DNA of 64,000 nucleotides, taken from positions 13,626 to 77,625 of the forward strand of contig JABSSL010000029.1 of the NCBI GenBank assembly GCA_013214355.1, given 5' to 3'. The notes below the pieces were generated by a model. The model ran no database searches, was not told where the DNA came from, and was given only the letters and a program-made list of their open reading frames with translations. Within the stretch, counting starts at the first letter, position 1. Each line of letters starts with the position of its first letter. Both the position numbers and the translations under genes were made by a program. The stretch comes from Saprospiraceae bacterium. GTDB lineage: Bacteria; Bacteroidota; Bacteroidia; Chitinophagales; Saprospiraceae. Shown here piece after piece: positions 1 through 64,000 of the stretch.

Positions 1-738
1 ACCATAAATGTAGATGCAGCAGGTTCCGTTGGGGGATTCCTGTATGTATATGCTTTCAGCGATGGCAGTCTAGCCCCACCGCAGAGAGACCCAAATACGG
101 TGATGGCACATACCTTCGCTACCCCAGGATCGTATGGTGTAAGCCTGTATGCGCTAGACGAATGCGGCAATATCCGAGACGTAGATTTACGTACGGTATC
201 CAGTCTTCTCCCCGTAGAATGGGATTCTTTTGCCGCAAAACCGAAGGCTAAGGATGTACACTTGAATTGGACGACGCAAACAGAGTCTAATAACGATTAC
301 TTTCAGGTAGAATGGAGCGACAATGGGAAACATTTTAAACCATTAGGAACCATAAAAGGCCAGGGCAATAGCCAAGTAGTACGAGGGTATTCTTTTGTAC
401 ATAAAGAGGCAGGATTTGGCCTACACTATTATCGTATCAAGCAAGTTGATTTTGATGGCAGCTGGTCTTATTCCCCTATCCAGACGGCAAATATAGAAGC
501 CAAAGAACTGCTCACCTTCTTCCCCAATCCAGTAGATGACCAACTACAGATCATTTTGAGCGGAGATCGAGATTTGCAGATTAAAGTCATCGACATGCAA
601 GGACGCCCTCTTCTTAAACAATGGATTACCAATGGACCAGTCAGTCTTTCGATGGAAAATTTGGCGCCAGGTATTTATTTTGTGCAGTATGTCGATGCAG
701 CTGGAGCGTTGAGGAATTGGAAAATGGTTAAGAAATAA
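1..738 (+). CDS. Secreted PKD-like protein with T9SS C-terminal sorting domain (5' end outside the window)
   Basis: The frame is open from nt 1. It has a PKD-like stretch (GSYGVSLYALDECGN). The C-terminus (FFPNPVDDQLQIIL...IKVIDMQGRPLL...GIYFVQYV) is typical of Por/T9SS CTDs. Confidence 0.7.
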   Translation, partial: TINVDAAGSVGGFLYVYAFSDGSLAPPQRDPNTVMAHTFATPGSYGVSLYALDECGNIRDVDLRTVSSLLPVEWDSFAAKPKAKDVHLNWTTQTESNNDYFQVEWSDNGKHFKPLGTIKGQGNSQVVRGYSFVHKEAGFGLHYYRIKQVDFDGSWSYSPIQTANIEAKELLTFFPNPVDDQLQIILSGDRDLQIKVIDMQGRPLLKQWITNGPVSLSMENLAPGIYFVQYVDAAGALRNWKMVKK

Positions 739-785
739 TGTTTAGCGTTTACGATTTAAAGGGGAGTTAAAAGTTTAGAATGAGG

Positions 786-816
786 CCAAGACTTCTTGTT
801 GAGCAAGAAGTCTTGG
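786..816. terminator. Hairpin between convergent genes (13-bp stem, 5-nt loop)
   Basis: ccaagacttcttg (786-798) pairs perfectly with caagaagtcttgg (804-816). It lies between the 3' ends of the T9SS-CTD gene and the MarC gene. Confidence 0.5.
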
Positions 817-827
817 TCATTCACCGC

Positions 828-1415
828 TTACCCCAATTTGAAGCTTGCCAGATTGTCTTTGAATAACTTTATAGATATAGCGAGCAAGATAATCCCGAAG
901 ACTTTCCTTAGGATATTAGCCCCGCCCTCCCCGAGCTTCCTAGAAATCCAATCTGAAAAGCTAAGGACTAGAAATACCAACAAAATATTCAGCACTACGC
1001 CCAGCTGAATATTGAGTACATCATATTTAGCTTTCAAGGCGATAATGGTAGTCATTGTCCCCGCCCCGGCGATTAAGGGGAAGGCTATCGGAACGATCGT
1101 ACCTTTCCCAGATCCTTGCTGGTGCTTAAAGATTTCGACGCCAAGGATCATCTCTAAGCCGATAATGAAAATAACGATGGCACCTGCTACGGCAAAGGAA
1201 GCAACATCCACGCCGAAAAGATGCAACAGGGCCTCTCCCCCATACAAAAAAAGTGTCATGATCAACAAAGCTACTAAGGATGCTTTACCCGATTCAATTT
1301 TGATTCCCTTACGCTTCAGGTCGATCACAATGGGCACATTCCCAATGATATCAATCACAGAAAACAAAATGAGAGAGACCGAAATCAACTCCTTAACATT
1401 CAACATTTCAAACAC
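828..1415 (-). CDS. MarC family (UPF0056) integral membrane protein
   Basis: 195-aa multi-TM protein with the PIAFPLIAGAGTMTTIIAL motif characteristic of the MarC family. Confidence 0.8.
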   Translation of the reverse strand: MFEMLNVKELISVSLILFSVIDIIGNVPIVIDLKRKGIKIESGKASLVALLIMTLFLYGGEALLHLFGVDVASFAVAGAIVIFIIGLEMILGVEIFKHQQGSGKGTIVPIAFPLIAGAGTMTTIIALKAKYDVLNIQLGVVLNILLVFLVLSFSDWISRKLGEGGANILRKVFGIILLAISIKLFKDNLASFKLG

Positions 1416-1627
1416 TTTTTACCCGTTGGGATACTGCTGTTTTTTGGGTATCCAGAACGGTAATTAATCAATAAATTGCAAAAAAAATATCTATTGGATA
1501 GCCTCATACAGATGGCTATGCAATAGATAAATCAGTACAAATAGAACAGGGGAAATCTAGTGCCTTCTACACCTCAAATCTATCTCCTCCTGGCACAAAC
1601 ACGATGAGTTCAGGAATAGTTTCCTGA

Positions 1628-2398
1628 CTAAAATAAATATTGGTGCAAATTAAACAATTTAATAATTGCCAAAACAACAATCACCACTAAAATTCGATGC
1701 GCCCACACATTTGCCTGCGGATACTTAGACGCATAATTTGCCATGAGGTAACCTCCAGTAGCTTGACCGATCGCCATCACGCCACCAATTTTCCAATCAA
1801 TCAAGCCATTCCACTGAAAAATGAGCAGGGCCAATAAGGTATACACCCCAACAATGGCACTCTTCATCACATTCGAATCCATTAGGCTGAAGTGTGCCCA
1901 TAGCACGGTCACCGCCAAGAAGATAACTCCCATCCCCATTTGAATGAAGCCTCCGTAGAAGCCTATTCCCAAATAGGCTGGGATAACTACCCAAGGATTT
2001 ACCTTTTTAGTCGTATCGGTTTCCCGCAACCACTTTTGAGGCTTGATGACGATCACAAATAACATGATGATCATCAGAAACCTAAATACGCTCTTAAACT
2101 GCTCATTACTCACTTGGGTACTTACTATCACACCGATCACCGCTCCGATAACGGTGGAGATCATGTACAATCGCGAGCGATCCATCTTTAGTTTTCCATT
2201 CCGATGAAAACCATAGGTCGTTGCTAAGGATTGCGTAAAAACCCCCACTCTATTGGTCCCATTGGCCATATTAGCAGGGAGGCCGAGCATTTCAGTTAGA
2301 ATGGTCAAGGTGATGGCGGAACCATTGCCAGCCATGGTATTGATAGCACCAGCTATAGCAGCGCCAATGATGGCAATTAAGTAGACGTATATTTCCAT
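1628..2398 (-). CDS. TauE/SafE family anion exporter (DUF81) permease
   Basis: 256-aa polytopic membrane protein with Gly-rich TM helices in a duplicated arrangement typical of TauE/SafE. Its start overlaps the upstream stop (TAATG). Confidence 0.75.
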   Translation of the reverse strand: MEIYVYLIAIIGAAIAGAINTMAGNGSAITLTILTEMLGLPANMANGTNRVGVFTQSLATTYGFHRNGKLKMDRSRLYMISTVIGAVIGVIVSTQVSNEQFKSVFRFLMIIMLFVIVIKPQKWLRETDTTKKVNPWVVIPAYLGIGFYGGFIQMGMGVIFLAVTVLWAHFSLMDSNVMKSAIVGVYTLLALLIFQWNGLIDWKIGGVMAIGQATGGYLMANYASKYPQANVWAHRILVVIVVLAIIKLFNLHQYLF

Positions 2399-2805
2399 TA
2401 TTCTTCAGGAATACTTTGGCATAATTCTACTAAAACACCATTAGCCGATTTTGGATGTAAAAAACATACCCATTTGTTATCTGCTCCTCGCTTTGGCTCC
2501 TCGTTCAGGAGGCGAAAACCTTCCGCTGCTAAGCGTTTCATTTCAGCTCGTATATCCGCCACCTCAAAAGCAACATGATGAATCCCCTCCCCCTTGCGTT
2601 CAATAAACTTGGCGATAGCGCTCTCCGGGGCAGTGGCTTGCAATAGTTCTAATTTAGATTCTCCGGTCTGGAAAAAAGAGGTATTGACATGCTCGCTGGC
2701 GACCTCTTCAATTTTGTAGTGAGGTCGTCCCAACAGCTTGGCAAATAGTTCATTGCTGGCATCCAAATCCTTAACCGCAATACCGATGTGTTCGATCTTA
2801 AACAT
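2398..2805 (-). CDS. mce: Methylmalonyl-CoA epimerase (VOC/glyoxalase fold)
   Basis: 135 aa. IEHIGIAVKDLDAS..., SAIAKFIERKGEGIHHVAFEVADI and VCFLHPKSANGVLVEL match the conserved epimerase pattern. Confidence 0.85.
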   Translation of the reverse strand: MFKIEHIGIAVKDLDASNELFAKLLGRPHYKIEEVASEHVNTSFFQTGESKLELLQATAPESAIAKFIERKGEGIHHVAFEVADIRAEMKRLAAEGFRLLNEEPKRGADNKWVCFLHPKSANGVLVELCQSIPEE

Positions 2806-2979
2806 AGGTGTTTGATTTGCGGCAAAGGTAGCTAAAAGTCAATGGAAGAAGGGGGTCGTCAGAAAGGAGATTATCAGATCCATCGTGTAAGTAGACTAAA
2901 GAAAATATAGTCTTAGCGATTGAGGCTCGCCCAAGGTACTGATCTCTCCTCTTGGTTCTGACTTCTGTTGTCGTAATAC

Positions 2980-3459
2980 CTACCGCTTAGCCATAGCGCT
3001 TTCGGCCATCGCCTTGAGCTCGGTGTGATAAGCAGCTCCTTCTTTGCGCTCAAGCACCTGGCCTTTTTCATTCAAGAACAAGAGCGTAGGATAAGCCTTT
3101 ATGTTAAAAATTTGGGCGAGATTGACGCCATTGCCCTTTTCGGCGTCCACTTTGTAATTGATGAAATTTTCGTTGAAGAAGTTGCCTAAGTCCTTATCCA
3201 TAAAGACATCCTTTTCCATCAAACGGCAGGGCAGACACCAATCTGTGTAAAAATCAACAAAAACTAATTTGCGCTCTTCTTTTGCTTGATCTAGCAAAGG
3301 CATTAGCTGTTCTGATTCGGCAAAATCAAAGGCAAATTCTGGCTTGGGATTGGTGACATTAGTAGTGGAATCTGGGCTAGCGGGTTGAGTAGTTTTGCAG
3401 CCCATTAAAAAAAGGCTGGAGACCAAGAGAAGGGATAAGTAATACTTTAACATCGGCAT
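2980..3459 (-). CDS. Thioredoxin-fold lipoprotein
   Basis: Lipoprotein signal (LFLMGC), a WCLPC redox motif, and a thioredoxin-like length. Confidence 0.7.
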   Translation of the reverse strand: MPMLKYYLSLLLVSSLFLMGCKTTQPASPDSTTNVTNPKPEFAFDFAESEQLMPLLDQAKEERKLVFVDFYTDWCLPCRLMEKDVFMDKDLGNFFNENFINYKVDAEKGNGVNLAQIFNIKAYPTLLFLNEKGQVLERKEGAAYHTELKAMAESAMAKR

Positions 3460-3490
3460 GATTTGATTTTATCTTTCTATTCAGCAGGAA

Positions 3491-4240
3491 TTATTTTTTC
3501 AACTCAAACATATAAAGGTAACGCAAAAACACCCCCCATGCCATGATGGCACTGATGATAAAACCTACTCTTCCATCCAAGAAACCTCGTTGTAGAAAAA
3601 AGTGCTTGATAAAACGGAATAGCGGTTTACCCCACAATTGTAGAAGGCCAATAGCTTTCGTTTTTTCTAAATGGTCCTTAGCTGACCACTCTCCATAGCG
3701 CCTCATTTTTTCCAAAAAGTGGGTCGCATTCTTAAAAGTATAGTGATCCATTTTCTGAGATAGGCGGGCTATTTTCACTCCATCCGTTCTGATTTCCTCA
3801 TGCACTTGCTTATCGTCATAACGACAGACATCTCTCCTTATCAGGCGTATTACTGCATCCCCTTGCCAACCACTGTAATTTATTTTTTGCCCCATGAAGT
3901 AATTTTGCCGATTGATCCAATATCCATCAAAATCGATCTTTTCTTGAGACAAAAGTTGTTGGATCTCATTCCAAAGGGCCGGTGGAACTCGCTCATCTGC
4001 ATCTAAGATTAGCACCCACTCATTCCGTGCTTGCGGGATGGCCCAGTTCTTCTGGTCCGCAGGGCCTTGGTACGCTCTTTGCAAAACGGTAGCCCCGTTT
4101 TTTTCCGCTATTGATCGCGTGCCATCTTCACTAAACGAATCGATTACCAATATTTCATCCGCTCTAGCAACAGAGGCCATAACTGCCTCAATGTTGTCAG
4201 CTTCATTTAGTGTGGTGATGATAACGGAAAGTGGGCGCAT
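3491..4240 (-). CDS. Family 2 glycosyltransferase
   Basis: N-terminal LSVIITTLNEADNI plus ILDADE (DxD-type) motifs. C-terminal amphipathic/TM region. Confidence 0.8.
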   Translation of the reverse strand: MRPLSVIITTLNEADNIEAVMASVARADEILVIDSFSEDGTRSIAEKNGATVLQRAYQGPADQKNWAIPQARNEWVLILDADERVPPALWNEIQQLLSQEKIDFDGYWINRQNYFMGQKINYSGWQGDAVIRLIRRDVCRYDDKQVHEEIRTDGVKIARLSQKMDHYTFKNATHFLEKMRRYGEWSAKDHLEKTKAIGLLQLWGKPLFRFIKHFFLQRGFLDGRVGFIISAIMAWGVFLRYLYMFELKK

Positions 4241-4384
4241 ATTTTTGACTTAAAAATAGGAACTTAGACTATATTTGCACTCAAATTTCAATTCTCTGAG
4301 CGCTTTTCCTAATCTACTACCTGTTCGGCTAACGTTATGGCAGTAGAAAAATTATCAGAGTAGCCCAATTTCAAATTCCTATCG

Positions 4385-6061
4385 ATGGCAGATCACAAGA
4401 TTATCTTCTCTATGTCCGGGGTCAGCAAGACTTTCCCCCCCAATAAGCAAGTTCTAAAGAACATCTGGCTTTCCTTCTTCTACGGCGCCAAGATTGGCGT
4501 TCTAGGTCTTAATGGTTCAGGTAAATCTTCCTTGTTGAAGATCATCGCTGGACTGGATAAAAATTATGAAGGTAAGATCGAATTTGACGGCAGCTTTAAG
4601 ATTGGTTATCTAGAGCAAGAGCCTCAGCTGGATGAGTCGAAGACTGTTCGGCAAGTCGTGGAAGAAGGCGTGCAGGAGATCGTAGACTTAATGGCCGAAT
4701 ACGAAGCCATTAACCTCAAGCTTGCTGAGCCGATGAGTGACGATGAGATGATGAAGGTCATTGAGAAACAAGGGGAATTGATGGACAAGCTGGATCATCA
4801 TAATGCTTGGGAATTGGACAATCGCCTCGAAACGGCTATGGATGCCTTACGTTGCCCAGAGGGAGATACCTCCATTAAAGTGCTTTCCGGTGGAGAGCGA
4901 AGAAGAGTTGCCTTATGTCGCCTGCTCCTAAGTAATCCAGACATTCTACTCCTGGATGAACCTACTAACCATTTGGATGCTGAATCTGTCCATTGGTTGG
5001 AGCAATATCTCCAGAATTTCCCAGGCACCGTTATTGCCGTAACGCACGACCGTTACTTCCTGGACAATGTAGCGGGCTGGATCCTTGAATTGGATCGAGG
5101 GGAAGGTATTCCTTGGGAAGGAAATTACTCTTCTTGGCTAGAACAAAAAGCCAAGCGAATGGAGCAAGAGGAGAAGACGGCATCGAAGCGTAGAAAAACA
5201 CTGGAACGGGAATTAGAATGGATTAGAATGGCTCCGAAGGCGCGCCAGACCAAAGGTAAAGCCCGTTTGAATGCCTACGATAAATTGGCCGATGAGGAAG
5301 TAAAAGCAAAAGAGGCTAAACTAGAGCTTTATATCCCTCCTGGGCCCCGCTTGGGAGATGTGGTTATTGATGCCAAGGGCTTGACGAAGGCTTACGATGG
5401 TCGCATTCTTTTCGAAAATCTAGATGTTTCTATTCCAAAAAATGCCATTGTCGGTATCATTGGCCCGAATGGTGTAGGGAAAAGTACTTTCTTCCGCATC
5501 CTTATGGGTAAAGAACAGCCCGATGCCGGAGCGGTTGAAATTGGCAATACGGTACAAGTGGCTTATGTTGACCAGAGCCATGAAGCACTTTTGCCCGAAA
5601 AGACAGTTTTCGAAGTAATTTCTGAAGGGAATGATCTGATCACCGTTGGAAACGCTAGTGTCAACGCTCGAGCTTACATTAGTAAATTCAATTTTGGCGG
5701 AACGGACCAGCAGAAGAAAATCGGGGTACTTTCCGGTGGTGAGCGTAACCGCGTTCACTTAGCCATGACCTTAAAAGAGGGTGGCAATGTGCTGCTCCTG
5801 GATGAGCCTACTAACGATATTGATGTTAACACGCTCCGTGCCCTAGAGGATGCCCTAGATAGCTTCGCAGGTTGTGTCTTGCTCATTTCTCACGATCGAT
5901 GGTTCATTGACCGCCTGGCTACTCATATTCTGGCTTTTGAAGGTAATTCGGAAGTAGTCTTCTTTGAAGGGAACTACTCTGATTATGAAAAAGCGAAGAA
6001 GGAGCGCCTGGGAGATGTGCAGCCTCGCCGGGCGCGATTTAAGAATGTGATTAATCGGTAA
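4385..6061 (+). CDS. ettA: ABC-F ATPase, energy-dependent translational throttle protein EttA
   Basis: 558 aa with two ABC cassettes. Near-colinear with E. coli EttA (e.g. HDRYFLDNVAGWILELDRGEGIPWEGNYSSWLEQK). Confidence 0.95.
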   Translation: MADHKIIFSMSGVSKTFPPNKQVLKNIWLSFFYGAKIGVLGLNGSGKSSLLKIIAGLDKNYEGKIEFDGSFKIGYLEQEPQLDESKTVRQVVEEGVQEIVDLMAEYEAINLKLAEPMSDDEMMKVIEKQGELMDKLDHHNAWELDNRLETAMDALRCPEGDTSIKVLSGGERRRVALCRLLLSNPDILLLDEPTNHLDAESVHWLEQYLQNFPGTVIAVTHDRYFLDNVAGWILELDRGEGIPWEGNYSSWLEQKAKRMEQEEKTASKRRKTLERELEWIRMAPKARQTKGKARLNAYDKLADEEVKAKEAKLELYIPPGPRLGDVVIDAKGLTKAYDGRILFENLDVSIPKNAIVGIIGPNGVGKSTFFRILMGKEQPDAGAVEIGNTVQVAYVDQSHEALLPEKTVFEVISEGNDLITVGNASVNARAYISKFNFGGTDQQKKIGVLSGGERNRVHLAMTLKEGGNVLLLDEPTNDIDVNTLRALEDALDSFAGCVLLISHDRWFIDRLATHILAFEGNSEVVFFEGNYSDYEKAKKERLGDVQPRRARFKNVINR

Positions 6062-6175
6062 TCACGCCGGGCTTTTGGTGGAGTGTGGGGGATCACACCT
6101 GACAATGGGCAGGGAGTTTTGTCACGCCGGGCTTTTGCTGGATTGTGGGTGATAACACCCGACAATGGCGGGGGA
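6062..6175. repeat. REP-like palindromic repeat family, locus A (2 tandem units of about 55 bp)
   Basis: Units at 6062-6115 and 6122-6175. The core is TCACGCCGGGCT..GGATTGTGGGTGATAACACCCGACAATGG, with an internal hairpin TTGTGGGTG-ATAA-CACCCGACAA. The same core recurs at 8.7 kb and 12.3 kb. Confidence 0.7.
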
Positions 6176-6245
6176 TGCGCGTCAGTAAGGGGTTGAATGA
6201 ATGAAGTATCTATTTTTTGGGACTAGGTATCGAAATGTCCCTCGG

Positions 6246-6296
6246 TTCGCCAGTATGGTTTTCTAGTTTAGATGACAAGGAAACGATACTGGCGAA
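6246..6296. terminator. Long hairpin between convergent genes (11-bp stem)
   Basis: ttcgccagtat (6246-6256) pairs with atactggcgaa (6286-6296). There is no clear T-tract. Confidence 0.35.
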
Positions 6297-6359
6297 TCCA
6301 TTTATCTGTAACTTGAATCACCCGACCATTATTACTAGCCAGTAGTCGTTTCCTTTTTC

Positions 6360-6764
6360 TTACGTTTTTCTCATCACAGGCATTACCCATCCATAATTCG
6401 CGATCCAACCGCCAATTAAGACTCCGAATATCAAAGACATGCTTGCCAGCAATTCAAACCATAGCGGGTTGAGCAAAATACCATTGGTCATCAGGTAAGT
6501 GCTTTCGATAATTAAGATCAAGCACATGATCTGCTGAGGCCATAGCTGTTTGTGTCTTTTGAGCTGCCCTGCCACCCAACCGCCAACAACTGCGGCTATC
6601 ACGCTACCTATTCCGGCAAAGAAGATATTGTAAAAGGGCGTAGTTCCAAGCTCAGGCCTGCCAAAGGTTAGGTCTTGCGCCACTACCAATAGCAAAACCA
6701 TCACTAGATAACCAACAATTACACTCAAGGCGTACCGTAAAACAATGGTGAGATTTTTCATCAT
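6360..6764 (-). CDS. Hypothetical 4-TM membrane protein
   Basis: 134-aa ORF with four hydrophobic segments. No recognisable motif. Confidence 0.5.
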   Translation of the reverse strand: MMKNLTIVLRYALSVIVGYLVMVLLLVVAQDLTFGRPELGTTPFYNIFFAGIGSVIAAVVGGWVAGQLKRHKQLWPQQIMCLILIIESTYLMTNGILLNPLWFELLASMSLIFGVLIGGWIANYGWVMPVMRKT

Positions 6765-6934
6765 TATGTTTTTTCCAAAAAATAGATAATGACCAGGCGA
6801 TAGATCCTTTGAATTAGATATTCGAGCCTGAAATTTAGATCATTCTTCCTCTACTTTCCGTCAACGGTCCAGTAATCGATCCTAGCTATCTAAAAAGCCG
6901 AATTCCCTGATCGCTGTTGTCTATCTTTAAAGAC

Positions 6935-7972
6935 ATGCAAGCATTTGTAAGCAACTTTTGGGAAAATCACAGGTTTATTCAAACCATCTTTTGGCTAGTT
7001 TTTCCGCTCTTGGTGTCCATTCCCCTATTTCAAAAGTATCCGATTGATGTTGCCTTTTGGAGTACCTTGTCAACTGCCACTTATCTTTATTGGCTCGTTT
7101 TTGGCCATTACTATTTAGGACTCCCTTTCCTTATCGGACCTGCGAACAAGAAGGGGGTCTACCTCTTTCGCCTACTTCTAGTTATTGCTATTGGTGTTGC
7201 CATTCACGGTGCCTTCAGCATCCTATTATTTGATGAACTTGGAGAGAAAGAGTACAGTATTCTGGTGAGACCCTGGTCCTTTGTCATTTGGACCTCCATC
7301 GAATGTCTGCTGATTATCTTAATCAGTAGTATGATGCAATTCTCCTTTGCCTATTTTAAGCTGCAGTCCCAACAACAACAAATGGCCAATCAGCAGCTGG
7401 AGGCAGAATTGAAATACCTTAAACTTCAAATCAATCCGCATTTCCTCTTTAATACACTAAACAACCTGCTGTTGCTCACCAACAAACGATCTCCTCAGGC
7501 TTCGGTTGTTGTAGAAAAATTGGCTTATATGATGCGCTATCTATTGGAAAAAGACCGTAAAAAGCAGGTTCCCTTACATACTGAAATTGACTTCATCAAT
7601 GCTTATATCGATCTAGAACGTATTAGAGTTAAGGATACAGATATTAGCTTCGACTTGGAAGGAGATCTTAACGGCCATAGTCTTCCCCCCGCCTTGTTGA
7701 TTACTTTAGTTGAAAATGCTTTCAAACATGGCATCAACAAATCAGCTACTGCTAATTTCGTACACCTTGAACTGAAGGCCAGTCCGGACGAGATCACTTT
7801 TGAGGTTACAAACCCGCTACATAGCCATTCCTCCAATAGAACCAAAGAGACGGGGATTGGTCTACAAAATCTCCGGAAGCGCTTGCAATTACTATTCCCT
7901 GATCGACACCATTTACAAGTAGGACCGACCAAACAAGAAACATTTGGAGCCCATTTAACTATCCAGGTATGA
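6935..7972 (+). CDS. LytS/YehU-type sensor histidine kinase
   Basis: N-terminal TM helices, then the NPHFLFNTLN H-box (His_kinase PF06580 type) and an ATPase domain. The ATG at 6935 is preferred over the TTG at 6917. Confidence 0.8.
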   Translation: MQAFVSNFWENHRFIQTIFWLVFPLLVSIPLFQKYPIDVAFWSTLSTATYLYWLVFGHYYLGLPFLIGPANKKGVYLFRLLLVIAIGVAIHGAFSILLFDELGEKEYSILVRPWSFVIWTSIECLLIILISSMMQFSFAYFKLQSQQQQMANQQLEAELKYLKLQINPHFLFNTLNNLLLLTNKRSPQASVVVEKLAYMMRYLLEKDRKKQVPLHTEIDFINAYIDLERIRVKDTDISFDLEGDLNGHSLPPALLITLVENAFKHGINKSATANFVHLELKASPDEITFEVTNPLHSHSSNRTKETGIGLQNLRKRLQLLFPDRHHLQVGPTKQETFGAHLTIQV

Positions 7973-8667
7973 AAATCATTAGATGCGCCATTATAGATGA
8001 TGAACCCTTCGCTATTGAATTACTGGAGAACTACATTCAAAGAGTTCCTAACTTAGAGCTCCTCGCCTCCTTTGATAACCCTTTGCTCGGGCTTCAGCAA
8101 CTGCAAACGGATACCGTTGATCTTCTCTTTCTGGACATTGAAATGCCCGAACTTACGGGTATGGAACTCATTACAAATCTGCCTTCTAAACAAACACAAG
8201 TTATTTTCACGACGGCATATTCAGAATATGCGGTACAGAGCTATGACAAAAATGCATTAGATTATCTGCTCAAACCCATAACCTTTGAAAGATTCCTACT
8301 CGCCATTAATAAGTTTGAGACTAAAGACCAAAAAGTCCAGTTTGCGGAAAAAGAGGAAAGTATTTATATCAAGACCAATGGGGGCTTCAAAAAATTAAGC
8401 TATGCGGAAATCGGATTCATTAAAGCTATAAAAGACTACGTAATGATCTATACCAAAGATCATCACTTCATCGTGTACCATAGCTTGAAAAAGCTGGAGC
8501 AAGCCTTGCCAAATTGCTTCCGACGGGTCCATCATTCCTATATCGTCAATCTTAATAATCTAAGTGAGATTAAATATCATCATTGCCATATCTGGGGTGA
8601 GAAAATTCCGATTAGTAAGAAGTATAGGGCGGAGGTGTATGAGGAGGTTGGGAAAAAATTGCTGTGA
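7969..8667 (+). CDS. LytTR-family response regulator
   Basis: Receiver domain (IIDDEP...LFLDIEMPELTG) plus a C-terminal LytTR DNA-binding domain. A 4-nt ATGA overlap couples it to the kinase gene. Confidence 0.85.
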   Translation: MKIIRCAIIDDEPFAIELLENYIQRVPNLELLASFDNPLLGLQQLQTDTVDLLFLDIEMPELTGMELITNLPSKQTQVIFTTAYSEYAVQSYDKNALDYLLKPITFERFLLAINKFETKDQKVQFAEKEESIYIKTNGGFKKLSYAEIGFIKAIKDYVMIYTKDHHFIVYHSLKKLEQALPNCFRRVHHSYIVNLNNLSEIKYHHCHIWGEKIPISKKYRAEVYEEVGKKLL

Positions 8668-8694
8668 ACATCATGCGGGCTGGGGGGTGGATTA

Positions 8695-8920
8695 TCACGT
8701 CGGGCTAGTGTTGGATTGTGGGTGATAACACCCGACAATGGGCCAGGGGTGCGTGCCGAGTCTTATCTGTTTTATGGTATTGTGCTTTGGGGGATTGTCG
8801 CGCCGGGCTAGTGTTGGATTGTGGGTGATAACACCCGACAATGGGCCAGTGGGGCGCGCACGCCGAGTCTTATCTGTTTTATGATATTGTGTTTTGGGGG
8901 ATTGTCACAATGGGCTGGGG
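8695..8920. repeat. REP-like repeat family, locus B (two composite units of about 105 bp plus a truncated third)
   Basis: Units at 8695-8797 and 8798-8904 share the core TCRCGYCGGGCTAGTGTTGGATTGTGGGTGATAACACCCGACAATGGGCCAG and a tail GCCGAGTCTTATCTGTTTTATGRTATTGTGYTTTGGGGGATTG. A partial copy lies at 8905-8920. Confidence 0.75.
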
Positions 8921-8938
8921 CGCCGCCGCCGGGGGGCG

Positions 8939-9781
8939 TTAGGTTTTTAGGAGCTTCTTCATGGTGGTTGAGACATTTCCTTTTTTCCAAATCATAAATA
9001 TTTTGCGGTCAAATTGTTCGTCAGCGATGGGAACATATTTCACGTTTGGATACTCCATTTCTATATCCGGTACTAAAGAAATTCCCAACCCAGAGGCGAC
9101 CAAAGCCTTTGCCATATCATCCCCTTTAGCTCTAAAGACAATCTTCGGATGGATGTCCTGTTGATGCAAGCATTTTTCGACCTCACTGTATAGGGAGCAA
9201 TTGGTTCTCTCTATTAAATGCTGGCCATCGATTGCCTGCAGGGGTAATTTGCTCTTTGTGGCTAGTTCATGATTATTAGGAACGGCTAATACCAAGCGAT
9301 CCTTTCTGATAAGCCGGTATTCGAAGTCGTTGTGATCGAAGGGAATATACTTCTGGAAATAACCGTCAATGCTTTCGCTCTTCAACATCTGATGTAATTC
9401 CACTTCACTATTCTCGATAAGCTGGGTCTCTATATTAGGATGTAACTCATGGAAAGATTTCATCAAGGGCACAATGGCATTGAAATCAATTTCACTTACC
9501 ACTCCCAATCTCAATGGTTTACAATATTCCTCCGAAAAAATACTTTCCATTTCATTCCAAGTCCTCAATAATTGCTTGGCTTTAGGAAGCAACTGTTTTC
9601 CTTCATCGGTCAGTAGGACCTGTCGATTGTCTCGATAGAACAACTTACAATTCAACTGTTGCTCCAACTTCTTAATGCCCGTGGAAAAAGTGGATTGTAC
9701 CACATGAACTTTTTCAGCTGCCTTGGTAAAATTCCCTACCTCTGCCAACACCAAGAAATACTTTACAAACTGTAGATTCAT
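8939..9781 (-). CDS. LysR-family transcriptional regulator
   Basis: N-terminal wHTH (FLVLAEVGNFTKAAEKVHVVQSTFSTGIKKLE) plus a substrate-binding domain. Divergent from the peroxiredoxin-like gene. Confidence 0.85.
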   Translation of the reverse strand: MNLQFVKYFLVLAEVGNFTKAAEKVHVVQSTFSTGIKKLEQQLNCKLFYRDNRQVLLTDEGKQLLPKAKQLLRTWNEMESIFSEEYCKPLRLGVVSEIDFNAIVPLMKSFHELHPNIETQLIENSEVELHQMLKSESIDGYFQKYIPFDHNDFEYRLIRKDRLVLAVPNNHELATKSKLPLQAIDGQHLIERTNCSLYSEVEKCLHQQDIHPKIVFRAKGDDMAKALVASGLGISLVPDIEMEYPNVKYVPIADEQFDRKIFMIWKKGNVSTTMKKLLKT

Positions 9782-9825
9782 TATCTAAAATTTCGATAGA
9801 TACGATTCAATAAATCCATTTTGAC

Positions 9826-9842
9826 GATGCTAAACTAGCATC
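9826..9842. promoter_or_regulatory. Candidate LysR (T-N11-A) operator
   Basis: Dyad GATGCTA-aac-TAGCATC containing TGCTAAACTAGCA (T-N11-A), in the divergent LysR/peroxiredoxin intergenic region. Confidence 0.35.
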
Positions 9843-9898
9843 TACCTTTGTATCGACAAAACAAATCAAATGAAAAAGAACGATCTAAAATACAGATA

Positions 9899-10549
9899 AT
9901 GGATTTTCAAGAAAAACTGGAAAAAATCAAAAATAGGATTGAAGGTAATATGCCACCCTCCTACCTCAAGATCATGCATCAAGCTACCCATGACCTAGAA
10001 GCCTCAGGAATCCAAGACCAAGTGCTGAAGGTGGGGCAAAAGGCACCAGATTTTGCGTTGATTAATCAAAATGGAGACACGATAAGTAGCGAGCCCTTAC
10101 GCTCAGATAAAATGCTAGTCCTGACATTCTATCGAGGCGTTTGGTGTCCCTATTGTAATGCTGATTTGGCCAATCTCAAAAAGTACGTGCCTGAGATAGA
10201 GGAACTCGGAGCAACCTTGCTGGGCATCTCTCCCGAACAGCCTCAGTTTCTCAAGAAGATTATTGCCATGCAGAAACTCAATTTCGACATTCTACACGAT
10301 GATCGGAATAGTCTAGCTGCTCAATTCGGGCTAAAGTTCTATTACCCTAATGATCTAAAGGATCTGTACAAAGACAAATTCAATATTAACCTGGAAGTTC
10401 AACAGGGAAATGACGAATGGGCATTGCCGATGCCTGCCAGATTTATCATCGACCAACAGGGTATTATTCGCTATGCTGAAAGTAAACCCGACTATAGAAA
10501 TCGACCAAATCCTGATGAACTAATGGAGGTTCTCAAGGGCCTTAAGTAG
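9899..10549 (+). CDS. Peroxiredoxin-like (AhpC/TSA, thioredoxin-fold) protein
   Basis: FYRGVWCPYCN redox motif and AhpC/TSA-like length. The ATG at 9899 is preferred over the TTG at 9848. Confidence 0.75.
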   Translation: MDFQEKLEKIKNRIEGNMPPSYLKIMHQATHDLEASGIQDQVLKVGQKAPDFALINQNGDTISSEPLRSDKMLVLTFYRGVWCPYCNADLANLKKYVPEIEELGATLLGISPEQPQFLKKIIAMQKLNFDILHDDRNSLAAQFGLKFYYPNDLKDLYKDKFNINLEVQQGNDEWALPMPARFIIDQQGIIRYAESKPDYRNRPNPDELMEVLKGLK

Positions 10550-10576
10550 TGTAACCATAGCAGCAAAAAACTAAAC

Positions 10577-11161
10577 ATGAAGAAGATATTTATCATCAAC
10601 GGACATCAATATTATCCATTTGCAGAGGGAAAGCTCAATAGGAGCTTGGTAGAAAAGGCCATGGAAACATTTGAGGCAAAGGGGTATGAAGTCAAGACGA
10701 CTTCCATGCAAAATGAATACGACGCTGATCAAGAAATCGAGAAGCATCTCTGGGCTGATATCATTTTATTACAAACACCAGTTAATTGGATGGGCCTGCC
10801 CTGGAGTTTCAAAAAATATATGGATGAGGTATACACTGCAGGAATGTTTGGCAAACTCTGCCAAGGCGACGGCAGAAGTAAGGCAGCACCGAAGAAAAAT
10901 TACGGTGCAGGCGGTACTTTGACAGACACAAAATATATGCTGTCCTTAACCTTCAACGCTCCCAAGGAAGCTTTTGACGATGAAAACGAGTACTTATTTG
11001 CTGGAAGATCTGTAGATGACCTATTGTTCCCACAGCATATGAACTTCAAGTTCTTTGGTATGCAAGCCTTGCCAACCTTCGCCTGTTACGACGTCATGAA
11101 GAACCCAGAAATCACAGAAGATTTTAAACGATTCCAAGCCCATATTGATCAACATATTTAA
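10577..11161 (+). CDS. mdaB: Flavodoxin-like NAD(P)H:quinone oxidoreductase, MdaB-like
   Basis: Colinear with E. coli MdaB: IINGH.., [50 protein letters not shown], and [17 protein letters not shown]. Confidence 0.8.
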
Positions 11162-11170
11162 TCATAACCG

Positions 11171-12208
11171 ATGTTAACGAAAGTAAGATACTCCACCCGA
11201 GAGATGGTGCACTGGACGAGGTGGGAAACACTTGGGTTCTTTGTCTTTTCCGGAATAGTGGTGCTACTCTATGATACCTTCGGGCTGACTTTTCTAAATG
11301 TTCCTTGGACCCCTGTAGCCTTAATCGGTACTGCCGTTGCCTTTATGGTTGGGTTTCAAAATAATGCTGCTTATGGCCGTATTTGGGAGGCTCGTAAGAT
11401 ATGGGGAGGTATCGTAAATACCTCCCGCACCTGGGGTATGAAAACTAAGGACATGGTGACCAATGAGCATGCTCAACTACCCCTTCCAGAAGCTGAGCTA
11501 AAGGAAATCCGGAGAGTTCTGGTATATCGCCATATTGCTTGGCTCACCGCCCTCCGACACGCTATGCGGCAAACCAAAAAATGGGAGGCTTTCGAACATC
11601 ATCGCACCAATAGAGAATGGTCAAAGATCATTCATATCCCAGAAAAAATATTCAGCCTTGAAGATGACTTGTTTCATTATCTGGAAGCTGACGAATGGGA
11701 GTACATTTTAAGTAAGAAAAATAAGGCCGCTGCCACCCTATACTTACAGTCGAAGCATATTCGGGAGTTGAAAGAGAAGGGTTTGATCTGGGAATTTGCG
11801 TTTTTGGAACTTGAAAATATCTTGGAAGAACTTTTTACCCTCCAAGGAAAATCCGAACGTATCAAAAACTTTCCGTACCCTCGGCAATATGCTACACTAT
11901 CCCATCTTTTTGTCTGGATATTTTTGATTCTGTTTCCGTTTGGAATCGTTCCTGAGTTTGCCAAAATATCAAGTCATTTATCCGATAGCTTTTCTTGGAG
12001 TTGGTGTTTTACCTGGCTAGCCATTCCGTTCTGCACATTGGTATCTTGGGTATTCCATACCATGCAACGTATTGGTACGGTGGGAGAAAACCCTTTTGAA
12101 GGCTCAGCTAACGATGTCCCGATTTCTACTATCTCCAGAGGTATTGAAATTGATTTGCGGCAGCTGTTGGACGAGGATCATGCCTTGATCCCTAAGCAGT
12201 TACCGTAG
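11171..12208 (+). CDS. Bestrophin/YneE (UPF0187) family anion channel
   Basis: TM hairpins and the conserved NFPYPRQYA region of bacterial bestrophin homologues. Confidence 0.7.
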   Translation: MLTKVRYSTREMVHWTRWETLGFFVFSGIVVLLYDTFGLTFLNVPWTPVALIGTAVAFMVGFQNNAAYGRIWEARKIWGGIVNTSRTWGMKTKDMVTNEHAQLPLPEAELKEIRRVLVYRHIAWLTALRHAMRQTKKWEAFEHHRTNREWSKIIHIPEKIFSLEDDLFHYLEADEWEYILSKKNKAAATLYLQSKHIRELKEKGLIWEFAFLELENILEELFTLQGKSERIKNFPYPRQYATLSHLFVWIFLILFPFGIVPEFAKISSHLSDSFSWSWCFTWLAIPFCTLVSWVFHTMQRIGTVGENPFEGSANDVPISTISRGIEIDLRQLLDEDHALIPKQLP

Positions 12209-12268
12209 GAATACCATGTGCAAATGTAGATAAGGGCATGGCTGTTTTATGGGTGGCTCCTCTGAGCG

Positions 12269-12436
12269 TCACGCCAAGCTCATGCGGATTGTGGGTGGAG
12301 AACACCCGACAATGGGCAGGGAGGCGCACGCCGGGCTGTTGATGTTTGCAGGCCGGGTTCTTCATGGACACTTGGGAAAGTCACGCCAGGCTCATGTGGA
12401 TTGTGGGTGGAGAACACCCGACAATGGGCAGGGAGG
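12269..12436. repeat. REP-like repeat family, locus C (2 units separated by about 58 bp)
   Basis: Units at 12269-12322 and 12381-12436: TCACGCCARGCTCATGYGGATTGTGGGTGGAGAACACCCGACAATGGGCAGGGA. Confidence 0.75.
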
Positions 12437-12463
12437 GGCGCGCCGGGCCTTTTAGGGAAAGCC

Positions 12464-13627
12464 TTATTCCCCAAGCTTGCCTTCCAGAGCGGCATCCACC
12501 AGATTTTCGAATTGCACCAGCAGTTTCTCATAGCTGCCGACGGTCATCGTGGTATCTGAATACCCGTTAAAACTTTGTTGCTGTAGGATGGCCATTTCAT
12601 TATCCTCATTGATGGCATTCCAAAAGATATTGGCATTTAAGTCCCAATATTCCTTCGCCTTTTCGGTAGCTGGCTCAGAAGGGACCAACATGAAGGATTT
12701 AGATTGCGTTGTTTTTTCATCAATAGGGAAAGAACATACGACCATCAGATGATCTGGCTCAATCAAAACGATAGTACTCGGAAAGATGTGAAGTAGAATA
12801 TTTGCTCCTTTTCGGAGTTCCCATTCAGCGGGAGGCGCCTCTTCCATCTTTTTTAGCGCTCTTTTCGGAAAAATGATGCTACTATGGAGCCTATTTTCCG
12901 TATTCAAACTCAGGTTATCTAAAAAATAGGGGCCAATCGTTTTTGCATGGGCAATTTTAAAGTGGTACCCTTCCAGGCCACCATCCACGAGTAACTTCCA
13001 ATTACAGTCCAAGTTGCCGGTTGTGTAATGGTAGGGATGCAAGTCGCCAAAATCAAAACCTTCGGTGATAGCATACACTTCTTGTAGCCATTCATCGATA
13101 TCAAATTTGCCTTTCGATTTAGGGTCTGGCACGACGAAGATCATCCCTAGGCGCACCCAGCTATCCAACTCGATCAAACTGTGCGTGTCCGCATTTACCC
13201 CCTCAAATCCTTGGGGGTGAAAAACTCCTTTGAGGCAGCCAGCAGTGTCGTAAGACCAGGCATGGTACGGACAGACTATGTTTCTCTTCACATGTCCTTC
13301 TTCCTCTTCCAGTAAACGTACTCCACGATGGCGACACATATTCAAGAAGGCCCGAATCTCACCATCTTTACCTTTAATCACCATGATCGGAATACCCGTT
13401 AAGTCATGTAAGAAATAATCCCCAGCATTTTTCAGCTGCGCCGCGGCACCCAACACAATTGGGTACTTCTTAAAAATGATCTCCTTTTCCTTTGCTAAAC
13501 GTTCCTTGGAGGTATACCTATCGGCATCAATCTGATGGGTGATCCCATCTGCATCTTCCTTATTTTTTTGTTTTTCAAGTGCTGAAAAGACAGATCTAAT
13601 GGTTTCTATTTGCTGCTCTTTCTTCAT
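12464..13627 (-). CDS. Rieske [2Fe-2S] aromatic-ring-hydroxylating oxygenase, alpha subunit-like
   Basis: The Rieske motif CRHRG...CPYHAWSY is followed by a catalytic domain of typical length. Confidence 0.8.
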   Translation of the reverse strand: MKKEQQIETIRSVFSALEKQKNKEDADGITHQIDADRYTSKERLAKEKEIIFKKYPIVLGAAAQLKNAGDYFLHDLTGIPIMVIKGKDGEIRAFLNMCRHRGVRLLEEEEGHVKRNIVCPYHAWSYDTAGCLKGVFHPQGFEGVNADTHSLIELDSWVRLGMIFVVPDPKSKGKFDIDEWLQEVYAITEGFDFGDLHPYHYTTGNLDCNWKLLVDGGLEGYHFKIAHAKTIGPYFLDNLSLNTENRLHSSIIFPKRALKKMEEAPPAEWELRKGANILLHIFPSTIVLIEPDHLMVVCSFPIDEKTTQSKSFMLVPSEPATEKAKEYWDLNANIFWNAINEDNEMAILQQQSFNGYSDTTMTVGSYEKLLVQFENLVDAALEGKLGE

Positions 13628-13818
13628 GGCTTCCGATAAAATAATTGAGGAATTAAAAGCTTGGTCTCATACATTATTGGTAGCCGTAAAGCTAAGTGCA
13701 AACTCGCATTCTTCCCTTGATAAATATCAAGAAGTGCACAGATCTCATTCCAACTTGGCTAATGAGAAATCTATCAGATAGCTTGATCGGTGATAAAGCA
13801 TGGAGAAAGGCTAGAGAG

Positions 13819-13852
13819 GAAGCTGGTGCTCTATCAGCATAGCACCAGCTTC
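13819..13852 (-). terminator. Hairpin downstream of the PhyH gene (12-bp perfect stem)
   Basis: gaagctggtgct (13819-13830) pairs with agcaccagcttc (13841-13852), 7 nt past the stop codon. Confidence 0.5.
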
Positions 13853-13858
13853 TTTAAA

Positions 13859-14635
13859 CTATACTGCCAAGACTTCCTTAGCGGAAGGGCCTATTCGTTC
13901 TAAGGTTTCTGGAAGAATATATCGTTTCTGGTCAATTTGCTGTGACTGATCCCCTCGGCAGAAGTAGCTGTGGATGGCTCGTCTAGGAGAATCTGTGGTA
14001 TTATTAGTACCTCCATGCCAGGTATGAGAATTAAAGATAAAAACAGATCCTGCTGGGGCTTCGATAACTATTTCATCGGGGTGTGGCTGCATAGGATCAG
14101 CCATAACATCCTGTGGTAATTGAGAGCGCAAGTGAGTACCTGGCACTAAACGGGTCGCACCATTGGCCTTACTGAAATCATCTAGCAACCAAATGGAGTT
14201 ACAGACCTTATAATCACCAGGCTGTACCACCTCATGCCAATCCGCATGCATACGCTGCAATCCCATACCGGGTTTTGCGGCTCGATAATTTAGGGAAGAT
14301 AGTTTTAAATGCTGCCCTAGGACATGAGCAACCCCAGCCAGAACTCGGGGATGAGTGTAGAAGAGATCAAAAACGGGTCCCTTATTGACCAGGTCTGCCA
14401 GTCGATCTGATCCAGCTTCTTTCGGAAACCGAATATTTTTGGATTCCATCAATTCAGAACCTGCCTCTTCTCCTTCTACTTGCAGTAATTCATCGATTCT
14501 ACTTCGAATTTCTTCGATTTGCAAAGGAGATAATAATTGTCCTAAATTGAGATAACCGTTTTCGTCCAGAAATCTTTTCTCGTCTGGAGACAGGGTGTCT
14601 GCTTTGACACCTAATTGATGTAATAGATTTTGCAT
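13859..14635 (-). CDS. Phytanoyl-CoA dioxygenase (PhyH) family Fe(II)/2OG oxygenase
   Basis: 258 aa with a PhyH-like pattern (HADW...D, ...GSVFIFNSHTWHGGTNNT..PRRAI). Confidence 0.8.
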   Translation of the reverse strand: MQNLLHQLGVKADTLSPDEKRFLDENGYLNLGQLLSPLQIEEIRSRIDELLQVEGEEAGSELMESKNIRFPKEAGSDRLADLVNKGPVFDLFYTHPRVLAGVAHVLGQHLKLSSLNYRAAKPGMGLQRMHADWHEVVQPGDYKVCNSIWLLDDFSKANGATRLVPGTHLRSQLPQDVMADPMQPHPDEIVIEAPAGSVFIFNSHTWHGGTNNTTDSPRRAIHSYFCRGDQSQQIDQKRYILPETLERIGPSAKEVLAV

Positions 14636-14733
14636 GAGCTACTTGTTTAAAATTGTTGGTCAACAGCAATTCAGGTTGCTGCGTCGTTTCGTTATTGCTA
14701 TTCAAAAATAGCACAATTGTGTAGCAAATGCCA

Positions 14734-16098
14734 GAACTGATGTTGTACGAACTAAAGTTTTAATAGAAAGGAACGAAACTAAGTTCTGTCTTTTTTAAAA
14801 GTTCTTTGACATACTGTTAAACTTATAAAGTGTTTGTTTTCCAGATTAATGGCTGGCAATGCATCAATAAAGTTGTTGTTGTCATCATAAACGTGCCACA
14901 GGATCTGATCTGGGTCAAATTTGATGATTACGTACTGTTTTTTATGCTGTAAAGTCAGATAGTAGATTTGGTTGTATAGAATGAATTGCCCGGCTGCACT
15001 TACAAATCTTACGAAGGTAAATTGACTCAGTTTTTGATACACTCTATTGGTGTCGAATCGGACTGGACAATACACCTTTGTCTTCTGTAATAATTGAGGG
15101 AAAGTCTCGATTCGAGTTTTTCCCCCTAGCCTAGGCACTGGGTAGAGTTGCCGCTGAATCCTCCTAACTTGTTCCAGCCGTTGTTTTAATTGCTGCAGAT
15201 TTGCAGCTGTTTTAACCTCAGCCCAATTCCTAGTGGTTTGCTGCATGCGTTCCACTACTGCATTGTCGGTAGGACGCCTGGGACGATTAAAGATTACTTC
15301 GATTCCTAGACCTGTTAACCATAGGGCTAGCTGGGGGATGGATTTTCTTTGAGGATCTCCTATGGGCTTACCGTTATCAACTTTGATGCTTTTGGGTTGC
15401 CCCCATTGTTGAAAAACTTCAATCAAAGCTTGCTTGATGCAGGATTCGCTAACCTGACTTATCCGTTTGTGGGGGGAAAGCGGGACTATCAATAATAGCA
15501 CCTGACTTTACATCCACAATGGTAAGGTAACATGCTCTTGTATTATCTACCAAGATTAGTTTTTCTTTAGCATCAACTTGCCAACAGTCATGAGGCGCCT
15601 GAACAGGAATCAACTTTGGTTTAGCGGGAGTACTCTTTGGATGATTATATCCTTTTTTCCTGAACCAAAGCTGCATCGTTCTTGCACTAGGCAATACCAT
15701 AGTCGGATAGCGCTGCTGTAAAAGGGTTCTAATATACGGAGCACCCCATTTAGGATGACGCCGTTTTAACCACATGACACGTCTATAAATGGGATAAGCA
15801 GTCTTGACTTGCTTAGGTCCACAGTTAGAATAGTTAGGAGCTAGTCCCTTGATCCCTACTTGCTGGTAGCGTTTCCATAAATTACGTACCGTTGAATAGG
15901 ACAAGTTTTGTTCTTGAGAAATTTGCATCAACGATTTACCAGATTCTCTGTCCTTAACAATCAATTCTCGCAGATGCATAGATATAGCCTTACCCATAAC
16001 TACAATTTAACAGTATGTCAATGAACTAAAATTAACTAAAGTTCAAAACTTGACTTCGCATCAAGTCGCTAAAACTTTAGTTCGTGCAACATCAGTTC
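14734..16098 (-). mobile_element. Insertion sequence (about 1.37 kb) with rve-type DDE transposase
   Basis: Terminal inverted repeats gaactgatgttgTacgaactaaagtttta (14734-14762) and taaaactttagttcgtGcaacatcagttc (16070-16098) match at 28 of 29 positions. Both ends are flanked by CCA (14731-14733 and 16099-16101). Confidence 0.8.
14779..15997 (-). pseudogene. IS transposase split into two overlapping frames (HTH plus first catalytic Asp; DNG...E core)
   Basis: ORF 15449-15997 has an HTH and WQVDAKE. ORF 14779-15501 has IKVDNGKP...NAVVERM. The two frames join if one C is added to the C6 tract (G6 on the + strand, 15471-15476). Confidence 0.7.
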
Positions 16099-16111
16099 CC
16101 AGTCTAATCTT

Positions 16112-17146
16112 TTACAGAAAAGCATTTTGTACGCTGATAATCTCAGCCATTATACTCATCGCAATCTCCTTCGGCTTCTTGGCCTTAATGGACAATCCAA
16201 TGGGAGCCTTGATACGAGCAATCGTTTCTTCGTCAAAACCTGCTTCCTCTAAGCGCTTAACTCGCTTGGCATGCGTCTTGCGACTCCCCAAGGCTCCGAT
16301 GTAAGCCACCTCTGATGGTAGCAACAGATGCAGGGCGTTATCATCAATCTTAGGATCGTGTGATAGCACCACAGCGTAGGTATAGGCATCCAAAGTGAAG
16401 TTCGGAAGTACTTCGGCGGGATAGGCAGATAATATTTGATCTGGAGGATGTGTAAATTGTGTTTTTTCAGAAAACACGCCGCGGGGATCAATCACAATCG
16501 TCTCAAAGTCGTAGATAGAAGCCAGGCGAACTAGATCTGCCGTAATATGGGCAGCACCAATGATGAGCATTTGCGGTTTCCGTGGAAAAACCTGTGCAAA
16601 GTACTTGTCTTCTCCCTCTTCCACAATTTGATGCTTACGTTCTCGATAAGCGCGTTTCGCCTCTTCTTTCAAAGGGTTGCTAATTGCTTGTCCTGCTACG
16701 GTACCATCCGGTAAAACTACAGCATGAAACCCTTCTCCATCCACTAAGCGGCTTAATAAAATGCATGGCTCGTTTTGCTGTAAACAAGTGGATAATTGTT
16801 GCCAGGCAGCCTGTTCTGCTGGACGCGGATCAAAGGCCAAAAATCGTTCTGCAAATACTTGCATCTTCCCTCCACAACTCAATCCCACAGCCCATGCATC
16901 TTCGTCCGTGACTCCATAGGCCAACCTTTGACTTTTCCCTTCTTTGATGAGATCTACCGAAGTTTTAATTACTGCTCCTTCCACACATCCCCCACTTACT
17001 GATCCAGCCATTTCCATCTCTGAGGATACTAACATGGTAGAGCCAACGGGCCGAGGGGATGAGCCCCAGGTTTGAATTACGGTAGCAGTGGCAAATGCTT
17101 TACTATTATTTGTCCAATCCACTACAGTCGCCAACAATTCTTTCAT
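16112..17146 (-). CDS. XdhC/CoxI-family molybdoenzyme maturation factor
   Basis: N-terminal XdhC_CoxI signature (GSSPRPVGSTMLV...GSVSGGCVEGAV) and a C-terminal Rossmann-like domain (MLIIGAAHITADL). Confidence 0.8.
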   Translation of the reverse strand: MKELLATVVDWTNNSKAFATATVIQTWGSSPRPVGSTMLVSSEMEMAGSVSGGCVEGAVIKTSVDLIKEGKSQRLAYGVTDEDAWAVGLSCGGKMQVFAERFLAFDPRPAEQAAWQQLSTCLQQNEPCILLSRLVDGEGFHAVVLPDGTVAGQAISNPLKEEAKRAYRERKHQIVEEGEDKYFAQVFPRKPQMLIIGAAHITADLVRLASIYDFETIVIDPRGVFSEKTQFTHPPDQILSAYPAEVLPNFTLDAYTYAVVLSHDPKIDDNALHLLLPSEVAYIGALGSRKTHAKRVKRLEEAGFDEETIARIKAPIGLSIKAKKPKEIAMSIMAEIISVQNAFL

Positions 17147-17202
17147 TTTTCCGTTATTTTAGGAAATAATTTCTAATTTTAGCAAAGTTATTAATTCCGA
17201 GC

Positions 17203-17676
17203 ATGAGTACAAAAGTACAATCTTGTCATTGCAAAAAGCAAAAAGAGAAGGCAGGTTTAAATCGTAAAACAGCTACTTCTAGTCTTGGTTCAGCCTTGAT
17301 CGGAGTCCTGATTGTGCTTTTACCAAAATGTCACTTTTGTTTACTAGCTTATTCCAGCGCTATCACCTTATGTAGTGGTACTAAAATATACAATCATTCT
17401 CCTGCTTGGACGTCCTACATCTCCATCAGCCTTGCATTATTAACTCTCGCTTTAGTCCTAATCAATTACAAGGGACTTCGTACACTTTTCGCCGCTAGCT
17501 TAGTCATCATTGGGTGTCTATTGATTAGTTACAGTGAACTAAAGACCGGCGAAATAGCTTTTTATTATGGAGGGACCTTTGCTCTTTTATTTGGTGTTTG
17601 GGTAAACGGAAGCTTCTATCACTTTTTCCGTAAATTTACCGAGAAAAGGACCAAAATCACTCATACCAGTTTCTGA
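17203..17676 (+). CDS. Cys-rich 4-TM membrane protein (possible metal handling)
   Basis: N-terminal CHC and a membrane-embedded LPKCHFC motif. No family assigned. Confidence 0.5.
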   Translation: MSTKVQSCHCKKQKEKAGLNRKTATSSLGSALIGVLIVLLPKCHFCLLAYSSAITLCSGTKIYNHSPAWTSYISISLALLTLALVLINYKGLRTLFAASLVIIGCLLISYSELKTGEIAFYYGGTFALLFGVWVNGSFYHFFRKFTEKRTKITHTSF

Positions 17677-17699
17677 TAGAGTTAAACAAAGCGGGATCA

Positions 17700-17972
17700 A
17701 TGCAAACCATAAAATGTACTGGCGCCTTACGACGTTTTTTTCCTAATCTGAAAGATGAAGCAGTAAAGGGTTCTACGGTTGCAGAAGCCATTCAGCAATT
17801 TGAAAGCCATTATCCTGGCATCTCTGATTACCTCCTAGATGAACAAGGTGCGCTACGCAAACATGTCAATATATTTGTAGGAGGAGAACTTATCCAAGAT
17901 CGGGTTCATCTCCAGGATCCATTAAATGAAAGTAGCGAAATCCTTATCTTTCAAGCCCTTTCCGGCGGATAA
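17700..17972 (+). CDS. MoaD/ThiS-family ubiquitin-like sulfur-carrier protein
   Basis: 90 aa ending in ...ALSGG, the C-terminal Gly-Gly typical of MoaD/ThiS. Confidence 0.7.
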   Translation: MQTIKCTGALRRFFPNLKDEAVKGSTVAEAIQQFESHYPGISDYLLDEQGALRKHVNIFVGGELIQDRVHLQDPLNESSEILIFQALSGG

Positions 17973-18001
17973 ACTTTTATTATTTCGAATAACTTCAACG
18001 C

Positions 18002-19099
18002 ATGCCTTCAGCACAATTGCTACTTGTGGGGACAAGTAAGGGACTCATTGTTTTTGAAAAAAGAGAAGCCGCTTGGACCATTAAGGATGTCCACTTTGTT
18101 GGCATGCCGGTGGCCTTGATCTATGAAGATGAGCGAACGCAAACCTGGTGGGCTGGCATCGCGCATCGACACTGGGGGCAAAAGCTGCACTATAGCAAGG
18201 ATCAAGGGAAGTCGTGGCAAGCCGTTCCTACTCCCAAATACCCGAAAGACACTTTTGTCTATCCCAACCGGGCCGCCACGCTGAAGAAGATCTGGGTCAT
18301 GCAACATGCTGGGCCAGATAAACCTGGAGGCCTATGGCTGGGCACCGAACCCGGAGGACTCTTCTACAGTGATAACCATGGACAAAGTTTTGAGTTAGTT
18401 GAAGCACTGTGGAATCATCCGAGTAGGCAAGACCAGAACCAATGGTTCGGGGCGGGAAGAGATTTTCCCTTTATCCATAGCATTGTAGTTGATCCCAGAG
18501 ATAGCAAGCATGTCTATATAGCGGTTAGTTGTGCTGGGGTATTTGAGACCAAGGATGGTGGCGCTTCATGGGAGCCTAGAAATAAAGGCTTGATCGCCGC
18601 CTACTTGCCCAATCCAGCGGCCGAAGTCGGGCATGATCCTCACCGCATGTTGCTTTGCCCTGCCGAACCAGACGTCATCTGGCAGCAAAACCACTGCGGC
18701 ATCTTTCGTTCCACTGATGCCGGATTGTCTTGGGATAATGTCACAGATTCCAACGGCTTGGCCGATTATGGCTTTGCTTTGGCCGTTGATGAAGAAGATC
18801 CTAAGCGCGCCTGGGTCATTCCCGCCATAAGTGACGAGGTGAGGGTAGCTCAAGATCTAGCGCTCTGTGTCTGTGTCACCGAAGATGGTGGCCTGAACTG
18901 GCGGGCGCTCCGAGAAGGACTACCTCAAAACCACAGCTTTGATATTGTTTTTCGCCATTCTTTTTGCAATACAGGTAGGAGACTGGCCTTTGGCTCCACA
19001 ACTGGCAACCTTTTCCTATCTGAAAACAATGGTCACAGTTGGCAATGCCTTTCTCACAACTTACCAAGAATTGACAGTCTCATCTTCACACACTCCTAA
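18002..19099 (+). CDS. BNR/Asp-box repeat beta-propeller protein (sialidase-fold, non-secreted)
   Basis: Six SxDxGxxW/F boxes: SKDQGKSW, SDNHGQSF, TKDGGASW, STDAGLSW, TEDGGLNW, SENNGHSW. Confidence 0.75.
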   Translation: MPSAQLLLVGTSKGLIVFEKREAAWTIKDVHFVGMPVALIYEDERTQTWWAGIAHRHWGQKLHYSKDQGKSWQAVPTPKYPKDTFVYPNRAATLKKIWVMQHAGPDKPGGLWLGTEPGGLFYSDNHGQSFELVEALWNHPSRQDQNQWFGAGRDFPFIHSIVVDPRDSKHVYIAVSCAGVFETKDGGASWEPRNKGLIAAYLPNPAAEVGHDPHRMLLCPAEPDVIWQQNHCGIFRSTDAGLSWDNVTDSNGLADYGFALAVDEEDPKRAWVIPAISDEVRVAQDLALCVCVTEDGGLNWRALREGLPQNHSFDIVFRHSFCNTGRRLAFGSTTGNLFLSENNGHSWQCLSHNLPRIDSLIFTHS

Positions 19100-19300
19100 A
19101 TAAAGTCAGCTGGCCTCTTCCTATCCTACCTAATTACTCTTTTCTCTCTTGACATCCTACTTTGTCCCCACAAAGTCCATTCACCCAATCCTCCGTGTAA
19201 ACTCCTGCAAGTGTTCACAGATACCAAATTTTTCTCTTCTACTGTAAGCCATTAGGCAATTCTATGCTGTTAAAAAGGGTTTATTCCATTTTTATTCATT

Positions 19301-19322
19301 TTTTAGTAAATTTTTACTAAAA
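19301..19322. promoter_or_regulatory. Perfect 10-bp inverted repeat upstream of coxM (candidate operator)
   Basis: TTTTAGTAAA-tt-TTTACTAAAA, about 78 bp upstream of the coxM ATG. Confidence 0.35.
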
Positions 19323-19399
19323 TTACATCATTATCTTTTATTCTTTCACAGAAAGCCCACTCATCCAAGCATTATTGGGCTTTTCAAATCCTTCAATAA

Positions 19400-20263
19400 A
19401 TGATACCTGCACCCTTTGAGTATGATGCACCAGCCACGCTGGATGAAGCTATCGCTCTTCTCGAGAAGCATGGTGATGAAGCCAAAATACTAGCGGGGGG
19501 TCACAGTCTCATTCCAATGATGAAGCTACGATTTGCTTCACCGGAGCATTTGATTGACATCAATAATATCCCGGGGCTTTCGTACATCAAGGAAGAAGAT
19601 GGCTACCTGAAGATAGGCGCCATGACCCGCGAATCAGAGCTAGAAGAAAGCGAAATCATCCGTAGCAAATATCCCATCTTTACGGATGCATCTAAGTTGA
19701 TTGCAGATCCTCAGGTCCGAAACATGGGTACTATTGGCGGAAACATTGCCCACGGTGATGCAGCCAATGACCATCCTGCCGTAATGCTTGCCTTGAAAGC
19801 CGAGGTAGTAGCCACCGGTCCAGGCGGCCAGCGTGTAATTCCCATCGACGAATTCTTCTACGGCTTTTACATGACCGCACTTCAACCCAACGAAATCTTA
19901 ACCGAAATTAGAATACCAAGTGTAGGAGCAGGTACGGGCAATGCCTATCACAAGTTAGAACGTAAAGTAGGTGATTACGCTACAGCCGGTGTTGCGGCAC
20001 AAATTGCGGTAGATGCTGATGGTATTTGCACCTATGCTGGAATTGGTCTTACCAATGTCAATGCCACTCCGCTCAGAGCGGCTAGATCCGAAGAAGCTTT
20101 AGTAGGTAAAAAACTTACTGAAGAGACTATTGCAGCTGCGGCACAAGCTGCTTCTGAGGATTGTAATCCTTCTACCGATTTACGAGGAAGTGAAGAATAC
20201 AAACGCTCTATGGTCCGCGTGCTTGTTAAGCGCATGATCAACAAGGCAACCGATCGAATTTAG
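19400..20263 (+). CDS. coxM: Aerobic CO dehydrogenase medium (FAD-binding) subunit
   Basis: 287 aa with an FAD_binding_5 pattern ([26 protein letters not shown]) and a CO_deh_flav_C tail. First gene of an M-S-L order. Confidence 0.9.
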
Positions 20264-20288
20264 GTCATATTTAAATTTCAATTTGATT

Positions 20289-20792
20289 ATGAAAAAAGAA
20301 ATAACTGTAACCATCAATGGAGAAGCTCATACAGTAGAAGTGGAGCCTCGCTTATTGTTGGTACACCTCATAAGAGAGCAGCTTAGCATGACCGGAACGC
20401 ATATCGGTTGTGATACTTCAAGTTGTGGAGCATGTACCATTTTAGTTGACGGGAAATCTATCAAATCCTGTACGATGTTGGCCATTCAAGCTGACGGAAA
20501 GTCAATTATCACAGTGGAAGGGCTAGCTACAGTAGAAGGGCTACATCCATTACAAGAAGGCTTTAAGGAAAACCACGGCTTGCACTGTGGCTTCTGCACT
20601 CCAGGCATGATGCTAAGAGCCGTAGAGCTATTGGAAAAGAATCCTAACCCTACCGAAGAGGAAATCCGTTGGGGCATCTCTGGAAATCTATGTCGCTGCA
20701 CAGGCTACAATAACATCGTGAAGGCCATCCAATATGCAGGTGCTAAGATTAGAGGGGAAGAGCTTCCTTCTACGGAGCCGGAATTCGTTTAG
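20289..20792 (+). CDS. coxS: Aerobic CO dehydrogenase small ([2Fe-2S]) subunit
   Basis: Two FeS motifs: [11 protein letters not shown] and CGFCTPGM...CRCTGY. Confidence 0.9.
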
Positions 20793-20815
20793 TTTAAATT
20801 GACAATTATCACATC

Positions 20816-23185
20816 ATGATAAAGTGTAAAACATCAAAGGCCATCGGAGGAATGGGTCACTCCATCAAGAGAAAGGAGGACGCTCGTTTTATCCAAGGCA
20901 AAGGCAATTATGTAGATGACATCAAATTGCCCGGCATGCTGCATATGGATATTGTTCGTAGCCCCTATGCTTATGCTAAAATCAAAAGCATCAATGCCGA
21001 GGAAGCGCTTAAGATTCCTGGCGTAATTGCGGTTGTGACAGGGAAAGATCTGGAAAAATACAATTTGCACTGGATGCCGACCCTAATGTCGGATACGCAA
21101 ATGGTATTGCCAACTGACACTGTGATGTACCAAGCTCAGGAAGTAGCGGCTGTTATTGCTACTGACCGCTATGCTGCACGAGATGGTAAAGAGGCTGTAA
21201 TGGTTGACTACGAGCCGATGAAGCCCGTCATTGATCCATTCAAGGCGCTGGATGAAGATGCCCCTGTCTTACGCACAGACAAGGAAGGAAAAACAGATAA
21301 TCACATCTGGAACTGGAGCGTGGGTGACAAGGAAGCTACAGATAAGCTGTTCGACTCCGCAGACGTAACCGTTAAGGAACAAATGCACATTCCTAGAATA
21401 CACGTTGCTTCCATCGAAACCTGTGGTTGTGTGGCTGACTACAATAAAGTAGAGAACCACTTGACCATGTACATGACTACTCAAGCACCTCACGCTATTC
21501 GTACCGTGATTGCATTAGTAGCTGGACATGTAGGCTTGACAGAAGAAAAAGTTCGGGTCATTTCTCCTGATATTGGAGGAGGATTCGGTGGTAAGGTACC
21601 TGTATATCCAGGTTACGTAATCGCCATTGCTGTTTCCTTCCTAGTTGGAAAGCCCGTCAAATGGGTAGAGGATAGAAGCGAAAACCTACAGGCCGATTCC
21701 TTCGCACGAGACTACCACATCACCGCCGAAATGGCCGCTACTAAAGAAGGTAAAATCCAAGGTATCCGATTTAAGCTCTTAGCAGACCATGGATATACCG
21801 ATGCAGCAGCCAATCCTTCTAAGTTTCCAACCGGTCTCTTCTCGATCTGTACAGGATCTTATGACTATGGTACAGCTTATCTTGAAGCTGATGCAGTATA
21901 CACGAACAAGCCTCCAGGAGGAGTAGCCTATCGTTGTTCTTTCCGGGTAACCGAAGCCGTACACGCCATTGAAAGGATTACCGATCGTCTAGCCCTAGAG
22001 ATTGGTAAAGACCCCGCCCAATTGCGTTTTGAAAATTTCATCAAGAAAGAAGACTTCCCTTGGAAATCTCCAACAGGCTGGGAATACGATAGTGGTGATT
22101 ACCATGCTGGATTACAGAAGGCAATGGATGCTATCGACTATGAGGGTCTTCGTAAAGAGCAGGCTGAAAAGAGAGCTCGCGGAGAAATGATGGGTATCGG
22201 TATATCTACTTTTACGGAGATTGTAGGTGCAGGTCCATCTAAAGATTTCGATATCCTGGGTATTAAGATGTTCGATAGTGCTGAGATTCGTGTACACCCA
22301 ACGGGCAAAGCCATTGCTAGATTTGGTACCAAATCACAAGGACAAGGTCACGAGACTACTTATGCACAGATCATCGCGGAAGAATTAGGTATTCCAGCGG
22401 AGCATATTCAAATTGAAGAAGGCGATACAGATACCGCTCCTTATGGACTGGGTACCTACGCCAGTAGAAGTACACCAACCGCAGGTGCAGCCGCAGCCGT
22501 GGCCGCGCGAAAGTTGAGAGACAAAGCCCGTAAAATCGCCGCTTACCTTCTGGAAGTAAGTGAAGAGGACTTGGAATGGGAACCTGGTAAATTCTTTGTA
22601 AAAGGAGCACCAGAAAAAGCAAAAACTATCCAAGAAATTGTTTTTGCTGCCTACACCAACCATCCACAAGGTATGGAAGCTGGTTTTGAGGCTACTCACT
22701 ACTATGATCCACCAAACTTAACCTTCCCATCAGGTGCCTATATCTGTGTCGTGGACATTGATAAGGAAACTTGCGAAATCAAAGTTCGACGTTTCGTAGC
22801 GATTGATGACTGCGGGAACATCATTAATCCAATGATCGTACAGGGTCAGGTACATGGGGGGCTTACCCAAGGCATTGCACCAGCCATGTATGAAGAGTTA
22901 ATCTACGACGAAGATGGCAATATTCTAAATGGTACCCTAATGGACTACCTAGTACCAACCGCGGTAGAATCTCCAAGTTGGGAAACGGGTCACACCATCA
23001 CTCCTTCTCCTCACCACCCAATCGGTGCAAAAGGTGTCGGAGAATCTCCAACGGTAGGGGCTCCACCAGCTATCGCGAACGCGATTGTCGATGCATTGAG
23101 CCCTTATGGCATTACACACATGGATATTCCGATCACTCCTTATAAGGTGTGGAAAGTACTGAAAGAGAAAGGAGTTGTAGAATAA
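20816..23185 (+). CDS. coxL: Aerobic CO dehydrogenase large (Mo-Cu) subunit, form I
   Basis: 789 aa with GMGHSIKRKEDARFIQGKGNYVDD at the N-terminus. The form-I active-site loop VAYRCSFR is at 21926-21946. Confidence 0.9.
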   Translation: MIKCKTSKAIGGMGHSIKRKEDARFIQGKGNYVDDIKLPGMLHMDIVRSPYAYAKIKSINAEEALKIPGVIAVVTGKDLEKYNLHWMPTLMSDTQMVLPTDTVMYQAQEVAAVIATDRYAARDGKEAVMVDYEPMKPVIDPFKALDEDAPVLRTDKEGKTDNHIWNWSVGDKEATDKLFDSADVTVKEQMHIPRIHVASIETCGCVADYNKVENHLTMYMTTQAPHAIRTVIALVAGHVGLTEEKVRVISPDIGGGFGGKVPVYPGYVIAIAVSFLVGKPVKWVEDRSENLQADSFARDYHITAEMAATKEGKIQGIRFKLLADHGYTDAAANPSKFPTGLFSICTGSYDYGTAYLEADAVYTNKPPGGVAYRCSFRVTEAVHAIERITDRLALEIGKDPAQLRFENFIKKEDFPWKSPTGWEYDSGDYHAGLQKAMDAIDYEGLRKEQAEKRARGEMMGIGISTFTEIVGAGPSKDFDILGIKMFDSAEIRVHPTGKAIARFGTKSQGQGHETTYAQIIAEELGIPAEHIQIEEGDTDTAPYGLGTYASRSTPTAGAAAAVAARKLRDKARKIAAYLLEVSEEDLEWEPGKFFVKGAPEKAKTIQEIVFAAYTNHPQGMEAGFEATHYYDPPNLTFPSGAYICVVDIDKETCEIKVRRFVAIDDCGNIINPMIVQGQVHGGLTQGIAPAMYEELIYDEDGNILNGTLMDYLVPTAVESPSWETGHTITPSPHHPIGAKGVGESPTVGAPPAIANAIVDALSPYGITHMDIPITPYKVWKVLKEKGVVE

Positions 23186-23240
23186 AAATCTATTCATATG
23201 GAGGGAGAGTCATAGGCTCTCTCTCCCTAGCTTAAGAAAT

Positions 23241-23828
23241 ATGAGAACGACAATAAAAAAAGATTTTTCCGTAGAAGAACCGATTGAAAAGGTTTGGGAT
23301 TATCTAGCTAACCCTACTAAGATTGTCAGCTGTGTTCCTGGTGCTGCCATCACAGAAGAAATCGACGATCGCAATTTCAAAGGGGAAGTCACCATGAAAT
23401 TTGGGCCAGTAAAGGCTAAATATAGTGGAGAAATCGCCATCCAAGAATTAGACCTGGAAGCCAAGAAAATGGTCATGAAAGGCCGTGGCTTGGATTCCAA
23501 AGGAAAAGGTAGTGCCGACATGATTATGAATGGCAACCTTACGCCTACGGAGAAAGGAACTGATGTTCAATTCTCAATGGAAGTATCCATTATCGGAATG
23601 CTAGCTCAATTTGGATCTCGCTTAATCAATGATGTATCCGATCAGTTGCTGAATCAATTTGTCACCAATTTCAAGGCTAAATTGGCGGGTGCCGAAGAAG
23701 TTGACAATAGCATTAACGCCGGTGCTATGGTTGGTACAATTGTGAAAAACAAAATTGGCGGCTTGTTTAGTGGCAAGAAGGATAAGGCACAGGAAGAACA
23801 AAAGCCAAAGGAAGAAGCTAGCAAATGA
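23241..23828 (+). CDS. coxG: CoxG-like SRPBCC protein
   Basis: SRPBCC/CoxG-like N-terminal domain with a Lys/Glu-rich tail. Its position directly after coxL supports the call. Confidence 0.75.
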   Translation: MRTTIKKDFSVEEPIEKVWDYLANPTKIVSCVPGAAITEEIDDRNFKGEVTMKFGPVKAKYSGEIAIQELDLEAKKMVMKGRGLDSKGKGSADMIMNGNLTPTEKGTDVQFSMEVSIIGMLAQFGSRLINDVSDQLLNQFVTNFKAKLAGAEEVDNSINAGAMVGTIVKNKIGGLFSGKKDKAQEEQKPKEEASK

Positions 23829-24700
23829 CAAATACGAGTTCAATTCAACAAGAATTTGATCAGTTTGGCTATGTACTGGATGAGGAATTGGCAACGGTCC
23901 TATTCCTCACCTTACATTTACAGAAACCATTATTACTGGAAGGGCCTCCTGGTGTTGGTAAGACGGAAGTAGCCAACGTCCTGGCCCAAGCTTTAGATAC
24001 GCAACTGATCCGCCTTCAATGTTACGAAGGCCTGGATGTAAATGCAGCTGTATACGAGTGGAACTACCAGAAGCAGCTGTTGTCCATAAAGCTTCAAGAA
24101 GGATCGCAAAAATCTGAGGCAGAAAAGGAGTCTCACATTTTTGGAGAGGATTTTTTGCTTCAACGTCCTTTGCTCCGGGCCATTACGGCTACCGAGAAGT
24201 CCCCGGTTTTACTTATTGACGAAATAGATCGAGCTGACGAAGAGTTCGAAGCCTTTTTACTAGAACTCCTGTCCGCTTTCCAAATTAGTATACCGGAAAT
24301 GGGGACGATCAAAGCCACACATAAGCCTTTGGTCATCCTCACTTCCAACCGAACACGGGAGTTAAGCGACGCCCTAAAACGACGCTGCCTATATCACTGG
24401 GTGTCTTACCCGGATCTTCCACGAGAACTACGGATTGTGCAGAAACATCTGCCTCAATTAGACAAACAGCTATCCGAAAATCTAGTGCGGATTGTGCAGG
24501 TACTGAGAGAACGAAAGTTAAACAAAGTACCTGGCATTGCCGAGACCTTGGATTGGGTCAACGCATTGGTGGCCTTACAAGCTACTAATCCCAATGCGGA
24601 TGATTTAGCGCGTAGTTTAGGTTGTCTGCTGAAGTCAGCAGATGATATCGAAATGGTTAAAGCGAGTGGGCTAGAAGAGTTACTCGCCGTATCTGAATAA
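23825..24700 (+). CDS. coxD: MoxR-type AAA+ ATPase CoxD
   Basis: Walker A LLEGPPGVGKT and Walker B VLLIDEIDRA. A 4-nt overlap joins it to coxG. Confidence 0.85.
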   Translation: MTNTSSIQQEFDQFGYVLDEELATVLFLTLHLQKPLLLEGPPGVGKTEVANVLAQALDTQLIRLQCYEGLDVNAAVYEWNYQKQLLSIKLQEGSQKSEAEKESHIFGEDFLLQRPLLRAITATEKSPVLLIDEIDRADEEFEAFLLELLSAFQISIPEMGTIKATHKPLVILTSNRTRELSDALKRRCLYHWVSYPDLPRELRIVQKHLPQLDKQLSENLVRIVQVLRERKLNKVPGIAETLDWVNALVALQATNPNADDLARSLGCLLKSADDIEMVKASGLEELLAVSE

Positions 24701-24707
24701 AGCAGCC

Positions 24708-25853
24708 ATGGCCGACTATCCACATTTCACCCAATTCGAAAGTCTCCCAGAAGCCGTAACAGCATTCTGCCAGTTGGCCAGAGAAAACGGGTTAAATGTG
24801 GGGCTACAAGAGAATATGGATGCGCTTCGTATGGCTCAGCTAGAGCCCTTGAATGATCGCATTGCTTTCGGGTATGCCTTAAAGGCCATCTGCTGCTGTA
24901 GCGAAGAAGAAAGGGCACAGTTTGATACGCTGTACGAATGGTTTTGGGGATGGGAAAAAGGAGCCTTGAAAGCCAAAACGGTTTTCAAGAACCAATCCAA
25001 TATCCAAAAGAAAACACCTGCATCTCTAGTTATGATGGGGGTGGGTCAGCAGCAAGCTGGCCAGGAAGAAGAAGCTAGAAATGTTTCGGGTGCCAATAGA
25101 GTCGAAAGACTTCGCAAGACTGACTTCTCGAAGATCGAGGAAATGGATAGCGAACTGCTAGAGGAAATTGCTTTGAAGTTATGGAAGCAAATGAGTCTGC
25201 GGTTAAAACGCAAAATGAAGGCTTCTACCACCAAAGGACCGCTTAACCTGCGACAGATTATCCGATACAGCATCAGCACAGGAGGAGACCCTATTCGCTT
25301 ATTTCGGAAGAACAAAAAACCACGCAAGCAGCGGCTAATTGTGCTTTTGGATGTGAGTGGGTCAATGGATAAATACAGCTTTTTCCTTTTGCGATTCATC
25401 TGTGCCTTACGAGTTCATTTCGAAAAGGTAGAGGCATTTCTATTCAGCACCAATTTGATACGGATTACCGAATATCTTTCCGCCAGCAATCTAGCTACAA
25501 CCCTAAACATACTGTCAGCAAAGGCGGATAATTGGTCAAGCGGCACAAAAATTGGAGCATGCTTTCGGGATTTCAATGAGGAGCACGCAAAACGAATGCT
25601 AAATGGCCAATCCACCGTCATCATATTAAGTGATGGTCTAGATACCGGAGAACCGGAAGTACTTTATGAAGAGGTGCAAAAAATACGCAGGCGCACCAAA
25701 CGCCTGATTTGGCTGAATCCCCTAAAAGGGATGAGAGGATACGAACCTACCCAGAGAGGTATGAAGGCGGCCTTACCAGCCGTGGACATTTTTAAATCTG
25801 CCCACAACCTGGACAGCATTTTAGAATTGGAAAAATTCCTATTGGATGTTTAA
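24708..25853 (+). CDS. coxE: VWA-domain protein CoxE
   Basis: C-terminal VWA domain with the MIDAS motif LLDVSGSMD. Its position after coxD supports the call. Confidence 0.8.
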   Translation: MADYPHFTQFESLPEAVTAFCQLARENGLNVGLQENMDALRMAQLEPLNDRIAFGYALKAICCCSEEERAQFDTLYEWFWGWEKGALKAKTVFKNQSNIQKKTPASLVMMGVGQQQAGQEEEARNVSGANRVERLRKTDFSKIEEMDSELLEEIALKLWKQMSLRLKRKMKASTTKGPLNLRQIIRYSISTGGDPIRLFRKNKKPRKQRLIVLLDVSGSMDKYSFFLLRFICALRVHFEKVEAFLFSTNLIRITEYLSASNLATTLNILSAKADNWSSGTKIGACFRDFNEEHAKRMLNGQSTVIILSDGLDTGEPEVLYEEVQKIRRRTKRLIWLNPLKGMRGYEPTQRGMKAALPAVDIFKSAHNLDSILELEKFLLDV

Positions 25854-26835
25854 TGAATTTCTGACAGCAACGGAGTCCCTTTATAAAGAAAAAGAGCCAT
25901 TCGCTTGGGCTTTTATCATCAACCGAACGATCCCCTCCTCGGGTAAGCCGGGAGATAAGGCCATCATCAAGCGGGATGGAACTTTGATCGGCTGGATTGG
26001 CGGAGGGTGCACCCGGGGTATTGTGCTCAAAGAGGCCCAAGCGGCCATCAATGATGGGAAACCACGCTTGGTGAAAATCGCCCCTGATCAAACAGAAGAG
26101 CAGAAAGCCGGTGTTCAAACTTATACCATGACCTGTCAAAGCGGAGGAGCTGTGGAAGTATACATAGAACCAGTTTTACCACGTCCCCATCTAGTAATTA
26201 TGGGGAAATCACATGTAGCCATGGCCTTGGCCAAATTGGGAAAAGCTATGGATTATCAAGTATCTGTGGTCGCCTCCCATGCAGATAAGGTGAGCTTCCC
26301 TACCGCAGACCAGATCATGGATAGCCAGGAGTTACCAGCCGAACATATCCAGCCCAACTCCTGTATTATCGTTTCCACCCAAGGGGAAGGAGATGAAATT
26401 GCTTTAGAACAAGCTATTAAGTCAAAACCCATATACCTTGCTTTCGTAGCCAGTATGCGTAAAGCGAACGCCATTTTTACCGAGTTGCGACAAAGAGGAA
26501 TAACTTTTGACCAACTAAAGGGTATCAAAACCCCTGCAGGCTTGGATATCAAAGCCAAATTACCAGAAGAAGTGGCGGTTAGTATTCTGGCAGAAATCAT
26601 ACAATTAATTCGGGGAGAGGAGATTCAAATCGAGGTGGGAGAGGCTCAGCCGCCTGCACAATCTGCTCAATTAAATGAGGATCTATTCATCAATCCTGTA
26701 TGTGGGATACCTGTACAAAAAAGTACAGCTAAACATATCTTGGAATACCAGGGAAAAAAGGTTTATTTTTGTTGCGATGGCTGTAAGGTGAGTTTTGAAA
26801 AAGAACCCGAAAAATACGCTATGAAATTGGAATAG
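25846..26835 (+). CDS. coxF: CoxF-like XdhC-family protein fused to a C-terminal YHS/TRASH-type metal-binding domain
   Basis: XdhC_CoxI N-terminus (GKPGDKAII..GWIGGGCTRG), Rossmann domain (LVIMGKSHVAMAL), and a YHS domain NPVCGIPV...YQGKKVYFCCDGCKVSFEKEPEKY at 26692-26832. Confidence 0.8.
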   Translation: MFNEFLTATESLYKEKEPFAWAFIINRTIPSSGKPGDKAIIKRDGTLIGWIGGGCTRGIVLKEAQAAINDGKPRLVKIAPDQTEEQKAGVQTYTMTCQSGGAVEVYIEPVLPRPHLVIMGKSHVAMALAKLGKAMDYQVSVVASHADKVSFPTADQIMDSQELPAEHIQPNSCIIVSTQGEGDEIALEQAIKSKPIYLAFVASMRKANAIFTELRQRGITFDQLKGIKTPAGLDIKAKLPEEVAVSILAEIIQLIRGEEIQIEVGEAQPPAQSAQLNEDLFINPVCGIPVQKSTAKHILEYQGKKVYFCCDGCKVSFEKEPEKYAMKLE

Positions 26836-26840
26836 ATCAC

Positions 26841-27473
26841 ATGAAAAATACCAAGCAAAAGATATTAGACGCCGCTCTTTCCTTATTTAATCGTGATGGG
26901 TATGTCAATGTAAGACTACAACATATAGCGGATAAAGCAGGAATGAGCATTGGAAACCAAGGGTATCATTTCAAGCACAAAGAGGAAATGTTACTAGCCA
27001 TTTATCAAGGATTGAGCGCAGAGCAGCGAAAACTACTAACAGACACCAGCCTTAGTCCAATCTTCGCTAATTTTGATTTTTTCATATCATCCCTTTTTGA
27101 ACTTCAACAAAAATTTGCGTTTTTCTATCTAGATATGCTCGAATTGACTCGGGCAAATGAGCAATTAAAATCCCAACAACAAGAACTAATTCAGTGGCAA
27201 CAAACTCAGTTGACCCTATTGCTAGAAATGCATCAAGCTAGAGGTGTCCTTAACTGGGAAGATTCAGACGTTAGTTTGGAAGAAACAGCACAGCATGTGT
27301 GGCGCATAATGGATTTCTGGCTCATTATGCAAAAGGTAGAGGGAAAGAATACAGCTGACTTTCAGGCCTACCGACGGAGTGTGTGGGGAGTAGTCAAACC
27401 CTTCTTCACGGGGCAAGGCGTCATTGAGTTTGATCAACTAAATGCTTTACAAGAACCCATTAAACTAAGCTAA
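26841..27473 (+). CDS. TetR-family transcriptional regulator
   Basis: N-terminal TetR HTH (KQKILDAALSLFNRDGYVNVRLQHIADKAGMSIGNQGYHFKHKEEM). Confidence 0.85.
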   Translation: MKNTKQKILDAALSLFNRDGYVNVRLQHIADKAGMSIGNQGYHFKHKEEMLLAIYQGLSAEQRKLLTDTSLSPIFANFDFFISSLFELQQKFAFFYLDMLELTRANEQLKSQQQELIQWQQTQLTLLLEMHQARGVLNWEDSDVSLEETAQHVWRIMDFWLIMQKVEGKNTADFQAYRRSVWGVVKPFFTGQGVIEFDQLNALQEPIKLS

Positions 27474-27477
27474 GTCC

Positions 27478-28956
27478 ATGACAGGCGTAAGTGCAACGAC
27501 GATTGCAGGCCAAGTAGAAAAAGAGTTGGAAGCCGATGTGTACATCAATCGCAACGGGCAAGTCATGCGTGCTACCCTAAGATCTGGTTTGTACCAGGGG
27601 GATAAGGGAATTTTGATGGAACAACGGCCGGAAGCTGCCTGTAGACTTACTGCGCATTTATTTGGTTTTTGTGGAGGATCTCATCAGCAAGCGGCCGCCA
27701 AGGCCTTGGAGAATGCATGGAACATTGAAGGAATGCCTGCGAATGCCATTTTGCTACGCCAGATCACGCAGGCCGCCGAGATCATGCAAAATATACCGCG
27801 TTGGTTCTATTCCAACTTTGCCCATGATCTCACCAGTACAAAATATAGCCAAACCCTACTCTACCCTGCTATAGTTGAACGTTTTGCCTTTATCAAAGGC
27901 TCCTCCTTTCGCAAAGGACTCATGGCAAGTGCCTATCCCATCAGCTTGTATTCTACCATCGCGGGCCAATGGCCCCAAGCAGATTTTGCTACTCCTGGTG
28001 GAGTTTCGACAAATTTCCAGGTACAAAACCTCAGCCAAGCCTTTTCTATATTAGAAAAATATCGCTCAGAGTGGCTGGAGCCAGTTTGGTTGGGATGCAG
28101 TGTAGAGCGTTATCTGCAAATTCAAACTTGGCAGGAACTCATGGAATGGCTGGAGGAAAAACCTGCTCATCGAAATAGTGATCTTGGCTTATTTGTCAGA
28201 GGAGCGCTGGGCTACAATTGGGATAAAATAGGAGCTGGTATTGGTAAATTTCTTTCCTATGGCCTCTATGGAGAGTCAATGCTATCACCCGCCGGAGCTG
28301 CGGAAGCTCAATCGGTTCCAGGCGGTTTCTACAATGGTCAGACTATTGAACAGGTAGATGCCATGCTGATCAGGGCGGAGATGGAAAAGGGAAATGCCCA
28401 TTTCCAATACCAAAATCAAATGGTTGAAGTAGGTCCCTTGGCACGTCAAGTACTCGCTTGTCAAGGTCCTGATCGGACACAGGCACCAACGGGCTTAATT
28501 TGGGATATATTACAAGAAAAAGGGCCAAGTGTGTTTCTACGCGTCTTAGCGCGTATGCACGAATCGGCTTTCTTTTTCCAAAAAATCCAACATTGGCTTT
28601 CTAAACTTGATCTTTCCGAAAATTTCAATGTAGATTTCAGTAGGTACAAACAAAGCATGATGGGCTTGGGACTCACTGAAGCCCCCCGAGGTGCGCTCGC
28701 ACATTTAACGACTACGAATAGCCAACAGATAGAAGGGTATCAAATCTTAGCCCCTACACTAGTTAATATCAACAATGGTACAAAACCCAAGGAGCAATCA
28801 GCCTTAGCTGTGGCTCTGAACGGACTTATTATAGAAAATCTAGAGAACCCGGTAGAGGTAGCTACCATAGCTCGATCCCTAGATACCTGTCTCAATTGTA
28901 AAGTGAATTTGTATAAGCACCGATCCGAAAAACAGATTGCCACCATAGCCCTGTAG
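27478..28956 (+). CDS. [NiFe]-hydrogenase large-subunit homologue with degenerate active-site ligands (orphan, no small subunit)
   Basis: Canonical GLTEAPRGALAH and a C-terminal IARSLDTCLNC (compare DPCxxCxxH). The N-terminal RxCGxCxxxH motif reads GFCGGSHQQA, and RIEGH reads TIAGQ. Confidence 0.75.
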   Translation: MTGVSATTIAGQVEKELEADVYINRNGQVMRATLRSGLYQGDKGILMEQRPEAACRLTAHLFGFCGGSHQQAAAKALENAWNIEGMPANAILLRQITQAAEIMQNIPRWFYSNFAHDLTSTKYSQTLLYPAIVERFAFIKGSSFRKGLMASAYPISLYSTIAGQWPQADFATPGGVSTNFQVQNLSQAFSILEKYRSEWLEPVWLGCSVERYLQIQTWQELMEWLEEKPAHRNSDLGLFVRGALGYNWDKIGAGIGKFLSYGLYGESMLSPAGAAEAQSVPGGFYNGQTIEQVDAMLIRAEMEKGNAHFQYQNQMVEVGPLARQVLACQGPDRTQAPTGLIWDILQEKGPSVFLRVLARMHESAFFFQKIQHWLSKLDLSENFNVDFSRYKQSMMGLGLTEAPRGALAHLTTTNSQQIEGYQILAPTLVNINNGTKPKEQSALAVALNGLIIENLENPVEVATIARSLDTCLNCKVNLYKHRSEKQIATIAL

Positions 28957-28999
28957 TCTTAAAAGAGCCCTTTATCCCCTAAAATGCCTCTTTTAAGAC
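28956..28999 (+). other. Perfect 12-bp stem hairpin immediately after the hydrogenase-like gene
   Basis: gtcttaaaagag (28956-28967) pairs with ctcttttaagac (28988-28999), leaving a 20-nt loop. No T-tract follows. Confidence 0.4.
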
Positions 29000-29134
29000 A
29001 ACTTACAACCGTAACTGATCCTGGAATTTTAAAATATTCTATAGTTTAAGAACAATTTTCCATCATAAGTTTTATAGTAGAGGCATTTGCCAAAACATAT
29101 AATACCTTTGAGGGTGGATAAACAAAACTGCCTT

Positions 29135-29392
29135 ATGTGTCTAGCCATTCCTGGAAAAATCAAATCCATCACTAGTACGGATGGGATGATACGCACTGCC
29201 AAAGTCGTATTTGGCAATATCATCAAAGAAGCTTTTTTAGATATGGTTCCCAATGCTAAAGAGGGCGATTATGTACTTGTGCATGCCGGAGTAGCCATTA
29301 ATGTAGTCAATGAGTTAGAAGCAAAGCGCACCTTTTCTTATTTGAAACGCTATGGGGGACTGGAAGACCTCATCCCCGAAAAAGCTGGTTAA
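29135..29392 (+). CDS. hypC: HypC/HybG/HupF-family hydrogenase maturation chaperone
   Basis: The N-terminus MCLAIPGKI carries the essential Cys2. The protein is 85 aa, and the ATG at 29135 gives the canonical N-terminus. Confidence 0.85.
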   Translation: MCLAIPGKIKSITSTDGMIRTAKVVFGNIIKEAFLDMVPNAKEGDYVLVHAGVAINVVNELEAKRTFSYLKRYGGLEDLIPEKAG

Positions 29393-29403
29393 TCTAGCCG
29401 TGC

Positions 29404-30495
29404 ATGAAATTTTTGCATGAATATCGAGACCCAGAGCTCGTACAAGCCTATCTTAGTGAAATCAACGATCTAATCAGTCAAGATTGGACTCTAATGGAAT
29501 TTTGTGGAGGCCAGACACACAGTTTGGTCAAGAATGGTCTCTTGGATATTCTCCCAGAAAAGATCCATATGGTACATGGTCCTGGATGCCCTGTCTGTGT
29601 CACGCCACTAGGGATGATTGATCAGGCAATTGAGCTAGCCATGACCAAGAATGTCATACTTTGTTCCTATGGTGATATGCTTCGTGTACCGGGTTCCGAA
29701 AAAAGCTTGTTGGAAGCTAGAGGCGCAGGAGGAGACGTACGTTTTCTGTACTCTCCCATGGAAGCCGTCAAGATCGCACAACAAAACCCGGATAAAGAAG
29801 TAATATTCTTCGCCGTTGGTTTTGAAACTACAGCTCCCGCCAACGCACTGTCTGTGCTTCACGCCCAACAATACGGCTTACGCAATTATTCAATACTTTC
29901 TTCCCATATCTTGGTCCCTCCTGCTATGGAAGCTGTTCTCGATGACGAAAAAAGTCAAATCCAAGGATTTATTGGTGCAGGTAATGTCTGCTCGGTAATG
30001 GGATTAGAGGCGTATGAAGATATCGTGCTACGGAGGGAGATTCCCTTAGTAGTGACCGGGTTTGAACCCGTTGATCTCTTACAGGGCATATTAATGCTCG
30101 TGCAACAGCTCGAAGCTGGAGAGGCGAAGCTCGAAAACCAATATGCAAGAGTTGTCCCTTGGGATGGCAATCCGATGGCCAAACAGGTGATCCAAAAAGT
30201 CTTTGAGATCACAGATCGCGAATGGCGAGGGATTGGTGTTTTACCCAATAGCGGCTGGCGTGTCAGACCTGAATACAAGGATTTTGATGCGACGAGAAAA
30301 TTTGGATTAGGAGCTCCCGCTGCCAAGGAAAATGGTGAGTGCATTGCAGGGGAGATACTTACCGGTCAAAAAAAACCAAAAGACTGTCCACATTTCGGTA
30401 AGAGATGTAACCCAGTCACTCCGCTTGGCGCTCCTATGGTGTCCTCAGAAGGTGCCTGCGCTGCCTATTATCACTTCACCGAAGCCTTTTCATAG
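29404..30495 (+). CDS. hypD: Hydrogenase maturation factor HypD
   Basis: 363 aa with FCGGQTH, GPGCPVCV and a C-terminal Cys cluster, all typical of HypD. Confidence 0.9.
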   Translation: MKFLHEYRDPELVQAYLSEINDLISQDWTLMEFCGGQTHSLVKNGLLDILPEKIHMVHGPGCPVCVTPLGMIDQAIELAMTKNVILCSYGDMLRVPGSEKSLLEARGAGGDVRFLYSPMEAVKIAQQNPDKEVIFFAVGFETTAPANALSVLHAQQYGLRNYSILSSHILVPPAMEAVLDDEKSQIQGFIGAGNVCSVMGLEAYEDIVLRREIPLVVTGFEPVDLLQGILMLVQQLEAGEAKLENQYARVVPWDGNPMAKQVIQKVFEITDREWRGIGVLPNSGWRVRPEYKDFDATRKFGLGAPAAKENGECIAGEILTGQKKPKDCPHFGKRCNPVTPLGAPMVSSEGACAAYYHFTEAFS

Positions 30496-30763
30496 TCCAC
30501 TCTTTCAAGAACTGAATGTCGTAAAGACTTCTTTAGAGGATTGGATGGTATCGTTTAGACTTTCCATTATCCGGCATTTATTATATTTAGGCTCCCCATT
30601 AACCTCTCCCCCACTCCAAATGAATAAACCCCTTACTGGGGTTGACCTTGAGCTAATTGAGACTTACATGCCTTTTGGTTCTTTTCATCGACAAAGCATA
30701 ACTAGAACCGCTTAATTAATGATTCAGTAAAACCTATTTCATCCGACCGCTAATCAGGTGAAC

Positions 30764-33700
30764 ATGACACTCAAACTACCAACACTTGCAAGTCTGCTAC
30801 TTGCAGCTCTCCTCACTTATCCAATGGGTACCCAAGCTCAGCAGGTACCTACAACCTCTTTGCCATTACAAATACAAAGCCTACAAGATTCTACGATTAG
30901 GCTTGCCAAAGCCAAAGATTGGGAAACTTATATAGTCGTCCAAGCAAAGATCTTATCTCTTTATAAGCGTTCCGGTGATCTTCTAGAAGGCATAGAATTC
31001 GGAGAAAACCTATTGCAGAAAATTACCCGTAGAGCAGGTCGATTCAAATCTTCCAGTTGGTCAGTTTATCAAGCCTTAGCCTCCCTATATGCCACCTCCG
31101 GAAAGACGGATCGGGCCATTGCGCTCCATTTGGAGCAGCTTGACTTATTGTCATCCTATCCGAAATCTGTAGATCCCTGGCGTCTGATCGCAACCTATAA
31201 CCAATTGGGTGCGCAGCACCTAGCACAAAGGGAAACCGGCACAGCATTCAGCTATCTCCAACAGGCAAAATCACACCTCCAGCTACATTTGAAAGATACT
31301 GGATTTGTCCCCTCCACTACTCGTGCTATAGAAGTAATTACACAGACCTATGCGCTTCTAAGTGAATACCATGTACACACTTATGACCTACAAGAAGCAT
31401 TGCCCTACGCCAAGCTAGCGCTACAAACTGCCAAACAGCATTATGCTACAAATGCTTTTGCTTTACATCCACATTACAACAGAATCGGGAAGCTATACTT
31501 TGCGCTAGAAGAGTATGAAAAAAGCCAAGAATATCACCGGAAGGCCCTCTACGTTTTAAAAAAAGGTAAGTTGCAAGAAACAGTAGCAGACAGCACCCAG
31601 GTAGCCTTGGCGTACTACTATTCAGATCTGGCCGATGCCTTTGGCGGTAAGGAGGCTATTAACTACTATGAGAAAAGTTTGAACCTCCTGGAAAAACCCG
31701 AAGAGCATCTGTTGCTACGCATCAAAAATCTAAGAAAAATCGCAGAACATTACAACTGGCAGGAGGATTTTGATCGGTCTTGGTCATATATTGAACAAGC
31801 TGACAGCTTATGGTTAGCAAATGTGGAACAGTATCAGCAGGACATAGATTTTCAATTCTCAAGGGCCGGTATATATCGCAGTAGAGGACACTACTGGAAG
31901 AGGTTAGGTTCTTTCGAAAAATCGCTTCATTTCTACAAAAAGTATGTGGAAGTTTGGGAAAGGAATGGATCTAGCCCAGTCAATACAGAGAGCATTGGGA
32001 TATTGATGGAAATAGCAGAGATTTATAACTGGAAGGTAACGGAAAAGGAAATGTATGCTGACTCCGCCGTATACTACACGCGAAAAGCCTTGGTGAAAGC
32101 CACCAAGAACTTCAACTCCTATGATCTCAAAGAAATCCCTCGGGTAGAGGACTTGCACACGATCACCTACATGTACGCCATACTGAAGCAATTGGCGCGA
32201 TTTGGCCAATGGAAAGCTACTCACTACGGAGACATTGAGGACGAAAGGGAGGCATTGCACAATGCATTAGCCATAATGGATCTAGCAGATCAATTTCACA
32301 CCCGAAGTCTACAACAAATAAATAACCTGCGGGCAGGGCAAGCTGCTAGCTTGATCAAAAGATCTCTTATGATCTATCATGGAAGCATCGTTTTTGCTAC
32401 TAGTCTCTACGAGATTGAACCCTCCGCAGAACTGATCGAAAAGTGCTTTTACTATAGTCAACGCATGAAAGCCCAAAAACTTTGGTTGGAACAACTGGAG
32501 GAAGAGGCTCATCAACTTCTTGACCTGCCGGACTCCATACAAATCCAGGAAAAAGCGATGGCAGTTAATATTCAAGATTACAAACGGCAGATCTTGGACG
32601 CACAACGCAATGGAGACACTGTGCTGGTTGAGGAAATTAGGAACAACCAACTTTTTGAGACGTATCGGACCTCTGAAGCTTTACAGCTACAACTGGAAGA
32701 AGACAATCCAAGCTTCCTCCGAAATAAATATGACTTTGTCCCCACAACCATTGCGGAGTTACAAGAACAACTGGCACCAGAAGAGTTATTGATAGAGTAT
32801 ATGTATTCGGGTTGGAAACAACTAGCCTTTGTGGTCCAAAAGGATATGCCGGCACAGTTATCCATTCTGACTCAGGAGGAAAGCGTTTGCAATTCAGTCT
32901 ACCAACACATTGAACTCTTCCACGACCTGCTGCAGCGATCACCGATGCTGCGGAAAAGCAGTCGAGCAGATTTCATCCAGTGGAGCAATCTACTTTATCA
33001 ACATTTCCTAAGACCTATTGAAAAATCTCTAGTTGGAAAGAAACGCTTGATCGTGGTCGGGTATGATCGAATCAATTATATTCCTTTCGAAACCTTACTC
33101 GCCTCTGCGGAAATGAAGCCCTTTACCGATCTAGAGTTCTTAATTAAACGCTACGAAGTTTCTTATCACTACTCCGCCAATCTATTTGTGCAAAGCCGAA
33201 AAAAACGGCGGCCTGTGCAGGAAGGAGTCTACGTATTTGCTCCGATTTATGATGATCAGGCGATTCTAGCCGCTACCCCAGTTAATACAAAAAACACTTC
33301 TAAACACACAGCCTTACGCGCTTTCGATGAAGATGGTGTGTTCACTCCTTTACCAGAATCAGAAAGGGAGGCTAATGATATATTCAAACTCTTTACTAAG
33401 GGGAAAGATCCTATTCAAAATAAGTTAGCACTGCGGGAAGTAGCGACAGAGCACAATCTAAAAGCTAATTTAGAAGCCCCGTATCGATTCATTCATATTG
33501 CCGGGCATAGCTTTGCGAATCTAAAAAATCCAGAGTTTTCTGGTATTGCATGCTTTACAAAAGACTCCTCAATTGAGGAGGACGGTATTCTATACATGGG
33601 AGAAATCTACGCACTTGACACCTATGCTGACTTGGTCACTTTAAGTAGCTGTGAAAGTGGTTTGGGTAAACTTGAAAGATCTGATGGGCTAATTGGTCTC

Positions 33701-33919
33701 AACCGTGCATTCGTTTACACAGGCATTCCAAATGTAGTATTCTCCCTGTGGAAAGTCTATGACCGAGTAAGTTCCAATCTCATGGTTGATTTTTATGGAG
33801 CCGTCCTAGCAGGCGAGAATTATGCTACGAGTTTACGCCGAGCAAAATTGAAGCTACTGGAATCTGAAGCGACAGCCTCTCCGCATTATTGGAGTCCATT
33901 TCTACTGATTGGCCGGTAA
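30764..33919 (+). CDS. Exported TPR-repeat CHAT-domain (caspase-fold) protein, paralogue 1
   Basis: Signal peptide, about 700 aa of TPR-like helical repeats, and a C-terminal CHAT domain with His/Cys dyad motifs HIAGHS and LSSCESG. Ends HYWSPFLLIGR. Confidence 0.85.
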   Translation: MTLKLPTLASLLLAALLTYPMGTQAQQVPTTSLPLQIQSLQDSTIRLAKAKDWETYIVVQAKILSLYKRSGDLLEGIEFGENLLQKITRRAGRFKSSSWSVYQALASLYATSGKTDRAIALHLEQLDLLSSYPKSVDPWRLIATYNQLGAQHLAQRETGTAFSYLQQAKSHLQLHLKDTGFVPSTTRAIEVITQTYALLSEYHVHTYDLQEALPYAKLALQTAKQHYATNAFALHPHYNRIGKLYFALEEYEKSQEYHRKALYVLKKGKLQETVADSTQVALAYYYSDLADAFGGKEAINYYEKSLNLLEKPEEHLLLRIKNLRKIAEHYNWQEDFDRSWSYIEQADSLWLANVEQYQQDIDFQFSRAGIYRSRGHYWKRLGSFEKSLHFYKKYVEVWERNGSSPVNTESIGILMEIAEIYNWKVTEKEMYADSAVYYTRKALVKATKNFNSYDLKEIPRVEDLHTITYMYAILKQLARFGQWKATHYGDIEDEREALHNALAIMDLADQFHTRSLQQINNLRAGQAASLIKRSLMIYHGSIVFATSLYEIEPSAELIEKCFYYSQRMKAQKLWLEQLEEEAHQLLDLPDSIQIQEKAMAVNIQDYKRQILDAQRNGDTVLVEEIRNNQLFETYRTSEALQLQLEEDNPSFLRNKYDFVPTTIAELQEQLAPEELLIEYMYSGWKQLAFVVQKDMPAQLSILTQEESVCNSVYQHIELFHDLLQRSPMLRKSSRADFIQWSNLLYQHFLRPIEKSLVGKKRLIVVGYDRINYIPFETLLASAEMKPFTDLEFLIKRYEVSYHYSANLFVQSRKKRRPVQEGVYVFAPIYDDQAILAATPVNTKNTSKHTALRAFDEDGVFTPLPESEREANDIFKLFTKGKDPIQNKLALREVATEHNLKANLEAPYRFIHIAGHSFANLKNPEFSGIACFTKDSSIEEDGILYMGEIYALDTYADLVTLSSCESGLGKLERSDGLIGLNRAFVYTGIPNVVFSLWKVYDRVSSNLMVDFYGAVLAGENYATSLRRAKLKLLESEATASPHYWSPFLLIGR

Positions 33920-33941
33920 GTATATGGCATTTGTGGGTAAA

Positions 33942-33971
33942 AACACGCCCCCTCTGACAAGGGAACGTGTT
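33942..33971. terminator. Hairpin between convergent CHAT-1 and coiled-coil genes
   Basis: aacacg..ccct/aggg..cgtgtt forms the stem. On the minus strand it is followed by TTTTTAC. Confidence 0.45.
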
Positions 33972-34037
33972 CATTTCTAATCACAAAAGGAGGAAATCCT
34001 CCCCTAATCTTATTGGCACAGCGCCATTTGCATAGGC

Positions 34038-36017
34038 TTAACGATCTTCATATTCTGCTAATAACTCCTCTGGTATAAACAAGTAAATAATGGCATTGCG
34101 CTCCTCTTCATCCTGAAAGCTCTTAACTGCTCCCTCTAGAAGGATAGGATCGAATTTCTTAGAATAAGCACCAATCATTTCCTTGAGATATTGAGCCCTC
34201 AGGTTGGGTAGATGTTCATTGCGGAAATTACGACCCGGAATTCGCTCTCTTACGGCTTCACCTTCAAAGCGTTCATCTTCTGCCTCCTTCTGAGGTAGGA
34301 CGGTGACCTCTTCAAAGAAGAAGCGTTCATCCAGTTTACCACTAAAAGTCTCGTGGCTGGCTATATCTGCACTACCTTGAATGAAGAGTTTGACTTTACC
34401 CTGATCGGTCTTTTTCATAGCATGTAAAGCTTCCGTAACAAAAGACCCAATCGTGGACCCGTAGCTCTTGCGAAAATCACTCTTACTCTTGAAATACTCT
34501 CCCGGGCCAAAAAGAAGTTTTACATTTTGGTTGGCGTCTTTCAGACGTACCTCAAAATAGCGCCCTTTAAACCCTTCTACAACCTCATCATCAGGGTGGA
34601 AAACTGCATCCCAATAGGGGCGCTCTACCTCAAAGCTTTCCGCCCATTCTTCGGTGGTCACGGACTCCAGAGAAACATCATTTCCAAATTCTTCCTTAAT
34701 CGCCTCTTCCTCTTGCTTTAATTCCGCAGCCTGCTCCTGTTGCTCTTCTATCTCTTGCTTAACCTTCTGCGTTTCTTCTTCCAGTTGCTGTTCTTCGGTA
34801 TTGACTTCTTCTATCTCCTCTTCTAGTTCTTCCATTTCCGGCTCCGTTTCCTCCTGCCCCTTTTTCAATAGATCTATAATTTTCTTGATTCCTTCCTTCG
34901 ACTGGCATTCTGCTTTTTCTTCAAAAACATGATAACGATTCACAAAATTAGTCACCTTCGACTCCATCCCAGCAACGTCCTGCACGGTCTGGTCCAAGGC
35001 TCCTTTCAGTCCTGTTTTTTCTGCCACTAGGGTAATCAATTCGCCCTTTAAAGCATCTAAGTCGGCCGTTTTAGCATCGTATTGGCTTTTGACCTGATCA
35101 AACTGTTGATCATATTGCTCAATACGTTTTTGTAGTTTGCTCTTCTTACCGGTTAAAAGCTCTACCATAGATGACAGATTGGAGGCTTTCCCCAGGAGTT
35201 TAGCCACTTTCCCCATAGCTTTGTCCGCTATAGGAATCCCATTTTTAGGAAGTTTCAGCTGATCTTGCACGCCCTTCAGATTGGTGAGTTTCCCAAGCAT
35301 TTTCGAAGGCCAACTGGTCCATTTCTTCAACTTATCTTTGAACTTATTCTGTTTTTCTTCGAGGCCAGTAGATTTCAAAAGCAAATCTTTCAGTTCTGAA
35401 GCACAATCTGCGAGTTCTTTTTCTAGGCTTTGATCAGGGGTTAAGGCATCGATAGTGGCTACCAGGTCATCGAGTTTCTTATCTTCTGCCTGTGCTGCTG
35501 CTGCTTCCTTTTGCACATCAGCCACTTCTTTGGCCAATTGTCCTTGTTCTTGCTGGAGCCCTTCGTACTCTTTTTCCAATTGGTCCTGCTCCTGCTCCAG
35601 CGCCTCTTTTTGCTTAGCTAGCTCATCCATATCTTGCAAAACCTTATCCTTCTGTTCATTTTCTTTTTCAGCCTTATTACTAAGATCTTGCGCCTTTTCT
35701 TCCACATCAGCCACCGCTGTGGTCAATTCTTCCAGAATTTTCCTCGGTCGATCCTCCAGTTTATCCGTCAGTTCTTTTTGCTGCTTAGCAAGATCTTGTA
35801 GCTTATCTTCCAGATCCTTAATGGCGGATTCTCTAGCTCCTAACTCGTTCAGCAAATCCTTTGCTTTTGCTGTGATTTTATCTGCTTTGTCCTTGACCTT
35901 CTTGGAGCGATCGGCAAGATCTTTGGCTTTTTTACCTAAACCATTTCCCCGCTTAAATAGACCACCAATACGTGACAATAAGCCCCCAATGGGGACTCGA
36001 AGCTTTAACCCCTGCAA
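34038..36017 (-). CDS. Long coiled-coil protein with a possible divergent OmpA/MotB-like C-terminal domain (likely the distal part of a longer ORF)
   Basis: About 430 aa are E/K/Q/L-rich heptad-like sequence. The C-terminus (LFIQGSADI...NEHLPNLRAQYLKEMI...EERNAIIYLFI) resembles the OmpA_C pattern. There is only a TTG start and no signal peptide. Confidence 0.6.
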   Translation of the reverse strand: MQGLKLRVPIGGLLSRIGGLFKRGNGLGKKAKDLADRSKKVKDKADKITAKAKDLLNELGARESAIKDLEDKLQDLAKQQKELTDKLEDRPRKILEELTTAVADVEEKAQDLSNKAEKENEQKDKVLQDMDELAKQKEALEQEQDQLEKEYEGLQQEQGQLAKEVADVQKEAAAAQAEDKKLDDLVATIDALTPDQSLEKELADCASELKDLLLKSTGLEEKQNKFKDKLKKWTSWPSKMLGKLTNLKGVQDQLKLPKNGIPIADKAMGKVAKLLGKASNLSSMVELLTGKKSKLQKRIEQYDQQFDQVKSQYDAKTADLDALKGELITLVAEKTGLKGALDQTVQDVAGMESKVTNFVNRYHVFEEKAECQSKEGIKKIIDLLKKGQEETEPEMEELEEEIEEVNTEEQQLEEETQKVKQEIEEQQEQAAELKQEEEAIKEEFGNDVSLESVTTEEWAESFEVERPYWDAVFHPDDEVVEGFKGRYFEVRLKDANQNVKLLFGPGEYFKSKSDFRKSYGSTIGSFVTEALHAMKKTDQGKVKLFIQGSADIASHETFSGKLDERFFFEEVTVLPQKEAEDERFEGEAVRERIPGRNFRNEHLPNLRAQYLKEMIGAYSKKFDPILLEGAVKSFQDEEERNAIIYLFIPEELLAEYEDR

Positions 36018-36032
36018 TGCGTTTAGTATATC

Positions 36033-36977
36033 CTATCCCGCCTTAATCTGGCCAATCAAGCCGGTAGGACCAGGGATAAAAGCCCCTAGGCGTGACCCCA
36101 GCAATCCCATACCCGCTTGTAGTAAACCCAGTTTTGGCCGCGCATTTCCCAAAGCATCTTTGATGCCTCCTACTTTTTGTTGCATGGCAGGTCCAAGCGG
36201 GAGCTGCGCTACTTTTTCTTTCAATTGAGTAATCTGCGCTCGCTTACTAATTTTAGGCGCTTTTGCTTTACTCGTGTTTGAATTGGTCTGAGCAGTACTT
36301 GAGGATTGACTCTTGGGTTGGCGGCCTGATTTGTTTTTGGATGAAGTATTGTTCGCAACGCCTTGGGTACTGGGCTGTACCTTGAGTGGCTTAATCAAGT
36401 TCCCTTCTTCGTCAAAATATCCTTGTACTTGCCCCATTTTCATGTAGGTGGGTACTAGATCATCGTTTTTGGGGCCATTATCCTTCTTCTTTTCCTTTAG
36501 CTCCTCCGGGCAACGGTCACCCAGTCTTTTCTGTAAATTAACGGCTCGGCGACTGGCTTCAAAGCAACTCTCCTTCCAGGCCTCAATATCCGATTCCTGT
36601 TGATCCATAAATCGCTTAAATTCTGGATTTTGTTGGTACTCATAGCCGAAGCGTCCTTCTAAATGATTGAGTCGCAGGCAACTCTTCCCATTCAACTCAT
36701 TAGCCAGGTATCTGCCCTCCCAAGTAGGGTCCTGGCGTTGTCCGCGTTTGATAGCTTTGACTTTCAAGTAGGCGGATTGGTACTGGACTGTTCGTTGGGG
36801 ACTAGGACTGGCTTTGAGCGGCCCTTCTAATGATATAGATAATACTTCAGGAGAGCAATCTCCTTCTTGGCATACTACGGCAGTGCTCTGTGTTTGCGCC
36901 TGTGCAAAGGATAGGCTTAGGCATAGCATAGCATAGCAAAAGCGAAAAGTCTCATAATGATTATTTGTTTGGATCAT
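36033..36977 (-). CDS. Secreted protein with S/T/N/K-rich linker and Gly-rich tail (likely the proximal part of the same ORF)
   Basis: Signal peptide (MLCLSLSFAQAQ). It ends at a TAG that is in frame with, and 5 codons upstream of, ORF 34038-36017. Confidence 0.6.
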   Translation of the reverse strand: MIQTNNHYETFRFCYAMLCLSLSFAQAQTQSTAVVCQEGDCSPEVLSISLEGPLKASPSPQRTVQYQSAYLKVKAIKRGQRQDPTWEGRYLANELNGKSCLRLNHLEGRFGYEYQQNPEFKRFMDQQESDIEAWKESCFEASRRAVNLQKRLGDRCPEELKEKKKDNGPKNDDLVPTYMKMGQVQGYFDEEGNLIKPLKVQPSTQGVANNTSSKNKSGRQPKSQSSSTAQTNSNTSKAKAPKISKRAQITQLKEKVAQLPLGPAMQQKVGGIKDALGNARPKLGLLQAGMGLLGSRLGAFIPGPTGLIGQIKAG

Positions 36978-37040
36978 TTACAGCAGACCGGCGATTACAA
37001 GATTGGATATAAGATGTATTGGAGTCCCTTTTGTAAAATG

Positions 37041-37097
37041 CCTCAAGTAATGCGATAATAAACCGTGGGTCTTTGGTCATCAAAGCATTACTTGAGG
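37041..37097. terminator. Perfect 13-bp stem hairpin with flanking T-runs
   Basis: cctcaagtaatgc (37041-37053) pairs with gcattacttgagg (37085-37097), followed by TTTT. It lies downstream of the LamG gene. A second 9-bp-stem hairpin lies at 37116-37171. Confidence 0.5.
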
Positions 37098-37179
37098 TTT
37101 TGTGTCCTATAGTTTTGAGCAGAAGAACCAAAGGTAGAATCCCTGTAGGTTCACCATTCCTATTCTGCTCAGGCCACTA

Positions 37180-39135
37180 CTAGTCGTCTTGTGCATCCGG
37201 CTCAACACCTTTCACTGCATCTTCAAAAGCAGTAGTGAGATAGATAAAGTCGTGATCCTTCACTGCTTTCTCATACGTTTGCCCTCCTACTTCGTAGACT
37301 AGTTTCAAGATTTTCTTGGTACCGTATTTTGGATCTTTACCTAAGACTGTTCCTTGGGAGATAAATCCAACCGCACCATGATCTACTAGATTTTGAACTA
37401 AGTCCTTCACGTTACTTTCATAGCCTGAAACACCCCAAATTGCTTCTTTAATGGTGATTTTTGGATTCTTAGAAGCTCCTAAGAACTCAAACGAACTATG
37501 ATCTTTTTGTTTCCGGAAGTAAACAACATCATTGATTTCGTAAGCCACCCGTAGTTCTTTGGTGTGTCCATATTTAGGATCCGTTCCAAGGTTACTACCA
37601 TTTACCTTGAATGGCGTAGTAGGGTCATTGGCTAAAGTCTGTACCTCAGCGGTACAATTAGCATTTTTGTCACCTACTCCCCAAACGGCGCCTAATACTT
37701 TGACTACGGGCATGGATTCTGCACTGATCGACTTAATCGCTGGATTTGCGGCAACCCAGTTGGAAGCATCTCCGGTGAGGGCGAAATCAGTCAAAGTTCC
37801 GTTGTTCTTCCCTACCTGGTCCATCAAAGTCGTCACTGTTGAGTTATCACCACCAGCAACCCCTTGATTGAAGTTATAATAAGCCACCAGACCTGCTTCT
37901 TTGCCTGTCAATTCAGTATTCATGCTAGCCACTATTTCGTCAGCTGTTCTTGCCACATTCCAGACCCTTAGTTCATCCATTGTGCCATCGAAATACTCGC
38001 CATTATGAGGCTCAGGAAGATTTCCAATCTTTAAGTTTTGATCTGTAGTCTTTGGATCTGCTCCATTGGCACCGTCTGCTTTACCATCAACATATATTGC
38101 CCAATTTTCACCATCATAACTCATAGCAACGTGATGCCATTCCCCATCATTGATGGTTGTCTTACCGGTAAAATCTAAATATTGTCCGATGTAAGCTAAT
38201 TTGCCGTTTCTAATGGCCATAGAATTACGCATGTGATTGGCCCGGCGACCCCAGCTAATGAAATTGCCGATGCTGGTCTGAGTAGTTTTCACCCAGGCTT
38301 CCATGGTTCTTGGTTCTCTGCCTTGAGGAAGTCCTGTGGAAGTAGCTCTGGCATCTACGTAGTCTTTGGTACCATCTAAGTGAAGAGCATTGTTAGATGC
38401 AGTTTCAGGTTTCTTATTTAGAGCAAGATCCGATTGAACAAAATTTGAAGTAGAATTTGGACTTAAAGCAAAACGCTTAAGGGTACCATCGTTGTTTCCA
38501 GTAAGATCGGTAACTGCAGTAATTCCTGTGTTGTCTCCATTGGCAACCCCTTGATTAAAGTTATAGTATGCCAAAAGGCCTGATTCTGTGCCTGCTAGTG
38601 CCCTGTTGTAATCCGCCGCAATTTCCGCGCCATCACGAGCGTGATCCCAGATACGCACTTCATCCATCATACCGCGAAAGTGGCAACAACTGCCAAAGCT
38701 GCCTAGTTGCACGAAAGCATCCGTCTGAGGCCCCACTCCTACTTTCTGAGCGACCTGTGCTCCATTGCGATATAAAGTCATGAGCTGTGTAGAATCATCA
38801 TAGGTCACTGCATAGTGCTGCCATCCCGCTTCAATTGGGTTGGGATCTTGTACTTGCGTCCAGCTACCAGCTTGGCCGGCGTCTGCCTTCCCATTCACAA
38901 TTCGAAAAGCATGCCCACTCTGGCCAGAGATGATATTATTGTTGAATTTTAAGTTATCAACCTCCAGCTTGACCCAAACTTCTTTGGTGTAGGATAGCGT
39001 TAAGAAATCTCCGCAAGCTACATAGCTACCGGAGCCATTTAAAAGAAGGGCGTGATTTTGTCCAAATAAAGTCCCAAAACTTAGGCTTACAGCTAGGATC
39101 AGAAAGCCTTTGATTAGTCCAATTAGATTTTTCAT
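37180..39135 (-). CDS. Secreted protein with two LamG/concanavalin-A-like domains and a C-terminal tandem repeat
   Basis: Signal peptide, and two LamG-like modules each followed by GL(L/V)AYYNFNQGVAxGDN. Two C-terminal repeats of about 85 aa share LGxDPKYGxxKxLxxxYE. The ATG at 39135 is preferred over the TTG at 39159. Confidence 0.8.
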   Translation of the reverse strand: MKNLIGLIKGFLILAVSLSFGTLFGQNHALLLNGSGSYVACGDFLTLSYTKEVWVKLEVDNLKFNNNIISGQSGHAFRIVNGKADAGQAGSWTQVQDPNPIEAGWQHYAVTYDDSTQLMTLYRNGAQVAQKVGVGPQTDAFVQLGSFGSCCHFRGMMDEVRIWDHARDGAEIAADYNRALAGTESGLLAYYNFNQGVANGDNTGITAVTDLTGNNDGTLKRFALSPNSTSNFVQSDLALNKKPETASNNALHLDGTKDYVDARATSTGLPQGREPRTMEAWVKTTQTSIGNFISWGRRANHMRNSMAIRNGKLAYIGQYLDFTGKTTINDGEWHHVAMSYDGENWAIYVDGKADGANGADPKTTDQNLKIGNLPEPHNGEYFDGTMDELRVWNVARTADEIVASMNTELTGKEAGLVAYYNFNQGVAGGDNSTVTTLMDQVGKNNGTLTDFALTGDASNWVAANPAIKSISAESMPVVKVLGAVWGVGDKNANCTAEVQTLANDPTTPFKVNGSNLGTDPKYGHTKELRVAYEINDVVYFRKQKDHSSFEFLGASKNPKITIKEAIWGVSGYESNVKDLVQNLVDHGAVGFISQGTVLGKDPKYGTKKILKLVYEVGGQTYEKAVKDHDFIYLTTAFEDAVKGVEPDAQDD

Positions 39136-39423
39136 GATTAATTTGTTCAGTGAATGCAAATTGGGGTACTTTGCATATTGAGTGTGAAATTAGTTTGGTG
39201 TTAGATATTGACTAGTTATAAAGGGATAGCAAGTTCATCCCATCCGTACGAAGTAGATAGATCAATAGTACTTGGCAATTGCCTAAGCAAAAGTTTTTCG
39301 GTTACGTATATTCAGGAGTTTCACACCTCCCAAGCTAGGAGATACATGAGTATTTTAGATTAAACGAACAGTCGTGTACACACTGTTGAGGCTTCTGTTT
39401 TTCCTTTATGAAACGACTACTTT

Positions 39424-39789
39424 CTATCGCCAACCCGCTTCTTGTAAAACTCGTAGTGGCTTCTTCCCATATTCCTTCTCAAACTGATTAATAAAGTAGC
39501 TAGTGTTGATATAGCCGACAGCGATAGCAACTTCTTTTACTTTCCGATACTTCCCATTGCGTAGGTATTGCATAGCGCGGTGCAGTCGATACTGGCGTAG
39601 ATATTTTTGTGGCGATAGCCCCGTAAGATCTCGGACTCTCCGAAATAGATGACGTTCACTGATAGATATTTCTGCTGCTAGTCGCTCATTATTTAGTGAC
39701 GCATCGGATATATTTCTTTCAATGATATGATCTAATCGGTTTAGCCAGGATTTTGTGCCAGTCATGCTGCTTAAGTTTAATAGTCTCAT
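39424..39789 (-). CDS. AraC-type HTH protein (DNA-binding domain only)
   Basis: 121 aa that amount to one AraC HTH_18 module (SERHLFRRVRDLTGLSPQKYLRQYRLHRAMQYL...VGYINTSYFINQFEKEYG). No sensor domain. Confidence 0.7.
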   Translation of the reverse strand: MRLLNLSSMTGTKSWLNRLDHIIERNISDASLNNERLAAEISISERHLFRRVRDLTGLSPQKYLRQYRLHRAMQYLRNGKYRKVKEVAIAVGYINTSYFINQFEKEYGKKPLRVLQEAGWR

Positions 39790-39841
39790 GATGTCATAAT
39801 TCAAGTTTTTTAAGTGGATATTGGTTCTTTTAGGTTATGAC

Positions 39842-39968
39842 CCAAAGATGCCATAAATACCCAACTACTGCAAAAGACATTTTCAAAGCATTACCACAAA
39901 AAAAAGTGAATAAAAAAACAATAAATCGCTCATAATCAATTAATTAAATACATAAATCCGCCACAACA
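39842..39968. repeat. Direct repeat of about 130 bp, copy A
   Basis: ccaaagatgccataaat..aaagacatttt..cattaccacaa..caataaatc..ccacaaca aligns by eye with 40365-40503. Confidence 0.6.
39843..39874 (-). promoter_or_regulatory. Candidate Bacteroidota-type promoter (TTTG-N20-CAtcTTTG) for the AraC-like gene
   Basis: On the minus strand: TTTG (39874-39871), a 20-nt spacer, then CATCTTTG (39850-39843). Part of repeat copy A. Confidence 0.35.
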
Positions 39969-40136
39969 AAACACAACCTATTCATTCCAATTACATTGCT
40001 TCCGAACAAAAAGTATAGCTCGATACTGCCATAACTACTTAAAACAGCGTAGTCATACACCTAGCAATTCTGGATCATCTAGAGGAAATGTAACACCGGA
40101 GATGGACTAGACAGGAAAATGAAGAAGTGGTACCCA

Positions 40137-40359
40137 AATAAAAACCCCGGACCTGCTTTCTGCCTGATCCGGGATCGTTTAGTCATTAAGTCTAATGAAC
40201 TGTCTCCTTCAGGATAGTAAATCAATCTTATCACTGGGTAGACTTTCCATACAACTCGTGGAAATATAAGGGCCGACGAGAAGAATGATAGTGCTAATAG
40301 AGATTACTTAAGTTGAGTTTACAAGGATTGCTCTATCCTGAAGAAGTCGCTCAACTATT
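40137..40359 (-). ncRNA. Candidate small RNA of about 220 nt (promoter copy B to a hairpin plus T-run)
   Basis: A duplicated promoter module lies upstream. An 11-bp closing helix pairs cttcaggatag with ctatcctgaag (40209-40219 with 40334-40344). A 3' hairpin CCCGGA..TCCGGG is followed by GTTTTTATTT on the minus strand. No ORF is present. Confidence 0.3.
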
Positions 40360-40364
40360 ATATT

Positions 40365-40503
40365 CCAAAGATGCCATAAATGTAGACTTACCGCCAAAGA
40401 CATTTTAGAGACATTACCACAACAAAACAAGGCAAAATCACAACAATAAATCTCCTAACAAATTATTAATCAATACCTTAAACACAAACAGATCACCACA
40501 ACA
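40365..40503. repeat. Direct repeat of about 130 bp, copy B
   Basis: See copy A. On the minus strand it carries TTTG (40398-40395), a 21-nt spacer, and CATCTTTG (40373-40366). Confidence 0.6.
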
Positions 40504-40758
40504 GATAAAGCAAAATCAATCATTGAGATTATAAAAATCCAAGAAAACAATACCAAGTTGAGCGCAGTATGAGGTCACCAGGGCTAAGGATCATGCCATT
40601 AATCGGACATATCACCTAATTTTCAATCACAAACATATAAGCAAACATTCATCATTGATCGATTATTTTACCACAAAACATCCACTTATTTGTACCTTCA
40701 GGTTTGTATTTAAGAGGCTATAAAGCAGATCCTTACTCAGAACTCACAGAACACAAAA

Positions 40759-42210
40759 ATGAGCAGCCTTTTCTCCTCCAAATTCGTAAGAATTGTCAAA
40801 ACCCTGAGTCCCGAAGAATGGAAATCCTTCGAGCTTTGGCTCAAATCCCCTTGGGCCAATAGTAATAAGAATCTCATTCGTTTGCTGGACAAACTCAAAA
40901 AGTATTATCCTGACTTTACAGATACGAAACTCTCTAAAGAGAAGTTATTTAAGCAGATCTTGCCAGATGGGAAGTTCAGTCTTCGGCGAATGAATAATCT
41001 GTTGTCGGAAGGATATCTAGCTGCTGAGCGCTTCCTTGTTTTTCAAAATCTTTCCCACAATCAAAATCTTCAAAAAAATCTACTCACCAAGGAATTACAA
41101 GGTCGCTCGTTAGATGAATGGTTTTTTAGGGATATTGAAGAAGAAGTAGAGCGCTTAGAAGAATTACCGGTAAAGGAATGGGAAGACCATTTGCAGCTAT
41201 ATCAACTCCATCGACGTATCTATCATCACCCTAGTCAGAGTCGTCGCATGCAGCCGGGAGAGCTTACCATAGTCAAAATGGATGAAGAGCTGGACTTGCT
41301 ATATCTCTTAGAGAAAGCAGCTATCATCACGGAGAAGACCTTCAGGAACCGAATTATCAAAAACGAGAATCACGATATAGATAGAGATTTAAGATTGTGG
41401 CAAGTCGAAAGTGAGAACATAAATCATCCGGCGATCAAGCTGTATAAAATGCGTTTCGCTTACCAGGAAGATAGCATGGTAGAGCAGTTTTTGCATCTTC
41501 GCAAGGTATTTATAGAATCATTCATCAAAACCAATAAGAAAGAACAAAAAATGCACTTATTGTGGCTGCTGAATGATGCTTTTTATCTGATAAAGCGGAA
41601 GAAAATTGATCTAGCTGAATTTTTCCCACTGTATGAACTTGGCGTAAGCAATGACTTGTTACTGCAACATGGTATGATGACTAGAGTTACCTATACCACC
41701 TCGATAATTGTCAGTAACTCATTGAATAAATTCGAATTTACTTCCTTAATCATTGAGAAGTACTCTAAATTCTTATTGAAAGAAATCCAAGCTGATGCCA
41801 TATCCTGGGCAAAGGCTCATACGGCTAGCAAAAAGAAACAATACGATTTAGCATTACAACTCTTGCTTTCGCATGATTTTGCTTCATTGTACTTCAAAAA
41901 AGTGACGAGAGTACTTACCCTTCAAACCTACTTTGAACTATTTCTCAAGTCCTCCTCATCCTATTATCTATACTTACTGAGTTTTTGCGATTCTTTCGAG
42001 AAGTGGGTCCAAAGAGAAAAACTGCTATCCCAAGGCAACAAAGAAGCCTATTTACATTTCATACAAAAATGTAGGTCACTAGCGAAGATATATTTGGATG
42101 TAGATTTTAATGAGCAAAAACTACTCGATGTTTTGTCTGGAGAATCAAACATTGAAGCATTTAAATGGTTAACTGAAAAACAAGAGCAAATTAGGGTATT
42201 GAAAAGCTAA
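40759..42210 (+). CDS. Hypothetical 483-aa predominantly helical protein
   Basis: Long ATG-initiated ORF with no signal peptide, no TM segment and no motif I recognise. Confidence 0.6.
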   Translation: MSSLFSSKFVRIVKTLSPEEWKSFELWLKSPWANSNKNLIRLLDKLKKYYPDFTDTKLSKEKLFKQILPDGKFSLRRMNNLLSEGYLAAERFLVFQNLSHNQNLQKNLLTKELQGRSLDEWFFRDIEEEVERLEELPVKEWEDHLQLYQLHRRIYHHPSQSRRMQPGELTIVKMDEELDLLYLLEKAAIITEKTFRNRIIKNENHDIDRDLRLWQVESENINHPAIKLYKMRFAYQEDSMVEQFLHLRKVFIESFIKTNKKEQKMHLLWLLNDAFYLIKRKKIDLAEFFPLYELGVSNDLLLQHGMMTRVTYTTSIIVSNSLNKFEFTSLIIEKYSKFLLKEIQADAISWAKAHTASKKKQYDLALQLLLSHDFASLYFKKVTRVLTLQTYFELFLKSSSSYYLYLLSFCDSFEKWVQREKLLSQGNKEAYLHFIQKCRSLAKIYLDVDFNEQKLLDVLSGESNIEAFKWLTEKQEQIRVLKS

Positions 42211-42211
42211 C

Positions 42212-42240
42212 GGAGCAGTTGCAAAAACAGCAACTGCTCC
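42212..42240. terminator. Perfect 11-bp stem hairpin, bidirectional terminator candidate
   Basis: ggagcagttgc-aaaaaca-gcaactgctcc, starting 2 nt after the stop of the 483-aa gene. A T-rich stretch follows. Confidence 0.6.
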
Positions 42241-42269
42241 GCCAGCTTCTTTCTTATCTGTAAACCGTT

Positions 42270-42461
42270 TTAATTGACAATATCATCTTGAACAACAATC
42301 CCCTCTCCTCCTTCATCATTATTACCCCCTTTAATGGCTCTGGGATTAAATATTCCACTACAAACGGTGAATCTTTCAAATGACTTTTTAGATGCTACTG
42401 CCTCCTTAGTTTCAGCAGTAAAAAGTGTATTGGCGATCAAGTTTGAAATTAAGTTTCTCAT
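42270..42461 (-). CDS. Small 63-aa ORF with an internal Gly-Gly and an acidic tail (doubtful)
   Basis: ATG start with AAGGAG 19 nt upstream. The ...PRAIKGG/NNDEGGEGIVVQDDIVN region is loosely reminiscent of GG-leader peptides. No other support. Confidence 0.25.
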   Translation of the reverse strand: MRNLISNLIANTLFTAETKEAVASKKSFERFTVCSGIFNPRAIKGGNNDEGGEGIVVQDDIVN

Positions 42462-43379
42462 GGCATGAACAGGGTTGTACTCCTTGAGGTCAAGAATAAG
42501 ACCGGAGTGATTTAGAAAATGAAATAGGTATTACAACCTGCCTAGTGGCAGAACCCGATCATTTCCGTTCCCAATTCATCATGTGCACCTGATGGGATTG
42601 AGTTTAGCTAATTGCCCGGTATACCCAATGGTTGGTCAGGTGAAGCAAGGACCACTTGCTACACTACCGGCGGACGTAAGAAATCGGTTGTAAAGGTTGC
42701 TGCCTGAATTCGAGGAGGATCGAACAGTAGCAGCGAAAATTGTTTGCCTTCCGACTGACTCCTTTACATGAGGAAGGGTCAGTGGAATTTGAAATGTTGG
42801 AGAAATTAACTACAAGCTTGATACTATTTTGTATCACACTTACATCATCAAATTCCCATAGGAGCCAAAAAGTGACCCCCTTTTTTGATTTTTTTTTGAT
42901 TTTTTTTCAAAAAAGGAAAAATCAGCCAAGAGAAATCTTCTTAAAAACCTGACTAACAAACACTTACAACAAATGAAAAAATAATTTTTTTTTCTTAGTA
43001 TTCTACCCCTTTTGCCTAATGCCTTCTTTAAGAAGGATCTTCCAGGATCAAAAAAACAATCGAAAACCGCCATTTATGCAAAAACTCTGCTCAATCGTTC
43101 TTTTCCGTTCCATTGATTCCTATTTTTACTAGCTCAGATCAATTCTTAGCGCTAAAACTGTTGGGATCACATGCCAACAGGCCCAATTAACCATCACAAA
43201 GCGCTTTTATAACACAAAGCTCATAGTCCGCTACTAGGTCAACTTTCGACGTCCTAATAAATAACGAGATCCTCGAAACCGATTCGGCGATTTCCACATT
43301 GGAATACAAACTCTATTACTCACTCGGTATAGGGGCAGGTGGTTTTACACCTATCCTTGATCATGTACTTAGCCTACAA

Positions 43380-46300
43380 ATGAAAAAGACAGTACTCCTC
43401 CTCCTGACTTTTCTAGCTATGGATAAGGCCATGGTATTCTCACAATCATTGAGTCCCTCAGAACAAAAGGAACTCCAAGAGCGATACTTTGGAAATTTAG
43501 ATCTAATGCAGGCCGATAAACTATATTGGTCCGGTAAAGGCAAAGAAGCTCAGTCCCTCTACGCTAGCGCCAGACGTACCTTCCAGGCTCAAAAGAACTG
43601 GGAGGCTTATATCCGTTCTTCCAGTAGCTTGGCCAAGTCCCTGGCAGGTGGCGAAACCTTTGAGGAAGGGGTCACGATTGCCAAAGAATCCATCCGCCTT
43701 ATTGAAGCGCAAGCCCCGGCCTACAAGAAATATTGCAATCGGATCTACCATAGCCTATCGGCCATATACCAATGGGCGGGGCAAGCAGAACATTCGCTAC
43801 CCTATGCTCATCAGAGCCTCCTCTGCCTCAGAGCTCAAGATGCTAATGAAGAAGATGCGACCTTTGGTTATTATTACAATGGATTGGGCACCATTCATCG
43901 AGATATTGGAGACTTAGATAGTGCTTTATACTACTTTAAGCAGGGTTTGCAAGTGCTACAAAAAGGGACTAATCAAAAAGACTTTGAATACGCACGAACC
44001 TACGAGCATCTTGGCGCCTTACATGCCACCAGAGGTAATTTTGACAAGGCTATAGAAGATACTGAAAAAGGACTAAAGATTGCCTCTGAAGCCCAAAGTC
44101 GGTCGGGCCTTCAATTGGTTTATTTCTATCTAAATCTTGGAAGCTTTTACAGTGACATTGGCGAGTATGCGCAAAGTACAGACTATTTCAGGAAGGTAAT
44201 CTACACCATAGAAACTTCTGGAACGACTAAAGCTAGATATAGAGAGAAAATAATTCCGTTCGCTTTATTAGGAATGGGCCATAACCATCTTGCGTTAGGG
44301 GAATTAGAGGAAGCTTCCATCGCCTTTGACAAGGCGGGAAAAACGCTACAAGGAAAGCAGTCTCTCTTTGATCTTCAACTAAGAGCCATAATTGGGAAAG
44401 GACAAGTTCAGGTTCAAAAAGGAGATGTAACACAAGCCTTACAATATTTGCAGGAAGCGGAGGAGCTTTTTGAACAGTCTGCCTCCAAACTACCTAACAA
44501 TATCCGATACATAGAAGTGCAGGCTAGTATTCAGCGTAAACTAGGTGACATTTACAAATTGCAAAAAAAATGGGACTCCAGTCTCTTTGCCTATAAAGAA
44601 GCGCTTCAACTCAATTTTACGGGAGGTGATACAGATCTCTATAGAACAGGACCAGGAACATATCAAAGTATAGCAGGTATTTTTGAAGCCAAAGAACAAT
44701 TGGATTCCGCTCTACTGTACAATCAGAAAGCCTTACAATTAGCTACTTATGGCAATGAGGACAGCCCACTCGAAGATTTGTCTGCCGGCCAGTCGATCGG
44801 CAGTTCCTTGGTGACCTATTCTATCTTAAACCAAAGAGCTAACCTACTCTTGCAATTGGCTGCTCATGCCAAAGACCTCCCTTCTAGGGAATCCTTGGAA
44901 GCCGAAGTACTATCGGTTTATTCCTTTGCAGACCAAGTCCACCTACAAAACTTGAGGAAGATTAATCTATTGAGAGGTGCCCAAAGTAAGGCCTTGATTG
45001 AGCGTTCGTTGACTAATTATCAAGATGCCTTGGCCTTTACCACCGAACTCTATGAGAGAAGAGGGGATCGACGTTTTCTCGAAAAAAGTTTCTTCTTCAC
45101 ACAGAAAATGAAGGCTCAACAGCTTTGGCTTTCCTCTCTGAATAGCCAGGCTGTCTCCTATGGGAATGTCCCCTCTGAGCGTCTGCGCGAAGAAAGAGAC
45201 CTCCAGCACGACATTCATTATTACGAAAACAAAGTAAGGGAGGCCCGGGCAATTCAGGATTCCGTAGCACTGGCCAAATATCAGTATACTTATCTACTAG
45301 AAAGTCGAAAAAGGTATTCAGCTCTTGTTCGAAAAATTGAACAGGAAAATCCCGACTACTATGCCTCTAAGTACGCTTTCCAGCCCGAAACAGAGGAAGG
45401 ATTACAAGCTTTACTCCAGCAGGATGAATTGCTGATTGAGTATGTATTTGCAGATAGTGTGATTTATGCCTACACCATGGGGCATGGCCAAGCCATGGAG
45501 GTGTATAAGATTCCTTTACTAGATCAAACCACCAGCCAGATCCAAGACTTACATCAGTTGCTGCAGAAGACTTCTTGGATACGTCGGTCCAAGCGTGAAA
45601 AGTTCATCCAACTCAGTCATCAACTGTATCAGCAATTCATAGCTCCTTTGGCGGCTCAAATCAATGGTAAAAGTCGGCTGATCATTATTGGTGATGGTAT
45701 AACCAATTACATCCCCTTTGAAGTCCTGCTTTCATCCGACACATTTAGTCCCTTTACAGCACTAAACTATCTGATTCGGCAATTTACCATAAGCTATCAC
45801 TACTCCTCCAGTCTCTTTGCCCAAGCGCGCCGTAAAGAACGGGATAGAAGTACAGCGGGGATCTTTGCGTTTGCCCCAGTATATGACAAAACTTCAGGTT
45901 CTGACTTAGCCCTCGGCGAGGTATTAACTGAAGAATCTTTGAGGGCCATTAAGGAAGGGCATTTCTCCCCACTTCCTGAGTCCGAAAAAGAGGTTAAGAC
46001 CATTGTGCAGCTATTTGAGCAAAAGGGTAGCAACAATAACCTATTGGCTCTTCGGCAAGATGCCTATGAAGGGGCCTTAAAACACAATCTGGAACAGAAC
46101 TTCACCTTCTTACATATAGCAGGCCATAGCTTTGCCAATGTAGAACAACCCAAGTTTTCTGGAATTGCTTGCGCTGAAACCAAGCGTCAAGATGAGGACG
46201 GCATACTTTACTCCGGAGAGATTCATGCGCTAAACACACAAGCGGATTTGATAACGCTTAGCAGTTGCGAAAGTGGCTATGGTAAGCTCGACCGAACAGA

Positions 46301-46535
46301 AGGTTTATTAGGACTGAATCGAGCCTTCATCTACACCGGAGTACCTAATGTTGTATTCTCTTTGTGGAAAGTTTATGATAAGGTGAGTGCACAGCTAATG
46401 GTGGATTTCTATGCCAAGGTTTTAGATGGGAAAGACTATGGTATAGCTCTGCGAGAAGCGAAACTAAAGTTACTGAACCAGGAAGCCACAGCAGCTCCCC
46501 ATTATTGGAGTCCTTACTTACTGATTGGTAGATAG
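43380..46535 (+). CDS. Exported TPR-repeat CHAT-domain protein, paralogue 2
   Basis: Signal peptide MKKTVLLLLTFLAMDKAMVFSQ, TPR-like repeats, and a CHAT C-terminus (HIAGHS, LSSCESG, HYWSPYLLIGR) that aligns closely with paralogue 1. The ATG at 43380 is preferred over the TTG at 43299. Confidence 0.85.
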   Translation: MKKTVLLLLTFLAMDKAMVFSQSLSPSEQKELQERYFGNLDLMQADKLYWSGKGKEAQSLYASARRTFQAQKNWEAYIRSSSSLAKSLAGGETFEEGVTIAKESIRLIEAQAPAYKKYCNRIYHSLSAIYQWAGQAEHSLPYAHQSLLCLRAQDANEEDATFGYYYNGLGTIHRDIGDLDSALYYFKQGLQVLQKGTNQKDFEYARTYEHLGALHATRGNFDKAIEDTEKGLKIASEAQSRSGLQLVYFYLNLGSFYSDIGEYAQSTDYFRKVIYTIETSGTTKARYREKIIPFALLGMGHNHLALGELEEASIAFDKAGKTLQGKQSLFDLQLRAIIGKGQVQVQKGDVTQALQYLQEAEELFEQSASKLPNNIRYIEVQASIQRKLGDIYKLQKKWDSSLFAYKEALQLNFTGGDTDLYRTGPGTYQSIAGIFEAKEQLDSALLYNQKALQLATYGNEDSPLEDLSAGQSIGSSLVTYSILNQRANLLLQLAAHAKDLPSRESLEAEVLSVYSFADQVHLQNLRKINLLRGAQSKALIERSLTNYQDALAFTTELYERRGDRRFLEKSFFFTQKMKAQQLWLSSLNSQAVSYGNVPSERLREERDLQHDIHYYENKVREARAIQDSVALAKYQYTYLLESRKRYSALVRKIEQENPDYYASKYAFQPETEEGLQALLQQDELLIEYVFADSVIYAYTMGHGQAMEVYKIPLLDQTTSQIQDLHQLLQKTSWIRRSKREKFIQLSHQLYQQFIAPLAAQINGKSRLIIIGDGITNYIPFEVLLSSDTFSPFTALNYLIRQFTISYHYSSSLFAQARRKERDRSTAGIFAFAPVYDKTSGSDLALGEVLTEESLRAIKEGHFSPLPESEKEVKTIVQLFEQKGSNNNLLALRQDAYEGALKHNLEQNFTFLHIAGHSFANVEQPKFSGIACAETKRQDEDGILYSGEIHALNTQADLITLSSCESGYGKLDRTEGLLGLNRAFIYTGVPNVVFSLWKVYDKVSAQLMVDFYAKVLDGKDYGIALREAKLKLLNQEATAAPHYWSPYLLIGR

Positions 46536-46559
46536 AATTTCGTAAAGTAATCCGGCGAA

Positions 46560-47474
46560 CTACTTCACTTCAAATTTTTCTACTAGATGAATCTTTTCTT
46601 CGGAAAAGTCCTCAATGATGTAGTAGTATAAGCCAGGCTCCAGGGTATAGGACTTGGCGAAGTCGATGCCGTAGATATCTCCTTCTATTGGCGTAATCGT
46701 CAAATCACTCGTATTGACAGGAGAAAAATCGTCAAAGGCTTGGCGGTCATTTGAAAACAGGTGGAGTTTGAAATCTTGCTGAGAGATATCCTCTCTACTC
46801 TGAAGCTCAATCTTGATTTGAAACGGACTGGGGTCGGCAGCAGCAGCAAGCTGGATGTCCTTTTGCTTCATAGTAAACTTCACACTCATTTCTGCATCTC
46901 GCAAATTATTCTCGATTAGAAATTCGAGGGAAGGATTCGGGACAAAATTGGCAGCAATGGCCCGAGGTGCTGGCTCCCGTTGCCCTCTTTTACGTCCAGG
47001 ACTAGGAGGAGGAGTTGTGGGGGTTGTGGGCTGAGGCTCCACTTCTTCTTCCTGAGGTTGCTCCATAGGGGCATCTTGTGCGGGTATCGGGCTTAGCTCT
47101 TCCGTTGGAATCGCAGGTGATGTTTGCTGCTCTTGTGGTACTGTATTACTATCTGGCGATTGATCGCTATTACTCCCTGTCCAAAACCACCATACCATGG
47201 TTAAGAGGATTGGGATGAGAATAGCGATAGCCCATCTATTTGATTTTGGGGCAGACGCTGTATCTGCTTCTTTTCCTAATATGCTTAAATTTTTTCGTAA
47301 GGCATTCTCTGGGGAATCGGATAGGAGGTCTTCCATATCTCGGTGCAATTCTACCTCTTTGCTTAGCTGGTCATCAGCTTGCATTTCTTGCTCGAATTCC
47401 TTTCGGCTTTCCCCCCTCAATTTATTGTGAAGATAGTCTTCTATCTTCCGGTGTTTTTCCTCATCGAATGCCAT
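46560..47474 (-). CDS. Single-pass membrane protein, putative anti-sigma factor
   Basis: Start codon is 1 nt after the sigma gene stop. Cytoplasmic helical N-terminus of about 85 aa, TM segment WAIAILIPILLTMVWWFW, Pro/Glu/Thr-rich linker, and a C-terminal domain of about 130 aa. No zf-HC2 motif. Confidence 0.55.
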   Translation of the reverse strand: MAFDEEKHRKIEDYLHNKLRGESRKEFEQEMQADDQLSKEVELHRDMEDLLSDSPENALRKNLSILGKEADTASAPKSNRWAIAILIPILLTMVWWFWTGSNSDQSPDSNTVPQEQQTSPAIPTEELSPIPAQDAPMEQPQEEEVEPQPTTPTTPPPSPGRKRGQREPAPRAIAANFVPNPSLEFLIENNLRDAEMSVKFTMKQKDIQLAAAADPSPFQIKIELQSREDISQQDFKLHLFSNDRQAFDDFSPVNTSDLTITPIEGDIYGIDFAKSYTLEPGLYYYIIEDFSEEKIHLVEKFEVK

Positions 47475-47475
47475 A

Positions 47476-48042
47476 CTAATCTTTGGTTAATTGTTTGTAG
47501 TTGGGATCCGATTTAATTAAATCAGCAAGGCTCTGCTTACACTTATATTTTTTGCGTTTTGCATAATCCTCCGTATACCCCATTTTTTCTGCGATCTCTT
47601 TGCTCGATACTTTATTAAAGAGCATTTTCAACACTTGCCGGCATTCTTCCGACAGGTCCATAAACCTCTGGTTGAAAAGTGCCCATTTTTGGCTTTTAAG
47701 CAAAGCTGCATCTAAGTCGTCTTCATCACTATATTCCAAAATCTCGTCAAAAGGAACCTCTTGGCCACCTCTTTTTCTCAACTTCTTCAGCCAAATTCTC
47801 TTACAAACGGTAAAGAGAAAGTTGTGCAAACTTGTGGTAAGCTCTAAGTTCCCCTCGGAAGCTTTACGAAAAACCACCAAAATACCTTCCTGAAAAACAT
47901 CTTTGCCATCATCTACATTCCCAGAGTTTCTTTTTACATATTTGATCACCTCTGGCAAAGATTCCTTATAAATTCTTTTCAGTATAGTAAGATCGTTTTC
48001 GACAATCCCCCGAACCAGCTCATGATTAAGCGTTACATTCAT
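47476..48042 (-). CDS. ECF-type sigma-70 family RNA polymerase sigma factor
   Basis: 188 aa with region 2 (DVFQEGILVVFRK...FLFTVCKRIWLKKLRK) and a region 4 HTH (SSKEIAEKMGYTEDYAKRKKYKCKQSL). Confidence 0.8.
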   Translation of the reverse strand: MNVTLNHELVRGIVENDLTILKRIYKESLPEVIKYVKRNSGNVDDGKDVFQEGILVVFRKASEGNLELTTSLHNFLFTVCKRIWLKKLRKRGGQEVPFDEILEYSDEDDLDAALLKSQKWALFNQRFMDLSEECRQVLKMLFNKVSSKEIAEKMGYTEDYAKRKKYKCKQSLADLIKSDPNYKQLTKD

Positions 48043-48078
48043 CTATTCTAAAAATTCCCTTCCAAATACTGAGTCTCT

Positions 48079-48094
48079 CCGGAACCGGTTCCGG
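48079..48094. promoter_or_regulatory. Perfect 16-bp palindrome CCGGAACCGGTTCCGG upstream of the sigma gene
   Basis: About 37 bp upstream of the sigma ATG. It contains GGAAC, an ECF -35-like motif, in both orientations. Confidence 0.3.
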
Positions 48095-48333
48095 CTGAGA
48101 ATCAGCAACTTGGGACTTTAGCTAACATCCAAGGATAGCATTTAGCGAACTAAAGGCTAGAAACAGGCGGACGCCAAGTTGCTAAAGATATGTTTAACAG
48201 GTAGCAGAAATTCGACCATAGTCACTTTACAAAGATAAGAAGAAAACAGGCAAGCAGCGGGAAATATGAGCCATGTCCGCCACAAAGATTACAGCTCTAA
48301 TAGGGCTTTAACACATTTGTCCAATATTATCCG

Positions 48334-48341
48334 TATCTTTG
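48334..48341 (+). promoter_or_regulatory. Bacteroidota -7 box TAtcTTTG upstream of rpsU
   Basis: Exact TAnnTTTG match about 285 nt upstream of the rpsU ATG. A TTTG at 48316-48319 is closer than the usual -33 spacing. Confidence 0.3.
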
Positions 48342-48626
48342 CACCCTGTTTTATGGAATTGATTCGATATTGGCTTCCACGCCTATAGTTTATGTTCTCA
48401 AGTGTTATGGTGTAATCCAACTGAAAACCTTCCAACATACTTATCCGATACACCCTTGTTTCAAGCTATTTAATTCAAATCCATAAGGCTCAGGGATGAA
48501 ATGCGAATAACTACCCTTGGAGGTAGCTGAATAGATTTGCATTCCCAAAATGGCTACGCACATTGGAATCCTCCTGCGGTTTCCGTGAGCATGCCCTAAT
48601 GTGATTTAATCAATCAAAAATAATTT

Positions 48627-48812
48627 ATGATAATTATTCCAGTTCAAGAAGGAGAATCTATCGATCGCGCACTGAAGCGATATAAGCGTAAAAGACAAGA
48701 CATTGGTTTGATGAAAGAACTGCGTAAGCGCAAGCACTTTACTAAACCTTCTATCGAGCGACGTAACGAAATTCTTAAAGCACGTTACAAAGAACAGAAG
48801 AATCAAGATTAA
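48627..48812 (+). CDS. rpsU: 30S ribosomal protein S21
   Basis: 61-aa basic protein. IDRALKRYKRK...MKELRKRKHFTKPSIERR matches the bS21 pattern. Confidence 0.9.
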   Translation: MIIIPVQEGESIDRALKRYKRKRQDIGLMKELRKRKHFTKPSIERRNEILKARYKEQKNQD

Positions 48813-48830
48813 GAACATAGCAAATTACCC

Positions 48831-50519
48831 ATGCAAGAGTTTTCTAGCCTTGGCCTGAGTCAACCCACTTTAGATGCCATTGAGGAACTTGGTTTTGAGA
48901 CCCCAACGTCGATTCAGGCTGGAGCCATCCCTAAATTACTAAACAGTGAAAGCGATTTCATTGGACTAGCTCAAACTGGTACCGGAAAGACCGCAGCCTT
49001 TGGCCTGCCACTGATGGAACTGGTTGATCCAGAACTACCCTTTGCACAGGGCTTGGTGCTAGCTCCAACCCGGGAACTTTGCCTGCAGATCTCTAATCAA
49101 CTGGAAAGTTTTGCTAAATACCGCAAAAAGACCAGCATTTTAGCTGTATATGGAGGAACAGATATTGGCCGTCAAATACGACAGCTGCGGAAGGGTGTAC
49201 ATATCCTTGTAGCTACTCCTGGTCGCCTACGAGATCTATTGGAACGGAAAGCAGCTGATATTAGCCGCATTCGCTACCTCGTTCTAGATGAGGCTGATGA
49301 AATGCTGAACATGGGCTTCCGTGCAGAGATTGATGAGATACTCGAAAATGCCCCCTCTGAGCGTACTACTTGGTTGTTCTCCGCTACCATGTCTAGAGAT
49401 GTTAGACGGATATCCAAGAACTACATGTACAAGCCAGAGGAGCTAGTAATCGGTACCGTCAATGCCTCCAACAAGGACATTGAACATCAATATACTGTTG
49501 TTCGAGCCACGGAGAAATACGATATTCTCAAAAACTTTATCGACGCGGAAGAGGAGATCTACGGCATCATCTTTTGCCGAACTCGTAGAGATACAGAGAA
49601 GTTGGCTAAGATGCTCGAAAAGGATGGATATCCGGCTGATGCTATTCATGGGGATCTTAATCAATCGCAGCGAGACCGTGTAATGGATCTTTTCCGAAGG
49701 AAAAGAGTTACCCTACTCGTAGCCACTGATGTTGCAGCTCGAGGTATTGATGTGAACGATATCACACATGTCTATCATTTCAATATCCCAGAAGATCTTA
49801 ACTTCTATACGCATAGAAGCGGTCGGACAGGACGTGCCGGAAAGCGCGGTGTTTCTTTAATTCTAGCGCACCACCGTGAGAAGGGAATGATTCCACAGTT
49901 GGAGAGACGACTGGATATTCGCTTCAAACACCAGGCTCCTCCTTCGGCAGAAGTCTTGTTACAGCGTAAGTTAGTCACCCATATTCAAGGGATCTTGGAT
50001 GCCCCTGAATTCGACATATTGGATAAGGTTCTTCCTCCCATCCAGGAGGCCCTCAAGGAAATGAGCAAAGAAGACCTGATTTATCAGATTGCTGCTTCCT
50101 TCGCAGAAAAGAATCCAAGATATACGGTAGAGCATAAATCTCAACCGATTGAAGCTGGAAATTACCAAAGGAGACGTGATGGTCGGGACAGAGACAGAGG
50201 AGGGAGAGACCGAAGAAGAGGTAATGCCGATTTCACTCGATTATTCATCAATCTAGGCACCATGGATCTTCCTCAGAAAGGAGATTTCTTAGGTTACATT
50301 TGCCGATCTTGCAATATCTCCGGCGATTTTGTCGGACGGATTGATATGAGTGAGAAATATAGCTTTTTTGATATTCACAAGAGTCGTGCAGATCAGGTAA
50401 TTGATGCCCTAGATGGTGGTGACTATAAAGGTCGTGACCTCCGGGTTAATCAAGATCGCCCTTCTAACGACAGAAGAAATCATCGCAGAGGACAAAGAGG
50501 AGGAGCTCGTCGAAGATAA
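48831..50519 (+). CDS. DEAD-box ATP-dependent RNA helicase (DeaD/CsdA-like with DbpA-type C-terminal domain and RG-rich tail)
   Basis: Q-motif, AQTGTGKT, DEAD, SAT and HRSGRTGRAG motifs, plus a C-terminal RNA-binding domain. Confidence 0.9.
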   Translation: MQEFSSLGLSQPTLDAIEELGFETPTSIQAGAIPKLLNSESDFIGLAQTGTGKTAAFGLPLMELVDPELPFAQGLVLAPTRELCLQISNQLESFAKYRKKTSILAVYGGTDIGRQIRQLRKGVHILVATPGRLRDLLERKAADISRIRYLVLDEADEMLNMGFRAEIDEILENAPSERTTWLFSATMSRDVRRISKNYMYKPEELVIGTVNASNKDIEHQYTVVRATEKYDILKNFIDAEEEIYGIIFCRTRRDTEKLAKMLEKDGYPADAIHGDLNQSQRDRVMDLFRRKRVTLLVATDVAARGIDVNDITHVYHFNIPEDLNFYTHRSGRTGRAGKRGVSLILAHHREKGMIPQLERRLDIRFKHQAPPSAEVLLQRKLVTHIQGILDAPEFDILDKVLPPIQEALKEMSKEDLIYQIAASFAEKNPRYTVEHKSQPIEAGNYQRRRDGRDRDRGGRDRRRGNADFTRLFINLGTMDLPQKGDFLGYICRSCNISGDFVGRIDMSEKYSFFDIHKSRADQVIDALDGGDYKGRDLRVNQDRPSNDRRNHRRGQRGGARRR

Positions 50520-50563
50520 AGTCCGACACTCTTGTACTTAGATCCACTGTATTAAAAATGGCT

Positions 50564-50965
50564 TTATTCTGCCCCTTTTCGTTGAGAGAAGGTCAGGATA
50601 AAGCCATTTATGTCTTCGATGGCAAATTCCTTTGTGCCATAAAAGGTAGTGTTTAACTCCTTCACGACCTTTACCTTACCTTCCAAGTTCATAAACCAAG
50701 ATTCGATTTGTTCTTGTACTAGAACATAGAAGGTCATGGCTCCCCCAAGCGGCGTGGCGGATAAGCGGGGATACTCGGCCCGAAGTGAGGAAACTTCTTG
50801 AAACATTAGTCCTGCTTCCCCTTTCTTTACAAACCCCCATTCCAGTTCTCCATCTGAAGGATTAGTATCAACGATCTCAAAGCCTAGGATATTCTTGTAG
50901 TAATCCAGCGTTTGATTTACGTCTTTTACCATGATATTGGGGGTCAATGATGCAAAGGTTACCAT
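50564..50965 (-). CDS. VOC/glyoxalase-bleomycin resistance family protein
   Basis: 133 aa with a VOC-like beta-alpha-beta-beta-beta pattern (MVKDVNQTLDYYKNILGF). Confidence 0.7.
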   Translation of the reverse strand: MVTFASLTPNIMVKDVNQTLDYYKNILGFEIVDTNPSDGELEWGFVKKGEAGLMFQEVSSLRAEYPRLSATPLGGAMTFYVLVQEQIESWFMNLEGKVKVVKELNTTFYGTKEFAIEDINGFILTFSQRKGAE

Positions 50966-51130
50966 ACTTGTTGCTTTTTGAACTTATAACACTAAAACAA
51001 TCCACGTCCCGACTGACACGATAAGGAGTCTTTCTAAATACTCCTAGTTGAATGCAGCACAAAGGTATACCCTTAGAGGATATTAGGCTTTGTATAAAAA
51101 CGACAACTTCTCATGTATCTTAGGAAGAGG

Positions 51131-51868
51131 TTATTGGAGTTCTCTTAGCACAGATGGATTCCTTCCCGTCATTCTTTGCACTTCTCGGGTTAAATGAGCA
51201 TGGTCCGTATAACCATGGTCAAAAGCGATTTGCAGGAGACTCTTACTCGAATTTTCCCGGATATCCGATAGGGTCTGAGTGAACCGAAAAATCCGCTGAT
51301 ACTCTTTCATACTCACCCCTACAAAGCTTTTGAAGCGACGTTCCAATTGACGAAGGCTGACATAATACTGTCGGGTTAAAGCACCAATATCTATATTGGT
51401 ATATCGACTTTCTATATCCTGGCAAACAGATGTGATGAGCTGATCTTCTTTTCTTCGACTGTGAAACAGCTGAGGTAATAGATAAGCTTCAATCCAATGA
51501 ATTTTATCTTGAACGGCTTCGATACCCCAAAGTCTTTCATTCCATTCTCCGGTTGGCCATGTAGAAACCTCCGACAAACGGGAAGAGATATTTTTCAACT
51601 CAGCCATGGGAAGCTCTTGTAGAAAACTCAGCCCAGCTGGCTTTAATCTAATTCCTATCAGTTCTGTTTTTCCATTAAATGCCACATCTCTGTAGTACGT
51701 CATCATACCTGACACCCTAAGCCTTTCACTGCCTGTACCATGAAATATCAAGTCTACACACCCATCTGGGTAAATTCGAGAAGCGGAGGTACCCTCCCCA
51801 CTAGCTAACCAATAGGAAGCCACAAAGGATTGCCAGAAGGGATGAGGTTGAAATTCTTGATAGATCAT
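51131..51868 (-). CDS. AraC-family transcriptional regulator
   Basis: C-terminal HTH_18 (LLQIAFDHGYTDHAHLTREVQRMTGRNPS) with an N-terminal sensor-like domain. Confidence 0.8.
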   Translation of the reverse strand: MIYQEFQPHPFWQSFVASYWLASGEGTSASRIYPDGCVDLIFHGTGSERLRVSGMMTYYRDVAFNGKTELIGIRLKPAGLSFLQELPMAELKNISSRLSEVSTWPTGEWNERLWGIEAVQDKIHWIEAYLLPQLFHSRRKEDQLITSVCQDIESRYTNIDIGALTRQYYVSLRQLERRFKSFVGVSMKEYQRIFRFTQTLSDIRENSSKSLLQIAFDHGYTDHAHLTREVQRMTGRNPSVLRELQ

Positions 51869-52134
51869 TAAGAATATGTACTAGTTTTCTTACACCCATT
51901 CCATGGCCATATGCAAGACATAATCCAGTTGAGTAATGGCATCCTTAAAAGTACTATTTTCAAAGATCAATCATTGAATGGATGATCATAATTGGGTAAC
52001 TACCCTTCTGCACATCCAACCTAAAATGCTTCCCTTTGCTATGTGAATGGATAATATTCCCGTTACATTGTGAGAATCTATGGCCACTGTACTATACAGC
52101 CGCTAAACACCCGTCTAATAGCTAAAAGCTTGAA

Positions 52135-53205
52135 ATGGATAAAAGAATACCACTATTGATAACAGGATTGCTATTCCTCTATTCCTGCAACCGGAGGATA
52201 AAACCGGCATTAACAAGCAATGAAGTTGAGGCTTACGCAAGCTTATGGAATGAATTAGATAATTACCCAGAGCGAACGGGCAGAAGTGATGATATCTGTT
52301 TTCTGACGCCCAATTTAGGTTGGGCAATCAACAATAAAGGGACACTTTATAGAACGGAAGATGGTGGCGAATCATGGGCGTTGCAATTCAAAAAGGATAG
52401 CTCCTTTTTTAGATGTGTCGTCTTCAGTGACTCATTGAATGGCTGGTTAGGGACAATCGGATTAAATGAAAAAGATCTCTACTCAAAAGATTCTACTGTC
52501 TTATATCAAACTCAGGATGGTGGACAAAATTGGCACCCAGCAAAGATCTCTGGCGAATATCCTACCGGCCTATGTGGATTGCAAAAAGTATCGGAAAATA
52601 TGATCGTTGGATGCGGAAGGGTAAGAGGACCTTCCTATTTTATTAAAACTACAGACAAAGGCAAAAACTGGAAATCGATTAGATTGAATGATCAGGCAGG
52701 TGCTTTAATTGTTCCTCATTTTTTTGACGAAAAAAGGGGCATCATGATAGGAGGAACAACCAACGACAAAAAAAACTCCAAAGCACTAATCTTATCAACG
52801 GAGGATGGCGGTGAGACCTGGAAGAAAGCATTTGAATCTTCCCAACATGGGGAGTATTGTTGGAAGGTTGTCTTTCCGACCAGAGAAATAGGGTATGTAT
52901 CCATTCAAAGAAATGTTGGGGACGGAAAGTTTCACTTCTTAAAAACGGAAGATGGCGGCAGAACTTGGGTTGAAAAGGAGTATGCAAAACAACACTACTT
53001 CACTCAGGGAATAGGCTTCCTAAATGAGGAAATAGGTTGGATTGGAGGTAGCAGTTCCTATGGAACCTACGAAACTAAAGACGGAGGCGAGACTTGGATC
53101 AGTGTACCTGGATTTGGTAAGGGACTCAACAAATTCCAGTTCTTTGGAGACACTTTGGGATATGCCACAGGAAAAAGGATATACAAATTTGAGCTAAAGA
53201 AATAA
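52135..53205 (+). CDS. BNR/Asp-box (Ycf48-like) beta-propeller lipoprotein
   Basis: Lipoprotein signal (LFLYSC) and repeated TEDGGESW, TQDGGQNW, TTDKGKNW, TEDGGETW, TEDGGRTW, TKDGGETW boxes. Confidence 0.75.
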   Translation: MDKRIPLLITGLLFLYSCNRRIKPALTSNEVEAYASLWNELDNYPERTGRSDDICFLTPNLGWAINNKGTLYRTEDGGESWALQFKKDSSFFRCVVFSDSLNGWLGTIGLNEKDLYSKDSTVLYQTQDGGQNWHPAKISGEYPTGLCGLQKVSENMIVGCGRVRGPSYFIKTTDKGKNWKSIRLNDQAGALIVPHFFDEKRGIMIGGTTNDKKNSKALILSTEDGGETWKKAFESSQHGEYCWKVVFPTREIGYVSIQRNVGDGKFHFLKTEDGGRTWVEKEYAKQHYFTQGIGFLNEEIGWIGGSSSYGTYETKDGGETWISVPGFGKGLNKFQFFGDTLGYATGKRIYKFELKK

Positions 53206-53330
53206 AAATTAACCAGATCATTGCTCAACCACTCGCACTTTAATAAGGGAATTAGAAAGCGAGTGGTTGGGCACATATCTTGGGATAGCTGAAATACAGG
53301 GTATAAATCCTAGTTTCTTCTAAACCTTCA

Positions 53331-55118
53331 TCAATCTAAGCGCTCCGCATACACATAGTAACAACTGCTGGCCTGATCTGCATTATCGATGAAGTTAGCT
53401 GAAAGTTGGTATTGCCCAGGAGACAACTCTAAAGTGAAATGTACAACTGCACTATCTGGATCAATTGGAGCCTCTGCCTCTTGTCCTGCGATCGAAATAT
53501 TAGCAGCCTTGAAGGATAAGGCTTCTCCCACCTTGTAAGCCGTTCCTTGTGGAATCTCATCGCCTTCAGGCGCACCTTCCAGGATCTTTAAACCGGATTC
53601 TACTGGCCAGCGGCGCAACCCGAAGCGGTAGGTTCCTGCCGATTCCACTTGGACTGGCCAATACCCTTGAGTCCCCTTTCCCGCTCTTATGTGTCCTTGA
53701 TTCCACGCTACCCGTTTACCATCATTCAATAGATCATGTTCCGTAAGCGTATAAAGCTCTCCCACTTCCTTCCCAAACTGGAAGTAACAATAATCCTTCG
53801 CTCTTGCACTCACTTTCTTCCACCAGATCTCGTAAGCTGCTTGTAAACTATCCACGACTGCCGGATGAGTTTCCGCTACGTCCTCGATCTGTCCAGGATC
53901 TTTCTTTATGGCATAGAGTTTATCATTGACAAGTCGCCACTCCTCGGTCATAACAGAAAACCGCTTGTACTTCACCAGGTCTTCCTCTCGTTGGGTATCC
54001 GCAAATAAGATTCGTTCCGCTTGCTCTTTCCCCTCCACTAAAGGACGTAAACTTGTACCGTCCCAATCCAATCCTTCCTTGTGTTCCATCCCTACCCAGT
54101 CCATAAGCGTTGGCACCAGATCAAAAACACCAGCTAATCGATCAATATCTCTTCCTCCCTCGACCTTTCCATCTTTCCAATGGATGAACAAGGGTACTCG
54201 ATGCCCTCCTTCGTACTCCGATCCCTTTTTACCCCGCATTCCAGCGTTATACCCCTTTCTAACTTGCCCTTCCTGATCCAACTGACAACCCGCTGCTGTC
54301 CCATTATCTGTAAGGAAAATCAAGATGGTGTTGTCAGCAATCCCCCATTCTGTCAACTTGGTCCGCAGCTTGCCTAGGTTTTCATCAATATTGGCGATCA
54401 TACCAAAAAAGTTAGCATTGACCACATTTTCATTTCCTTCATATTTCTTACTGTAGAGTGTATCTACATAAAAAGGACCATGAGGCGCATTGGTGGAAAT
54501 GTAGGAGAAAAAAGGTTTATCCTTATTCTCCTCCATAAATGACAATGCTGCTTCGAACCACACATCTGTACAATACCCTTGTTTCTTTTCTGGAACCCCA
54601 TTATGGAAATAGGTATCATCAAAATAATCATTGTTCCAATAGTCTGGAGTTTGGCCTACCCCTCCCCCGCCGTGCACCAAGACCTCATCAAAACCTCGAT
54701 CCTGGGGGCGATAAGGATAGGTATCGCCTAAGTGCCATTTACCAAACATCCCCGTAGTATAGCCTACATTTTTGAGCAACTCCGGTAGTAGTACCTCATC
54801 TGGCCACACCATTTCCCGACCTTTAATCGTATGCCACGCACCTACTTTATTGCAGTACTGGCCCGTCATCAAACTGGCCCGTGAGGGCGCACAAGTAGTC
54901 CCTACATGGAAATCAGTAAAGCGAACACTTTCTGCGTGTAATTGATCTAGATTCGGAGTTTCGAGGACAGGGTTTCCATGACAACCAAGGTCGCCATATC
55001 CCTGATCATCCGTGATAAGAATTACGATATTAGGTGGCGTGGAACTTGCAGGCTTCTCAGAACGGCAAGACAGTAGTCCTGCCGTGAGGGCTACAACAAT
55101 TAATAGGTGGTTTTTCAT
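53331..55118 (-). CDS. Arylsulfatase (formylglycine-dependent sulfatase family)
   Basis: Signal peptide, ILITDDQGYGD, and the CAPSRASLMTG (CxPxR) motif. Confidence 0.85.
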   Translation of the reverse strand: MKNHLLIVVALTAGLLSCRSEKPASSTPPNIVILITDDQGYGDLGCHGNPVLETPNLDQLHAESVRFTDFHVGTTCAPSRASLMTGQYCNKVGAWHTIKGREMVWPDEVLLPELLKNVGYTTGMFGKWHLGDTYPYRPQDRGFDEVLVHGGGGVGQTPDYWNNDYFDDTYFHNGVPEKKQGYCTDVWFEAALSFMEENKDKPFFSYISTNAPHGPFYVDTLYSKKYEGNENVVNANFFGMIANIDENLGKLRTKLTEWGIADNTILIFLTDNGTAAGCQLDQEGQVRKGYNAGMRGKKGSEYEGGHRVPLFIHWKDGKVEGGRDIDRLAGVFDLVPTLMDWVGMEHKEGLDWDGTSLRPLVEGKEQAERILFADTQREEDLVKYKRFSVMTEEWRLVNDKLYAIKKDPGQIEDVAETHPAVVDSLQAAYEIWWKKVSARAKDYCYFQFGKEVGELYTLTEHDLLNDGKRVAWNQGHIRAGKGTQGYWPVQVESAGTYRFGLRRWPVESGLKILEGAPEGDEIPQGTAYKVGEALSFKAANISIAGQEAEAPIDPDSAVVHFTLELSPGQYQLSANFIDNADQASSCYYVYAERLD

Positions 55119-55133
55119 GATTTGTAGTTGTGA

Positions 55134-55379
55134 TCAAGCTCCTCCCTGAGCCATCTGATCTTTTTGGTTTTGTTTAAAGTAATTTAGAACAAGCTTAAGG
55201 GTCGTGACGGTAGAGCCTACCATGAGGCCACTGACCATAGTGTTTACCTGAAGACCATGCGTAAATAAATCGGTAAAGGCCAACAAAAGCAGAAAGTTCC
55301 CTACTGCCCAAGTGATCAAAGCGATCCATAGCGTTCGTTTGGAAGGATTACTAAACCAGTTACGATTAGCGTTACTCAT
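55134..55379 (-). CDS. Small 2-TM membrane protein
   Basis: Short hydrophobic ORF just upstream of the sulfatase gene on the same strand (its stop is about 13 nt before the sulfatase start). The ATG at 55379 is preferred over the TTG at 55418. Confidence 0.4.
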   Translation of the reverse strand: MSNANRNWFSNPSKRTLWIALITWAVGNFLLLLAFTDLFTHGLQVNTMVSGLMVGSTVTTLKLVLNYFKQNQKDQMAQGGA

Positions 55380-55577
55380 TACTAGGCATTTATTGATGGT
55401 ATTCAGAAAAGCATACAAATAGTTGCTTGCTCTCCTCTAAAATAAGTGATTCTCGGTACTTATCGGATGAACAAAATGGCATACAAGATGCTTATGTATA
55501 ATAATGGACGATTGTTCTACGGATTTCACGATTTGTTCATCTGTCCATATCATTAAGACAACAACAACCCACTAAAA

Positions 55578-56078
55578 GTGCCAACGATATCCATTATTTC
55601 CGCATTTGCTAAGAACCATGTCATGGGTGTAGACGGGATATTACCTTGGTCTCTTCCCTATGATTGGGAAAACTTCAAAGCCGTCACCCAAGGCAAAGCT
55701 TTTCTCATGGGACGCAAAAGCTTTGAGTCTGAAGATTATTTAGGTTCGGATTACAAGAACTTCATACTTACTCGTAACCCGAAACTTAAAATGCGCCCCA
55801 ATAGTCAACCCATCCATTCCATCGCTGACTTTTTGAAAGAAGTAGAACAGGAAGATGAAGTTTTCATCTTAGGAGGGGGAAACATCTTTGGCGAGGCCCT
55901 AGAAATGGGCATAGTAGATAAAATGTATTTGACGCTAATCAATGCCGAGCCGACAGGAGATACCTTCTTCCCAGAGGTGAACTGGGCAGAATGGGAAGAG
56001 ATAGACAGCTTCTATCACCCCATTGACGAGCGACATGCGCATGATTTTCATATTAAGACCTATATCAAAAAACATTAA
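55578..56078 (+). CDS. folA: Dihydrofolate reductase
   Basis: ISIISAFAKNHVMGVDGILPW, LMGRKSFES and FILGGGNIF match the DHFR pattern. GTG start. Confidence 0.85.
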   Translation: MPTISIISAFAKNHVMGVDGILPWSLPYDWENFKAVTQGKAFLMGRKSFESEDYLGSDYKNFILTRNPKLKMRPNSQPIHSIADFLKEVEQEDEVFILGGGNIFGEALEMGIVDKMYLTLINAEPTGDTFFPEVNWAEWEEIDSFYHPIDERHAHDFHIKTYIKKH

Positions 56079-56120
56079 TGACTGCTTCTTTGTCTAAACA
56101 AAAAATGAAAAACCAACCCA

Positions 56121-56423
56121 ATGAGAGATTTTGACACCTTAGTGGAAGCGCTACAAGGCCTCAAGGCTGAGGGCTACCAATATGATTTTAACTTAATCAG
56201 CGATGGCCTCCATTGTAAAGAGTTGGACTTAATTGTCGGCGCTGAGGATTTTACCGTAGAAGAAATTCATCGTTTTGAAGGCGATAGCAATCCGGATGAT
56301 AGCTCCATTTTATATGTGTTATCAACCAGTAGTGGAGTAAAAGGGACGATGATTGATGCCTATGGTACCTATAGTGGAGCAATTGATCCGAGCATTCTTG
56401 CAAAATTGAAGGTAGCCAGGTAA
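56121..56423 (+). CDS. Hypothetical 100-aa protein
   Basis: ATG-initiated ORF with normal composition and no recognisable motif. Confidence 0.5.
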   Translation: MRDFDTLVEALQGLKAEGYQYDFNLISDGLHCKELDLIVGAEDFTVEEIHRFEGDSNPDDSSILYVLSTSSGVKGTMIDAYGTYSGAIDPSILAKLKVAR

Positions 56424-56463
56424 TCGCCCCCAACAAATGCTTGAATAGATAATGTGTTGCTGA

Positions 56464-58248
56464 TCAAATCACCTGGTCTTCATACAACTGTGCAATTTCC
56501 TTTTGGTAAGCGGCATTAATTTGGGGCCGCATCAATTTCATCGTGTAGGTTAATAATCCCGATTCCATCGTCCACTCCTCATGGAAAAGGTGGAATGCCC
56601 GAATGGTCTGATAGTTGGGCAGCTCCTGATTATAGGCATCTAATTCTTCCCGTATTCTTTGGCGTACTTTGATATTAATAGCCATATACTGCGGACTGGT
56701 CCAGTGTACCTTATTTTCCTTGCTCCAATGCTCCAATAATTCAAAGTTGGGATAAATCAAGGCGGTCACATACGGTTTTTGAAAACCAATAACCATGATT
56801 TGCTCAATAAAGGGAGATTGCTTGAAGTGATTTTCCAATACGAGAGGCGAGACATATTTACCTGATGAAGTCTTAAATATGTCCTTTTTCCGATCGGTAA
56901 TCTGTAAGAAGCGTTTATTGACAAATTTTCCTACATCTCCCGTATGAAGCCAGCCATCTTTAGTCAATACCTTAGCCGTTTCTTCCTCCTGCTTATAGTA
57001 TCCCCGCATCACATTGGGGCCTTTGATCATAATCTCTCCTTCTCCTTCTTCATTCGGCGAATCAATTTTAATCTGTACACCAGATACCGGCAAGCCCACG
57101 GTACCAAAAGCATACAGGCCTGGCTGGAAGCGATTAATAGCGGCGGCGGCGGCGGTTTCCGTCATGCCATAGCCTTCTCTAGCTTTGATCCCCATAGCCC
57201 CCATGAGACGCCCTAAGCCAGGCTGCAGATAGGCAGCGCCGACGATAATTGCATCTACTTTGCCCCCCAAATTCCGCTTTAGTCGATTTAAAACCAGCAT
57301 CTTGGCCAATTGCAACTTCCACCAATAAATAAATCGGAAGCCTGGCCGTTCCTGGAAGCTCATTCCAATCTTCAAAGCCCAATTCGCCAAGCCCTTTTTC
57401 AAAGAAGAATGGTCAGCTTGTATCGCTAAAACTTGGTCGTACATCTTTTCCAGGATACGTGGCACCGCAGTGAAGATATGTGGACGCACTTCTAGCAAGG
57501 CCTGCGATAGATAAGGACGTTCCACCAAGGTATAGATACTCAAACCTGCAGCCATATAGGTTAATAAAGCCATGCGCTCGAAGATATGACTGAAAGGCAG
57601 AAAACTTAGCGCTATCTTGCCAGGTTCGACGGGAAGCAAAGGCACAGTAGCTCGTACATTACTAACAATATTTCGGTGACTCAACATAACCCCCTTTGGG
57701 ATTCCCGTGGTACCTGAGGTATAAATGATAGCAGATAAATCGTCTTCTTTAACTTGATCCTTTAGCATCTGCAATTCTTCATTGGGAGAACCCGAATATT
57801 GCCTTAGCAATTCCTCTAGTGATTTTGCCGGTTCAGCCCCTTCGATGAAGAAAACTTTTACAGCTGAATGCACATTCAACACCTCCTCAAATTTTGCGCC
57901 CAATTCTGCATGGGCCACAAAACAATACTTGGCTTCAGTGTGATTAATAATGTACTCCAACTGCTGTGGGTTACTGGTAAAATGAACAGGTACCACGATC
58001 GCACCTAGTTGTTGGATGGCAAAATCCAGGAAGATCCATTCCGCACTAGCCAAGTGGGGAACAATCAGCACCCTATCTCCGCGCTGCACGCCTAAACCCA
58101 TTAAAGTCCAACTATAGCGATCAATTTCCTCTATACAAGCCGCACAACTGTAGGTAACCCAGCGGTCACGGCGGCGACTAACAATTGCTTTTTCATTCGG
58201 AAATCTTGCTAGTTGAGAAGGCAGTAGATCAAAGGTTCGGCTTATCAT
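56464..58248 (-). CDS. AMP-dependent synthetase/long-chain acyl-CoA ligase
   Basis: AMP-binding motif IIYTSGTTGIPKGV plus GYGMTE and GWLHTGD. Confidence 0.85.
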   Translation of the reverse strand: MISRTFDLLPSQLARFPNEKAIVSRRRDRWVTYSCAACIEEIDRYSWTLMGLGVQRGDRVLIVPHLASAEWIFLDFAIQQLGAIVVPVHFTSNPQQLEYIINHTEAKYCFVAHAELGAKFEEVLNVHSAVKVFFIEGAEPAKSLEELLRQYSGSPNEELQMLKDQVKEDDLSAIIYTSGTTGIPKGVMLSHRNIVSNVRATVPLLPVEPGKIALSFLPFSHIFERMALLTYMAAGLSIYTLVERPYLSQALLEVRPHIFTAVPRILEKMYDQVLAIQADHSSLKKGLANWALKIGMSFQERPGFRFIYWWKLQLAKMLVLNRLKRNLGGKVDAIIVGAAYLQPGLGRLMGAMGIKAREGYGMTETAAAAAINRFQPGLYAFGTVGLPVSGVQIKIDSPNEEGEGEIMIKGPNVMRGYYKQEEETAKVLTKDGWLHTGDVGKFVNKRFLQITDRKKDIFKTSSGKYVSPLVLENHFKQSPFIEQIMVIGFQKPYVTALIYPNFELLEHWSKENKVHWTSPQYMAINIKVRQRIREELDAYNQELPNYQTIRAFHLFHEEWTMESGLLTYTMKLMRPQINAAYQKEIAQLYEDQVI

Positions 58249-59060
58249 ACTTCGGCAGGTTGGGTCTGGTATTCATTCAGTATGTCGTACAAATATTCAT
58301 GGTAAGTGGGGAAGGATGGAAGGTTATTGTGACCTCCACCTTCGACTTCGAGCAACTGGATCAATTGAGGGTTAATTTTCTGTAGCCGCTCGCTATGCTC
58401 AAAGGGAATGAGGCGATCCTTAGTGCCATGAATGATGTAAACAGGGAAGGTAAGGTTCTTCAAAAATTGGTCGGTCCGAATTTGGTATCTAAGAAACAAG
58501 CGCAAGGGCAAAAAGGCTCCATAGCGCTTAATCTGATGATAAAAGCTATAGTATGGAGAATCCAAAATCAACATTCTGGGGTTATTCCAAGAAGCCACTC
58601 GAGCCGCTATACCTGAGCCAAGGGAACGTCCATAGACTACAATTTTATCCTCTGTGTATTGACGTGCAATCCATTTGTATAGCATCTGGGCATCATTATA
58701 TAGCTTCTGCTCGGTGCGACGCCCCCTACTCTTTCCAAAACCTCGATAATCCATCATAAAGAAATCGTAGCCATTGCTCACGAAATCCTTAGCAAACTTC
58801 CCCCAGCCTTTAATACTTCTTGAATTACCCTTCAAATAATAGATCACCCCACGGCTATTCGGCACTTTAAAATGAATGCTATTAATTTGCCCCCCATCCT
58901 CCATCTCAAAGGTTTTCTCCTCAAAGTCAAAGGGATATTTATACGTAAAATGAGACGGCAAAAGCTCAGGACGAAAAAAGAAGAAATGTTGGAAGAAATA
59001 AAAGATGAGGCTGAGTCCAAGATAAACAGCAAGTATTATATATAGTATATTCAACCACAT
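58245..59060 (-). CDS. Alpha/beta hydrolase with N-terminal TM anchor
   Basis: Nucleophile elbow GRSLGSG, a late catalytic His (GGGHNN), and a 4-nt overlap with the downstream ligase gene. Confidence 0.75.
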   Translation of the reverse strand: MWLNILYIILAVYLGLSLIFYFFQHFFFFRPELLPSHFTYKYPFDFEEKTFEMEDGGQINSIHFKVPNSRGVIYYLKGNSRSIKGWGKFAKDFVSNGYDFFMMDYRGFGKSRGRRTEQKLYNDAQMLYKWIARQYTEDKIVVYGRSLGSGIAARVASWNNPRMLILDSPYYSFYHQIKRYGAFLPLRLFLRYQIRTDQFLKNLTFPVYIIHGTKDRLIPFEHSERLQKINPQLIQLLEVEGGGHNNLPSFPTYHEYLYDILNEYQTQPAEV

Positions 59061-59138
59061 CTTATTAGGATTTGGCTGAAGTTAAAAAATTTTCTTATTC
59101 ATTTTTGTAGATTTACCAAAGAACTTAAAGGAATAGAT

Positions 59139-59702
59139 ATGGATCGTAGAGAAGCCATCAAGCGCACCAGTTTGTTGTTGGGCGGAGCAATATCCTCATC
59201 CGCCATGGCAGGCCTTTTGAGTGGATGCCAAGCCAGTCCCAGCGTAGATTGGTCACCCGTGTTTTTGGAACAAGAGCAGGCCAGAATGGTCGAAAGCATT
59301 GCTGACTGCATATTACCGGCCACAGAAACGCCAGGAGCATTAGACGTTGGTGTACCCGCTTTCATAGACTTGATGCTCAAAGACGCTTATAGCGCCGAAG
59401 AGCAAAATCGTTTTCTGACAGGCTTAAGTTCTCTAGAGGCAAGTAGCCAAGAAAAATACGAAAAGGGCTTTCTTTACTGCAGTAATGAAGATCAGACGGC
59501 ATTACTGACAACCTTAGAAAAGGAGGCAGCCTCGGCTCCTTCTTTCATTAGGATGGCTAAAGAACTGACGCTGCTTGGGTACTTTACCTCCGAGCCTATC
59601 ATGTCCAATGTATTGAATTACAATCCAGTCCCAGGAAAATATGAAGGCTGCGTTGATGCCACAGCAGAAACCGTGGTTGGTGTAGATAACAATATCTTTT
59701 AG
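59139..59702 (+). CDS. Gluconate 2-dehydrogenase subunit 3-family protein (Tat signal)
   Basis: Twin-arginine leader MDRREAIKRTSLLLGG, and pairing with a downstream GMC oxidoreductase. Confidence 0.75.
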   Translation: MDRREAIKRTSLLLGGAISSSAMAGLLSGCQASPSVDWSPVFLEQEQARMVESIADCILPATETPGALDVGVPAFIDLMLKDAYSAEEQNRFLTGLSSLEASSQEKYEKGFLYCSNEDQTALLTTLEKEAASAPSFIRMAKELTLLGYFTSEPIMSNVLNYNPVPGKYEGCVDATAETVVGVDNNIF

Positions 59703-59764
59703 ATCCGGAGCAATCGACTCCCATTTAGGTTTAATTCCTTATCAAAGAGATTCAAATCAGAAGC

Positions 59765-61453
59765 ATGCAAGATAATACGACATTCGATGCTATTGTAGTT
59801 GGCTCCGGGATCACCGGCGGTTGGGCAGCTAAAGAACTGACAGAGAAAGGGCTAAAAACTTTGGTCTTAGAACGAGGCAGGCAGGTAGAACATGTCAAGG
59901 ATTACCCTACAACCAACGACGCTCCTTGGCAATTTCCACACCGTGGGCGCGCCACTGCTGACGACAAAAAGAACCATCCCGTTCAACATCGAGTATACGC
60001 GTTCAATGAAGGTACACGACATTGGTGGGTAAATGACAATGATCATCCCTATACTACTCCGGAAGACAAACCTTTCGCTTGGATCCGAGGATACCACGTA
60101 GGAGGTCGTTCCATTATGTGGGGACGCCAGTGCTATCGATGGAGTGATTATGATTTTGAAGCCAACTTAAAAGATGGAGTTGGAGTCGATTGGCCTATCC
60201 GATACAAAGATATTGCTCCCTGGTACGATTACGTAGAGCGTTTTGTAGGGATTAGCGGAAAAGCGGAGGGCATCCCTCAGCTACCAGATGGCCAATTTCT
60301 GCCACCGATGGAAATGAACTGCGTGGAAAAACATGTAAAAGCCGCCATCGAAGACAAATGGAGTGATCGCAAAATGACTATCGGCCGGGTGGCCAATCTA
60401 ACTCGCGAACACAATGGTCGAACACCTTGTCAGCATAGGAATCTATGCTATCGCGGTTGTCCTTATGGCGCTTATTTTAGCAGCAATAGCGCTACCCTTC
60501 CTGCTGCCGCCGCTACGGGAAATCTAACCCTACGCCCAGATTCAGTGGTTGAGTCAGTTATATTTGATAAAGATACACGCAGAGCCACCGGTGTCCGCGT
60601 TATCGATGCTAATACCGGCAAGGATATCGAATACAAAGCCAAAGTTGTTTTTCTATGTGCTTCTACTTTAGGCAGCACTTTCATCCTATTGAATTCAGCC
60701 AATGAGGAATTTCCTGATGGGCTGGCAAATAGCAGCGGGGCACTCGGTAAGTATCTGATGGATCACGATTACAGCGTACGGGTAGGTGCTAGCATGGAAG
60801 GATTCGATGACAAGTATTATAGTGGCGGTCGCCCAAATGGCATTTATATTCCACGTTTCCGAAATATCGAAGATAAACACCCCGATTTCATCCGCGGTTA
60901 TGGCTTCCAAGGCGGAGGGTCTAGGTCCAATTGGAATAGCGGCTTTGGCAAACCTGGCTTTGGAGGAGCGTACAAGGATAGCCTTACCCATCCCGGTCCA
61001 TGGTCCATGCGTCTAGTAGGCTTTGGAGAATGTCTCCCCTATGCCGACAATGCCGTCACGCTCAATAAAGATGTACTAGATAAACACGGCTTACCTACGC
61101 TACATATCAGTGCTACCTTCAAGGAAAATGAAAAAGCGATGCGAGATGATATTGCAACTACCGCTTCTGAAATGCTGGAAGCAGCAGGCGGAAAAAATAT
61201 CCAGGTGCAGGTACAAGAGGTTACTCCAGGATTCTGCATTCATGAAATGGGTACTGCGCGGATGGGAAGAGATCCTAAAACATCCGTACTAAACCAATGG
61301 AATCAAGCACACGATGTAGACAATCTGTTTGTCACAGATGGAGCCTGCATGACTTCCTCGGCTTGCCAAAATCCGTCCATCACCTATATGGCACTTACCG
61401 CTAGGGCCGTGGATTACGCAGTAAAGGAATTAAAGAACGGGAATCTAAGCTAA
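59765..61453 (+). CDS. GMC-family FAD oxidoreductase
   Basis: N-terminal FDAIVVGSGITGG dinucleotide fold and a C-terminal GMC catalytic region (HEMGTARMG). Confidence 0.85.
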   Translation: MQDNTTFDAIVVGSGITGGWAAKELTEKGLKTLVLERGRQVEHVKDYPTTNDAPWQFPHRGRATADDKKNHPVQHRVYAFNEGTRHWWVNDNDHPYTTPEDKPFAWIRGYHVGGRSIMWGRQCYRWSDYDFEANLKDGVGVDWPIRYKDIAPWYDYVERFVGISGKAEGIPQLPDGQFLPPMEMNCVEKHVKAAIEDKWSDRKMTIGRVANLTREHNGRTPCQHRNLCYRGCPYGAYFSSNSATLPAAAATGNLTLRPDSVVESVIFDKDTRRATGVRVIDANTGKDIEYKAKVVFLCASTLGSTFILLNSANEEFPDGLANSSGALGKYLMDHDYSVRVGASMEGFDDKYYSGGRPNGIYIPRFRNIEDKHPDFIRGYGFQGGGSRSNWNSGFGKPGFGGAYKDSLTHPGPWSMRLVGFGECLPYADNAVTLNKDVLDKHGLPTLHISATFKENEKAMRDDIATTASEMLEAAGGKNIQVQVQEVTPGFCIHEMGTARMGRDPKTSVLNQWNQAHDVDNLFVTDGACMTSSACQNPSITYMALTARAVDYAVKELKNGNLS

Positions 61454-63556
61454 TGTAGTGGGTTGAGTAATCTTGGCGCGGGGCAAAGTAAAGCAGAATA
61501 TGGTGCCTTCAGGGCTAGATGATTCTAGCCAGATCTCCCCGCCGTGTTGCTCCACTATCTTTTTGCAGAGCGCTAGACCGATCCCTGTACCCTCATATTC
61601 TGCCGAAGTATGGAGGCGTTTAAACATTTCGAATACGGTATCTTGATAGGCTAGATCTATGCCAATACCATTATCCTGCACACAGAAGCGATACTGTTTT
61701 GCCTCGGTCTGGCACGAAATAACCACCTTGGGTCGGTCCTGTTCGTTGTACTTAACTCCATTCACAATCAAGTTTTGGAACAGCTGGTGTAAATACCCTC
61801 CGTTACCCTCAATTAAAGGCAATTGGTGCGTCTCTACATAACCGTTATTCCCCTTTAGATAGTCATCTATATTGTACAGAACAGAACGGATAGTTTGATT
61901 GAGATCTACAGTCTCCTTTTTCATTTCGGCCGTACTGACTTTCGAGAACTCTAGGACATCTTCAATCAAATTATTCATCTGCTTGGCTCCATTAGAGGCA
62001 AAACTTAGCAAGTCTTCAAGCTCTGGATTATTGTACTGCTTAATCCGGCGTTTGATTAAGGATAGGAAACTAGAAATGGTCCGTAAGGGTGTTTTGAGGT
62101 CATGGGAGGCGATGTAGGCGAAGCGTTCTAATTGCGTATTTGACTGTTTCAAGGCCTCGGTCCGTTCTTGGACCTTAGATTCTAACTCTTCATTGAATTT
62201 TCTAACTTTTCGGTAGTAAAAGAAAAGCCCTCCAGCGATGATCACAATCATCCCAATCAAGCCAGATAGTAAAACTAAGAATAGATATTGCTGGCTAGAT
62301 TTTTCCCTTAGGTCGAATATTTCTTGCTCTTGCTCCTTCCGTTTAAACTCCCGTTCGAGGCGACTTAACAATTCTGCATTTTCTAAATTATTGATGCTAT
62401 CCTGCAATGCTTGAAACCGCTTTTGAAAACTAAGAGATAGCTTGTAATTCCCAAGATCATAGTACAGATCGCCATATTGTTGATACGCCTGCAATAGATA
62501 TTTATAATCGCGATCACTTTGTGCGAGCGAATAGGCAGTATCTATGTACGGTTTTGCGGCTTGGAACTGTCCCGTCCTAGCTCTACATTTCCCCAAAATC
62601 AAATAAATCTCTTCGAGATCTTTGCGCTTCCCGGCAGCCATGGCACGACTGAGAGAGCGTTCGATGTAGGACAGCGCCCTTTCAGGCTGATCAATATTCA
62701 AGTAAAAGCGAGCTAACCGATTGAGTGTAAAAATGAGATTATAATCATCCCCATTCTTGGTAGCAATAGCTAATGCTTCTTCGTAAGTAGAAAGAGCTTT
62801 GGGAATCTGATCTCTTTTGTTGTAGATATCTGCCATCAAGTTTAGTGAAAGCGGTAGCCAAGTAGCGCTTTGCATCTCTTCGGCCAGACGAACTCCTTTT
62901 TCTGCATGCTCTTTTGCTTGCTCAAAAAGACGTTGCTTGTAGTATAGTCGCCCAAGATTAGAGTGTGTCGCCATTAGGCCTCTCTTATTTCCTGAGACCT
63001 CATTCACCTCAAGTGCCTTAATATAAAGCCGAGTAGCGGCTTCCAAGCTATTTTCAGTCACATGTACAACCCCCCAGTTATTATACACCTGCCCTAACCA
63101 CTTCAGATCATCCAGCTCTAAAAAGATATCTTCAGCAGCCTCAAAAGATGCCACAGCTACATCTTTTTCTCCTTTAATATCATGTAAGATTCCAATACTG
63201 TTCAAAAGAATTCCACGCTGCTTTTGGGCTTTACTTTGTTGAAAGTAAATCATGGCTTTCTGACAAAAAGCCAGGGTGGTATCTATGGCAAGGGGTGGGG
63301 TCGTATAGGTACAAAGAATTAGTTGTGCTTCTGCCGCTAGCTTAGCAAATCCAGTGGTTTCTGCTTCTGCCAAAACATCCAAAGCCAATTTACTTGATTT
63401 CAGGGGAGAGGATTCCGATAGATCTTTAGCTTCTTTGAGCTTTGCTGATAATACATTAGCGTCGGCCTTCCCTTTTCCATGATCAACGGAAGGAGAGCAA
63501 GCAGCCAGCATTAGTAGACCTACTAAAAAATACTTGCAGAAATAAAGTCCTTTCAC
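61445..63556 (-). CDS. TPR-repeat sensor histidine kinase
   Basis: Signal/lipoprotein-like N-terminus, about 350 aa of TPR repeats, a TM segment, a coiled coil, the H-box ASHDLKTPLRTI, and an HATPase domain (DNGIGI, GTGIGL). Confidence 0.85.
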   Translation of the reverse strand: MKGLYFCKYFLVGLLMLAACSPSVDHGKGKADANVLSAKLKEAKDLSESSPLKSSKLALDVLAEAETTGFAKLAAEAQLILCTYTTPPLAIDTTLAFCQKAMIYFQQSKAQKQRGILLNSIGILHDIKGEKDVAVASFEAAEDIFLELDDLKWLGQVYNNWGVVHVTENSLEAATRLYIKALEVNEVSGNKRGLMATHSNLGRLYYKQRLFEQAKEHAEKGVRLAEEMQSATWLPLSLNLMADIYNKRDQIPKALSTYEEALAIATKNGDDYNLIFTLNRLARFYLNIDQPERALSYIERSLSRAMAAGKRKDLEEIYLILGKCRARTGQFQAAKPYIDTAYSLAQSDRDYKYLLQAYQQYGDLYYDLGNYKLSLSFQKRFQALQDSINNLENAELLSRLEREFKRKEQEQEIFDLREKSSQQYLFLVLLSGLIGMIVIIAGGLFFYYRKVRKFNEELESKVQERTEALKQSNTQLERFAYIASHDLKTPLRTISSFLSLIKRRIKQYNNPELEDLLSFASNGAKQMNNLIEDVLEFSKVSTAEMKKETVDLNQTIRSVLYNIDDYLKGNNGYVETHQLPLIEGNGGYLHQLFQNLIVNGVKYNEQDRPKVVISCQTEAKQYRFCVQDNGIGIDLAYQDTVFEMFKRLHTSAEYEGTGIGLALCKKIVEQHGGEIWLESSSPEGTIFCFTLPRAKITQPTTLA

Positions 63557-63770
63557 AATTGGGTAGTATACCAGTTAATTCAAAAGTAGTAACGGCAAAA
63601 TTAAATGATGGGTTACAGATAGGAAAGTAGGATTCTCGTAGCCTCAATTATATTGAAATAACAACAGGTTCTAATATACGCATCTTAGTTGAAATTTAGC
63701 CATGAATCTCGTCCGAGGAGCGAAAAAAGGGAATTAGCATGCTACGAAATAGAGTAAATAAGGAGCACAA

Positions 63771-63803
63771 ACTAAAAAGCCTCTCACCAAAAGGCAAGAG
63801 GCT
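63771..63803 (-). terminator. Hairpin plus T-run downstream of the truncated 3'-terminal gene
   Basis: agcctct pairs with agaggct (63778-63784 with 63797-63803). On the minus strand it is followed by TTTT. Confidence 0.45.
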
Positions 63804-63868
63804 CTCCCATATTATTGTCAATCTATGTCTAGATCTTTAAAGCTTTGAATGTAGCTCAGCACATGCGC

Positions 63869-64000
63869 CTAGAAGCAATATTCATTGGCAGCAATCAACT
63901 TGGCAGCGATCTTTCTGCGTTCTTGCTTAACATTGGCTGGCATGTACTTTCCGAAACGCTTAAGACCCATCAACAAGGTCCGCAAAGTATCACCTTCAGC
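63869..64000 (-). CDS. C-terminal 43 codons of an unidentified gene (truncated by the window edge)
   Basis: Open frame to the window end, translating to ...AEGDTLRTLLMGLKRFGKYMPANVKQERRKIAAKLIAANEYCF*. A terminator lies downstream. Confidence 0.4.
   Translation of the reverse strand, partial: AEGDTLRTLLMGLKRFGKYMPANVKQERRKIAAKLIAANEYCF

Follow-up and report, generated by a model that had tools for sequence, protein, structure and literature searches.

In the [NiFe] hydrogenases of D. gigas and D. vulgaris, the second cysteine of each CxxC motif bridges nickel and iron, and the first binds nickel only. During maturation, nickel enters only after the Fe(CN)2CO moiety, and cleavage follows nickel (PMC12134894). 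Large-subunit homologues that have neither nickel nor activity are also known: HoxV and HupK carry Fe(CN)2CO and are served by HypC-type chaperones and HypD (PMC12134894; PMC3534401). Here, these systems are compared with a locus in a 64-kb stretch of Saprospiraceae DNA (the window, that is, the whole 64,000 nucleotides analysed), in which a large-subunit-like (LSU-like) protein short of one nickel ligand is encoded with HypC, HypD and a TetR-family regulator beside the genes of a CO dehydrogenase (CODH). An earlier note on this DNA knew of no described function for such an arrangement, and the literature searched likewise holds no description of it, but HoxV and HupK do offer a precedent in kind (PMC12134894). 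What the sequence evidence indicates is not a hydrogen enzyme but an as yet undescribed iron-carbonyl/cyanide protein with a part in CO metabolism.

Results

The forward strand of the window carries, by profile matches, the structural genes of a form I Mo-Cu CODH (coxM, coxS and coxL, 19400..23185), followed by the accessory genes coxG, coxD (AAA+), coxE (VWA) and a gene of XdhC/CoxI type whose product ends in a YHS domain, the coxF of the earlier note (23241..26835). CoxL scores 1250 bits against TIGR02416 (cutoff 991) and has the form I signature VAYRCSFR at residue 370, so that, with coxM and coxS as partners, the enzyme bears the marks of form I; the order of the accessory genes is the same in loci L001-L005, L007, L011 and L093. 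Downstream and co-directional, as previously described, lies a mobile unit of four genes, composed of the TetR-family regulator (26841..27473; PF00440 and PF13972), the LSU-like gene (27478..28956; 492 aa), hypC (29135-29392) and hypD (29404-30495). The coordinates of the last three and the gaps of 4, 178 and 11 nt that separate the unit's members agree with those reported before. Within the 178-nt gap, positions 28985..29134 (forward strand) are ~97–100% identical to the corresponding stretches of L001 and L009, where flanking genes have a dS of 0.4–2, and are thus conserved far more than synonymous sites among close relatives. This stretch has no match in Rfam and no significant fold, and may be an internal promoter or a leader.

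The LSU-like protein matches PF00374 (118 bits, E 5e-34), in agreement with the earlier assignment to the [NiFe]-hydrogenase large subunits, and its best NCBIfam equivalog score is 154 bits, below the cutoff of 600 (NF033181). HucL is by far its best solved relative (307 bits, 34% identity, all others scoring ~100 bits), and an AF2 model of the protein (pLDDT 88.5) superimposes on HucL 7UTD with a TM-score of 0.83. The tree recovers the family as a single clade (100/100) that joins the 2a-like clade (96/100), and its derivation from group 2a (Huc-type) large subunits is the origin that sequence, model and tree jointly indicate. It is seen only in MAGs of a small group of uncultured Saprospiraceae/Lewinellaceae, and sequences that share only ~40% identity still have intact reading frames of 485–499 aa and family-specific invariant residues. 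The dN/dS of the gene against a close relative is 0.05, which denotes purifying selection, and its dN is the highest within the cluster. Relative to group 2a large subunits, the protein has an internal deletion of ~40 aa.

Residue alignments covering ~60 family members, ~60 canonical relatives and HucL agree with the earlier view that the metal site is degenerate, and revise much of its detail. The sequences GLTEAPRGALAH and DTCLNCKVN were found where the earlier note had located them, but its reading of the first motif, L1 (27655..27684, forward strand), as having lost the second cysteine to serine does not hold: A-H-L-F62-G-F-C65-G-G-S-H69 aligns with canonical P-R-I-C-G-I-C-G-G-S-H, so that the first cysteine is replaced by phenylalanine (F62) and the second (C65) is kept. 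The count of three cysteines out of four was thus right and the residue named as lost was wrong; the protein falls short of the four canonical cysteines of a catalytic site because L1 reads F62-G-F-C65. The L1 arginine is indeed missing, with histidine here, yet arginine in most members, and the L1 histidine, also said to be lost, is present as H69. What had been taken for a proton-relay motif reading TIAGQ in place of RIEGH aligns instead to Q12-V-E14-K-E (QVEKE against RVEGD), and the glutamate is therefore kept. The second CxxC, in motif L2 (D469-T-C471-L-N-C474-K-V-N477; 28882..28908, forward strand), is complete, and the histidine that marks the cleavage site after it is, as claimed, an asparagine (N477). 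The 15-aa tail that follows (28909-28953, forward strand) is conserved in the alignment, modelled by AF2 as a beta-hairpin (pLDDT ~90–95) and predicted to be uncleavable.

Across the family, the first L1 cysteine is phenylalanine or tyrosine in every one of the ~60 members, and the second is kept in all clusters but one, P0108 (22 member sequences), which has lost this bridging cysteine too and yet has hypC downstream. The last L2 cysteine is invariant, the third cysteine has been lost in several lineages, so that the L2 pair present in the window protein is incomplete in some members, and the cleavage-site histidine position is variable. Glu14, His69, the EAPRG arginine, the APT proline and threonine and the DxC aspartate are invariant in alignment A2, which left out the divergent P0121 and P0122 lineages; in these, the arginine is replaced by lysine and the threonine by asparagine. 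Going by the ligands assigned in D. gigas and D. vulgaris, the residue lost is, by alignment, the terminal nickel ligand, and both iron-binding bridging cysteines are the ones conserved in the window protein. The predicted outcome is an active site that has given up its nickel half and kept its iron half.

Gene content follows the same division. HypC (PF01455) has its N-terminal Met-Cys (MCLAIPG) and is 68% identical to a canonical HypC, and HypD scores 477 bits against TIGR00075 (cutoff 193), is 65–72% identical to canonical HypDs and has all its motifs intact (CGGxxH, GPGCPVC, GFETT, CX14CX6CX16C and the HypE-docking aspartate D91, equivalent to E. coli D98 on the constant offset shown by C41/C69/C72); both proteins thus have the defining features of their families. 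No small subunit, HycI protease, HypA, HypB, HypE or HypF was detected by tblastn in the 64 kb, which bears out, for the window, the claim that only HypC and HypD accompany the LSU-like gene. For HypE and HypF this claim does not extend to the family, since one lineage (L093, L094 and L013) has the order HypF-HypE(PRIC)-TetR-LSU-like-HypC-HypD; in L093 the module runs on into cox genes, and L094 and L013 stop soon after HypD. HypA, HypB, the HycI protease and a small subunit are absent from all 15 family loci (263 kb; tblastn, with two Saprospiraceae small subunits among the queries), whereas the canonical relatives all have an Fe-S small subunit. The Hyp set of the family, HypCDEF in one lineage, is by its gene content exactly what the making of Fe(CN)2CO would need, with no nickel steps. 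The LSU-like protein accordingly has the fold and ancestry of a catalytic hydrogenase, and lacks the four cysteines, the cleavage site with its protease and HypA/B, the small subunit and an equivalog score above cutoff.

The linkage to cox genes and TetR is no accident of one genome. All 12 loci with enough flanking sequence to be informative have TetR-LSU-like-HypC-HypD in linkage with form I coxMSL genes, and these loci represent ~10 divergent lineages and include rearranged ones; cox genes occur in none of 80 control HypF loci, and hydrogenase structural genes in none of the family loci. The LSU-like gene sits in most lineages at the tail of coxG-coxD-coxE-xdhC/YHS, but in the rearranged L006 and L093 the unit moves with TetR and not with these accessory genes. 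The regulator of the window is 44% identical to a TetR from the canonical hydrogenase cluster of F. nigricans, and no family locus that includes upstream sequence lacks a TetR. One 18-bp operator-like palindrome, TTAGTAAATTTTTACTAA (19303..19320), ends 80 nt before the ATG of coxM, and another, TTAGGAAATAATTTCTAA (17159..17176), lies between a divergent xdhC-like gene on the reverse strand and the 157-aa/ThiS/BNR genes on the forward strand. The latter matches TTAGAAAWTATWTTCTAA with one or two mismatches, and this palindrome is found upstream of coxM, or of both TetR and cox, wherever a locus includes the region, the equivalent coxM-upstream site being present in all loci that cover it (L001, L002, L004, L005, L006, L009, L011 and L093). 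TetR homologues and the same palindrome also occur in ordinary Bacteroidota hydrogenase clusters; among the control loci, it was found at hydrogenase promoters in seven of seven TetR-positive and 2 of 73 TetR-negative cases. On the basis of this co-occurrence, the palindrome upstream of coxM is probably the operator of this TetR.

Discussion

The explanation preferred here, tentatively and with somewhat less than an even chance of being right, is that the LSU-like protein is a nickel-free paralogue that carries Fe(CN)2CO in the manner of HoxV and HupK, arose independently of them, and acts with TetR in the control of CO oxidation. Its own HypC and HypD would build and insert Fe(CN)2(CO), with the HypE and HypF required for the cofactor supplied by adjacent genes in one lineage and, in the present genome, presumably by genes at another place, and the moiety would be held by the former bridging cysteines C65 and C474. 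Nickel would not be inserted, the tail would not be cut by a protease and an Fe-S small subunit would not be bound, which would leave the protein redox-silent and akin to a precursor, much like HoxV and HupK. Because the gene travels with the TetR repressor, whose probable operator lies before coxM, we infer that the iron protein may act as partner of this TetR and feed the signal into its control of the aerobic CO-oxidation operon. CO would most plausibly bind at the iron site opened by the missing nickel; alternatively, completion of the protein might depend on a supply of CO to serve as carbonyl ligand. The earlier proposal of a repurposed protein that does not cycle H2 survives as the best reading, and the Fe-carbonyl carrier that it listed among the possibilities comes close to the one favoured here. 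Against the preferred explanation stand the loss of the L1 bridging cysteine in P0108, the replaced arginine and threonine of P0121 and P0122, and a window that lacks HypE and HypF. The same TetR and operator-like pair in ordinary hydrogenase clusters without such a paralogue counts against it too: it is not obvious that the TetR relies on another protein, and what it binds may be a small molecule.

The main rival, doubtful though by no means far-fetched, is a scaffold or store of the HoxV/HupK type, which would protect a transient Fe(CN)2CO from O2 and pass it via HypC to a hydrogenase, Huc-type or other, encoded elsewhere; its location in a cox cluster would then follow from CO and H2 scavenging sharing one TetR regulon. 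HoxV and HupK do exactly this and share the F-x-x-C pattern of L1, the divergence of HypC and HypD from their canonical counterparts is not accelerated, and TetR and its palindrome are common to canonical Bacteroidota hydrogenase clusters. Furthermore, the nearest, likewise degenerate sister lineage, P0125, adjoins a real group 1 hydrogenase (HypC, HypA, small subunit/large subunit/cytochrome b), a setting that fits a scaffold better than a sensor. On the other hand, the LSU-like gene has turned up in no hydrogenase cluster and is cox-linked in every informative locus, the canonical Saprospiraceae hydrogenase clusters L008 and L091 have no such gene, and the protein keeps a full-length fold, the proton-relay glutamate and the conserved C-terminal tail, when HoxV and HupK have only ~300–370 aa. 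A weaker objection is that, among the best 120 hits, no canonical group 2a large subunit lies on the family-carrying contigs of 1.87 and 2.64 Mb.

Unlikely as it stands is a gas sensor of a new kind, in which the protein, with a nickel-free Fe(CN)2(CO) built into its hydrogenase fold by dedicated HypCDEF, would bind CO at a vacant coordination site or require ambient CO to finish its cofactor, and would then relieve the repression of the aerobic Mo-Cu CODH operon by a TetR inherited from a hydrogenase cluster. If true, it would be the first CO sensor that is non-haem and compatible with O2, and the first end-point, rather than scaffold, use in biology of Fe(CN)2CO without nickel.

Less probable again is a factor for the maturation or protection of Mo-Cu CODH that, with HypCD, would handle copper, sulfide, CO or cyanide in building or repairing [CuSMoO2]. 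The gene's place at the tail of the cox accessory genes and its three retained thiolates would suit such a role, and CODH maturation reportedly requires dedicated sulfuration and copper-insertion steps. We know of no chemical link between Hyp proteins and Mo-Cu CODH, however, and to our knowledge well-studied carboxydotrophs mature CODH without Hyp; moreover, the unit follows TetR and not the accessory genes upon reordering (L006, L093), and the residues kept are the ones that surround Fe(CN)2CO and do not make up a new site. A working H2-activating enzyme, built on either an unusual nickel site of three cysteines or mononuclear iron and using another redox partner such as CoxS/CoxM, is very improbable. 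Glu14, Arg404, His69 and three cysteines are retained, and for some hydrogenases the large subunit on its own activates H2 weakly, but no locus has nickel-insertion genes, a protease or an Fe-S subunit, the decaying cysteine positions are the nickel-only ones, and a bulky phenylalanine or tyrosine replaces the nickel ligand in all members. Hardly credible, lastly, is a functionless remnant of a group 2a hydrogenase cluster decaying where it landed beside cox, for which the resemblance to a canonical cluster minus small subunit, protease, HypA, HypB and HypF/E and the high dN of the gene might speak, and which its dN/dS, intact and divergent reading frames with invariant residues, and synteny surviving rearrangement already contradict.

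The nickel-free iron protein preferred here has its closest relative in sequence and fold in the group 2a Huc enzyme (Mycobacterium smegmatis, PDB 7UTD; cyanobacterial HupL type). The proton-relay glutamate, the L1 histidine, the EAxRG arginine, the PT motif, the DxC aspartate and the C-terminal extension are common to both, and the canonical group 2a clusters of Bacteroidota come with a TetR of this kind and with matching HypC/HypD and palindrome. Unlike group 2a large subunits, the LSU-like protein has phenylalanine or tyrosine for the first L1 cysteine, has lost the cleavage histidine and ~40 internal residues, and belongs to a module devoid of small subunit, protease and HypA/B that is linked to cox and not to a hydrogenase. 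HoxV (Cupriavidus necator) and HupK (Rhizobium leguminosarum) are likened to it as nickel-free homologues, with Fe(CN)2CO as the presumed cargo here. Like them, it has incomplete nickel ligands and keeps the second L1 cysteine: in alignment A4, PLIFNLC of the O. carboxidovorans HoxV-like ORF and HLFGFC of the window protein both have phenylalanine for the first cysteine and keep the second. This ligand pattern and the HypCDEF-only set are consistent with binding of Fe(CN)2CO without nickel. By sequence, it falls outside HoxV/HupK (84 columns aligned, probability 95%, hhalign), being far closer to group 2a, from which it arose independently of them; at 492 aa it is longer and keeps the second CxxC and the C-terminal tail, and it lies always in cox clusters with TetR, not between hupF/hoxL and hypC of a hydrogenase operon.

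The group 2b sensors (HoxBC/HupUV) would, if the protein is a sensor, be a parallel case of a hydrogenase module used for signalling, dependent on Hyp and next to a regulator. They have four cysteines with nickel, a small subunit and a histidine kinase, and lack a C-terminal extension; the LSU-like protein has lost a cysteine, keeps the tail, has no small subunit and is accompanied by a TetR in the place of the expected kinase. NuoD of complex I, Mbx/Mbs and Ehr set a precedent for a large-subunit fold put to another function without its Ni-Fe ligands, but these are of group 4 membrane-bound origin, do without Hyp and work in multi-subunit membrane complexes, whereas the LSU-like protein, a soluble orphan, descends from group 2a and has kept HypC/D (and E/F). 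The haem proteins CooA and RcoM would, were it a sensor, share its task of switching on CO oxidation genes. It has neither a haem domain nor homology to them, and compared with these regulators it would be new both in its proposed sensing site, with two cysteines holding Fe(CN)2CO, and in its output through TetR.

Gene content and linkage to cox genes

In the window, the gene for a 492-aa homologue of the [NiFe]-hydrogenase large subunit (LSU-like protein; 27478-28956, PF00374, 118 bits), hypC (29135-29392, PF01455) and hypD (29404-30495, PF01924) lie on the forward strand as the earlier note had claimed, and the gaps of 4, 178 and 11 nt that it gave from tetR onward are borne out. HypD scores above the NCBIfam equivalog threshold (477 vs. 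193 bits); the LSU-like protein scores far under every hydrogenase equivalog cutoff, with a best score of 154 against a cutoff of 600. The co-directional genes reported 5' of the LSU-like ORF (coxM, coxS, coxL, coxG, coxD, coxE, an XdhC/CoxI-like gene with a YHS domain, and tetR) were all recovered, and coxL is of form I (TIGR02416, 1250 bits; VAYRCSFR). The gene previously named coxF (25846-26835) is present, but it encodes an XdhC/CoxI-family protein with a C-terminal, putatively copper-binding YHS domain, a fusion kept in all family loci examined. Searches with tblastn, using queries from two canonical Saprospiraceae clusters, likewise agreed that no small subunit, protease, HypA, HypB, HypF or HypE is encoded in the 64 kb.

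Genes for a 157-aa protein without Pfam match, a ThiS/MoaD-like protein and a BNR/Ycf48-like protein lie 5' of coxM (17203-19099, forward strand), the latter two being also kept in three other family loci (L001, L004 and L005), and a second XdhC-like gene (16112-17146, reverse strand) is transcribed divergently from the palindrome-bearing spacer discussed below. Just 5' of the cox region, overlapping integrase-core (rve_3) and helix-turn-helix ORFs (14779-15997, reverse strand) resemble an intact or decayed IS element. Two large TPR-CHAT proteins are encoded at 30758-33919 and 43299-46535 (forward strand); the first of these genes starts 263 nt 3' of hypD, a placement not kept in more distant family loci.

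The linkage of the LSU-like gene to TetR and, within a TetR-LSU-like-HypC-HypD module, to form I cox genes is obligate across the family loci compared, whose LSU-like proteins are 37–86% identical to that of the window (the 37% corresponding to P0121, on L089). Cox linkage was found in 12/12 family loci with enough flanking sequence, the remaining ones (L012, L013, L090 and L094) being short, uninformative contigs. The window-like order, with the cox genes and xdhC/YHS followed by TetR-LSU-like-HypC-HypD, is seen in L001, L002/L003, L004, L005, L007, L009, L010, L011 and L089, and in L006 and L093 the module is placed 5' of coxMSL. At least 16 more HypD matches fall on contigs bearing family members; the best 120 HypD matches show 66–72% identity, with clusters represented by one sequence each. 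A canonical large subunit of Phaeodactylibacter (P0055) and the family member P0015 come from different assemblies. In a control set of 80 HypF loci from metagenomes, none contained cox genes or a large subunit with Phe or Tyr at the first N-terminal Cys (F/Y type); every large subunit in this set carries CxxC, and a small subunit is detectable on nearly every locus (exceptions, L100 and L145). Canonical Saprospiraceae clusters are ordered TetR(-x-TetR)-SSU(-SSU)-LSU-HycI-...-HypA-HypB-HypF-HypC-HypD-HypE. Relative to the F. nigricans cluster, the window TetR, HypC and HypD are 44, 68 and 69% identical, whereas the LSU-like protein reaches just 38%, indicating that the module is a reduced, re-purposed hydrogenase cluster.

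In one lineage (L002/L003), a toxin-antitoxin-like UPF0175/DUF3368 pair lies between the LSU-like gene and hypC (11753-12510), with DUF3368 and HypC joined by the gene caller. In the window, the 150 nt 5' of hypC (28985-29134) are approximately 97–100% identical to those of L001 and L009, with synonymous sites in the flanking genes near saturation; the stretch matches no Rfam family and shows no significant RNA fold, and gaps of down to 31 nt in more distant loci indicate that it is lineage-specific.

Metal site of the LSU-like protein

The LSU-like protein was aligned with some 60 family members, some 60 canonical relatives and the solved large subunit of the Mycobacterium smegmatis group 2a hydrogenase (HucL). 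At the N-terminal CxxC motif (L1), canonical PRICGICGGSH is replaced by AHLFGFCGGSH, with Phe in place of the first Cys; C65, which is the second Cys, and H69, the His of the motif, are retained. At the C-terminal motif (L2), DSCLVCTVH reads DTCLNCKVN, retaining both Cys and losing the His, and is followed by a conserved 15-residue tail. The proton-relay Glu is kept (GQVEKELEA vs. GRVEGDLDV), and the Arg motif TEAARGAL reads TEAPRGAL. The by-eye tally of three Cys out of four was hence correct, but the missing residue is the first L1 Cys and not the second, and both the L1 His and the RIEGH-type Glu, which had been taken as lost, are present.

Structures of the D. gigas and D. vulgaris enzymes show that in both CxxC motifs the first Cys is a ligand to nickel alone, whereas the second is shared between Ni and Fe as a bridge. 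The first L1 Cys is Phe or Tyr in every one of the approximately 60 aligned family members, and the third Cys is missing in several lineages (P0007, P0010, P0121, P0122 and P0108). The conserved positions are the bridging ones, C474 being invariant and C65 present in all family clusters except P0108. The Arg of EAxRG and the Ser/Thr after a conserved Pro, the residues known to hydrogen-bond the cyanides, are invariant within the residue alignment of family members that leaves aside the divergent P0121 and P0122, where these positions are Lys and Asn. As read from the aligned residues, the ligand pattern of the family spares the predicted iron site.

Hyp complement

On three family loci (L093, L094 and L013) the module is extended to HypF-HypE-TetR-LSU-like-HypC-HypD, with HypE ending in PRIC, and on L093 it is followed by coxMSL-coxG-coxD-coxE-xdhC. 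HypF, HypE, HypC and HypD are a complete set to make and insert Fe(CN)2CO. HypA and HypB serve in nickel insertion; neither these nor the nickel-dependent endopeptidase nor a small subunit was found in any family locus searched. The family loci thus encode their own apparatus for Fe(CN)2CO but none for nickel, a complement that points to a putative site with iron and without nickel. During maturation, nickel goes in only after Fe(CN)2CO, and cleavage comes later (PMC12134894). The window HypD retains all motifs and is hence expected to work with HypE and HypF encoded elsewhere; these motifs include D91, the counterpart of E. coli HypD D98, which docks the HypE PRIC tail (PMC12130793).

Origin, distribution and selection

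The closest solved structure is the group 2a Huc of M. smegmatis (307 bits vs. approximately 100 bits for all other hydrogenases), and the AlphaFold model of the LSU-like protein (pLDDT 88.5, pTM 0.91) superposes on chain A of 7UTD with a TM-score of 0.83. Bootstrapping of a neighbour-joining tree recovered the family as monophyletic in 100/100 replicates and joined it to the 2a-like clade in 96/100; the family is not nested among canonical Bacteroidota sequences, although long-branch attraction is possible with this method. Among 1.84 billion representative proteins searched with a profile, the F/Y signature was confined to about seven clusters at 50% identity, and a scan of 185,579 GTDB species genomes yielded five carriers, all of them MAGs (Saprospiraceae, Lewinellaceae or Bacteroidota) and none an isolate genome. 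Against a relative with a 99.4% identical CoxL, the LSU-like gene has the highest dN in the cluster (0.088, vs. 0.004 for coxL and 0.031 for hypD) and a dN/dS of 0.05, which rejects a pseudogene. The protein is fast-evolving yet clearly constrained. It represents a paralogue of group 2a ancestry that is confined to one lineage and maintained by selection.

A predicted operator for the TetR subfamily

An operator-like palindrome, TTAGTAAATTTTTACTAA (19303-19320), ends 80 nt 5' of the coxM ATG, and another (17159-17176) lies in the divergent spacer between the xdhC-like gene and the 157-aa/ThiS/BNR genes. These two sites account for four strand matches to the 18-bp palindrome TTAGAAAWTATWTTCTAA, against 0.6 expected by chance. 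The palindrome is found 5' of coxM in every family locus that includes the region and, where the module comes first, one copy precedes TetR and a second lies in the hypD-coxM gap. Promoters of the small subunit, hypB or TetR carry it in canonical Bacteroidota hydrogenase clusters (L008, 8867 and 17224; also L096, L099, L101, L102 and L128-L130). Among the 80 control HypF loci, it is present in 7/7 with a TetR homologue and 2/73 without, on a background of 9 matches in 1.23 Mb of other hydrogenase loci. Its promoter placement and co-occurrence with TetR indicate that TTAGAAAWTATWTTCTAA very probably serves this TetR subfamily as its operator and probably governs an undescribed hydrogenase/CO regulon. 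In these Saprospiraceae, the CO-oxidation operon has thereby probably come under the control of a hydrogenase-type repressor, whose gene always accompanies that of the nickel-less large subunit. Comparison of TetR with solved structures returned uncharacterised TetRs only and gave no clue to its ligand.

More generally, the palindrome marks group 2a hydrogenase and hyp promoters in Bacteroidota bearing a PF13972-type TetR. Several canonical Bacteroidota clusters encode two small-subunit paralogues in the arrangement TetR-SSU1-[palindrome]-SSU2-LSU (L008, 7654-9956; L096, 1204-3403; L129, from 1254). The location of SSU1 ahead of the operator implies its co-transcription with TetR, and the TetR-SSU1 arrangement parallels TetR-LSU-like in the cox-linked module.

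Interpretation and comparison with known systems

Strong selection, the possession of its own HypC/D(/E/F) and a location outside hydrogenase clusters form the pattern from which we infer that the LSU-like protein would bind Fe(CN)2CO but no nickel and would never leave a precursor-like state. It might then pass a signal, most simply CO, to TetR. Two observations caution against over-reading this pattern: P0108 lacks C65, and the same TetR works in clusters without such a paralogue. The main alternative is a HoxV-like scaffold serving a hydrogenase encoded elsewhere in the genome. The nearest degenerate sister lineage, P0125 (L176, 3591-5072; L177, 2226-3707), adjoins HypC, HypA and small subunit/large subunit/cytochrome b hydrogenase genes; a scaffold role fits P0125, and this keeps the alternative alive for the family. 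P0125 may represent a scaffold similar to HupK that arose outside the Proteobacteria. Like P0126 and P0127, it is a degenerate 2a-like large subunit that preserves L1 but lacks the final Cys of L2. A HoxBC-type H2 sensor was also considered for the LSU-like protein and rejected.

To our knowledge, Fe(CN)2CO has so far been described only within the Ni-Fe cofactor, of which it makes up one half, and in transit on HypCD and HoxV/HupK. A family that had come to retain it in the absence of nickel would demonstrate a natural use of this organometallic group by itself, and an LSU-like protein acting as an end-point sensor would be a categorically new use. As far as we know, CO sensing and the regulation of form I CODH in aerobic CO oxidisers are largely unknown; a candidate repressor, operator and sensory partner in one locus make the question of CO sensing directly testable. 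Furthermore, MAG annotations name the family genes 'nickel-dependent hydrogenase large subunit', and metagenomic surveys would hence miscount them as H2-oxidation capacity.

A full-text literature search, including a 2026 survey of CODH gene context, returned no mention of hyp or large-subunit-like genes in cox clusters. Nickel-free large-subunit-like proteins are already known as a kind; the cox-linked arrangement is apparently a new form of it. In aerobic Proteobacteria, the inactive, nickel-free large-subunit-like proteins HoxV/HupK bear Fe(CN)2CO and serve as scaffolds or 'stores' (PMC12134894, PMC3534401). The HoxV-like ORF of the O. carboxidovorans plasmid pHCG3 (L095:11624-12547, reverse strand) has the L1 motif PLIFNLC, in which the first Cys is Phe and the second is kept, as in the LSU-like family. 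This ORF is, however, only remotely similar to the family, with just 84 columns aligned by hhalign, which rejects membership of HoxV/HupK by descent and indicates that the resemblance is convergent.
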